This document shows, piece by piece, positions 1-29,007 of a DNA stretch of 29,007 bases. The stretch spans positions 262,546 through 291,552 of the forward strand of contig NW_017804120.1 in NCBI RefSeq assembly GCF_001625305.1. Reading direction: 5' to 3'. The notes beneath the pieces are model-generated. The model worked only from the letters and a program-made list of their open reading frames with translations, was not told the DNA's origin and did no database searches. The position numbers were made by a program, and so were the translations under genes. Numbering within the stretch: position 1 is the first letter of the stretch; each line of letters begins with the position of its first letter. The stretch is from Branchiostoma belcheri. Taxonomy: Eukaryota.

Positions 1-762
1 TCGCAGTCGAAATAAACTCAAAAATAATGGCGCAGTACACAAGTAGAGACATGGTTTTGATGATTAAAAAAATGAGTTGTATGAGAAATTAAACGTTCTT
101 GGAATAAACAGGCTAAAAGAACACAAAAGCATGCCGCATTTGGCGGCTATGAACCGGCTCGCGCTTCTCATTACGTAGTGCCGATGTGCGCCCGACCGCT
201 CGATCAACGTAAATTTCGGCCTCCTTTGTGGTTCAAAACAGACAACTTCGTCCCTTTTGGCGGCTTGATGTCTTGATATAAGAAATTTTCCGCCGATTTT
301 GGTGATTTGTTTGGCATGTTTTTGGTTGAAAATGTGTTGCAACTTGACTAATTTTTTTTTCAAATAGCCGGCATTGGCTTTTCAAATAAGGGGCGTGATA
401 AACAATGGTGTCAATGGGAAACGGTTTGGGTTTTCACAATTCTTTTCAATTAGCAGACTTTTTCTTATAAGCGTTTTGCAATTAACTGGCTGCCACTGTA
501 TATACTCTGTATACTATTAGGTACAAGTTTGGGGTATTTCTTGTGCAACGCCTTACACCACGGCGAAAAGCAACGAATACAGAAATAACTATGCCACCAC
601 AGGGCAAAAAAATGTTGGGGGTTCGTGACCAAGCAAGATATTATAATTGAAAATATTGAGTAAAGAATGCCAGCAGGACAAGCCTAGGGTTAATAAATAC
701 AAATTTACTGTGATTTCAAAAAGAAAACTCAGCTGTGTTGGTAGAAACTACTGTTGGATAAT

Positions 763-890
763 TTAAACTTTGTTCCAACACAAAAAGAAGAATTCGTCGA
801 CCTTTGTCAGATAAATGCATTTGAAGGTCAATGAGTTTGACTAAAAATTATAGTGAGTTCTTCTTTGTCTTCCAGAACAAAGTTTAAACT
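763..890. mobile_element. Small foldback element. ~31-bp inverted arms tttaaactttgttccaacacaaaaagaagaa / ttcttctttgtcttccagaacaaagtttaaa around a ~65-bp spacer.
   Basis: Inverted repeat visible directly. Shares the ttccaacac subterminal motif with other foldback elements in the window. Confidence 0.45.
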
Positions 891-1369
891 TTTCAACAAC
901 TGTTACTGTAAATCCAGTGCAATAATCTAGTGGGTAGAGTGATTGCTTTGCATTTCAGAACTCATAGGTTCAAACTCTCTTTGGGTCATACCAAAGACTT
1001 TAAGAAATGGCACATAGTGCTATAAAAAAGAAGGTGGCTACTGTCTTATACCAGGTACATTGTATATAGCTCCTTATACAACAAAGTTGTGGAACAGGAT
1101 TCTAAATGAGACAATTTTTATAACACTTGAAGGAAATGTGGCTTGATTGTTTTGTTGGGGAATATAGGAGGACCGAATATGTATCCCTGTGGTACCCCTG
1201 TCCTAGACTGCATGACAAGAATGTTTACAGTGAGTTTTTTTTTTAGGATGTGTTAACTTTACAGTAATTATGCTCTTTTTAGGATGTACAATGTGTTAAC
1301 AGTACAAGTGAGTATGTTGTTTTTGAAGGGATATTTACAATAACTGTCTTGTTGTTGTTGTTTTTGTAG

Positions 1370-1504
1370 GATGTGTTTACAGTGAGTGTGGGGAACCTTC
1401 CACCCAGAGCCAGTGTACTGATTAAGATCACCTACGTCTCAGAGCTGGCTGTGGAAGGAGAAAACATCTGCTTCAGACTCCCTGGCAGTGTGGCTCCCTG
1501 GCAG
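1370..1504 (+). CDS. Exon A of VIT+vWA domain gene (VWA5A/ITIH-like). Encodes DVFTVSVGNLPPRASVLIKITYVSELAVEGENICFRLPGSVAPWQ, the C-terminal part of the VIT domain.
   Basis: Acceptor ttttgtag| at 1367-1369, donor |gtaagt at 1505. 135 nt, phase 0. Translation aligns to the VIT domain segment of human VWA5A (DVFSCNVGNLQPGSKAAVTLKYVQELPLEADGALRFVLPAV) as recalled from memory. Confidence 0.8.
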
Positions 1505-2133
1505 GTAAGTTTATCCAAAACACACTAAATTCACCATGACAACATAAAATTTTCTGTTCAGATGCATATTGTATATGTTGTATCATATATGTCAGTTGCA
1601 TTACAGCTGTGTCAGTTAAGCTGCTTTACTGAATTGTGACTGAAGTGAGACTTATCAGTTACGTACTGACAGTCACATACATTTTGTACATGTATTAGTA
1701 CTAAATGTGGTTTACTAATGGTCATCATTCAATAAAGTTAAGACACCCAAGTAATAAGATATCGAGATAACTGTGTGTAGTTACTCAAGCAACTTGATGT
1801 CTCATTATTCTAAAATTAAACTGTTCAGACATTTCATATAGCATCCACTACCTTCAGTGACTGAAAGAGATCTGTAATCAATTAGGGTTTTATCCAAAAA
1901 CTTTGAATTTATTCCTTATGGTAAACAAGTATGTTTTTATCAATTCAAAGTTTTTAAGTAAACAATACTAATAACACTGTTGACAACAAATTGCTTTCTG
2001 CCACTTATGAAAGGTAATGGGTGCTATGAAATGTCGAACATTTTGCAGTTGCCAGTTATCTCAACATTGTATGGTCACAGCTTTTATGAAATTTTCAAGT
2101 TTTACAGTTACTATTTTGTTTTTTCACAAATAG

Positions 2134-2283
2134 AAAGATTCTCTGTCTGAGGAGATTCAAAAAGATGTGGAGACAGTCAAGGTGGGAAAGGATGCTGGGA
2201 AGGAATTCTCCCTCCAGGTTGCCATGGAGATGCCCTTTGACATCAGGACCATCCAATCACCATCTCATAAAATCAGAGTAAAG
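2134..2283 (+). CDS. Exon B of VIT+vWA gene. Encodes KDSLSEEIQKDVETVKVGKDAGKEFSLQVAMEMPFDIRTIQSPSHKIRVK.
   Basis: Acceptor cacaaatag|, donor |gtaaga. 150 nt, phase 0, open frame continuous with exon A. Segment FSLQVAMEMPFD...SPSHKI parallels VWA5A YTLSMVATIDSQHGIEKV. Confidence 0.75.
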
Positions 2284-2430
2284 GTAAGAGTTAGTCTACC
2301 TAAATCAGTTTGATTCAGTCAAGGTCATGCAGTCTGTATTCTTTTTTTTATGTTTATCAGAGGAAAACATATTGTTTTTACTTAGTTTCTTCCTCCTCCT
2401 CTTCTGTTCCAAGCACTAACCTCTGTCCTG

Positions 2431-2590
2431 GCCAATGACATGATTTGTTGACGTCTGTCACCATGGTGACTGGTGTTGGGTTATACATAATGTTGCAATT
2501 TCATGGTCTGCTCTGCTCCTGTCACCATATACTAGTAGTACATGTATGTGAATGTGTTTGAGTAAGAATTAACAGAGCAGATCATGTCCG
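2431..2590 (+). repeat. Dispersed repeat family B, copy 1 (partial). Core gtcaccatggtgactggtg...ttgggtt...tttgagtaagaattaacagagcag.
   Basis: Collinear with 4497-4665, 18140-18390 and 22050-22285. Confidence 0.6.
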
Positions 2591-3140
2591 AAGGTAAACA
2601 TTATGCATTTGCTTTGCAAATGTTACTTCTAGTTTGTAATAATTTACAGAAGAGAAATTATTAATAAGCTACGTGCAATTTTGCAGACAAAAATCAAGTT
2701 AGTAGGGGTTGAATGGTGCCAGTGTGATAAATCTATAATATACTTATACTAGGAACGTTTCATGTATTTTTCAAATTTCATTGTAAAATGTTTGCCAAGT
2801 ACAATTTATGCCATGGGTTTAAGTCTGACGTAGACTTAGTGTGTATTTGCAGAAAGACAAGTTTGGTTGTGTAAAAGAAAAACCCTATATCCTATACTCT
2901 ACCAACCTGATGAAACTATTTTTGGAAGGTAGACTTATAAGTGTGTATTTGCAGAAAGCATTTTCCAAATTGCAAAATTTTGACATTCTGTGATATTACA
3001 GATAAATGAAAAAAATTATGATTTCTACCAGTTACTGCTTGTTATCATTAATATGAAATAAGCAAGTCTGTGTATAGTCAGAACTACTTTGTAAGTATAA
3101 TTAATGTAATTATAATTTTCTCTTTGTCTCCACCAATCAG

Positions 3141-3275
3141 AGGACAGCAAGCAAGGCTGTTGTGGAGCTTGAGAAGAACTGCATGCTGGGAGATGGTTTC
3201 CTGTTGCAGGTTGGTCTGGCAGAGATCCACGTACCCAGGATGTGGGTGGAACGACACCCCGACAAGGACAGCCAG
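3141..3275 (+). CDS. Exon C of VIT+vWA gene. Encodes RTASKAVVELEKNCMLGDGFLLQVGLAEIHVPRMWVERHPDKDSQ.
   Basis: Acceptor caccaatcag|, donor |gtttgt. 135 nt, phase 0. Similar to VWA5A FDRDVELLIYYNEVHTPSVVLE. Confidence 0.75.
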
Positions 3276-3876
3276 GTTTGTAAAATGGGGAAAAATAACC
3301 ATAATTCCATTTTTTTTGCAATACTTTTATGTTCCCGATCTTAACTGTCACTTCTGTACTGCAATAATAATTTTTCTGTACCTGCCGCCACGGTGTAGTT
3401 TTGTGAAATACCTTTTTTCTCAGAACGCAAACTTTCGCTTCCGTGAACTACAGCAAGCATCATTGCAGTCAGAACTAAAACTCTTATGCAAGGAACAGTA
3501 CAAAGAGGACAGAAGAGAGATAAGTAACAGAGAAGATGGAAGGATAATATCAGAAAATGGACCAAAACGACACTTAGTAAAACTTTGAAGGCATTCAATG
3601 CAATTTCAGCAGCAAAACACAAAATACTCTGAATGTGGAAATCTCAGTCTGATATTAACATTTGCTGCCATTTCATAGTGCAGTTTTGGCATCAAATCAA
3701 GCTTCACAAGGCATCTCTTTATTTTTTGGTGCCACCCATAAATAGCAAGAACCAGCCTACGATACAAAACAGGCAACTGTTTTCCACTTGGGACAAGAGA
3801 TAAGGCAGGTTAATATGTAAGGGGCAAGTCTGCTATGTCTATTTTGCTTAGAAACTCTGTTGAAATTCATCCACAG

Positions 3877-4063
3877 GCCTGTATGCTGACCTTCTACCCA
3901 GAATTCCAAGCAGAGGTCATGCAGGGTCATGAGGTCATCCTCCTCTTGGATGCGTCCAATTCCATGCGGGGGTCACCCCTGGAGGCAGCCAAGAAAGTTG
4001 CACTGCTCTGTCTCAGTCATCTTCCTAAGGAGTGTAGCTTCAATGTAGTTGCATTTGGCACAG
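3877..4063 (+). CDS. Exon D of VIT+vWA gene. Start of the vWA domain with MIDAS motif DASNS: ACMLTFYPEFQAEVMQGHEVILLLDASNSMRGSPLEAAKKVALLCLSHLPKECSFNVVAFGTG.
   Basis: Acceptor ccacag|, donor |gtttgt. 187 nt, leaves phase 1. D-x-S-x-S MIDAS and hydrophobic beta-strand pattern of a vWA domain. Parallels VWA5A EFIFLMDRSGSMQSPM...YFNIYGFGSS. Confidence 0.85.
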
Positions 4064-4155
4064 GTTTGTTATGTTTACCTTCGTTTGTTATGTTTACCTT
4101 TGCAGAAGGAAAACATATGTGCTGTTTTTGCTCAGTCTTTTTTCTTCCTCTTATT

Positions 4156-4470
4156 GGCATCTGTGTGGTGTAGTGGATAGAGCATTCGACTGTCAAGCAA
4201 GGAGACCCAGGTTCAATCCCCAGGGTTGGACCCAGACAAGTCCAGACATGCACCCAGACGTTGTGCCCTTGGGAAAGGCACTTAATACGTATTTCCCTCC
4301 TCATTTAGAGGGATTCTGGGCCCTACTAGGATTTGGGTTGGCGTTAGGAAGGGCATCCAGCGATAAAAATCTTGCTTCAACAAAAAGACTTGCACTTGAT
4401 GCAAGCACGTCTAACCCCAGTTCAGGGGGAAAAAGATGTTTAACCACATACATTGTAGAGAGAGAGAGAT
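4156..4470 (+). mobile_element. tRNA-derived SINE, copy 1. tRNA-like head, conserved core GTTGTGCCCTTGGGAAAGGCACTT, tail ending in a (GA)n / A-rich stretch.
   Basis: Head GGCATCTGTGTGGTGTAGTGGATAGAGCATTCGACTGTCAAGCAAGGAGACCCAGGTTCAATCCCC carries D-loop and T-loop (GGTTCAATCC) signatures. The body is shared with copies at 7296-7565, 15722-15968 and 23198-23440. Confidence 0.75.
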
Positions 4471-4496
4471 TCTTCTTCAGAATCTACAAACAATAA

Positions 4497-4665
4497 TGTC
4501 AATGACCTGGACCAAAAGGCTGTCACCATGGTAACTGGTGATGTAGCAGTCAACCTGTGGTGTTGGATCACATTATGTAACAGGTTGCTGGACAGAATTT
4601 GTGGGGCTGGTCACCAAATATATTAATTTGAGTAAGAATAAGCAGAGCAGTACTTAGGCTACACC
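4497..4665 (+). repeat. Dispersed repeat family B, copy 2. Directly follows SINE copy 1.
   Basis: caatgacctggaccaaaaggctgtcaccatggtaactggtgatgtagcagtcaacctgtggtgttggatcac...tttgagtaagaataagcagagcagta. Confidence 0.6.
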
Positions 4666-4822
4666 ATGTAAATGTTTTTGAAGCTTTTCAATCTTCTAAT
4701 TTTCCATCTGCTATTCACAACTTAACATAAATCTCTATTCTGTACCTATACAATGCAATGTATTTTTGGTTTGCATGAATTGTGATATCAACATATTTTC
4801 AACACTGTATTCTTTTTTGTAG

Positions 4823-4896
4823 GATATGAGGAACTGTTTGCTGTTAGCCAACCCAGAATCAAGTCTAATGTTTCTAAGGCTGAAAACTTCATCCAG
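4823..4896 (+). CDS. Exon E of VIT+vWA gene. Encodes (G)YEELFAVSQPRIKSNVSKAENFIQ.
   Basis: Acceptor ttttttgtag|, donor |gtaggt. 74 nt, restores phase 0 from the phase-1 end of exon D. Confidence 0.7.
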
Positions 4897-5007
4897 GTAG
4901 GTGTTTGCTGTTTGTTTTCTTGTTTTTGAGTATATGCTTTTACTGATTAGGGAAGAAAAATGTATATTTTTTGTCCATGTGAAGTCTAAGGAATTGTTCT
5001 AGAGTAG

Positions 5008-5905
5008 TTTCATCTGTCCTTGGTGCTGATTGGTTGCTGCAATTTCATTTCAACTGATTCTATTTTACCTTTCCTTGGTGCTTATTGGCTATCACATGAA
5101 GCAGTCTCATTTTGATTAATTCTGTTTCACCTTTCCTTGGTGCTGATTGGCTATCACATGAAGTTGTCTCGTTTCAGTGATTCTATTTCATCTTTCCTTG
5201 GTGCTGATTGGCTATCACATGAAGTAGTCTCATTTCAGTGATTCTATTTCATCTTTCCTTGGTGCTGATTGGCTATCACATGAAGTAGTGTCATGTCAGT
5301 GATTCTATTTCATCTTTCCTTGGTGCTGATTGGCTATCACATGTTGTAATGTCATGTCAGTGATTCTATTTCATCTTTCCGTGCTGCTGATTGGCTATCA
5401 CATAAAGAAGTCTCATTTCAGTGATTGTATTTCATCTTTCCTTGGTGTTGATTGGCTATCACATGAAGTAGTCTCATTTCAATGATTCTATTTCACCTTT
5501 CCTTGGTGCTGATTGGCTATCACATGAAGCAGTCTCATTTCAATGATTCTATTTCACCTTTCCTTGGTGCTGATTGGCTATCACATGAAGCAGTCTCATT
5601 TCAGTGATTCTATTTCACCTTTCCTTGGTGCTGATTGGCTATCACATGAAGCAGTCTCATTTCAATGATTCTATTTCACCTTTCCTTGGTGCTGATTGGC
5701 TATCACATGAAGCAGTCTCATTTCAGTGATTCTATTACATCTTTCCTTGGTGCTGATTGGCTATCACATGAAGCAGTCTCATTTCAGTGATTCTATTACA
5801 TCTTTCCTTGGTGCTGATTGGCTATCACATGAAGTAGTCTCATTTTGATAAATTCTGTTTCATCTTTCTTGGGTGCTGGTTTGCAATCACATGTTATTAG
5901 GAAGT
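5008..5905. repeat. Intronic minisatellite. 61-bp unit x ~14.7 copies. Each unit contains CTGATTGGCT (reverse CCAAT box, NF-Y consensus).
   Basis: Unit ttggtgctgattggctatcacatgaagcagtctcatttcagtgattctatttcacctttcc repeats with a strict 61-bp period (e.g. 5136, 5197, 5258). Copies are 90-100% identical. Confidence 0.9.
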
Positions 5906-6012
5906 CTAATTTAAACTCCGTCTTTTCTTTCCTTGTATTTCCTTGCTTGTGTAATATTCAGAAGTTATCAATTCTGCAAAAAAAGTTGTAGGATGACAAA
6001 ACATTTTCTATC

Positions 6013-6174
6013 CATTATGAAATAAAGACTAAGCTTTAACTTCCAACACTTAGATTACAAAATTGGGACTTACCCAAATTTTCGGTTGACTCCATCAACC
6101 TTGTTCACTTTGGGTAAGTCCCAATTCTGTAATCTAAGTGTTGGAAGTTAAAGCTTAGTCTTTATTTCATAATG
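6013..6174. mobile_element. Foldback/hairpin MITE. Two 63-bp near-perfect inverted arms around a 36-bp loop.
   Basis: Left cattatgaaataaagactaagctttaacttccaacacttagattacaaaattgggacttaccc. The right arm is its reverse complement with 1 mismatch. Confidence 0.7.
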
Positions 6175-6246
6175 ACTTGTACCAACACAGATGAACTTTC
6201 ATGCTAAATTTTCTAACCATTTAAAAATTTGGGATTTTTTCACCAG

Positions 6247-6437
6247 GATCTCAAAGCATCAAAAGGAAATACAGATGCATGGAGGCCTCTTCACGGCTTT
6301 TTCCTGCTTCCCCCCTCCCCTGGAAAAACACGGAATGTGTTCCTGATCTCTGACGGACATGTGAACAACGCTGACCAGACTCTGAGTGACATCCACGCAC
6401 ACTACCTGGAAACTAGGGTCTTCAGCTGTGGAGTCGG
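6247..6437 (+). CDS. Exon F of VIT+vWA gene. Encodes DLKASKGNTDAWRPLHGFFLLPPSPGKTRNVFLISDGHVNNADQTLSDIHAHYLETRVFSCGVG.
   Basis: Acceptor tttcaccag|, donor |gtgagg. 191 nt, leaves phase 2. Parallels VWA5A GGTEILAPLQNIY...LFVFTDGEVTDTFSVIKEV...RCFSFGIG. Confidence 0.85.
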
Positions 6438-7028
6438 GTGAGGATCACTCAGAATATTGGTACCGGGAGCCAGGTCGGATAGCACAGGGAGGTGTTTGAG
6501 GAACTCTGGGGGAATCACGGTGCCCAAGGCACGGACAAACAGACTGTACAACTCGTTCCTCCACTGCACAATTAGACTGTACAATAGCGAAATGCAGACC
6601 AAGTGTTCTAGTGTTTCATGTCAAACTTTTGTATGTAATTGCCTTGTGCGTCTCTTGTACTTAGGTAAAGTCCACACAATTCAGGAGTACTACGTACCCC
6701 TGCTATGTTGACTGTTCTTAATAAAATTGAAATTGAAAATTGAAAATTGAAAATTGAAATTAATAAAATCACGCCAAATATCTCGTCCTATATCATATTT
6801 TGTATACTGGAATTCATTCTAGATGTGTCAGTTTTGAACCCCAAATTGACTTTTGAAATCTTACAGTGTCCTTCTTTGAAGTTTATTCTGGAATAGATTC
6901 ATGAAAAATTCTCCAGGAGTAGAATTTTCCAAACAACAAAAAATGCAGAACCATATGATGAATCAGATATAATTGCATATATCATTAGTCAACATTCACT
7001 AATGATTTTTACTAAATTGTTTTTTTAG

Positions 7029-7128
7029 ATCTACTTCCAACAAACATTTGCTGAGAGCCATAGCCAGGGTTGGAGGGGGAGCCTTCGAGTATTTTGATGA
7101 CAAAACCAAGTCTAAGTGGGAAAGGAAG
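7029..7128 (+). CDS. Exon G of VIT+vWA gene. Encodes (G)STSNKHLLRAIARVGGGAFEYFDDKTKSKWERK, the end of the vWA domain.
   Basis: Acceptor ttttttag|, donor |gtaagt. 100 nt, restores phase 0. Parallels VWA5A EGTSTSLIKGIARASGGTSEFITGKDRMQSKALR. Confidence 0.8.
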
Positions 7129-7295
7129 GTAAGTCTATCATTTTTTCATTAAACGTAATACATTTTGTAATAAATGGTTTATTGGCCAAACATCACCTGT
7201 GCAATCACAGCCTTTATAGTGCTGAATTGATGCAGGGTTTACAATCAAATGATACAGATGGTAATAATACACATAATAATACACATGATACATGG

Positions 7296-7565
7296 TTGTT
7301 CAACCTACATTTTTGTGGAACTGTCGCAAGGGTCTGTGCGGCTGCCATTCGGCGCCACAAGGTGACCTCAATATGGCTTTCCCCAACCAAAGTTAGGTAC
7401 CCATTCACACCTGGGTGGAGTGAGGAAAGTGGTGTAAAGTGCCTTTCCCAAGGGCACAACTTCGGGGCGCATGTTCAGACATGTCCCGGGTACGACTCGG
7501 GATCGAACCCGGGTCTCCCGGTTCACAGTCGAATGATCTACAACTACGCCACCCGATGCCACACG
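7296..7565 (-). mobile_element. tRNA-derived SINE, copy 2 (same family, ~80% similar to copy 1).
   Basis: Reverse complement reads GGCATCGGGTGGCGTAGTTGTAGATCATTCGACTGTGAACCGGGAGACCCGGGTTCGATCCC...GACATGTCTGAACATGCGCCCCGAAGTTGTGCCCTTGGGAAAGGCACTTTACACC, which aligns with copy 1. Confidence 0.75.
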
Positions 7566-8245
7566 TTTGTGAAGATTAGTCATCCAGCTAGGGTAGTAAC
7601 AATAAGGCCATGTTGATTTGATTATATGGATGACATCCTCCGGGAGCCCCCAAACTGATGCGCGCGTGCAAATAAAAAAAAAGTTTTGCAAAAAAAAAAG
7701 TTCTTTTCATTATGAAATCTACGTGGTCATGAGGGTTGAGCAAATGGCACAGAGTATGGTTTGGCGAATAATCTAGTCTTCAAGTTCATTTCTTTACAAT
7801 TTCGTCTTTTTTCCTTAAAGTTTGATTTTGGCATTCTACGACATTGGTATAGTTTTTATTAATTTTTTTACTGTAACTTATGGTATATTTTTGCTCATTT
7901 TGCAACTGTTTTGTACGATTTACAGTATGGTTGAAAACTTTTTTTTTTTTTGGAAACGGCCGAAAATTCATTGTGCTTTAAATGTGTTCTTTTCATTGAA
8001 AGAACAAACAAGAATAAAAGATGATGTTTAACAAACTTGCAGATTTGAAACTGTTGTTATCCATTATGTACTTGGCACAGAGACTTCCTTACACATAGAT
8101 AGATTTGTATGGCAGTTTTGATTTGAAGTTGTCATAAGAATATTAAGATTTTGAATAATAATTTTGGTGCTGTGTCATCTACATGTACTGTGCCTGTAAG
8201 TGCGCATGCACGTGTACAATGAAGGCTGGTAAAAATCTATATTTT

Positions 8246-8610
8246 TCAGGGTTCTCACCAGGATTTTTTCACAGCGTAGGGGTCAGGTATAGAAGGGCAA
8301 CTTTCTGCGGCGCGAGTCACGCACCGAGTCCCCAAACCATGGGCCTGATATTCTCCCCCCAAAATTTTGTAACACATATTAACCACTTAATACTCTACTT
8401 ATTGTTTATTGGGGGACAGATTTTGTTTTCCCTCTGTTATAGCTTCATTCTTAAGTTATATTTTCATTTTTTAAAACTTAAGATTAATGAAGCTTCTGCC
8501 CCCAAAAACCACCCCTACACTGGTTGAAACACAGTGTAGGGGGCTAAATCACAGCGTAGGGGGTCAAAATCACAGCGTAGGGGGCCCCTACGCTCAAACA
8601 GCCTGGTGAG
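8246..8610. mobile_element. MITE-like element with TIR cagggttctcaccagg / cctggtgagaac and internal reiterated CACAGCGTAGGGGG motifs. A partial related copy lies at ~28230-28340.
   Basis: TIRs at 8246-8262 and 8592-8607. cacagcgtagggg appears x4 inside. 28258-28320 (agcataggggccccctatgttatgattttgacccctatgct) is a diverged reverse-complement relative. Confidence 0.45.
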
Positions 8611-8799
8611 AACTATGTTTTTCATCAATTACATGTAAGATTTAAAAAGATTGTCAACTTGCTTTGATGACCCCAATGAAGTATTGGGGGGAGGTAATGT
8701 ACAAATGTATGCAAGTTGTCTCAATACTAGTATTTCTGTTTTAGTCTAACACTATTATAACAAATTATGCATTAGATGTCCACCCACCACAAGTAAGCT

Positions 8800-8950
8800 A
8801 TGTATACTGTGTCTCAAAAACATATGTCTCAGTATGGGCAAGATGGAGCCTCAGGAAGAATTCCTTTGACATTTTTCATCGATACATGTATGAGATGTAT
8901 TCCACTCAAAGACTGAGAGCTTGGATCAAAGAGATGTTATTTGAATGTGG
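8800..8950 (+). repeat. Dispersed repeat family C, copy 1.
   Basis: gtgtctc...tatgggcaagatggagcctcaggaagaattcctttgacatttttcatcgatacatgtatgagatgtattccactcaaagactgagagcttggatcaaagagatgtt is ~80% identical to 16725-16862. Confidence 0.55.
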
Positions 8951-9045
8951 TATGTTTAATTATTGGATGTTTTGCTGAAGTCTTGAACATGAAAACATAA
9001 CCCGCTGGGAGGGGGGGGGGATTACATTATACAATGTCCATGCTT

Positions 9046-9430
9046 AGGCCACACCAATTTAATTTGTTGGTTCGAATTCTCGGATTCACCTCAGTCTTCG
9101 TTTTTTTCTGATTTGCAAAAAAAAAAAAATTTGATTCTGGTCCTGAATCAACTGAAAAATGCTCATATTTTGCCCCCCAACAGTTGAGGAAAGTCCTTTT
9201 CTTCCTAGTTGTTACAGTTTTACCATCTATCATTGCAGTGGTTTGATTAAAAGTTCAAAATTCAATGTTTAAATTTTAACCCAGCCTTTTGTGTTGACTT
9301 CATGGCTCATTTTGTAGCATTTAAGCCTATAGGATGCCTAGACCTGTTTTTATTTTATTTTTTTTCGCCCTGTCGCTTCATATTTTTTCTGAAAAAATCC
9401 GAGAACCAACAAATTAAATTAGTGTGGCCT
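9046..9430 (+). mobile_element. MITE family A, copy 1 (~385 bp). Terminal inverted repeats GGCCACACCAATTTAATTTGTTGGTTC.
   Basis: Left end aggccacaccaatttaatttgttggttcgaattctcgg. Right end ccgagaaccaacaaattaaattagtgtggcct. AT-rich internal sequence, no coding capacity. Confidence 0.8.
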
Positions 9431-10268
9431 TAGTCCAAAATTAATGCCCTTTGAAAAACATGTACATGTCAGGACGGTCATGATTTGATCATCAAATTGT
9501 TTTAATATTTATCTTATTCTTAATGTCATCTATATTATTATGTAAAATTTAATGGTTCACAATGATAGAAAGTATGGGCTGTATGACAGGGGCATTACCA
9601 CTTGCTACGCCACCAGAGCCTAGGAAAAACATTGTCACGGTGTTACCTGTTTCCTGACTGGTACCATTTTGTTACCCTTAAAAAAAAACGATGACCCTAA
9701 CCTTTTTTTTAAATTTACTACTGGTAAGATTTTCCAATCTGACCTCTGAATTTCAAATCCTCTGAATTTCTGAAACAATACATTATGTATTAAAAAAAGC
9801 ACTGTTTTCTTCAGTAAATCTAGAGAAATTTGTCCACAAGCAAACAGGTGGACAGGTCCTCGAGACAGTGAGTCCAGATGCAATGCTAAACTCTTTGATT
9901 TATATATCATTATAATGTTCTTCATTTTAGCTGAAAGCTAAAAAAAATATCCCTACCTACAGCCCCTAGCTTTGTTCAGGACATAAACCAGACACACAAC
10001 ATTACATTTACTGCATCTTGGCGTCTTAGTATTTAATATTAGAATGTGTCTTGGACTTTGAAGAGGGACAATTTGGTACCGGGTTGAAAAAGAAAAGCGG
10101 ACAGGAAGACTTTTCTACGTCTTTATGTTTTGAAATAAAGGACCCGCCAATTCCATTAACATGCACGCATGCGCCTCAGACTTTGCAAATCATGAACTGT
10201 ATACATGACTGTATTCAAGCAACCCTGACTATGTAGACATTATATTTGGGCACGTAAGGCTCAGTACG

Positions 10269-10280
10269 TTTATATTACAA
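10269..10280 (+). promoter_or_regulatory. Possible TATA-like element (gtttatattaca) ~30 bp upstream of the LRR gene ATG. Speculative core promoter.
   Basis: Sequence motif only. The 5' UTR would be very short if used. No transcript data. Confidence 0.2.
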
Positions 10281-10303
10281 CGAGTGAGAATTCTGCAATC
10301 ACG

Positions 10304-10730
10304 ATGTCGCGAAACATGCTCTACTTCTTGCTCGTGGTTTCCAATCATCTATTTCTCGCGTCCGCACCCGCGTTGCGGTGCCCTGACAGCTGTAGCTCCA
10401 TCCAAGTTTTGTTTGCAAAGCAAATCATCTGTCGGTGCCCAGATAAAAACCAGGCGGGGTCCCCCTGCAGCTGGATTGGATACGGAGGAACGTACAGCTT
10501 TCCCGTATGTCTTGACGCCATACCAACCGACTTCGACAAAGCCACGCTATCGATCTGCATCAAGCATCTCCGTTCTCTGGTGATTTTAGAGCGGTCTTTC
10601 CCCAACAGCCCAGAAGTAGAGATACTTGAAATCCAAAAGTCCAACGTTTCAAGGGTCCAGCCAGGAGCTTTCCGAGGTCTCCCATTGGTCTCCAAGCTTG
10701 GTCTTGATGACAACCGCATCTCCAGTCTTG
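10304..10730 (+). CDS. Exon 1 of nested LRR transmembrane receptor gene. Signal peptide (MSRNMLYFLLVVSNHLFLASA), LRRNT cysteine cluster (CPDSCSS...C.C), then the first leucine-rich repeats up to ...LGLDDNRISSL(E).
   Basis: ATG at 10304 in a Kozak-like context (-3 A). Hydrophobic N-terminus. LxxLxLxxNxI repeats. Donor |gtacgt at 10731, leaving phase 1. Confidence 0.75.
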
Positions 10731-11450
10731 GTACGTTGGAAAAAATTTATTTTGGACTCCTCAGTTGGGTTAAGGCAGCCCAGACTTATACTATGATAAT
10801 TAGTTTTTCATACTTATGCCAGCAAATTCCGATAGCTTCAAAACTTCACACAGTTTTAGTAATATTTGAAACACATTGGATGCAGGTTACATTCAGATTC
10901 TGTGTAATCAGTTTTTCTACTGCTGCATTTTCGATTAGAATTAGAAATATTGGTTAAAAAATAGCCGTGTATTTCATGGGTCTACACGCAGGCTATATTT
11001 AAACAAGACCATCATTTTACAAAGTGAGAGCCATTTTATATGTCTATTTTGTTTCAAAACTAACTTAAAGACAATTACATTGTTTTTGGGGGGGTCAAAA
11101 CATCAGAAACTGGTCTTTTGGTCATTTTCGGTCAAAAATGTGCACCAGTTAAGAACATCAAAATTCATGCAAAATAGCCTTGGACAATTTTGATCAAATA
11201 AAATTGATTGCTCTTATTAATGTTAATAAGATCAATTCTGAGCTGCGTGTAAAGCCGCAGAAGTCATAACCCATTAAGAAATGTGTGACAATCTGGGTTT
11301 ACAATGGAATGTACATGATTGTACAAATGACCACCCGGGTGACCCCGAATCAAACACGTTCTGTTCAAATGAATACCAGCCTGGGCTGCCTTAATCTAAT
11401 GTACTATATTTATGATAAGACATTTAGGAAATCAACCAGTCCTGCAATTC

Positions 11451-11793
11451 AGGCCACACCAATTTAATTTTTTGGTTAACGGATTCGCCCGCTTCATTTT
11501 TTTCTGATTTGGAAATAAATATAAAAATTTTGAATCAACAGTTACTGCAAAATGCTCATATTTTGCCCTGAACAGTTAAAAACAGTCCTTTTCATCCTAG
11601 TTGTTACAGTTATTCCATCTTTCAATGCAATGGTATCATTAAAAGTTCAAAATTCATTGTTTAAATTTTAAACCAGCCTGGTGTGTTGACTTCATGGTTC
11701 CTATCGTACCATTTTGGGCCATATTTGGATGCCTAGGCCCGCTCACTCCTTTATTTTTCTATAAAAATCCAACAAATTAAATTGGTGTGGCCT
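11451..11793 (+). mobile_element. MITE family A, copy 2 (inside the intron of the LRR gene).
   Basis: aggccacaccaatttaattttttggtt ... aatccaacaaattaaattggtgtggcct. Internal sequence collinear with copy 1 (gctcatattttgccc...cagttg/aaaa...gtcctttt...ctagttgttacagtt...aaaagttcaaaattca). Confidence 0.8.
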
Positions 11794-12122
11794 CAGTATG
11801 AGTTTTTAAAAGACAAATCTATTTAAGCCAGTGTTAACTCTACACACTATACAGTACATAATACATTTAATCATATGAGTTACTAACAGAGCCGAAAGGT
11901 CTGGGCCGGCGATGGGAGATTTTACTGCACATATTTGTTAAGTAGATGCGTAAAATAGGGGATTGGGCTACTGATGTATCAATTTGTTTTCAAAAGCCAG
12001 AAAACGAACTGGATTGACGCTTTGCAGTTTCTACCATGAGTTACCTCACGACATGGAGGTCTTAAACTGAGAGCTCAAAAAGATCTAGCGAATTTCTAAC
12101 TTAGGTCTCCCCTCCGTTTTTC

Positions 12123-12367
12123 TTAGCCTCCTTCATAGTCTTGTTGGGCGTGGGTGTTATTTTTGTGAGCGACGTGAGTAATATGCCACCGCGAGGGACG
12201 AGTTGCTGCCGAGGGAATTTTTGCCGCAGAGAGGTTTCCTTGTTGGAGCGCGAAACCTTCTCTCCGCGGCAAAAACTCCCTCGGCAGCAAATCGTCCCTC
12301 GTGGCATATTACTCGCGTCGCTCACAAAAATAACGCCCACACCCAACAAGACTGCAAAGGAGGCTAG
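12123..12367. mobile_element. Near-perfect 245-bp palindrome (foldback element) in the LRR gene intron. Arms ~115 bp, centre at ~12245.
   Basis: cttagcctccttcatagtcttgttgggcgtgggtgttatttttgtgagcgacgtgagtaatatgccac... mirrored by ...gtggcatattactcgcgtcgctcacaaaaataacgcccacacccaacaagactgcaaaggaggctagg. Produces mirror-image artefactual ORFs on both strands (12101..12349 -, 12141..12470 +). Confidence 0.75.
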
Positions 12368-13052
12368 GATAGGGCGTCATTGTAGCATGTACATGTATAC
12401 TGGGGACCAAGAATTATCCGTAGTGCATGTTTTTGTATACGGTCAATCTGCCTGGTTTGTTGTGCCGTAATTCTGGCGGTCCAAACGGGAGCTGCATATT
12501 CTGAATTAGTACGTATATACTAGGTTTGATATCAAAAGGTGCTGAGATCATATGAGGGAAGCTTACGAAATTCAATGCATTATGTGCACATGGGCCTTTT
12601 TCCACAGTTCAATTATTATTTTCTTTTTCTTATTTAGTAGGTACCCCGGTGGGTTGGCAGCGTATTCTTTCCTGTTGGTAGGGGTGTTTGGCATTATCAA
12701 CAAAATGATAGCATGCATGTAATGTTCAGAATATGATGATTTTCTTATGTGAGGCACGGAGGGGAAAAGGGCCTGGCTGGAGCTGTACAGGTTTATTATT
12801 CTAAATGACCGCAGGTGACCCTAAATGGAATATGCATTTGGTTTGAATTGATCGAGTGTGATCTAACAGAGTTTGGTTGCTAAAAAAGGTGGGAGCAATG
12901 AAGTCCAAGTTTATGCACTGTGGACTGATATGATGAGCTATTGTGTTAGATATCTGTGATTGAGTTTTTGGTATTTGTTGCTGCCATCTCATAAGTTTTT
13001 TTAAAAATCCCTTCGAAAATGATTAACAGTAGTTCGTTTTTTTTATCCTCAG

Positions 13053-15227
13053 AACCTGATACCTTCCTTGGGCTTGAGAAGGTAAAAGTCTTGAACCTTC
13101 AAAGGAACGCCATTTCCGTCATATCCCAGCATGCATTCTGCGGCCTACCTCTCCTATCCGTGTTGGTGTTAAGCATGAACCGTCTGCGTTCCGTGCCTGT
13201 CGACGCACTCCTGCCGCTTACAGCACTGAAGTTTGCACACCTGGAAACAAACCACATCACCACGATCGACAGCAAAATCCTGCGTCTGAATCACAACCAG
13301 ACCTTACGTCTGGCGTTATATGACAACCCGCTAAAATGTGACGCAAATCTCACCTGGTTCATCTGTAGTCTACCAGAGCTGGACTACATCGCTGGTCATC
13401 AACTCCTAAAGTGTGCGTCACCTGCCAACCTGAGCGGCATTCTGCTAGCCACCCTGAGGAAAGACATCAGTCAGACCAACATGGACAGGTCACCAAAGGG
13501 GATCAGGCTGGGGAGATGTGATGAAACGTCCACCACAACAGATCCGCATACCCATCTCACCAGGCTACACAACCACACCAGTCTGTACAACCACACCATT
13601 CCCACAGAGATGCCGTACACACACACCAGGCCAGGCTCAGAGTCTACCACAGGGACTGACGTGGTCACTCTTCACGGCGGCCCAATCATCACTGAGGAAG
13701 ACGACAGTTACCACGTCAATGCCGTCATCATGGCTGTTGTTGTGCCTCTCCTGATGGTGTTAGCAGCGGGGGTTGTCGTCTACTTGTACGAACGCTGTCA
13801 CGGCACACGTATGGCCCGGCGCAACGCCCCTGTTGAAACAGATGGAAACTCTGCCCAATCAGGAGCATCAGTCACGGGCACTCCTGCTCAGGACCAGACA
13901 TCAGAGGGTAACGATGACATTGAGCCATACGCTGTGTCATACATGGATGTGTCGGGAAAGGAAAAACGGCAAGCTTGCACCGTACGCAACAACCTCCTTT
14001 GCTAACATCCAGACAGCAGAAGAAAACGATGACATTGAGCCGTACGCTGTGTCATACATGGATGTGTCAGGGAAAGGGAAAAACGGCAAGCTTGCACCGT
14101 ACGCAACAACCTCCTTTGCTAACATCCAGACAACAGAAGACAACGATGACATTGAGCCGTACGCTGTGTCATACATGGATGTGTCCGGGAAAGGGAAAAA
14201 TGGCAAGCTTGCGCCGTACGCAACAACGTCCTTTGCTAACATCCAGCCAATAGAGGACAACGATGACATCCAGCCAATTGAAGACAACGATGACATCGAG
14301 CCATACGCTGTGTCATACATGGATGTGTCGGGGAAAGGGAAAAATGGCAAGCTTGCGCCGTACGCAACAACGTCCTTTGCTAACATCCAGCCAATAGAGG
14401 ACAACAATGACATCCAGCCAATTGAAGACAACGATGACATTGAGCCATACGCTGTGTCATACATGGATGTGTCGGGGAAGGGGAAAAATGGCAAGCTTTT
14501 TCCATATGCGACAACCTCCATCAATGAAGACCCAGGGCCACAGCTTCAGCCGTACGCAGTGACCCACGATGAAGACCCAGGGCCACAGCTTCAGCCATAT
14601 GCAGTGACCCACGATGAAGACCCAGGGCCACAGCTTCAGCCATATGCAATGACCCACGATGAAGACCCAGGGCCACAGCTTCAGCCATATGCAGTGACCC
14701 ACGATAAAGACCCAGGGCCACAGCTTCAGCCATATGCAGTGACCCACGATGAAGACCCCACACAAGCTACAAGATGCCATACAAGGGCAGGTTATACGTC
14801 GCTGACAAATGTCACTAACCAACAGACAACAAACGTCAAACAACCGGTCAACAAATCAGAGGGTCAGTCACTGCCAAAAGAGACAAACATCAAGCCAAAC
14901 TATGAGAAAGGCTACCCATCAACAAGAGATGGCAGGGGTCCATATGGAATGGGCAAGGGAAATGAGGTCCCAGGTGTCAGTGGAACGCTGTATCAAAGTG
15001 GCTCACAGCACACTGATACAAGAGCTGACAGGGGTACATATGGAATGGGCAAGGGAAATGAGGTCCCAAGTGTTAGTGGAACACTGTACCGAAATGGCTC
15101 ACAGCACACTGATACAAGAGATGACAGGGGTCCTTATGGAATGGGCAAGGGGAATGAGGTCCCAAGTGTCAGTGGAACACTGTACAGAAGTTGCTCACAG
15201 CACACTGGTGCAGAGAAGCACAGCTAA
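13053..15227 (+). CDS. Exon 2 of nested LRR-TM receptor. Encodes remaining LRRs, LRRCT (NPLKCDANLTWFICSLPELDYIAGHQLLKCASP), Thr/His-rich N-glycosylated stalk, transmembrane helix (AVIMAVVVPLLMVLAAGVVVYLY) and a cytoplasmic tail. The tail is made of three tandem repeat arrays rich in Tyr motifs (EPYAVSYMDVSGKGKNGKLAPYATTSFANIQ x5-6, DPGPQLQPYAVTHDE x5, RGPYGMGKGNEVPSVSGTLYRSGSQHTDTRDD x3). Stop TAA at 15225-15227. A 1-bp deletion near 13955-13965 shifts frame 2 to frame 0.
   Basis: Acceptor ttttttttatcctcag| at 13051-13052. Joining g(10730)+aa(13053-13054) gives GAA, in frame with exon 1 and a perfect LRR continuation. Two overlapping ORFs (13019..14005 and 13773..15227) differ by one missing g in the first repeat (gggaaagg-aaaaacgg versus gggaaagggaaaaacgg in later copies). 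Repeat periods 111, 45 and 105 bp are multiples of 3. Confidence 0.7.
13895..15215 (+). repeat. Coding tandem repeat arrays inside LRR gene exon 2. 111 bp x ~5.5 (13895-14520), 45 bp x 5 (14521-14755), 105 bp x 3 (14925-15215).
   Basis: Directly visible reiteration (e.g. gatgacattgagccatacgctgtgtcatacatggatgtgtcgggaaagggaaaaa..). Periods are multiples of 3 and the frame is kept open for 1.3 kb. Confidence 0.9.
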
Positions 15228-15277
15228 ACTCGCACGCTGTAGGACACGTAATTTTGTACAGCTCACAAACAGCCTGA

Positions 15278-15560
15278 GTTTAGACAGCACATCTCAAAAT
15301 CACAATCCTTTAGAACTCCGCTCACGGACAGCCAGGAGTAATGACAGCATATCTCACATGCTTTAGAACACAGCACATCATCAAGGACAGCATGAGGGTT
15401 TAGACAGCACATCTCAAAATCACAATCCTTTAGAACTCAGCTCACGGACAGCCAGGAGTAATGACAGCATATCTCACATGCTTTAGAACACAGCACATCA
15501 TCAAGGACAGCATGAGAGTTTAGACAGCACATCTCAAAATCACAAAGGGTCACAATCCCT
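15278..15560. repeat. 120-bp tandem repeat x ~2.3 in the presumed 3' UTR of the LRR gene.
   Basis: gtttagacagcacatctcaaaatcacaatcctttagaactc.gctcacggacagccaggagtaatgacagcatatctcacatgctttagaacacagcacatcatcaaggacagcatgag.g recurs at 15278, 15398 and 15518 with >97% identity. Confidence 0.85.
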
Positions 15561-15721
15561 AAGACGGGACTTTAAGCTGTGGTGCACTGTTCATTTTGCT
15601 TGTCGATAAGAGCCAGGAGAATTTACCTGGTACAATGAACCTGTAAATACTGTACATAGCGTCTGTCTTGTCTCTCACGACCAGTGTGAGCTACAACCGG
15701 ATCGAGATCGAGATTTTGATT

Positions 15722-15968
15722 TTTTTTAATTTTATTGAAATTGCAACAGTGCAATACACGCGGAACAGCTAGAGGCAGCTGTTGCTGGTGTTGTGTCCCA
15801 CACATAGAAACAAACACTGGACAGACAATACTCATTTTCACTTGAGTCTAGAGGGGAAAGTCTTGTAAAGTGCCTTCTCCCAAGGGCACAAGATTGGTGG
15901 CATGTCAGAACTCGAACCCGGGACCTCTTGATTCCGAGTCGTGCACGCTGCCATTGCGCCACACGACA
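15722..15968 (-). mobile_element. tRNA-derived SINE, copy 3 (divergent subfamily). Lies ~500 bp downstream of the LRR gene stop, with an A-run tail at its 3' end (T-run at 15722-15730 on +).
   Basis: Reverse complement GTGGCGCAATGGCAGCGTGCACGACTCGGAATCAAGAGGTCCCGGGTTCGAGTTCTGACATGCCACCAATCTTGTGCCCTTGGGAGAAGGCACTTTACAAGAC. Shares the tRNA head and the GTGCCCTTGGGA.AAGGCAC core. Confidence 0.65.
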
Positions 15969-16427
15969 CAATTTCCTTTGTTACAACAATTCCGCTTTCG
16001 ACTATACCCCGAAGTGATAACAAACTGAATTTCTTGCAGTGATGCAGTTATTGACTTATAAGAAACAAGGGTCTTGCTGCTGATCATAATATGACTGTAA
16101 CAAGGGCCTCATCCTGTTTATTCTACAGTCACGTTTCCAAACCTATGCCCTGCCGGGTAGGTATATATTTCTGCATCATTCTGTATTTGGTATAGCCGGT
16201 ATAACCCTTCAGCATAACACACCAGCTTTGCAGACGCGCGGCCTGGCGGCGGCTAGTCAATATCACACCGAACGACCTGTTACACTCAATATTTACACAT
16301 TTAATTGCAGTTGAGTTGTTAACATCATTTTAGCTTTAGCCAGATCATAGAAGAACAAGTCGTACCAAGGACAAGACAAATTATGCTAATGCTTTAGAAC
16401 AAGAACATTCTTTGCAAGAACACGCTT

Positions 16428-16700
16428 AGCCACCTTAACAGCAGAAAATCACCCTTTCTTTCTCAATAGTCCATCAGTCAAGAGAAAATTTCATGCTGAC
16501 AGTTTCTTCCCCAGAACCACTTCACTGTGGAACAAGCTTCCCCGTGAATGTTTCACCGCTAATTACAACCTCCAACGGTTTAAATCAAGGGTGAACAAAT
16601 ATCTGACCACGCAGTCATCACTGTAACCCAAAACATGTAAGTGGCTCTCACGAGCCTTGTTTTGAGGTGAATCTGAAGTAAATAAAAAAAAAAAAGCTCA
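16428..16700 (+). mobile_element. 5'-truncated CR1/L2-clade LINE 3' end. Last ~65 codons of the ORF2 C-terminus (…FHADSFFPRTTSLWNKLPRECFTANYNLQRFKSRVNKYLTTQSSL*) plus a short 3' UTR ending in an A-run (16683-16695).
   Basis: SFFPRT..WN.LP...L..FK.R..K.L is the characteristic C-terminal motif of CR1-like reverse-transcriptase ORF2 proteins (e.g. NSFFPRTIRDWNALP...LEAFKARLDKAL). Followed by aaataaaaaaaaaaaag. Confidence 0.6.
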
Positions 16701-16724
16701 GCCTGTGTAATGTATCTGGAAAAT

Positions 16725-16862
16725 TAATGTGTCTCGTATAGGACCTGCAAGGCGGAGAAAGAATTCCTTTTGACATTTTTCATCAGTACGTTCTATGGGA
16801 TGTATTCCACTCAAGAAAAGAGAGCTCGCGGATCAAAGAGATGTAGTCTGAACGTCTGAATT
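16725..16862 (+). repeat. Dispersed repeat family C, copy 2. Immediately downstream of the LINE tail.
   Basis: gtgtctcgtataggacctgcaaggcggagaaagaattccttttgacatttttcatcagtacgttctatgggatgtattccactcaagaaaagagagctcgcggatcaaagagatgta. Confidence 0.55.
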
Positions 16863-17222
16863 TCATTTCTGACTGCGCAGTCAAAGACTTAGTGTTGAAT
16901 ATGAAACCTCAATCCACTGATGAAACTACTAACAATACTGTACAACTACTGTACTATACAATGTCCTGGATGCTAATAATCCAGCATTTAATACCCTGCC
17001 AAAAGCAATAATTATTGTATATGTCAGGATCAACAAGATTTATCTAGTACATATGATACATGTATTATGCAACTTGAATGTATATTACACATATGAAAAC
17101 ACACTTATACATAATCACTGTCACTGTGTTTATGACATGTGTATGCGTGTATATTATACGCACATACACGTCATAAACACAGGGACATACACATACAGTA
17201 CACACACTTATATGCACACAGT

Positions 17223-17238
17223 CACACACACACACAAG

Positions 17239-17267
<29 letters not shown>
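17223..17267. repeat. (CA)n microsatellite within an AT/CA-rich low-complexity block (17050-17280). The block also contains a ~50-bp hairpin at 17130-17182.
   Basis: cacacacacaagcacacacacacacacacacacacacacacac. Palindrome tgtttatgacatgtgtatgcgtgtatattatacgcacatacacgtcataaaca. Confidence 0.9.
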
Positions 17268-17270
<3 letters not shown>

Positions 17271-17580
17271 TTAAGGTGATGTATATAGTATGGAAATGTT
17301 ACTCATTGACAAGCAACTACTAGTAGATAAATACAAACAGGAAATTAGTGGAAGTATTTTTCTCTCACTTAGATGTTCAAAGAATATGTTGTATACATGT
17401 TGTTAACATCTTTACATTACGTAAACCTACGAAAATATTTGGCTGCACGAGAAAAACTGGGTGCACAGCTCCCGTTTTGGGTGCACTAATTGTAATTAAA
17501 TAAGGTGCACATGCACCCAGTATTTTGGGCCCTGTTACATAATAATGATATTAATATCTAAAACTGTGTTAAAACTCCAG

Positions 17581-17751
17581 GTGAAATCTCAGCTGTGGAA
17601 AGCCGCCCAGCCTGGCCTAACGTCCGTGTCAGTTGATTGGCAGCAGTGGGATGATGATGCTCCGCCTCCCGTCCAGGCGCCCAATCAGATCGTCTCTCTC
17701 TTCAACGGCTCTCGTCAAGTGGTGTACGGTTACGTCCCTCACTGCACCCAG
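17581..17751 (+). CDS. Exon H of VIT+vWA gene. Encodes VKSQLWKAAQPGLTSVSVDWQQWDDDAPPPVQAPNQIVSLFNGSRQVVYGYVPHCTQ.
   Basis: Acceptor aaaactccag|, donor |gtgaac. 171 nt, phase 0. Contiguous in the VWA5A alignment with exon G (TLKRSLQPAVEDVSLSWHLPPG...VIFRGQRLISYAQLTG). Implies a ~10.4 kb intron between 7129 and 17580. Confidence 0.8.
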
Positions 17752-17889
17752 GTGAACATATTTCCTCTCCCAGCTTGCAAAGTAGCATTATGGTTGTTTC
17801 CATGCTTTTAGTGATGTTGACTAAGAATCTATTAGTAAAGGTTCTGGCAGGGTTTTTAATCCTTTCTGTTGTTGACAGTTTGAAAACAT

Positions 17890-18390
17890 ATTGTTTTTGC
17901 TCAGTTTATTTATTTATTTATTTCATCATAAGACAGCTGGGTAGCCCCGTTCATTAGCTGTTTTTCAAGGGGGCCCAGCAAAATTACACAAGACATTGTT
18001 ACATACAGTAAGACAAGAGTGGACAACATACAGTAAACATAAAAGTCTGATGCGTCAAAACAGAGTCATAGTCCTATACTCAAAGTCCTAGCCGTTCAAA
18101 GGTCAAAACACGAAAATCAAGGAATGGAGATTGGTTTATTCTTCTTCGTCAGTTCCAAATTCATTGACCTGGACCAGGTGTACATGTATGTCATAATGGA
18201 AACTGGTGCTGTAGCAACACCCTGTGGTGTTGGGTTACTTTAAAAAATGTATGTACATGTATCAGAACAGATTTGAAGAGGCTGCCCATCATCATACATA
18301 TATTAAGTATTTGACTTTGAGTAAGAATAAACAGAGCAGTAGTTTGTTCAGCTAGACAGTGAACTTCAAGGTAACATTAACTCAAAAATA
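17890..18390 (+). repeat. Dispersed repeat family B, copy 3. Interrupted by a nested 222-bp insertion (17911-18132) flanked by a 7-bp direct duplication GTTTATT.
   Basis: ttgtttttgctcagtttatt | insertion | gtttattcttcttcgtcagttccaaattcattgacctggaccaggtg...gtggtgttgggttac...tttgagtaagaataaacagagcagtagtttgttcagctagac. The uninterrupted homologue is at 22018-22285. Confidence 0.7.
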
Positions 18391-18612
18391 CTATCATGAA
18401 AGTTGGTAGTTACATGTTTAATGTTAAAACTTTTGTTCCAACACGAAAAATTCTCTCACCTAGAGCTTTCGACCAGTCACTCTGGTCATCCTCAGTAGAC
18501 TGACCCAGTGAAGCTTGTCACATGGCTTCTTTGAAGTGTGACGTCAACACTGGGTCAAAGGTATCTGGTAGACAATGTCGACCCCCATCGCGGTTCAATG
18601 TAGGGTGATGCA
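18391..18612. mobile_element. Solo arm of foldback family F (same family as 27722-28215).
   Basis: ctatcatgaaagttggtagttacatgtttaatgttaaaacttttgttccaacacgaaaaattctctcacctagagctttcgaccagtcactctggtc...gggtcaaaggtatctggtagacaatgtcgacccccatcgcggttcaatgtagggtgatg is ~90% identical to the left arm at 27722-27930. Confidence 0.7.
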
Positions 18613-19370
18613 CTACCAAAAATGCTTTTTCTTGTTTTTCTTATTTTCTCATGGGAAGAAAATTTTTCTTTGGGGGAGAATAATAAGAAAAAAATAAGAA
18701 AAAAATAAATTTTCTGTATACCTACATTCTTGCACCAAGAACTATTTCCTCATTTTTCTTGAGTGGAGATAATTTTTCTAAAATAGGCTTCTTTAAATCT
18801 TGATTTTTCTTTGGTGAAGAAATATTTCTAGAGGAGATTCTAACTTACAAGATTAGAATTCTTGTAATCTTGAAATTTCTTTAGTAAAGACAATATTTCT
18901 AGGGAAGATTCTAAGTTACAAGATTAAAATTCTTTTAATCTTAAAATTCCCTCAGACTTAGTTAAATTTTCTTATTTAATCTCCATGGAAGATTTCTTTC
19001 TTACCTGACATCAAAGTGGTCAGATTTAAGATTTTTTTTCTTGTGTATTTCAAAAAATTTCTAGTTCATGTTACCGAGAATGATTGAAAAAGGCCATTCT
19101 TGTTTTTCTTAGCAATGTTTAAGAAAATACAAGAATTTGGTTCTTGCCTTTCTTGGCAAACACTGATTGGAAAAGCAAGAAATTTAATTATCTAAATCTA
19201 TTATTAGAATAAAGCTCTGCTTAGTGTTTCTTTCTTAAAGTTTCTTGTTTTTCTTGACTAGAAAGCTTAAGAAAGATCATTCTTGTTTTTCTTGGCAACA
19301 TTTAAGAAAATACAAGAATAAAGTTCTTATCTTTCTTGACAAATACTGATAAGAAAAAAAACTAGAGAGG
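18610..19370. repeat. Satellite-like low-complexity domain built from the mutually reverse-complementary words TTCTTG/CAAGAA. Includes ~75-bp tandem units (18760-18960) and two ~100-bp units (19060-19160, 19262-19365). A related block lies at 20270-20420.
   Basis: Recurrent aagaaaggccattcttgtttttcttagcaa(c/t)(a/g)tttaagaaaatacaagaat at 19085, 19275 and 20290. Extreme ttcttg / aagaaa word bias. Confidence 0.6.
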
Positions 19371-19959
19371 CCGACATTTGCTTGGGAGCAAATACAGCAT
19401 ATTTCAGTCCATCTCCCTCCCACGCAAAAGTGGACTATTCCAAACTTACCCCAGTGTAAAACTGGCAAAGATTCTCAAATAAGTGAATTATATAGTAGCT
19501 ATGTAATTGAGAACAAAGATGCAAGAACAAGCACATTGAATCTCGAAAGCTTTACTAATCTTATTACAGGTATGCAAATACTAACAATGATGAGATTTGA
19601 TACATTTTGAAGGTCTTAGGCACATAGAATTGAATGTGTGGGTCATTAGGCACGACTTACGTGCAATGTGACCTCAGGTAACCCACATTGGAACACGTGT
19701 TCCATGGCCAATGGCAGATGGAACGGGCATTCTTTACATAGAACATGGAACGGGTATAGCACTTTTGGCCCTTTTTTTGCTCAAAATAGCCATCAAAGTC
19801 CCCCAAATGAGTCATTTGGAAGTGGTGTATGCCAAATATGTGACTGCTATTCTGTAGACACATGTTCAAGGTACCCTTATACCGAATTTCAGATCATTTG
19901 GTTGTAAAACCAGGGCTCAGTATCCAAAAATCCATTTTTTGTCGAAAAATGCCCCAAAA

Positions 19960-20160
19960 AACCTTCATAAAAATTTTTCAAAGGCATGTATCAAAAAAAT
20001 GAAAAAAACGCCTGGGGGTATTGGCCCACTCTACCTCCAGGCCAAATTTCAAGTCATTTGGCTGAATGATGGCGGAGTTGAATCCCTTTGACTGTTTGGC
20101 AGGAGGAGAAGGAGGAGAAGGAGAAGAAGAAGAAACATCAGAGAACACAATATATTTCAT
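19960..20160 (+). repeat. Dispersed repeat family D, copy 1. Contains a (GGA/GAA)n microsatellite at 20098-20140. The inverted copy is at 25860-26020.
   Basis: ggcctggaggtagagtgggccaatacccccaggcg and ggaggagaaggaggagaaggagaagaagaagaaacatcagagaacacaatat match the reverse complement of 25868-26003. Confidence 0.5.
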
Positions 20161-21249
20161 CCATACCATGGTATGGACTGAAATATAACAAGAAAGTCTG
20201 ATATAAAATTGATCTTTGATTAGGCTGAAGATATGGCTAGTATTATATTCTTAAACATTCTTGATTTTCTTCCCTAGTAAGTTTAAGAAAGGCCATTCTT
20301 GTTTTTCTTAGCAACATTTAAGAAAATACCAGAAAGTTTAAGAAAGATGATTCTTATTTTGCCTGGTGATGTTCAAGATGATGTAAGAACTTTTTTCTAG
20401 TTTTTCTTGTCATGTGACCTTTTCTAAACCCCTGATTGGTTGATTCAAATCCCAGAATGCAGTTAGGGGTTTTGAACATAAGTCAGATGTAAGAGCCGCG
20501 CTGCTACTTATTTTTGTCAGTTACTGACTCATGTCAGATTTGAAGTCAAAATCAAATCAAAAAGGACCTTGTGTACATGTGAAGCAATGGAGATCGTGGT
20601 CATCTTGCTGAAGAAACCAACTTTGCAACAGAAAAAGCATGAAACCAAACAGATTGAAGGTAAGTGCGCCCCCCTCCCCACCTATAAGATCTGTTGACAT
20701 TGTTTTTAGACTTCATAGCCCAAATATTGTTACAACGCCATTGGGGTTGATTTCAAAGTCAAATCATTATCTCTGGTGTATTGTATAGTAAAGTTTATTA
20801 CAGTGCTTTCTAATACAATTTTAAATTGTTTACTCCAAGTAATAAAATAGTATTTTAGCATCCTCTTTTGACTTGTTGCCTTCAGTACACGCATGCAAAC
20901 TAACACAGGTCTTTCCTGTTGTTTTTCAGGTGTCCAAAGGGTGTGACTTTGCCAATTCTATAATGCGAAAACTGCAGTTTTTGCTGAATATGCTTCTGAT
21001 CTGAATGTGATACGATCTGTATTCTGAAATCATAATGGCTTGTTAGTTACATCGTATAATATTTTGAAAGTTACTGTTAACTCTTTCCATTCCAAGAATG
21101 TTGATGGACTGATTTTATATTTTTAATTAGATACATTGTACAAAAATCAATGTGATAATAAACATCTCTATAGTGTCCAAATGCTTTTCAAAATAACATT
21201 TAGTTGCTATACATTATTGTCTGTTTTATATTTAGGTAGCACTATATAC

Positions 21250-21790
21250 ATTGTATTTCTTTTCTTGTGGGCAGAATGGTTTTCTTGCTACAAGAACAGA
21301 GTCAGCTCTTATTTCAAGAAATCTTTTCTTGTGTACAGAATGGTTTTCTTGCTACAAGAACAGTTAGCTTCGTTCAAGAAATCTCTTCTTGTGGGCAGAA
21401 TGGTTTTCTTGCTACAAGCACAGTTAGCTCATAGTTCAAGAAATCTTTTCTTGTGGGGAGAATGGTTTTCTTACTACAAGAACAGTTAGCTCTTAGTTCA
21501 AGAAATCTTTCCTTGCGTGGAGAATGGTTTTCTCGCCACAAGAAGAGTTAGATAATAGTTCAAGAAACCTTTTCTTGTGGGGAGAATGGTTTTCTTGCCA
21601 CAAGAACAGTTAGATCTTAGTTCAAGAAATCTTTTCTTGTGTACAGAATGGTTTTCTTACCATAAGAAGAGTTAGATCTAAGTTCAAGAAATCTCTTCTT
21701 GTGGGCAGAATGGTTTTCTTGCTACAAGAAGAGTTAGATCTTAATTCAAGAAATCTTTTCTTGTGTACAGAATAATTTTCTAGAAAACTT
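21250..21790. repeat. Minisatellite. ~61-bp unit x ~9 (tcttttcttgtgggcagaatggttttcttgctacaagaacagttagctcttagttcaagaaa), decaying to 21990. Compositionally related to the 18610-19370 block.
   Basis: cagaatggttttcttgc recurs at 21271, 21336, 21396, 21458 ... with a 60-64 bp period. Confidence 0.85.
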
Positions 21791-22017
21791 AGAAATTCTT
21801 ACTGCAAGAATAATATTCTAAGGATATTTAGTCCAAGATATATAAGAAAAGAAATCTTACCACAAGAAAAATATGCTAAAATGCAGTTTCTTGAAATTCT
21901 TGTCTCATGGACAAGATTTTTTTCTTGGATGAAGAATAATTTTCTCAGTGGAAGAAAAGTTTTCTTCTCTGAAGAAAAACAAGATTGGCATTTTTGGTAG
22001 TGTGGGCCCTGATAGTT

Positions 22018-22285
22018 TATTGTTTTTGCTCAGTTTATTCTTCTTCGTCAGTTCCAAATTCATTGCCCTAAACAAGGTGTCAGAAGCTGTCATAATGGAA
22101 ACTGGTGCTGTAGCAACACCCTGTGGTGTTGGGCTACTTTTAAAAAAAATGTATGACATTGTACATGTAGCAGAACAGATTTGGAGAGGCTGCCCATCAT
22201 CATACATATAAAATTTATTTGACTTTGGGTAAGAATAAACATAGCAGTAGTTTGTTGGGCTAGACGGCGAGGGTAACATTAATAT
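22018..22285 (+). repeat. Dispersed repeat family B, copy 4 (uninterrupted, ~270 bp).
   Basis: ttgtttttgctcagtttattcttcttcgtcagttccaaattcattgccc...gtcataatggaaactggtgctgtagcaacaccctgtggtgttgggctac...tttgggtaagaataaacatagcagtagtttgttgggctagac. Confidence 0.7.
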
Positions 22286-22354
22286 AATTATTATAATAAT
22301 AATTATGCATTAATGGCTTAAAGTTTCTAGTTTTAATGTTTTGTTTCATTTCAG

Positions 22355-22435
22355 GCCACTCTGAAGGCTGTTATTAACAACCGTGAGATCAGCACCATGG
22401 TGTCCACTTCTGAACTCAGCATCACAGCTGGCAAG
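22355..22435 (+). CDS. Exon I of VIT+vWA gene. Encodes ATLKAVINNREISTMVSTSELSITAGK.
   Basis: Acceptor tttcatttcag|, donor |gtgggc. 81 nt, phase 0. Position in the alignment is consistent with VWA5A ...GEVCLKYTLQGKTFEDKVTF. Confidence 0.65.
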
Positions 22436-22485
22436 GTGGGCAGCTTTTTGGCAACACCACAGGAGCAGTGCCATATTTCACCTTA

Positions 22486-22764
22486 AGGCCACACCAATTT
22501 AATTTGTTGGTTCTCAGAATTTTTTATAAAAAATATGAAGCGACAGGGCGGAAAAAATTAAAATAAAATCAGGTCTAGGCATCCTATTATAGCCCAAAAT
22601 GCTATGATAAGAGCCATGAAGTCAACACAAAAGGCTGGGTTAATATGTAAACAATGAATTTCGAACTTTTGATAGATGGAAAAACTGTAGGAACTAGGAA
22701 GAAAAGGACTTTCCCCAACTGAAGAGGCTAATCCGAGAACCAACAAATTAAATTGGTGTGGCCT
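22486..22764 (-). mobile_element. MITE family A, copy 3 (internally deleted, inverted orientation). Begins 50 bp downstream of the exon I donor.
   Basis: aaggccacaccaatttaatttgttggttctcagaatttttt...ccgagaaccaacaaattaaattggtgtggcct. Internal sequence is the reverse complement of the right half of copy 1. Confidence 0.75.
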
Positions 22765-23197
22765 AAAGAAACTTAATGTCCTTCCCGCAACCATTGGCAT
22801 AGTCGCATATGGCGATGCCCATTCCTGTTTTGGTAGCCCTTGGGCCACACAGTTGTGCAATCACTACATCAGGGGGTTTAAGCATGCTAAGGTTTAAATT
22901 GCTTATAAATCGAGGACGTCATAATTTTATCACAGTAATCAGTTAATTAAGGATACAGAGTTTTTATAAATATTCTACTTAAAGCTTGTTACAATTTATG
23001 CTTGTTTGTGCAGACTTCTTTTTCTCGCTTTTGTTTTCGTTGACTTTTATTATTTGTTATAATGTTGATAATGTTATTTTATTGTTGGTGTTGTCCCCCA
23101 GACATTCCGTGAAAAAAGCCAGAAGGCCATAAGTCTTTTTGGATAAATAAAGAACAACAAGAACATGATCATGGGAACTGGTTCAAAAAGCTGAGGA

Positions 23198-23440
23198 AGT
23201 TTTTTTTTACCGAATTTAACGTCATTTTTCCCCAAACGGGTGTTAGACGTGCTTGCACCAAGTACAAGTCTTTTTTTTAAGCAAGATTTTTACGGCTGGA
23301 TGCTCTTCCTAACGCCAACCGGAACCCAAACCCTTTAGTGAGGCTCAGGATCCCTCTAACTGAGGGGGGAAATACGTGTAAAGTGCCTTTCCCAAGGGCA
23401 CAACGTCTGGGTGCATGTTCGGACATGTCTCAGTCCAATC
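23198..23440 (-). mobile_element. tRNA-derived SINE, copy 4. 5'-truncated within the tRNA head, full tail with poly-A (T-run 23203-23211 on +).
   Basis: Reverse complement matches copy 1 from GGATTGGACTGAGACATGTCCGAACATGCACCCAGACGTTGTGCCCTTGGGAAAGGCAC through CGTTAGGAAGAGCATCCAGCCGTAAAAATCTTGC...GCACGTCTAACACCC. Confidence 0.7.
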
Positions 23441-23531
23441 CTGAGTGATTTTGTCAAGAATTTTGGTAATTCTTCGAGTTGAAGAACAGTTAAAAGTTTA
23501 TTGTAACTTACAACACGGTTTGTTTTTTCAG

Positions 23532-23612
23532 ATCCTGCACCAGCTAACGGCTCGAGCTGTGATCAGGGACTGGGAAGATGGAACACTGCATGTAGACAGG
23601 ACACACCACGAG
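23532..23612 (+). CDS. Exon J of VIT+vWA gene. Encodes ILHQLTARAVIRDWEDGTLHVDRTHHE.
   Basis: Acceptor tgttttttcag|, donor |gtcagt. 81 nt, phase 0. Parallels VWA5A LTIHRLAARSLLQTKDMGL. Confidence 0.75.
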
Positions 23613-23670
23613 GTCAGTCTATTTTCCTGAAATTAAGAATTATAGGGCTGTGTTGTATACATTGTACTTA

Positions 23671-23962
23671 GGTCACATCAATTTAATTTGTTGGTTCTCG
23701 CATTCGCCTCTTCATTTTTTCTGATTTGCAAAAAAAAAAATTCTGGTTCTGAATCAACTCAAAAATGCTCATAATTTGCACCCAACAGTTGAGGAAAGTT
23801 TATTTCTTCCTACTTGTTACAGTTTTTCCATCTATCAATGCAGTGGTTTGATTAAAGTTCAAAATTCATTGTTTAGATATTAACCCAGTATTTTGTGTTA
23901 ACTTCATGGTTCCTATTGTAGCATTTGGGGCTGTAATAGGATGCTCGGACCTGTTTTTATTT
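23671..23962 (+). mobile_element. MITE family A, copy 4 (degenerate left TIR ggtcacatcaatttaatttgttggttc, 3'-truncated).
   Basis: Internal sequence collinear with copy 1 (cattttttctgatttgcaaaaaaaaa...gctcataatttgcacccaacagttgaggaaagt...cagtggtttgattaaagttcaaaattcattgtttag). Confidence 0.65.
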
Positions 23963-24546
23963 CTGAAAAAAATATAATTATTAAATCAGTATGTAAACCC
24001 TCAATAAAAAGATAATCTACCACCAAAAAAAGACAGTTAGCCACTGTAATGTACATGTAATGTTATATCTTACAGTAACAATTACTGTTGATTGGCCAAA
24101 CTGGTTAAGGTACAGGTTTTTGTTCTGTACCTACTGATATACCTGTACCTGTAAATAAAACGTATGTAGCTCACCTATACACAGCTCTACCAAATTAACA
24201 TAGAATGAAATTCATCAATGCTATGATAATGATGTTATAATGATAATAACTTGCATCATTGACGTTTGTTTCCTTTTGGACTTTGGAATTTATCTTCACT
24301 AATTTGCATAGCAATCAGTAGTTCGTTCTTATAAACCTGCTTTCTCCTGCAGTCTCTTAGTGTCACTGACAAAAGCTAGTGGATGCTACCTGAAACGTCT
24401 GACCATTTCCAAAATCATGTCCAGTTGCTTGAGTAACTGTTTTTTGGTGTATCGTATTACTTAGTACCTGGATGTCTAATCTTCACATAAGACACCGACA
24501 TAATATTCTTTCACCACACTTTGAATGTTTTCTACTTTTTTTCTAG

Positions 24547-24648
24547 ACCAAGAAGATGGGACTGAAACCTTACATTATCAGTCTCAGTAAAGAGTACTCC
24601 ATTGTCACACAGTTTACCAGCTTTGTGGCCGTGGAAAAGAGAGAACAG
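24547..24648 (+). CDS. Exon K of VIT+vWA gene. Encodes TKKMGLKPYIISLSKEYSIVTQFTSFVAVEKREQ.
   Basis: Acceptor ctttttttctag|, donor |gtgaga. 102 nt, phase 0. Parallels VWA5A LNLSLESGVISSFTAFIAINKELNKPVQ. Confidence 0.75.
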
Positions 24649-24774
24649 GTGAGAAAAGTTTTGGCAACCCCTCAGGAGTGGTTCCATTATACAATGTATC
24701 TGTAACATAATATGCAATTTGAACACTTCATTTCACTCAGCACTACTGGTCAGAACGTAGAATGATCTATTTCA

Positions 24775-25120
24775 CATGTGCCATGTTGGATTACAGTTTA
24801 TTCTGGACTTCCAGTTTAATTCAGGACTAATTCCCATATAACCTTACATCTAGATGGGCCAATGTTGTAAACTACAGGTAATTTAAAAATGATGTATGAA
24901 ATACGAAGTAGCCATTAAGGACCCCGTGGGGATTAACCCAATTCTGCAGAATTCTTCCCAGAATTCTGGCTCCAGTTCGCAGAATTCTACAAAATTCTGG
25001 CTCCATTTGCACTACATATAGTATACATATTTCTTACATCATTTTGACCTATAGTTTACAATCATGATTCATCCAGAATGATACTGGAAGTCCAAAATTA
25101 AACTGGAGGCTGTTCTATTA
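24775..25120. mobile_element. Inverted-repeat element in the intron between exons K and L. Arms share ggacttccagt / cagtttaatt / tgtaaactacaggt motifs.
   Basis: 24793-24830 (cagtttattctggacttccagtttaattcagg) and 24866-24879 pair with 25048-25061 (acctatagtttaca) and 25067-25112 (ccagaatgatactggaagtccaaaattaaactgg). Confidence 0.4.
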
Positions 25121-25207
25121 CATGCTGCTGCTGTAATCAATGAATATGATATGGTATGGTATAATATGATATGATTATTGAATCAGATATGATATGGTTT
25201 GATATAG

Positions 25208-25336
25208 GGTGAAGATCTAACAACTGGTGATGGTCCCACCATCAAAGAACTGGTGCAGAAGGAGAGTGTAGACATCCTATCATACATGGGATGGCAGCAG
25301 GACGAAGGACAATTGGATAGTACAGAACTGTTTGAG
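25208..25336 (+). CDS. Exon L of VIT+vWA gene. Encodes GEDLTTGDGPTIKELVQKESVDILSYMGWQQDEGQLDSTELFE. Further 3' exons were not identified in the window.
   Basis: Acceptor gatatag|, donor |gtaaga. 129 nt, phase 0, open frame. Confidence 0.6.
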
Positions 25337-25545
25337 GTAAGAAGCATTGAAAAGACTATAAGGACACAGTTATATGCAAATTTAATTTATTAAGTTATCT
25401 GTAGATTAATTAGAAAGGGGGTAGGAAACTGAGAGATATCTTTAATTTTGGAATTTCTAAACAGGTTGAAATCCTTAAAATCATCAATATTGATGTGCAA
25501 ATAAGACTTAGTCAAGTACAATGTACAACATGAACTATGATGTTG

Positions 25546-25750
25546 GTATCATGAAAGTTCTTCTGTGTTTAACTTTAGTAGTAATCATAGTAAAATGTTG
25601 AACTTTATTTATTCCAACACTAAGTTACAGACAGATCAAATATTCAGCCATTTCAGTCATTAATTATCCTGATGAAGGCAACAGTGGTCATTGAAAATTG
25701 GATCTCTGTGTTACTTTGTGTTGGAAGAAAATTGAATGTTTCAATTATAT
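25546..25750 (+). mobile_element. MITE family G, short copy (deletion derivative).
   Basis: tcatgaaagttcttctgtg...atcatagtaaaatgttgaactttatttattccaacactaagttacagacagatcaaatatt...attaattatcctgatgaaggcaacagtggtcattgaaaattggatctctgtgttactttgtgttggaa. Same ends and internal attaattatcctgatgaaggc.acagtggtcat as 26710-27045. Confidence 0.6.
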
Positions 25751-25859
25751 ATTATTAATGATGTTTGTATGCCTTAATTACTAGACTAAAGTGTTTGTTG
25801 CAAAGTCTTTTTGCATATATTTTATATCTTTTTGCATATATTTATGGGTTCACCACAGA

Positions 25860-26020
25860 AGTGGTGTGGTGAAACCATATTGCTTTTTCTGATGTTTCTT
25901 CTTCTTCTCCTCCTCCTGCCATTTTTTAAATGGATTCAGCTTCTTCATTTTAGGGCCCAAGGTCCTGAAATTTGGTATGGAGGTACAGTGGGCAAATACC
26001 CCTAGGTGTTTTTTAAATTA
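25860..26020 (-). repeat. Dispersed repeat family D, copy 2 (inverted relative to 19960-20160).
   Basis: atattgctttttctgatgtttcttcttcttctcctcctcctgcc...ggtatggaggtacagtgggcaaatacccctaggtg. Confidence 0.5.
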
Positions 26021-26709
26021 TTGTGATACAGGCTTTTAGAATGGTTTTATTTGAGTTTTTTGGCTGTGTTATAGCAAATGTATTACTGTGTTAGTGTGCC
26101 TTGTTTACCACGTTTGGGCATGAGTCATCACAATGGAATGCAGGGCATCAACCAATAGGCATGCAGCTTTCCTCTATACTTCTTGCTGATTGGCTGTTGG
26201 GATTTAACTTGATTAACACCTGCACAGAAGAATTTCTGACAGTATGTCTGTATTCAAGTGTTTTGGTAGGTATTTCAAGCTTTCCTGCTCCAGCATTGGA
26301 ATGCCGGGCATGGACGTTTTTTTTTTATTTTGAAAATCAACAGTTTGCATTATGCAATTAAAAATCCTAACCAATAAAGTAGGGAATAGCTATCCAACTG
26401 TTGTTTTAGTTGTATTTTACTTCATATTATAGTTATATCAATGTAAATCATTGTTTTCCCTTGTGTTTCCCATTCTTTCCCTGCCATGTCGTAAAATGTG
26501 GTGAACCCATCGCTGTATTTGCTCCAAAGCAAATATTGGCCTTTCTAGTTGCATATCTTTTTGCATATATTTTGCATGTATTTATGTTTTGTAAATATGT
26601 CATGTGTGTCTTGAAGGACCACAGGAAGAATAGCTACATTTGTTGTAAGCTAAATGTGGATCCCAATAAAGTCAAAGTCAAAGTCATATAGTTACTAGAA
26701 TAATTATTC

Positions 26710-27045
26710 TTATCATGAAAGTTCATCTGTGTTGGTAATAATCATAGTAAAACATTGAACTTTATTCCAACACAAGGGTTACAGAGCGATCAAATTTTCG
26801 ACGACAATTGTCGCCTTCAACAGGATAAGTAATGACCAATCACTTCACAACGTGATCTCGCGAGAGTTACGGTTTACAAAAACGTGACCTTATTCACACG
26901 AGACTTTACTGATACGTGACGTAAGCAATTGATCAAAAGATTAATTATCCTGATGAAGGCGACAGTGGTCATCAAAAATTTGATCGCTCTGTAACCCTTG
27001 TGTTGGAATAAAGTTCAATGTTTTACAATAATTATTCTTGTTGGC
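26710..27045 (+). mobile_element. MITE family G, long copy (~335 bp). ~50-bp TIRs (aaaacattgaactttattccaacacaagggttacagagcgatcaaatttt / aaaaatttgatcgctctgtaacccttgtgttggaataaagttcaatgtttt). Abuts the 14-3-3-like ORF.
   Basis: TIRs seen directly. The internal sequence contains TGACGTAA (CRE-like) at ~26915. Confidence 0.7.
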
Positions 27046-27048
27046 CAG

Positions 27049-27483
27049 ACCACAACTAAAGCCCTTGGAGACAACTTGGAGTTAAACGCCGCATTGGTTA
27101 TAGCAAATAATGAGCGTAATCTACCGCCAACTGATGCAACAGTACTACAGGCGAAACTGCAGTTAGCAACGTTTTATCGCGACAAGTTGAATATGCCAAA
27201 AAACGCATGCCAGATTGCCAAGTCGGCGTTTGACGACGCGATTGCGGAGTTAGATACGATGAGCAAAGAAAGCTACAAGGACACGACCTTGGTCATGCAG
27301 CAGTTGAGAGACAACTTGACCTTGTGGTCTTCAGAGGACAGGGAAGAAAAAAAAACAGCTAGTGGAAAGAAAAAGGTGCCAAACCTCAAGTTGCATGATG
27401 TCGCATCTAGGAAGCACGTCGGCAGAACGTACTGCACCTGCGCAAAACCCGTAATGTATCATCATTTGCACATAGCTCTTTGA
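27049..27483 (+). pseudogene. Divergent 14-3-3-like C-terminal fragment (helices ~7-9 only). Encodes ...[73 protein letters not shown]... Likely a pseudogene fragment or an orphan terminal exon.
   Basis: Unmistakable similarity to the conserved 14-3-3 C-terminus (…[67 protein letters not shown]). No N-terminal 14-3-3 helices are found upstream. The upstream sequence is a MITE. Strongest homology spans 27115-27345. Confidence 0.5.
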
Positions 27484-27721
27484 CAGAATGTCTCATATAA
27501 GGTCACATTCGCACATACTAAGGTCAACATCTGACTGTAATTTCCAAATGTTATAATGTCAGAAAAGATATCGTCTGCAACAGGCCAAATTCTGCGGCAA
27601 CGCTGACCAAAAATCCAATGGAAACCGTGAAAAATTGGGGTTTTGCTCAGGCGTAGTTTACGTTCTGTCAACGTGCGTATCTAGATCTAGGACTGTGTGT
27701 GTGAGTGCACACATACATGTA

Positions 27722-28215
27722 GTCATGTTTAAAGTTAAAACTTTTGATCCAACAAAAAGAAATCTCTCACCTAGAGCTTTCGACCAGTCACTCTGGTCTT
27801 CCTCTAGTAGACTGACCCAGTGAAGCTTGTCACATGGCTTCTTTGAAGTGTGACGTCAACACTGGGTCAAAGGTATCTGGTAGACGATGTCAGCCCCCGT
27901 CGCGGTTCAAAGAAGGGTGATTTTGGACACTGAACAAGACTATATTTCTTGAGAGGGGTGAAGGAAGCCATATACATCAGGGCCCATCACCCTACATTGA
28001 ACTGCGACGGGGGCCAACATCGTATACCAGATACCTTTGACCCAGTTTTGACGTCACACTTCAAAGAAGCCACGTGACAAGCTTCACTGGGTCAGTCTAC
28101 TGAGGAAGAGTGACTGGTCGAAAGCTCTAGGTGAGAGATTTCTTTGTGTTGGATCAAAAGTTTTAACTTTAAACACTTAACATGTGACTAACAACTAAAG
28201 ATGAACTTTCATGAT
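27722..28215. mobile_element. Large foldback element, family F. ~200-bp inverted arms around an ~80-bp centre.
   Basis: Left gtcatgtttaaagttaaaacttttgatccaacaaaaagaaatctctcacctagagctttcgaccagtcactctggtc...cgcggttcaaagaagggtgat. Right atcaccctacattgaactgcgacgggggcc...gaccagagtgactggtcgaaagctctaggtgagagatttctttgtgttggatcaaaagttttaactttaaacac...catgaaagttcatc. Confidence 0.75.
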
Positions 28216-29007
28216 AGTATTAGTTATTGTAGTGTTCTAGCAGGCCTTTTTAGCATAGGGGCCCCCTATGTTATGATTTTGACCCCTATGCTATAATTTT
28301 GACCCCGCTTAAGTTTCAACCAGCATAGGGGTGTTTTGGGAGGGAGAAACTTCATAAATCTTGCAAAAAATGAAAATATAACTTTAGAATGATGCTATTT
28401 AGGGAAAACCTTAACTTCACAAAACAAAGAAGAAATAGTGTCTCAGGGGTTTATGAGTTTCAAAAGTATGTAATAGTATGGGATGAGAATTAAGTATGGG
28501 ATGAAAAATAAGGCATTTACAATGATTTTGAAAATTTCTAATATATTATACAAAATACAAGATATAACAGTAATATAATATCATTAACTTGTTTTTATTT
28601 ATCATTTTGTTTTGAAATTGCTAACAGTCATTCTCATACACATATCTCGGCTACAATCTATATGATTAACATCGCGGTAAAATTAAAAAATATTTTGATA
28701 TATGACTGTAATTATACACATTTGCTGCTATGTTCCAAGACAGTTATACCAGCTGTACTGATACAGATACAGATGCTCAGTCATGATATTATTAATGCTC
28801 GTTATTGATACTTAATTAGGCTTTTAGCTTTTATAGAAAGGACCCCTAGAGTAACCAAGCGTGTAAAAGCAATCTATATCTAATGAGCCTTGTACATCCC
28901 TGAACAAAGTACAATTAATCTTTAGGGTATACTTAGTTCATACCTATTTCTGGCTTGAAAGTAGACCATACATTATTTAGATTATTTTGAATTACTTTGA
29001 AGTCAAA

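Follow-up and report, generated by a model that had tools for sequence, protein, structure and literature searches.

The locus described here, in a 29,007-nucleotide window of Branchiostoma belcheri contig NW_017804120.1, is a real, autonomous, self-contained two-exon gene lying within an intron of another gene, and sequence comparison identifies it as one member of a large family of type I membrane receptors confined to amphioxus. We consider it fairly probable that its product would be a ligand-diversified receptor signaling via multivalent phosphotyrosine docking, and that the break in its reading frame is a consensus error or a very young lesion.

The two-exon model put forward in a preliminary description (Table 1) holds: the intron has GT/AG borders in phase 1 and falls at exactly one codon position in nine genes, namely this gene and eight paralogues from the B. 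belcheri and hybrid assemblies. Exon 1 ends with the first base of codon 143, followed by GTACGT; TCCTCAG stands just before exon 2, whose stop codon is at 15225-15227; and the eight paralogues have a common junction, AGTCTT/G GTAYGT ... YCYCAG/A. The intron splits a single leucine-rich repeat (LRR c), so that the LRR series continues across it as first described, and an inverted-repeat search located within it a palindrome of 249 bp (12121-12369) as well as MITE-like copies. In an alignment of the 250 nt upstream of the ATG from nine family genes at different loci, blocks are conserved among these dispersed paralogues, suggesting that the 5' flank is probably the gene's own promoter.

Host and nested gene lie on the same strand, and the hosting intron measures 10,452 nt (7129-17580), in agreement with the nesting in an intron of about 10.4 kb reported earlier. 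The two flanking host exons match consecutive residues of PARP4-like homologues, with their splice sites located, and the joined exons score as Pfam VWA_3 (8e-19). The host had been called VWA5A-like; however, its best matches are PARP4-like proteins, none being named VWA5A, and a PARP4-like identity appears more likely from these similarities.

Table 1. Features of the nested LRR receptor gene and of the adjoining host exons (positions in the window; aa, residues of the frame-corrected product).
Feature	Position	Strand	Description
Host PARP4-like VIT-vWA exon, directly upstream of hosting intron	7029-7128	+	P0072 residues 542-575
5' flank	10100-10303	+	CCAAT-like GCCAATTCCATTAA, CTCAGACT, GACATTATAT, AAGGCTCAGTAC; blocks conserved among paralogues
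Exon 1	10304-10730	+	ATG, signal peptide aa 1-20, N-cap, LRR a, b, first half of LRR c
Intron	10731-13052	+	Phase 1, GT...AG, 2322 nt
Exon 2	13053-15227	+	Rest of LRR c, LRR d-g, C-cap, stalk, TM helix, tail, stop
LRRCT-type C-cap	13331-13483	+	NPLKCDANLTWFIC...LKCASPANLSG; paralogue-variable loop aa 254-260
Stalk	13484-13720	+	Thr/His-rich, NHT sites; predicted disordered, pLDDT below 50
Transmembrane (TM) helix	13721-13789	+	AVIMAVVVPLLMVLAAGVVVYLY, aa 366-388; hydropathy 2.82, AF2 helix
Repeat array A	13894-14527	+	5 units: 115/117/144/144 nt + partial; unit encodes DDIEPYAVSYMDVSGKGKNGKLAPYATTSFANIQ, 3 Tyr
Frame break	13954-13969	+	GGGAAAGGAAAAACGG in array A unit 1; unit 2 nt shorter than sister units
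Repeat array B	14520-14764	+	5 units of 45 nt; unit encodes EDPGPQLQPYAVTHD
Repeat array C	14922-15212	+	3 units of 96 nt; unit encodes RGPYGMGKGNEVPSVSGTLYRSGSQHTD, 2 Tyr
Host PARP4-like exon, directly downstream of hosting intron	17581-17751	+	P0072 residues 574-633

Far from being a one-off gene, the locus has relatives in about 75 Branchiostoma database proteins from three species, in which this LRR-TM module is likewise followed by these tail peptides, against any assignment of the LRRs and the repeats to separate genes. The preliminary description recognized no named family, and the relatives are indeed uncharacterized: they are annotated as "uncharacterized" or "LRRCT domain-containing", some having been auto-named SLITRK2/5, RTN4RL2, or LRRC24-like. 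When the tail alone was scanned against 1.84 billion proteins, no convincing member appeared outside Branchiostoma. Examples include Bbelb_123210 (P0001) and LOC109479450 (P0005) in B. belcheri, C3YJA4 (P0010) in B. floridae, and models fused to "PRMT7" (P0006) and "HPS3" (P0106) in B. lanceolatum. At 55-79% identity, the paralogues share the N-cap signature CPxxC...CxCP...SPCSW(I/V)GxGG...FPxCLDAIPT, the LRR count, C-cap, stalk, TM...YERCH junction, and repeat peptides, together with the two-exon structure and conserved 5' flank. They differ in concave-face residues, in repeat copy number (from 2 to about 19), and, in some, by an added fourth array (STSHRLYNTAHGQNESEN), while the nested copy is set apart by its frame break and by lying in another host gene. 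No orthologue of the nested gene at a matching position was found.

As assembled, the open reading frame stops at 14005. The first unit of array A has 115 nt against 117 nt in the next and reads GTGTC-GGGAAAGG-AAAAAC, a net change of -2 (or +1); measured against its sister units, the unit lacks a net 2 nt in G runs, and the break is not the simple 1-bp frameshift it had been taken for. Either an error in the consensus or a lesion of very recent origin, possibly allelic, accounts for it, and without correction the predicted product would be a 459-aa receptor keeping one EPYAVSYMDV motif. The nested copy could instead be a dead or dying pseudogene, with a real and fixed break and a truncated or absent product, as might be argued from the correction needed for the assembled sequence to read through, from the two G runs involved, which would require two separate changes from the sister-unit sequence, and from the absence of the exact product from protein databases, where the best identity is 66-69%. 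We regard this as unlikely, since the 419 codons downstream of the break are free of stops in a single frame, against 8 and 31 stops in the two others; composition predicts about 19, and none of 2000 shuffles was free of stops. Moreover, the splice sites, start codon, and promoter-like blocks are intact, and nearly all differences between repeat units are at synonymous sites. This applies to array A, where 11 of 16 variant codons are synonymous and all five nonsynonymous ones sit in the last, junction unit, and not to arrays B and C, where between-unit variation is not mostly synonymous. Across seven loci, 21 of 25 A-core units encode one 16-aa peptide via 19 DNA versions (pN 0.014, pS 0.31, a ratio biased by the picking of units by peptide pattern). 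The tail repeats are thus coding, and their peptide sequences stay constant while synonymous sites drift. A parallel break from A6 to A7 in a homopolymer of paralogue P0012, with 491 codons intact downstream, has the pattern usually left in GGGAAAGGGAAAAA tracts by consensus errors or by indels of very young age.

The acidic cytoplasmic tail comprises 478 aa with 29 tyrosines and three in-frame tandem arrays, whose TRF periods (117/144, 45, and 96 nt) are all multiples of 3; its tandem, tyrosine-rich character had been recognized, but its size was underestimated at about 450 aa and 25 tyrosines. The tyrosines recur within a small set of constant contexts (IEPYAVSYMDV, LAPYATTSF, LQPYAVTHD, GPYGMG, and GTLY). 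VSYMDV occurs five times (five to six had been claimed), PYATT five times, QPYAVT four times plus one QPYAMT (instead of five QPYAVT), and G[PT]YGMG and GTLY three times each, as originally counted. Throughout the family, the conserved tyrosine is that of [IL]-[QE]-P-Y-A-V-x-Y, a motif whose logo draws on 266 unique instances, with 58 of the 59 family proteins represented. Compared with the ITIM, ITSM, ITAM, YxxM, YxN, and NPxY patterns, it fits none, and it is not an ITIM because its hydrophobic residue stands at -3. VSYMDV does fit the ITIM consensus as a pattern, five times, in one subclade only; the five matches are copies of one unit, and tail composition gives an estimate of about 0.7 chance matches among 29 tyrosines. 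The proposed likeness to the PI3K-docking YMDMSK context of PDGFR is lost, as the tail has no YxxM.

Another reading is that the tail serves for activation or scaffolding (in the manner of LAT, Gab, or CagA, with recruitment of kinases and adaptors such as Csk, Crk, or Grb2) and is not that of an inhibitory ITIM receptor. The conserved motif is PYAV and not an ITIM, an ITIM match is lacking in most family members, most tyrosines have acidic residues before them, and E-P-Y-A resembles the E-P-I-Y-A segments of Helicobacter pylori CagA, which bind Csk and SHP2. CagA and the LAT/PAG-type transmembrane adaptors also carry reiterated tyrosine motifs in a disordered acidic region, with copy numbers that vary among alleles or paralogues, although they share no sequence homology with the amphioxus receptor, which fuses its motifs to a putative ligand-binding ectodomain. 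Nevertheless, this alternative is doubtful: a scan of the tail for signaling motifs found no ITAM, no YxxM, and only one YxN, and the gene's own subclade keeps VxY[MV]DV in three species.

For the ectodomain, sequence and the AF2 model agree on the receptor architecture originally described, from the signal peptide and Cys N-cap through LRRs, C-cap, and Thr/His stalk with NHT sites to the TM helix. The six-Cys extended N-cap (aa 21-78) is encoded in exon 1 and aligns with paralogue N-termini, and the ectodomain has six N-x-S/T sites. Among the Pfam/SMART domains suggested for the protein, LRR_8 is recovered (9e-21) and LRRCT gives no score on the C-cap in the profile search; the LRRs number seven (a-g), not about six, in a single capped horseshoe. 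The model has pLDDT above 90 across the capped LRR domain, followed by a disordered stalk and the TM helix, and LGR4, TLR3, and NgR are among the strong matches of a PDB sequence search. Nearly all amino-acid change between paralogues falls at solvent-exposed x positions of the concave beta-sheet, in the N-cap hairpin, and in the C-cap loop, whereas the scaffold is nearly invariant. For concave positions versus scaffold, pN/pS is 1.22 versus 0.24, by pairwise counting in nine genes with a split chosen after the pattern was seen and with a somewhat raised concave pS (0.35); entropy is 1.60 bits at concave positions versus 0.27 at other LRR columns. The ratio peaks at the correct register among 19 shifted masks, pN tracks the LxxLxLxxN periodicity, and the variable residues lie on or adjoin predicted strands. 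The concave face may thus bind ligands, with family members selected for different ones.

Such a horseshoe could also belong to an adhesion molecule with a developmental or neuronal role, like those of the SLITRK/AMIGO/SALM/NgR type, with tail tyrosines serving trafficking or cytoskeletal links instead of immune-type signaling. The closest solved folds are indeed AMIGO-1, Nogo receptor, 5T4, SALM5, and Slitrk1 (Foldseek E about 1e-10 to 1e-8; TM-score normalized to target length up to 0.80), which, like GPIb-alpha, have a capped horseshoe of 6-8 LRRs; the SLITRK- and RTN4RL2-type automatic names point the same way, and YMDV also fits the YxxPhi sorting pattern. However, identity to those folds is about 20%, their tails are unrelated and lack PYAV and tyrosine arrays, and they have features absent from the amphioxus receptor, be it a second LRR block (SLITRKs), Ig (AMIGO/SALM), or a GPI anchor. 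A large lineage-restricted family with a hypervariable concave face and pN/pS of at least 1 is unusual for conserved synaptic organizers and typical of recognition families, leaving this alternative rather improbable. Least credible by far is that the tail repeats are non-coding satellite with an accidental open frame, separate from the LRR part: the sequence is highly repetitive and its ORF is in two pieces in the assembly, but opening in one frame only, periods in multiples of 3, and the LRR-TM-tail linkage across the family contradict this, as does the mostly synonymous between-unit variation in array A (not B or C) and in the pooled, pattern-selected units of seven loci.

Returning to the receptor reading, ligand-driven clustering would lead a Src-family kinase to phosphorylate the tail tyrosines, creating a multivalent docking platform for SH2 proteins whose valency would be tuned by repeat copy number. 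Since the five VSYMDV sites fit the ITIM pattern, SHP- or SHIP-type phosphatases would be the likeliest partners and the output may be inhibitory or modulatory, by analogy with BbLcLRR, a Lck-associated inhibitory LRR receptor of B. belcheri for which phosphorylation by Lck and recruitment of SHIP1 and SHP1/2 via ITIM-like tyrosines have been demonstrated experimentally (Zhou et al. 2021, PMC8211107). BbLcLRR is the closest studied analogue but not a family member. Both are amphioxus type I LRR-TM proteins with cytoplasmic tyrosines as signaling elements and ITIM-like motifs ending in Val; however, BbLcLRR (699 aa, with a reported WSC-like insert) represents a separate gene lineage and has three single tyrosines without tandem arrays or PYAV, in motifs of its own (DDYATV, HDYSEV, and HDYDDP) that occur in 0 of the 71 matches of the first family search.

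Lamprey VLRs and the amphioxus VLR-like Bf66946 (PMC4731796) resemble the present family in placing diversity on concave beta-strand x positions and cap loops, and they bind ligands on the concave face. In contrast to VLRs, diversity here is germline, lying between complete paralogous genes without cassette assembly, and a TM helix with a long signaling tail replaces the GPI-anchored stalk or secreted form. We infer a function in immune or adhesion signaling, and the hypervariable concave face adds support for a recognition role.

A full-length search with the product of the nested gene, the two-exon leucine-rich repeat (LRR) receptor gene inside a host-gene intron, brought up 59 proteins from Branchiostoma that share its architecture. 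The window itself is lancelet genomic DNA, and the strong matches are without exception to B. belcheri, B. lanceolatum, B. floridae, or an assembly of a B. floridae x B. belcheri hybrid. These proteins lack functional names, and a few are named automatically, e.g., as SLITRK5 or LRRC24-like. The remark in the preliminary description that the receptor is not recognised as a named family stands as far as naming goes, with every member "uncharacterized" or auto-named, but the gene is not isolated, since about 75 such proteins are in current databases. A phmmer search with the tail only, against 1.84 billion cluster representatives, gave just 53 matches, about 37 of them family members and about 16 unrelated repeat proteins without LRRs or PYAV, and all eight of the new family-like tail matches that were looked up are from Branchiostoma. 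On these sequence matches, the family is confined to lancelets. Two weak tail-like repeat proteins, P0132 (ENA, 88 aa) and P0136 (JGI, 324 aa), are built of units (EDPDEMQHYALTNS and PIDEGGPMAVPYASS) similar to EDPGPQLQPYAVTHD, perhaps only by chance through low complexity. The best paralogues are 66-79% identical to the nested-gene product, and pS between the nested gene and eight genes from B. belcheri and the hybrid assembly is 0.2-0.35. We found no description of the family in literature on the PYAV motif, the paralogue locus names, or amphioxus LRR surveys. The family is distinct from BbLcLRR, the Lck-associated inhibitory LRR receptor of B. belcheri, whose three motifs occur in none of the matches and which is a different gene, and from FrLRR, which is GPI anchored and of Slit2 type.

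The proposed two-exon model proved exact at both boundaries, judged by splice-site sequence (see the table). The intron of 2,322 nt is in phase 1, and one LRR continues uninterrupted across the junction in the spliced product (LVSKLGLDDNRISSL/EPDTFLGLE, with the slash marking the junction). Among eight paralogous genes extracted from six loci in two other assemblies, the sole intron lies at the same codon in every case, with the junction ...ATCTCCAGTCTT/G GTAYGT...YCYCAG/A; the phase-1 intron follows ...DNRISSL, and with the nested gene counted, all nine genes share an identical junction. This conserved intron position is the best available support for the 10730/13053 junction short of RNA. 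GT..AG mini-introns bypassing the frame break described below (e.g., 13949-14012) are possible on paper but disfavoured, as no paralogue needs them. Open reading frames on the antisense strand and in the intron of the nested-gene region gave no family matches. The intron is 2-4 times longer than those of the paralogues (585-1394 nt), to which a near-perfect palindrome, probably inserted as a foldback or MITE-type element, contributes. One copy of a dispersed element also lies in this intron, flanked by terminal inverted repeats, and looks MITE-like.

Coordinates of the nested gene, its host gene, and other features of the window
Feature	Position	Strand	Remarks
Nested gene, exon 1	10304-10730	+	followed by GTACGT
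Nested gene, exon 2	13053-15227	+	TCCTCAG directly 5'
VIT-similar host exons	1370-1525	+	sequence similarity; 5' of nested gene
vWA-similar host exons	3814-7128	+	sequence similarity; 5' of nested gene
Host exon, upstream	7029-7128	+	PARP4-like homologue residues 542-575 map to 7030-7131
Host exon, downstream	17581-17751	+	homologue residues 574-633 map to 17578-17757
Further host exons	22352-22435, 24550-24660, 25208-25390	+	PARP4-like matches
Exon for divergent 14-3-3 C-terminal half	27088-27331	+	inside ORF 26995-27480; Pfam 2e-22, profile positions 145-223 of 223
Palindrome, 249 bp	12121-12369		arms 69 nt (90% complementary) and 45 nt (91%)
Dispersed element, ~160 nt, three copies	9169-9331, 11561-11723, 23774-23936		61-82% identity
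Terminal inverted repeats, 25 nt	11451-11475, 11769-11793		flank the copy in the nested gene's intron
tRNA-like sequence	7409-7493	+	tRNA-Gly(CCC) at 7409 by ARAGORN
tRNA-like sequence	15897-15968	-	29.5 bits in Rfam (cut-off 29)
tRNA-like sequence	23362-23429	+	
Tandem repeat, 120-nt unit x2.2	15276-15545		98% identity; 50 nt past the stop, presumed 3' UTR
First AATAAA past the nested gene's stop	16681	+	
Host-intron minisatellite	4989-5959		period 61 nt, ~16 copies
Host-intron minisatellite	21248-21867		period 62 nt, ~10 copies

The host had been called VWA5A-like. VIT and vWA exons are indeed present, but no match bears the name VWA5A, and the named ones are PARP4-like; the best, an unnamed protein (P0072), shares 59% identity and has a PARP catalytic domain (PF00644). 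The window starts inside the host VIT domain, and the PARP domain, expected before VIT and vWA, would fall outside it. A database search with the host exons returned no Branchiostoma PARP4 protein. Since the homologue residues mapped to the upstream and downstream exons run on from one another, these exons are consecutive and the hosting intron measures 10,452 nt. The 5' flank of the nested gene is conserved and common to paralogues at unrelated loci, which points to a transcription unit of its own. Nesting is seen again in other members of the family. Paralogue P0012 and its tandem sister lie inside a glycogen debranching enzyme gene on the same strand (6001-9798 of locus L002, B. floridae x B. 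belcheri assembly CM033056.1), and paralogue P0001 and its tandem sister (10001-18724 of locus L001) sit between the halves of a USP9X/24-like gene, on the strand opposite to it, and are probably nested within it. In B. lanceolatum, gene models fuse family members to HPS3 and PRMT7, from which we infer nesting in these genes as well. As a result of this recurrent nesting, automatic annotation joins some members to HPS3 or PRMT7 and cuts others in two at homopolymer errors.

Elsewhere in the window, an exon for a divergent 14-3-3 C-terminal half lies downstream of the last recognisable host exons, and two minisatellites occupy host introns. Rfam over 9800-17600 gave nothing but a borderline tRNA, the tRNA-like sequence in the 3' flank of the nested gene. 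The tRNA-like copy at 7418 shows 87% similarity to that at 23362, and the tRNA-like sequences are probably tRNA-derived SINEs.

As assembled, the reading frame of the nested gene is interrupted. The preliminary description took this for a 1-bp frameshift, but one slip of 1 bp does not account for it: array A, the first of three tandem-repeat arrays coding the tail, begins with a unit of 115 nt, against 117 nt in unit 2, and this unit 1 reads GTGTC-GGGAAAGG-AAAAAC where the sister units read GTGTCNGGGAAAGGGAAAAAC. Net, the break at 13954-13969 leaves the G runs two bases short, which amounts to the gain of one base with the loss of a codon. The assembled ORF ends at 14005 (...SGKEKRQACTVRNNLLC*), giving a 459-aa receptor with one EPYAVSYMDV motif, and one base less or two more restores an ORF of 866 or 867 aa. 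A parallel case is found in P0012, where an A6-to-A7 change in GGGAAAGGAAAAAACGG cuts the annotated protein short at 520 aa, its out-of-frame end being the same as here, while the remaining 491 codons are intact and annotated as a separate gene. Purine homopolymer tracts of this kind are thus hot spots for consensus errors or young indels, and either may account for the break in the nested gene. The gene is one member, possibly a defective one, of an existing, unstudied family.

The earlier interpretation as a receptor was largely right: the architecture is confirmed, in one member of this family rather than a lone gene. Of the domains proposed for the ectodomain, LRR_8 is detected by Pfam (9e-21), but the LRRNT and LRRCT models give no score, which indicates that the caps are divergent; we assign them from the cysteine pattern and a predicted structure. 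A PDB sequence search with the product matched LGR4, TLR3, Nogo receptor, and IGFALS. The AlphaFold2 model, built from an alignment of 46 family sequences (A1), has pLDDT above 90 across residues 21-286 and predicts an extended N-cap with six cysteines and two beta-hairpins, seven LRR strands, and a helical C-cap, followed by a disordered Thr/His-rich stalk and a single transmembrane (TM) helix (residues 366-388). The six-cysteine N-cap signature SPCSW(I/V)GxGG...FPxCLDAIPT is present in the nested gene, and its columns are nearly invariant in A1 and in a nine-gene alignment. In Foldseek, the ectodomain groups with ordinary capped extracellular LRR modules, with folds similar to AMIGO-1, Nogo receptor, 5T4, SALM5, GPIb-alpha, and Slitrk1 at about 20% identity to each; for Slitrk1, the TM-score normalised to target length is 0.80. 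SLITRK proteins have two capped LRR domains in tandem, whereas the nested-gene product has one, and in contrast to Toll-like receptors, which carry a cytoplasmic TIR domain, it has no TIR in Pfam and its tail consists of repeats.

Variation among family members is concentrated on the concave face of the LRR domain. In a codon alignment of nine family genes, we defined the concave mask as positions 2, 3, 5, 7, and 8 (x) of LxxLxLxxN in six LRRs, and mean column entropy is 1.60 bits at these positions versus 0.27 in other LRR columns. Pooled pN/pS, obtained by pairwise counting in nine genes with a concave/scaffold partition set after inspection, is 1.22 for the 30 concave codons, 0.24 for the remaining LRR-block codons, and 0.43 for all other columns, and the concave dN of 0.66 is about twice the scaffold dS of 0.31. 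Shifting the mask by -6 to +12 codons gives pN/pS of 0.15-0.91, always below the in-register value, and pN per position tracks the repeat register (0.27-0.56 at x, 0.00-0.07 at L and N, and at most 0.14 on the convex side). Variable patches lie, in addition, on residues 31-38 (the first hairpin of the N-cap) and 254-260 (a loop of the C-cap), and the variable LRR residues lie on or adjoin predicted beta-strands. Since gene conversion would homogenise tracts rather than alternate codons, selection for different binding surfaces among paralogues is the simplest reading of this codon pattern. The pattern of variability, though nothing else, is like that of variable lymphocyte receptors (VLRs); the germline VLR gene is incomplete and is completed by somatic insertion of LRR cassettes, whereas the nested gene is complete in the germline, with all LRRs encoded in two exons.

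The tail, of 478 aa with 29 tyrosines, is coding sequence, as first proposed. The periods of its three arrays (117/144, 45, and 96 nt) are all multiples of three, and of the three frames 3' of the frame break just one is open, over 419 codons, against 8 and 31 stops in the others; about 19 stops are expected from base composition, and none of 2,000 shuffles was stop free. Variant codons in array A comprise 11 synonymous and 5 nonsynonymous ones, the latter all in the last unit at the join of arrays A and B. Moreover, 21 of 25 A-core units from seven loci encode the identical 16-residue peptide DDIEPYAVSYMDVSGK through 19 different DNA versions, with pN of 0.014, biased downward by the choice of units by peptide pattern, and pS of 0.31. 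A chance ORF in satellite DNA is excluded by the array periods, the single open frame, and the synonymous-biased variation in array A. Pfam finds no TIR or other domain in the tail; its weak matches to Me-amine-dh_L and DUF5505, without a domain-level stretch, are repeat artefacts.

The tail motifs are VSYMDV (x5), PYATT (x5), QPYA[V/M]T (x5), G[P/T]YGMG (x3), and GTLY (x3), with [IL][QE]PYAVx[YH] repeated after the TM helix and nine PYA[VIL] sites, or ten with QPYAMT. What is common to essentially all members is a PYAV-type motif and not an ITIM: [I/L]-[Q/E]-P-Y-A-V-[T/A]-Y-x-[D/E]-D occurs in 266 unique instances in 58 of the 59 Branchiostoma proteins, whereas the 12 LRR matches from outside Branchiostoma all lack it. 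The proposed ITIM consensus (I/V/L/S)xYxx(L/V/I) is matched by all five VSYMDV sites, but these are copies of one unit, and VxY[M/V]DV with its 39/48-residue carrier unit is found in only one subclade, which includes the nested gene. The suggested likeness to PDGFR-type PI3K docking fails, since the tail has no YxxM and YMDV has Val at +3. ITAM (Yxx(L/I)-x6-12-Yxx(L/I)), ITSM (TxYxx(V/I)), and NPxY gave no matches in the tail, and YxN occurs once. VSYMDV is the only tail pattern matching a known reader, and the dominant PYAV motif fits no known SH2/PTB consensus tested.

Beyond the observed architecture, tail conservation, and ectodomain variability, we propose that the concave face would bind ligands differing between paralogues, and that the disordered acidic tail may offer multivalent docking through phosphotyrosines. 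The one amphioxus LRR-TM receptor that has been studied, BbLcLRR, is a substrate of Lck and recruits both SHIP1 and SHP1/2 via ITIM-like sites (PMC8211107). With this precedent and the fit of VSYMDV to the ITIM, an inhibitory or modulatory output is our best single guess, and by analogy with BbLcLRR alone the tail may be phosphorylated by Src-family kinases and recruit SHP-1, SHP-2, or SHIP. A strong competing reading is that the tail activates signalling or acts as an adaptor. The lineage restriction, family size, and concave-face diversification make adhesion of the SLITRK or AMIGO kind less likely. We tentatively suggest, at somewhat less than even confidence, that these proteins are LRR recognition receptors diversified in the germline and form a family, so far undescribed, found in cephalochordates alone (about 75 database proteins), with positive selection on the concave face placed as in VLRs but arising via gene duplication, a new phosphotyrosine motif, [IL][QE]PYAVxY, in copy-variable repeats, and recurrent nesting in other genes.

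For the origin of vertebrate immunity, the reference outgroup is amphioxus, whose immune repertoire has been surveyed chiefly for TLRs, NLRs, RAG-like genes, and the proto-MHC; one example, a pan-cephalochordate survey of 2026 (PMC13012124), is confined to the first three and the MHC. The peptides pYAVSpYMDV, pYAVTHD, and pYATTSF are testable probes of a possibly new SH2 or PTB specificity. The interest rests with the family, namely its binding-face diversification, its apparently undescribed copy-variable tyrosine motif, and its recurrent intronic nesting. If our reading is true, lancelets would have a large LRR receptor family combining binding-face variability with a dedicated tyrosine-based tail, a candidate second arm of LRR-based recognition with SH2-type rather than TIR signalling, in which the recognition logic of VLRs would be joined to the signalling logic of ITIM/ITAM receptors.

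Follow-up and report, generated by a model that had tools for sequence, protein, structure and literature searches.

The window that we analysed (a stretch of 29,007 nucleotides of Branchiostoma DNA) carries a two-exon gene for an LRR-TM protein with a tyrosine-repeat tail, and the reading frame of this gene is interrupted within the tail. Is the gene really disabled, or is it only misrepresented in the sequence as given? The first-pass annotation had put the interruption down to a single-base deletion in the first tail repeat, and had named an assembly error, a null allele and a young pseudogene as candidate explanations. These candidates stand, and the objection then raised to an old pseudogene has been strengthened by the integrity of the gene, by its dN/dS and by an internal control in its own decayed repeats; the lesion itself turned out to be different from what had been described.

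The gene and its product

The gene encodes a type-I membrane receptor of the immune type, with a signal peptide, LRRNT, LRRs, LRRCT, a stalk, one TM helix and a cytoplasmic tail, in this order (Table 1). A receptor ORF had been recognised before, correctly as to the kind of protein (LRR-TM with a tyrosine-repeat tail), but position 13019, where that ORF opens, is not the start of the gene: exon 1 occupies 10304-10730, and 13053 is the first base of exon 2. Exon 1 comprises 142 codons and the first base of a split Glu codon, ends at a phase-1 donor (CTTG/GTACGT, the slash marking the boundary) and aligns collinearly with the paralogues, starting at residue 1. The splice sites at 10730/10731 (donor) and 13052/13053 (acceptor) join in frame, and the intron falls after ...DNRISSL, matching the boundary in the paralogues, whose second exon opens with aa 146. 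A MITE-like inverted repeat is found inside the intron (12121-12369).

The cytoplasmic tail consists of three tandem-repeat modules (A, B, and C), which confirms the tandem array proposed earlier. The D-type remnants beyond the normal stop codon are ca. 70% identical to the paralogues, in which the D repeats read STSH-LYNTAHGQ-ESE; their decay is an old tail loss, and provides an internal control for real decay within the same gene. Once repaired, the gene encodes a protein of 867 aa with a tail of 479 aa and 29 tyrosines. As given, the product has 459 aa and a tail of 70 aa in which two of the 29 tyrosines are kept.

Table 1. Coordinates of the receptor gene and of its lesion within the window.
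Feature	Position	Strand	Remarks
Exon 1	10304..10730	+	From ORF and sequence; ATG, signal peptide, LRRNT cysteines, first LRRs
Sole intron	10731..13052	+	2322 nt; 3' end is the polypyrimidine tract TTTTTTTTATCCTCAG
Exon 2 before the lesion	13053..13953	+	Frame 2; LRRs, LRRCT, Thr/His-rich stalk, TM, juxtamembrane, first half of A-repeat 1 (DDIEPYAVSYMDVS)
TM helix	13721-13789	+	AVIMAVVVPLLMVLAAGVVVYLY
A-repeat array	13894..14523	+	5 copies of 117 or 144 nt, encoding DDIEPYAVSYMDVSGKGKNGKLAPYATTSFANIQ
Lesion, all-purine tract GGGAAAGGAAAAA	13954..13966	+	13 nt, vs. 14-15 nt in the other four copies, (N/G)GGGAAAGGGAAAAA
Premature TAA	14003..14005	+	Normally within GCT AAC (Ala-Asn of FANIQ)
B-repeat array	14524..14758	+	5.2 copies of 45 nt, encoding DEDPGPQLQPYAVTH; frame 0 open
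C-repeat array	14922..15207	+	3 copies of 96 nt, encoding RGPYGMGKGNEVPSVSGTLYRSGSQHTDTRD; frame 0 open
Normal stop codon of the family	15225-15227	+	Frame 0
D-type repeat remnants, decayed	15228..15540	+	Out of frame; stops in all three frames

An amphioxus receptor family

The gene is a member of a large amphioxus-specific family of LRR-TM proteins with tyrosine-repeat tails. Uncharacterised Branchiostoma proteins (P0001-P0012; e.g., Bbelb_331620, Bbelb_123210, LOC144915669, and LOC109479450) have the same two exons with the same boundary and share the LRRNT-LRR-LRRCT-stalk-TM layout, and the paralogue alignment shows every invariant Cys and LRR position retained in the window protein. The A, B and C modules of the tail are of the same kinds and in the same order in the paralogues. 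The matches to these proteins have E-values of 0; the identity of the ectodomains is only 68-74% (BLASTP). The window gene differs from the rest in having five A copies, against two to four in other family members, in the loss of its D repeats and in the frame broken at A copy 1. Among public proteins, BLASTP gave none with more than 74% identity in the ectodomain, and an exact orthologue is not annotated. None of the loci of P0012, P0002, and P0004 shares synteny with the window (the genomic neighbourhood differs). The window gene has exons of a VIT/VWA gene upstream and a 14-3-3-like exon downstream, and the VIT/VWA exons, used as query, gave no close Branchiostoma protein. At this level of ectodomain identity, we are dealing with either a distinct paralogue or an unannotated orthologue.

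A similar molecule is BbLcLRR (MW390887), compared here with the window gene on the basis of its published description; it too is a type-I LRR receptor of amphioxus, bearing LRRNT, LRRs, LRRCT, and one TM (PMC8211107). BbLcLRR carries out inhibitory signalling through phosphorylation by Lck and recruitment of SHIP1/SHP, and the function of its tail rests on tyrosines in ITIM or ITIM-like motifs (I/V/LxYxxL/V) (PMC8211107). The VSYMDV found in each A copy (five in the repaired tail, a single one in the truncated tail) fits the same ITIM pattern, as a pattern match only. By analogy, the tail tyrosines of the window protein might be phosphorylated by a Src-family kinase and then serve for the docking of SH2 phosphatases. 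There are also differences. BbLcLRR has 699 aa and a WSC domain, predicted by SMART, between the LRRs and the LRRCT (PMC8211107), whereas a Pfam scan of the window protein (E <= 0.01) gave no match to WSC, but LRR families (LRR_8 with E = 9e-21) and one spurious low-complexity match. This last one, Me-amine-dh_L (E = 2e-6, with no single domain passing), was discarded as an artefact on the B repeats. Finally, the key tyrosines of BbLcLRR are three (DDYATV, HDYSEV, and HDYDDP), whereas the window protein has its 29 tyrosines in a tail built of repeats.

Two missing bases

The two overlapping ORFs originally reported are indeed there, one in frame 2 (13019..14005, 328 aa, ending with ...DVSGKEKRQACTVRNNLLC and a stop) and the other in frame 0 (13773..15227, 484 aa), with an overlap of 233 nt. 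A copy 1 also departs from its sister copies where the first-pass annotation had placed the lesion, in the purine tract. However, two bases are missing and not one. The spacer between the anchors GGATGTGTC and GGCAAGCT measures 14 nt in copy 1 and 16 nt in each of copies 2-5, and the distance from copy 1 to copy 2 is 115 nt, against 117 nt from copy 2 to copy 3, a net shortfall of 2 nt. The addition of a single G, which had been said to make the frame continuous, does not restore it: with one G inserted after 13961 the tract becomes ...SGKGKTASLHRTQQ... and the frame is still broken. Two added bases produce a continuous exon-2 frame of 736 codons, and the removal of any one base of the tract repairs the frame as well. 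The consensus quoted for copies 2-5 does not fit copy 5, which reads GGGGAAGGGGAAAAAT.

The lesion has the run lengths G3A3G2A5, against G4A3G3A5 or G4A3G2A6 in the 16 other motif instances, with flanks that match the sister copies, and the Ser wobble base (TCN before GGG) has also been lost in copy 1. At least two events are required in every alignment, i.e., G4 to G3 plus G3 to G2, G4 to G3 plus A6 to A5, or a 2-nt gap plus a substitution. A single contiguous 2-nt deletion was tried and rejected, as no sister sequence gives copy 1 in that way without an extra substitution. As read from the alignments with the sister copies, the shortfall amounts to two homopolymer contractions within 8 nt of an all-purine tract of 15 nt. 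There are only five all-purine tracts of at least 12 nt in the CDS, ca. 3% of its length, and the lesion is inside one of them. The shifted frame runs into a stop 12 codons on, and 404 codons of the tail are orphaned. The lesion-specific 21-mer is GTGTCGGGAAAGGAAAAACGG; its intact counterparts are GTGTC[ACGT]GGGAAAGGGAAAAACGG and GTGTC[ACGT]GGGAAAGGAAAAAACGG, and the intact 16-nt form for the site is NGGGAAAGGGAAAAAC, or its GGA variant.

Integrity around the lesion

One explanation for the broken frame would be an old pseudogene in the course of decay, and the interrupted ORF and the public protein sets devoid of an exact orthologue could be taken that way. This possibility is effectively refuted. 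The ATG, the phase-1 donor, the acceptor and all the family-invariant residues, including the cysteines of LRRNT and LRRCT, are intact. The absence of frame decay downstream, already pointed out by the first-pass annotation, is complete: over 404 codons (14013-15224) frame 0 contains neither a stop, where the other two frames have 8 and 30, nor any further frame break. The dN/dS was 0.44-0.45 after the lesion and 0.49-0.51 before it, and since the value is no higher past the lesion, constraint has not been relaxed there. The combination of intact splice sites, invariant residues, stop-free codons and unchanged dN/dS excludes an old pseudogene, and the truly decayed D-repeat region looks quite unlike the tail.

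The frame could also be rescued during expression, either by a cryptic GT..AG intron of 64 nt (13949-14012) or by +1/-2 ribosomal frameshifting. The sequence offers a GT at 13949 and, at 14012, an acceptor of the form CTAAC...CAG; with these 64 nt spliced out, ...SYMD/TAEENDD would be joined in frame. However, the donor (GAT/GTGTCG) is weak, the identical GT..AG pair occurs in every intact copy, and in the paralogue models the CDS of exon 2 is contiguous and there is one intron only. In the case of frameshifting, a known +1 signal is not evident. We regard rescue by either route as very improbable. Programmed -1 frameshifting at a slippery heptamer (X XXY YYZ) was considered and dropped, as the direction is wrong: passing from the upstream to the downstream ORF (frame 2 to frame 0) takes a +1/-2 shift.

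Consensus error or young allele

There are two main explanations for a lesion in a gene otherwise so well preserved. One, which we favour with moderate confidence, is that the two bases were lost through a fault in the consensus or the polishing of a long-read assembly, and that the real gene is intact and codes for the whole 867 aa. Long-read homopolymer indel errors reportedly lead to false frameshifts and split gene models. The situation here is similar in the 1-nt changes of A and G runs, the split ORFs, the pristine downstream sequence and the location in a tandem repeat, and differs in that two errors, 6-8 nt apart, are needed. The lesion is placed where short-read polishing is weak, in a tract that is rich in homopolymers and belongs to a tandem array. 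Along similar lines, in two of the four paralogues for which we examined the DNA, the frame of the tail is broken exactly once, at a homopolymer of altered length, and is otherwise free of decay. The first (L001, LOC144903190) has A7 instead of A6 and has been split into adjacent "genes" of 520 and 491 aa; its source assembly was obtained from PacBio CLR subreads polished by Arrow and Pilon. The second (L002) has A3 instead of A4, elsewhere in the tail. One pristine homopolymer lesion in each of three out of five genes would fit an error better than a collection of pseudogenes of mixed ages, the more so in a species with an Ne of ca. 1.7 million, in which the purging of loss-of-function alleles is efficient.

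Several points count against an error. Two of them in G3-G4 runs would be unlikely if the source assembly were HiFi- or Sanger-grade, and clustered real mutations do exist. Several gene models of the family in other assemblies, including the Sanger-era one of B. floridae, have tail ends that look out of frame, as would fit a real lability of the tail. Real disabled alleles are also to be expected from the extreme polymorphism of amphioxus (heterozygosity of 3-4%) and from the presence/absence variation of its immune-type gene families. In the neighbouring VIT/VWA exons, a proxy for assembly quality with very low power, no in-exon frameshifts were seen.

The other explanation, which we put second and hold only tentatively, is a real and very young frameshift allele, segregating or recently fixed, produced by replication slippage in the purine tract. 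Its 459-aa product would have a normal ectodomain and TM and a tail keeping only EPYAVSYMDV, and would be signalling-null or hypomorphic. The lesion is, after all, present in the sequence as given, and homopolymers are hotspots for polymerase slippage too. The high polymorphism, the variable presence of immune genes and the frame-broken tails in several assemblies speak for a real allele as well, as does the lability of the family tails: the number of repeats varies among paralogues, and the window gene had lost its D repeats at an earlier time. However, two independent deletions 6-8 nt apart would be required, with the rest of the 2.6 kb CDS unchanged. The 1212 nt without decay downstream would limit the age of the allele to roughly 2% neutral divergence at most, below the within-species heterozygosity, a rough bound that assumes ca. 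0.12 disabling events per neutral substitution (the literature paper checked gives no amphioxus indel rate). A large Ne should purge such alleles, and the pattern of one lesion in an otherwise pristine gene, repeated in two paralogues of which at least one comes from a PacBio CLR assembly, looks technical. It remains true, as originally stated, that an error and a young real allele are inseparable by sequence alone.

If frameshifts recur in the tract that encodes GKGKNG, they might even act as a tolerated or selected switch, with tail-less decoy or non-inhibitory alleles of ITIM-type LRR receptors segregating in the population. Activating and inhibitory paired receptors are well known, and so is the 9A/10A poly-A polymorphism of KIR2DL4; such a switch would be their counterpart in an invertebrate chordate. 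Here, as in KIR2DL4, a change of homopolymer length in an immune receptor gene cuts off the signalling tail and spares the ectodomain. The lesions of the window gene and of L001 are independent, affect the same motif in different copies, lead to the same alternative frame and end in a common peptide, KRQAC(T/A)(V/I)RNN(L/F)LC followed by the stop. Besides, the CDS has no long purine tract other than that of the GKGKNG motif, and the family combines a diversified ectodomain with a conserved tail, as immune receptor families typically do. However, the common peptide is automatic, as any +1-type shift in the repeat meets the TAA of GCT AAC, lesions are found in only 2 of the 18 motif instances, and the third one (that of L002) is elsewhere in the tail. 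KIR2DL4 is an Ig and not an LRR receptor, and the TM of the window protein shows no charged residue for an activating adaptor. Sequencing error accounts for the same facts, and we consider a switch improbable.

Implications for the family

The locus is best annotated as one 867-aa LRR-TM gene with exons 10304-10730 and 13053-15227, flagged with a 2-nt frameshift. Splitting it into a 459-aa protein and an orphan ORF is unsuitable, and to "repair" it by 1 nt would be a mistake. The GKGKNG purine tract and the other A-runs of the tail are the breakpoints of the family gene models in public assemblies, and since the models break at these runs, counts of "truncated" or "pseudogenised" members drawn from long-read assemblies need support from the reads. 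The lesion is most likely either a consensus error or a very recent loss-of-function allele, and ordinary in both cases; a real lesion would be a young loss-of-function allele of the ordinary kind, within a family of immune-type genes that is large and redundant.

Gene structure and relatives

The window carries a two-exon LRR-TM receptor gene whose elements are listed in the table. The splice product reads ...DNRISSL-E-PDTFLGLEKVKVLNLQRN..., that is, a regular LRR, and it gives a protein of 867 aa if the frame is restored across the lesion (LRR_8 match, E = 9e-21) or 459 aa as it stands. The paralogue models share this two-exon organisation, and their exon-2 CDS runs uninterrupted from aa 146. 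A database search returned 61 relatives, nearly all from B. belcheri, B. floridae, B. lanceolatum and a hybrid assembly (B. floridae x B. belcheri), and the best matches share with the window gene the entire architecture and the A, B and C tail modules. Since ectodomain identity to the closest paralogues is 68-74% by BLASTP and never above 74%, the gene is either an unannotated orthologue or a paralogue in its own right. Interspersed repeats that the window has in common with the related loci, at 78-92% identity, confirm that the genome is that of a Branchiostoma.

A VIT + VWA gene may host the LRR gene in one of its introns, or a partial duplicate may be present: the downstream VWA-like exon overlaps the upstream exons on the homologue P0062 (residues 227-330). 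The L001 paralogues are nested in a glycogen-debranching-enzyme gene. Further downstream, an isolated 14-3-3 exon shares 57% identity with residues 158-231 of human YWHAZ, and no upstream 14-3-3 exons were found within the window. An inverted repeat in the LRR gene intron, which yields mirror-image ORFs on the two strands, resembles a MITE or foldback element.

Features of the window and of related loci (window positions unless a locus is named)
Feature	Position	Description
VIT + VWA gene exons	1370-7131, +	PARP4/VWA5A-like; upstream of LRR gene
Second repeat element	4160-4436	85% match to L003:10710-10983
Interspersed repeat, four copies	9050-9432, 11455-11739, 22484-22721, 23674-23962	all match L001 10399-10779 at 78-92% identity
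Exon 1	ATG at 10304, donor at 10730/10731	CTTG|GTACGT, phase 1; upstream ORF with signal peptide, LRRNT cysteines, LRRs
Nested inverted repeat	12121-12369	69-nt arms, 90%, and 45-nt arms, 91% complementarity
Acceptor	ends 13052	polypyrimidine tract then CAG; exon junction G|AA
Frame 2 ORF	13019..14005	328 aa, C-terminus ...EPYAVSYMDVSGKEKRQACTVRNNLLC and stop
Frame 0 ORF	13773..15227	484 aa
A repeats	13894-14498	117/144-nt units (Tandem Repeats Finder)
B repeats	14524-14758	45-nt units (Tandem Repeats Finder)
C repeats	14922-15207	96-nt units (Tandem Repeats Finder)
D-type repeat remnants	15228-15540	tandem, decayed, past stop codon
VWA-like exon	17449-17754, +	downstream of LRR gene
14-3-3 exon	27115-27336, +	C-terminal third; Pfam 14-3-3 E = 2e-22
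Window gene break		-2 nt in G/A runs, A-repeat copy 1
LOC144903190 (P0012) break, L001 downstream gene	L001:8079-8110 (GCA_019207075.1 CM033056.1)	A7 instead of A6, A-repeat copy 2
Bbelb_331620 (P0002) break, L002	L002 ~13590-13600 (GCA_025402995.1)	A3 vs A4 in window, upstream of C repeats
L001 upstream paralogue		tail intact
L003 gene (P0004)		tail intact

Nature of the frame break

The first-pass annotation had described two overlapping ORFs split by a single-base deletion in the first A repeat, curable by one added G. The ORFs are there, overlapping by 233 nt, and so is the break at that position, but the size of the deletion and the repair are not as proposed. The anchors GGATGTGTC...GGCAAGCT, used for each A-repeat copy, are 14 nt apart in copy 1 and 16 nt apart in copies 2-5, and the distance between copy starts is 115 nt from copy 1 to copy 2 and 117 nt from copy 2 to copy 3. 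A G inserted after 13961 leaves the sequence out of frame (...SGKGKTASLHRTQQ...), whereas two inserted bases give an unbroken 736-codon frame ending at the stop 15225-15227; removal of any single base of the tract likewise returns the frame. What the original alignment (gggaaagg-aaaaac against gggaaagggaaaaac) overlooked was that the Ser codon (TCN) ahead of the first GGG lacks its wobble base too.

Copy 1 has the run lengths G3A3G2A5; G4A3G3A5, (N)G3A3G3A5 or (N)G3A3G2A6 is seen in 16 other instances of the motif across four loci. One contiguous deletion yields copy 1 from none of these forms, and an alternative MAFFT alignment has one 2-nt gap plus one mismatch, so that at least two events are needed. 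The only all-purine tracts of at least 12 nt in the whole CDS are the five that code for GKGKN, and the lesion lies inside one of them.

Recoding that restores the frame is unsupported, and we consider it very improbable. A cryptic 64-nt GT..AG pair (13949-14012) would return the frame, but its donor is weak, the pair recurs in every intact copy and the paralogue gene models have no counterpart. Frameshifting at a -1 slippery site is inapplicable because the shift needed is +1/-2.

Integrity and age of the lesion

Everything but the lesion is intact, in line with the earlier argument against an old pseudogene. The window protein keeps every residue invariant among eight paralogues, all LRRNT and LRRCT cysteines included; the 404 codons past the lesion (14013-15224) have zero stops in frame 0 vs 8 and 30 in the other frames; and dN/dS against paralogues, at 0.49-0.51 before the lesion, is 0.44-0.45 beyond it. 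The remnants of the D-type repeats, which paralogues still translate as STSH-LYNTAHGQ-ESE, serve as an internal control for an old loss: they are out of frame, with stops in all frames and ca. 70% identity to paralogues, and the region after the lesion looks unlike them. Taken together, these findings in practice rule out an old pseudogene. The early ending GAEKH is common to P0002 and the window gene, and therefore the older tail shortening predates their split.

If real, the lesion would be no older than about 2% neutral divergence, because there are zero further lesions in 1212 nt; this bound takes ca. 0.12 disabling events per neutral substitution, a ratio of our own assuming (the amphioxus de novo mutation paper gives no indel-rate estimate). 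Within-species heterozygosity, at 3.2-4.2%, is above it.

Tail modules and their probable role

The repaired tail has 479 aa and 29 tyrosines, with five copies of VSYMDV, which fits the ITIM pattern I/V/LxYxxL/V, besides EPYAVS, APYATT and QPYAVT. Truncated, it has 70 aa, and EPYAVSYMDV is the only tyrosine motif left. The nearest characterised system is the amphioxus LRR-TM receptor BbLcLRR, in which Lck phosphorylates tail tyrosines, SHIP1 and SHP1/2 are recruited and signalling is inhibited (PMC8211107). The likeness is in kind only: the tail motifs differ, and a Pfam scan found no WSC domain in the window protein. By this analogy the tail would probably have a signalling role. A Pfam match to Me-amine-dh_L (E = 2e-6, no single domain stretch passing; repaired residues ~554-613) is a low-complexity artefact of the B repeats.

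Aligned across paralogues and species, the A-repeat peptide DDIEPYAVSYMDVSGKGKNGKLAPYATTSF is nearly invariant, and the family pattern is one of diversifying ectodomain and conserved tail; family-wide dN/dS is ca. 0.45-0.5 in both.

Frame breaks in the family and origin of the lesion

We compared the DNA of five family genes (window, two in L001, L002, L003); in three of them the tail frame is broken exactly once, by a change in homopolymer length, and the tail is otherwise undecayed. LOC144903190 shifts into the same alternative frame as the window gene and ends in the same terminal peptide, KRQACAIRNNFLC; the 491 tail codons beyond it carry the annotation of a gene of their own, without a Pfam match (genes at L001:6001-8147 and 8230-9798). 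In L002 an A-run immediately ahead of ...NIKPNYE... is 1 nt short (CCAAAGA vs CCAAAAGA in the window), and normal tail sequence goes on in the new frame. The public P0002 model splices round this break, and its segment GREEGGLECQWNTVQEW... is an out-of-frame translation of a C repeat. The ends of the models P0001, P0005, P0009, P0011 and P0021, Sanger-era B. floridae models among them, resemble out-of-frame translations of tail repeats (e.g., ...GPYLWNGQGEGGPKCQ and ...KTQGHSFSLIQ).

There are two leading explanations for the lesion. One, which we hold to be about evenly balanced between true and false, is a consensus error. It would account for the contraction of two homopolymers in a single purine tract within a tandem array, in a gene otherwise perfect, and for the single pristine homopolymer lesion that recurs in two paralogues, one of them, if not both, from a CLR assembly (that behind L001 and L003 used PacBio CLR subreads, Falcon/Canu and polishing with Arrow and Pilon; PMC10013865). 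Moreover, the very large effective population size (ca. 1.7 million) should purge disabled alleles of a constrained gene. The other, a very young real allele, we put forward more tentatively; it is consistent with the extreme indel-rich polymorphism of lancelets, with their presence/absence variation of immune-type genes and with the evident evolutionary lability of tails in this receptor family. A selected or recurrent mechanism of truncation is improbable, and each remaining explanation hardly credible. The first-pass interpretation is supported in part.

Under either leading explanation, consensus error or young real allele, the lesion is ordinary. In this receptor family, broken tail frames or mis-modelled tails appear to be common, and the window gene is a new addition to the already known amphioxus expansion of LRR-TM receptors with tyrosine-rich tails.

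Follow-up and report, generated by a model that had tools for sequence, protein, structure and literature searches.

Within the 29,007 nucleotides of Branchiostoma belcheri DNA that were analysed as a whole (hereafter the window), positions 27049-27375 of the plus strand very probably form a coding exon of the amphioxus PARP4 gene, encoding the vault poly-ADP-ribose polymerase, and this exon would supply the protein with an ancient 14-3-3-like module, while the foldback MITEs on either side would be later insertions into introns. This reading is drawn from sequence comparisons, and the use of the exon, which we call exon D, from its conservation and from the gene models of relatives. A preliminary description of the same region (27049-27483) had instead seen an orphan, divergent C-terminal fragment of a 14-3-3 protein sandwiched between two foldback MITEs, which might be a captured gene fragment, a decaying pseudogene or a fast-evolving terminal exon. 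The window is AT-rich (38.7% G+C), and an Rfam scan returned only one borderline tRNA-like match, located far from exon D.

Exon D resembles the last third of the 14-3-3 domain

The similarity of this region to the C-terminus of 14-3-3 proteins was readily confirmed. Exon D matched the Pfam profile of the 14-3-3 family (PF00244) with 80.3 bits and E=2e-22, well above the gathering cut-off of 33.2 bits, and this match covered profile positions 145-223 of 223, i.e., the last third only. When two canonical 14-3-3 proteins were compared with the 29 kb by tblastn, the sole significant match was found at 27040-27372 (residues 133-240 of 243, E=3e-32) and no other part of these two queries was detectable anywhere in the 29 kb, in agreement with the earlier remark that the N-terminal two-thirds of the protein are absent. 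Diverged upstream 14-3-3 exons were also sought in the window using the tail of a sponge PARP4 as query and none was found, the stop-free segments of the preceding intron (intron C-D) being TE-derived or of low complexity; the spliced partners of the fragment are, according to the orthologue alignment presented below, PARP4 exons. Among PDB sequences, a phmmer search matched exon D to 14-3-3 epsilon and zeta (E≈8e-25; E=8e-25 for the solved epsilon protein), aligning with their last ~80 residues only.

27049 to 27375, plus strand: PARP4 coding exon D, 109 codons, phase 0 at both ends, encoding 14-3-3-like helices F-I (Pfam, orthologue alignment, splice sites, dN/dS, predicted fold)
27376 to 27483, plus strand: read-through past the conserved donor to the stop at 27481-27483, 108 nt of open frame, most likely intronic

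The peptide quoted in the preliminary description lies in a stop-free frame spanning 26995-27480, which is preceded by a TAA stop at 26992-26994. Position 27049 is a phase-0 splice acceptor preceded by ttcttgttggccAG and starts a full codon of the 14-3-3 frame; the acceptor reads ttggccAG/ACC and the donor AAG/gtgcc, the slash marking the junction. The terminal inverted repeat of the upstream MITE had been thought to supply an in-frame ATG, but downstream of this stop the frame has no ATG before the one at 27193, which already falls within the 14-3-3 part; another ATG, at 27018, lies in a different frame, and the listed open reading frame starts with a TTG. A second phase-0 donor (CCC/gtaatg at 27450/27451), which is used by the GenBank B. 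belcheri model, sits within the third foldback element described below. We preferred the donor at 27375 over the one at 27450 because it is kept in B. lanceolatum and lies outside any TE; since both candidate donors are in phase 0, the frame is kept with either.

A word-indexed protein search with the exon D fragment alone returned only canonical 14-3-3 proteins, at about 55-70% identity, and missed the amphioxus PARP4 proteins, an outcome that by itself would have made the fragment look, wrongly, like an orphan. Helices 8-9 are 80-85% identical to canonical 14-3-3 proteins, including the LRDNLTLW motif. An AlphaFold model of exon D (mean pLDDT 76.7) has four helices and fits helices F-I of solved 14-3-3 structures at 1.7 Å over ~84 residues, a geometry that is partly imposed by the underlying alignment, which is mostly composed of canonical 14-3-3 proteins. 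The TM-score was 0.68 when normalised to the query and 0.33 when normalised to the target, i.e., one third of the fold, so that exon D, with its profile coverage of 145-223, does not amount to a complete nine-helix 14-3-3 domain.

Exon D is joined in frame to upstream PARP4 exons

The VIT and vWA exons that had been noticed upstream on the same strand are indeed exons of a PARP4 orthologue. In a tblastn comparison, the B. lanceolatum PARP4 protein mapped 13 collinear exons in the window, including those listed here.

1370 to 7131, plus strand: seven PARP4 exons with the VIT and vWA domains (1370-1504, 2134-2283, ~3138-3287, ~3850-4062, ~4823-4896, ~6247-6437 and ~7029-7131; tblastn of B. lanceolatum PARP4)
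17581 to 17751, plus strand: PARP4 exon, VKSQLWKAAQPGLTSVSVDWQQ…VPHCTQ (tblastn)
22355 to 22435, plus strand: PARP4 exon, ATLKAVINNREISTMVSTSELSITAGK (stop-free segments, tblastn)
23532 to 23612, boundaries approximate, plus strand: PARP4 exon, ILHQLTARAVIRDWEDGTLHVDRTHHE (stop-free segments, tblastn)
24547 to 24648, plus strand: PARP4 exon B, …YSIVTQFTSFVAVEKREQ, with boundaries tctag/ACC and CAG/gtgaga (sequence, tblastn)
25208 to 25336, plus strand: PARP4 exon C, GEDLTTGDGPTIKELVQKESVDILSYMGWQQDEGQLDSTELFE, acceptor atag/GGT and donor GAG/gtaaga, phase 0 at both ends, splicing to 27049 (sequence, conserved motif, homologous exon at 33110-33220 of the B. lanceolatum locus)

When the VIT/vWA segments of the plus strand were concatenated, every strong database match was a PARP4 protein (E down to 1e-186), with mollusc, brachiopod and coral proteins at 55-61% identity that carry PF08487, PF13768 and PF00092. 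The window begins at about residue 737 of the orthologue, inside the VIT domain, and the BRCT and PARP catalytic exons would therefore lie upstream of it. Exon C carries the motif VD.L.Y.GW that is kept in PARP4 tails, and since exon C ends in phase 0 and position 27049 starts a full codon, the splice from 25336 to 27049 is in frame.

This junction was then compared with known proteins, using as query the segment from the exon at ~23530 through exon D in an exhaustive HMMER search of 1.84 billion representatives. The top match was the B. lanceolatum PARP4 protein CAH1248284.1 (1363 residues, E=3.7e-89, 78% identity), in which residues 1144-1342 align with positions 1-206 of the query in a single continuous stretch: the orthologue reads …TSFVAVEKREKGEDLTTGDGPSIEELVGKESVDILSYMGWERDQGETE up to the junction and then passes directly into the 14-3-3-like part, with only ~25 residues between 'YMGW' and helix F. 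Its precomputed Pfam list contains PARP_reg, PARP, VIT, VWA and 14-3-3, and the protein predicted from the window is 87% identical to it over 613 residues. The fragment is consequently not an orphan, as it had been called, but an in-frame exon of PARP4. The second match was a B. belcheri PARP4 protein (KAI8502339.1), 96-98% identical over the shared parts, whose locus is also 94-98% identical to the window in its non-coding DNA.

At the DNA level, we compared the window with the B. lanceolatum locus (OV696701.1) and with the second B. belcheri locus (JALCYT010000026.1). The B. lanceolatum acceptor, …cttgatggaCAG/ATC ATG GAA, is the exact annotated CDS boundary and is homologous to that of the window; the acceptor CAG/A and the donor AAG/GTGC are homologously placed in the two species (GAA AAG/GTGCTT in B. 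lanceolatum, AAA AAG/GTGCCA in the window), and the similarity of the DNA decays on both sides of exon D. The splice sites of exon C are likewise homologous, at 33110-33220, and intron C-D measures 588 nt in B. lanceolatum versus 1712 nt in the window.

In the B. lanceolatum annotation, the gene terminates by read-through 17 codons beyond the exon D donor, and the exons of the MVP-interaction domain (MVP-ID) are placed in a separate gene of 281 residues. This split is probably an annotation artefact, because the B. lanceolatum and B. belcheri loci are collinear in their downstream exons. No tail exon (actin, ubiquitin, calmodulin, VAMP or MVP-ID) was found between 27484 and 29007. In the second B. 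belcheri locus the next exon lies 1.2 kb downstream, and considering that its homology with the window stops at 28219, this exon falls outside the window; the MVP-interaction domain (PF26156) also lies beyond the window end at 29007 and is found downstream, in the same order, in both the B. belcheri and the B. lanceolatum loci. The PARP4 gene would then run on the plus strand through the exons at 1370-7131 and 17581-25336, join 25336 to 27049, both in phase 0, and leave exon D at the conserved donor 27375/27376. Its remaining exons, outside the window, would encode an acidic linker, then a SNARE-like stretch and finally the MVP-interaction domain.

The foldback elements are younger than the exon between them

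Both foldback elements of the preliminary description are real, and a third one, which it does not mention, lies between exon D and the large downstream element.

26711 to 27027, no strand assigned: foldback element MITE1, in intron C-D, ending ~22 nt upstream of the acceptor
25547 to 25756, no strand assigned: another copy of the MITE1 family, shorter and likewise in intron C-D
27413 to 27676, no strand assigned: third foldback element, arms 27414-27450 and 27638-27676, ~38 nt downstream of exon D
27722 to 28215, no strand assigned: large foldback element, in the downstream intron, with a half-copy at 18406-18609

The arms of MITE1 (26737-26833 and 26940-27036) are 92% complementary and the element is flanked by a 16-nt direct repeat, TA(G/C)AATAATTATTCTT, at 26696-26711 and 27024-27039. 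The large element has two pairs of arms, complementary at 99% (27726-27794 and 28107-28175) and at 93% (27806-27921 and 27986-28101). An outer inverted repeat of 35 nt (26694-26728 and 28199-28233, 86% complementary) brackets the whole region, because MITE1 and the large element share the terminal motif TATCATGAAAGTTCATCT in opposite orientation. We considered whether this repeat might mark the ends of one composite transposon and rejected this, as two separate element families share the motif. Copies of the two flanking elements occur elsewhere in the window (25547-25756, 6126-6207 and 18406-18609), and none of the element copies in the window or in the second B. belcheri locus carries any 14-3-3 sequence.

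All three elements are present in the second B. belcheri haplotype, together with further copies, including another copy of the 27413-27676 element that has none in B. lanceolatum. In the 44-kb B. lanceolatum locus, MITE1, the 27413-27676 element and the large foldback gave no match beyond chance matches of 13-18 nt (E≈0.4-0.5). Since B. lanceolatum has the exon but not the elements, exon D is older than the MITEs that flank it and is not their cargo, and the three foldback MITEs would be later, lineage-specific intronic insertions. One feature that counts against the reading of a normal exon is that MITE1 ends ~22 nt from the acceptor, where the branch point is expected.

Exon D has been under purifying selection

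Substitution rates were estimated by the Nei-Gojobori method between the window and B. lanceolatum, the values averaging both lineages since their split.

Exon D: dS 0.77, dN 0.198, dN/dS 0.26
406 codons from nine other PARP4 exons: dS 0.52, dN 0.037, dN/dS 0.07

In exon D, synonymous changes (30.8 of 63.8 sites) were in clear excess over non-synonymous ones (43.2 of 248.2 sites; Fisher P=8.7e-7), and both halves of the exon gave similar ratios (~0.24-0.26). Exon D has thus experienced purifying selection, weaker than that on the VIT-vWA core, dN being ~5 times that of the core and the rest of the gene. The neutral evolution and the broken frame expected of a pseudogene were therefore not what we observed.

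When the differences were polarised with eleven outgroup sequences, six derived residues at well-conserved positions of exon D were assigned to the window and none to B. lanceolatum, versus four and three, respectively, in the core, a difference that is not significant as the counts are too small. The changes derived in the window are PTHP to PTDA (two positions), L to M, E to K, S to T and I to V. Altogether, this pattern is suggestive, and the constraint on exon D may be relaxing in the lineage of the window.

The second B. belcheri haplotype (GCA_025402995.1) lacks the DNA corresponding to 26861-27228 of the window, a 368-bp deletion whose breakpoint shows a 2-nt CG microhomology. Missing with this DNA are the acceptor and codons 1-60 of exon D, along with the right half of MITE1. 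In the GenBank model of this locus, exon C is spliced into the left arm of MITE1 at a cryptic AG (window 26775-26776), so that 28 MITE-derived codons (GYRAIKFSTT…HNVIS) lead in frame into the remaining part of exon D; the model then exits at CCC/GTAATG (window 27450/27451) and continues for ~1000 residues, with a SNARE-like stretch, to the MVP-interaction domain. The 368 missing base pairs may reflect a rare allele or else a fault in the assembly.

The 14-3-3-like module is a widespread part of PARP4 proteins

A 14-3-3-like module is found behind the VIT and vWA domains and the motif '…TSFVA(I/V)E…VD.L.Y.GW' in many PARP4 proteins, among them the following.

Geodia barretti (sponge), CAI8020734.1: 14-3-3 zeta residues 3-228, E=4.5e-21, followed by an actin piece, a VAMP-like piece and the MVP-interaction domain
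Plakobranchus (sea slug) PARP4: 14-3-3-like module at the same place
Dictyostelids: Cavenderia fasciculata XP_004366641.1 (zeta residues 8-229), Heterostelium album XP_020434976.1, D. purpureum and Synstelium
Several further eukaryotes (P0254, P0265 and P0274): vWA end and 14-3-3 piece in one uninterrupted open reading frame
P0164 (assembly GCA_041443045.1): PARP4 with a 14-3-3 module

Helix 7 has diverged in all these modules, none of which retains the canonical LNFSVF, and helices 8-9 keep AFD(D/E)AI.ELD.L.E.SY…LRD.LT.W. The preliminary description had taken the helix 7 region of exon D to be degraded; it is indeed much more diverged than helices 8-9, but considering that the same divergence is seen in all PARP4 modules from amoebae to animals, it is a trait of the family and not local decay. 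The module would thus have been carried behind the VIT and vWA domains by PARP4-type proteins since before amoebae and animals diverged. Other pieces co-occur with 14-3-3 helices F-I in the PARP4 tails of sponges, cnidarians, molluscs, rotifers, amphioxus and amoebae: the first ~70 residues of actin, ubiquitin, EF-hands of calmodulin and a VAMP-like SNARE stretch. None of these tail pieces was present in the vertebrate PARP4 matches obtained in our database searches.

Proteins of this kind have been reported as clade-5 'PARP4-like' proteins with VIT and vWA domains and an appended 14-3-3 domain, in four amoebae, the lancelet B. floridae, the sea urchin and Capsaspora, some members having additional actin or ubiquitin-related domains (Perina et al. 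2014, DNA Repair 23:4, PMC4245714, section 3.1.2). A full-text literature search returned no other paper on the PARP4/14-3-3 architecture and no functional work. The architecture is already described; its function is not, and the 14-3-3-like module of this enigmatic vault enzyme is almost unstudied from amoebae to invertebrates.

Alternative explanations

Two alternatives accept that exon D belongs to PARP4. It might be an alternative last exon: transcripts left unspliced at its donor would run on to the stop at 27481-27483 and encode a short isoform that ends with the 14-3-3-like piece and has no MVP-interaction domain, as in the B. lanceolatum annotation, which ends exactly so and has the MVP-ID exons in a separate gene; the open frame of the window also reaches a stop 108 nt past the donor. 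We consider this unlikely: the downstream PARP4 exons, including those of the MVP-interaction domain, keep their order and strand in both relatives and are joined in the GenBank B. belcheri model, whereas the read-through peptide is not conserved between the species and enters a TE (27413-27676) in the window, and no AATAAA is visible between the stop and the foldback at 27722. Exon D is probably internal rather than terminal. Of the earlier proposals, the fast-evolving terminal exon comes closest, since exon D belongs to the upstream VIT-vWA gene and has a dN about five times that of the core; it is the word 'terminal' that probably does not hold. The exon might also be eroding, i.e., the 14-3-3 exon would be in the course of being lost from the PARP4 gene in the B. 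belcheri lineage and be skipped or variably included. The 368-bp deletion allele that removes the acceptor and codons 1-60, the polarised substitutions (6:0, including the loss of the PTHP motif, versus 4:3 in the core), the fivefold dN and the TE insertions ~22 nt upstream and ~38 nt downstream of exon D all point in this direction, but the frame is open over 109 codons with both splice sites intact, dN/dS is significantly below 1, helices 8-9 are still more than 80% identical to canonical 14-3-3 proteins, 6:0 versus 4:3 is not significant at such small counts and the deletion is perhaps a rare allele or an assembly error. We hold an eroding exon to be improbable, with little more than an outside chance; the decaying pseudogene proposed before is mostly rejected by the open frame, the conserved splice sites and the dN/dS value, and only the signs of relaxed constraint (the deletion allele and the 6:0 count) speak for it.

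The two other alternatives detach the fragment from PARP4. If a piece of a canonical 14-3-3 gene had been captured and moved between MITE ends by a Pack-MITE-like transduplication, it would be expected to lie between foldback elements, as it does, and the 35-nt outer inverted repeat bracketing 26694-28233 could be seen as the ends of the carrier. This repeat is, however, only the terminal motif shared by two different elements, each of which is copied elsewhere without 14-3-3 cargo; B. lanceolatum has none of the three elements but carries the exon in the orthologous position, bounded by the same splice sites, and the module occupies the same place in the PARP4 proteins of sponges and amoebae. 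The comparison with B. lanceolatum refutes the capture that had been suggested, which we regard as extremely unlikely. A pseudogene, processed or truncated, that derives from a canonical 14-3-3 gene and landed by chance in a PARP4 intron could explain why only the C-terminal third is there and why canonical 14-3-3 proteins, at 55-60% identity, are the closest sequences to the piece alone. The fragment has no stops, frameshifts or poly(A) tract, though; its first base directly follows a conserved AG and carries on the phase of the PARP4 exon before it, its dN/dS is 0.26 and its orthologues in the PARP4 proteins of other phyla go back hundreds of millions of years, so that orthologue alignments, splice sites and dN/dS refute such an origin and leave it a practically negligible probability.

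Our preferred reading remains an ancient PARP4 exon with later intronic insertions around it. What looked like a captured fragment between MITEs would be a normal, ancient exon of a neighbouring gene with TE-rich introns, which makes it a cautionary case. Beyond this, the interest of the region is low, apart from the function of the unexplored PARP4 tail and from the deletion allele with its MITE exonisation: the amphioxus alleles form a natural series, from a full exon in the window and in B. lanceolatum to a deletion of its 5' half with a MITE-derived exon in the gene model.

Possible function and comparison with known systems

In 14-3-3 proteins, helices A-E hold the dimer interface (helices A-D) and the phosphate-binding residues Lys49, Arg56, Arg127 and Tyr128. 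Compared with canonical 14-3-3 proteins (PF00244; human YWHAZ and YWHAE), exon D shares the predicted fold of helices F-I, which superposes at 1.7 Å, but lacks helices A-E and hence the dimer interface and the phosphate pocket; and while canonical 14-3-3 proteins are free 28-kDa dimers, this piece forms part of a protein that exceeds 1300 residues. We compared the groove residues Leu172, Asn173, Val176, Leu216, Ile217, Leu220, Asn224, Leu227 and Trp228 (zeta numbering): in the alignments, helix 7 of exon D has Gln for Asn173 and Thr for Val176, and the groove residues of helix 9 are kept except for Ile217Val and Leu220Gln. Several small or hydrophobic residues that pack on helices E and F in the full domain are replaced by Gln, Lys or Arg, as expected if the side facing these helices is now exposed. 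Because helices A-E are absent and the groove Asn of helix 7 is lost, it is very unlikely that the amphioxus module would act as a phosphopeptide-binding 14-3-3 dimer. The near-canonical surface of helices 8-9, the part that selection has preserved, would most likely serve as a putative docking surface for a partner protein in the long PARP4 tail.

A far more speculative conjecture, to which we give only a slim chance, is that the PARP4 tail is an array of built-in baits taken from hub proteins that pathogens commonly bind or modify. If this were true, exon D would be one of these baits, its faster evolution and its presence/absence polymorphism would reflect host-pathogen conflict, and the capture of an effector would be linked to ADP-ribosylation or to association with vaults. 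TRIM5-CypA fusions and the 'integrated decoys' of plant NLR proteins are immune sensors with inserted domains of host proteins. The likeness to them is one of principle only, in that a highly conserved piece of a host protein sits inside a larger one whose family is linked to host-pathogen conflict; those fusions are recent and lineage-specific, whereas the PARP4 fusion is ancient and conserved and a pathogen ligand is only conjectured here, and we do not claim membership for it. With Pack-MITEs and other transduplicates, the region shares a gene fragment lying between inverted-repeat elements, but here the flanks are separate insertions with copies of their own and the fragment is older than they are and an in-frame exon of its host gene.

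The closest known system is that of the clade-5 PARP4-like proteins, to whose family the amphioxus protein belongs: the order is the same (VIT, vWA, the 'TSFVAVE…VD.L.Y.GW' motif and the 14-3-3-like piece), and so is the pattern of a diverged helix 7, a lost groove Asn and near-canonical helices 8-9. The difference lies in how much of the 14-3-3 domain is left, as the dictyostelid and sponge modules cover almost the whole of it (zeta residues 3/8-229), whereas only helices F-I (zeta residues ~140-232) are left in amphioxus, in several other eukaryotes and in P0164. In amphioxus these helices are encoded by a single exon, and the allele of the window is more diverged than that of B. lanceolatum.

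A possible MITE-derived exon and a third foldback element next to the 14-3-3 exon

The GenBank B. belcheri haplotype lacks window positions 26861-27228, a 368-bp deletion (breakpoint at ~11666 of its locus, L002), and its gene model KAI8502339.1 takes 28 codons derived from the upstream foldback MITE as an exon, using a cryptic acceptor at window 26775-26776 and running in frame into the leftover 14-3-3 helices 8-9. This arrangement could possibly represent MITE exonisation rescuing a damaged 14-3-3 exon, or else be an artefact of annotation or assembly. The alternative donor of the same model sits inside a third foldback element, which starts 38 nt past the conserved donor of the 14-3-3 exon and has a second copy at L002 3813-4067:

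27413-27676: third foldback element, left arm 27414-27450, right arm 27638-27676

Homology between the window and L002 ends at 28219, and the last ~790 nt of the window (28220-29007), which include a repeat with a second occurrence at 8439-8613 (- strand), are unlike L002. The segment 28220-29007 is a structural difference between haplotypes, located immediately downstream of the large foldback.

Annotation of PARP4 in B. lanceolatum

The B. lanceolatum annotation cuts PARP4 into two genes (10001-34177 and 38030-42086 of the orthologous locus, L001), the first terminating via read-through of the 14-3-3 exon donor and the second encoding 281 aa that contain the MVP-interaction domain PF26156. 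The exons between these two genes match, in collinear order, those of the B. belcheri model, where PARP4 is one gene.

A nested gene and repeats in PARP4 introns

Other features were detected within introns of PARP4:

10229-15224, + strand: leucine-rich-repeat (LRR) gene within the 10.4-kb intron 7132-17580, in PARP4 orientation
5045-5893: minisatellite, 61-nt unit, 13.9 copies, 92% identity
21258-21781: minisatellite, 62-nt unit, 8.5 copies, 86% identity
15897-15968, - strand: tRNA-like Rfam match, borderline (29.5 bits, cut-off 29)

The nested gene has a Pfam LRR_8 match (E=1.5e-12) and a tail made of tandem coding repeats (117/144-nt, 45-nt and 96-nt units) in which Tyr motifs abound, EPYAVSYMDV and LQPYAVTHDEDPGPQ among them. 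Since the corresponding B. lanceolatum intron is only ~550 nt long (L001 ~30082-30628), this gene-sized insert is lineage-specific. Translation of the sequence around the tRNA-like match gives a motif (…CALGKGTL / ALGKALYT…) that is found again in PARP4 introns, at ~4180-4300, ~7400-7580 and ~23280-23500, and this repetition suggests a tRNA-derived SINE family.

Pieces of conserved proteins in PARP4 tails of other animals

Short segments of other highly conserved proteins are present in PARP4 tails across other animals (related proteins P0121, P0171, P0184, P0211, P0213, P0228, P0243, P0256, P0261, P0266, P0267, P0268 and P0277), and part of these pieces may be gene-model fusions.

Conserved protein pieces in PARP4 tails
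Actin, aa ~2-70: Nematostella, Mytilus edulis, Saccostrea, Dysidea, Geodia
Ubiquitin: Biomphalaria, Bulinus, Mytilus coruscus, Plakobranchus, Dysidea
Calmodulin EF-hands: M. edulis, a rotifer, one further eukaryote
VAMP-like SNARE stretch: Saccostrea, Geodia

The calmodulin and SNARE pieces find no mention in the consulted portion of Perina et al. 2014 (PMC4245714). The B. belcheri PARP4 model itself contains a stretch that, by eye only, resembles a VAMP-like SNARE, and the further eukaryote with calmodulin EF-hands in its PARP4 tail carries 14-3-3 helices 8-9 as well.
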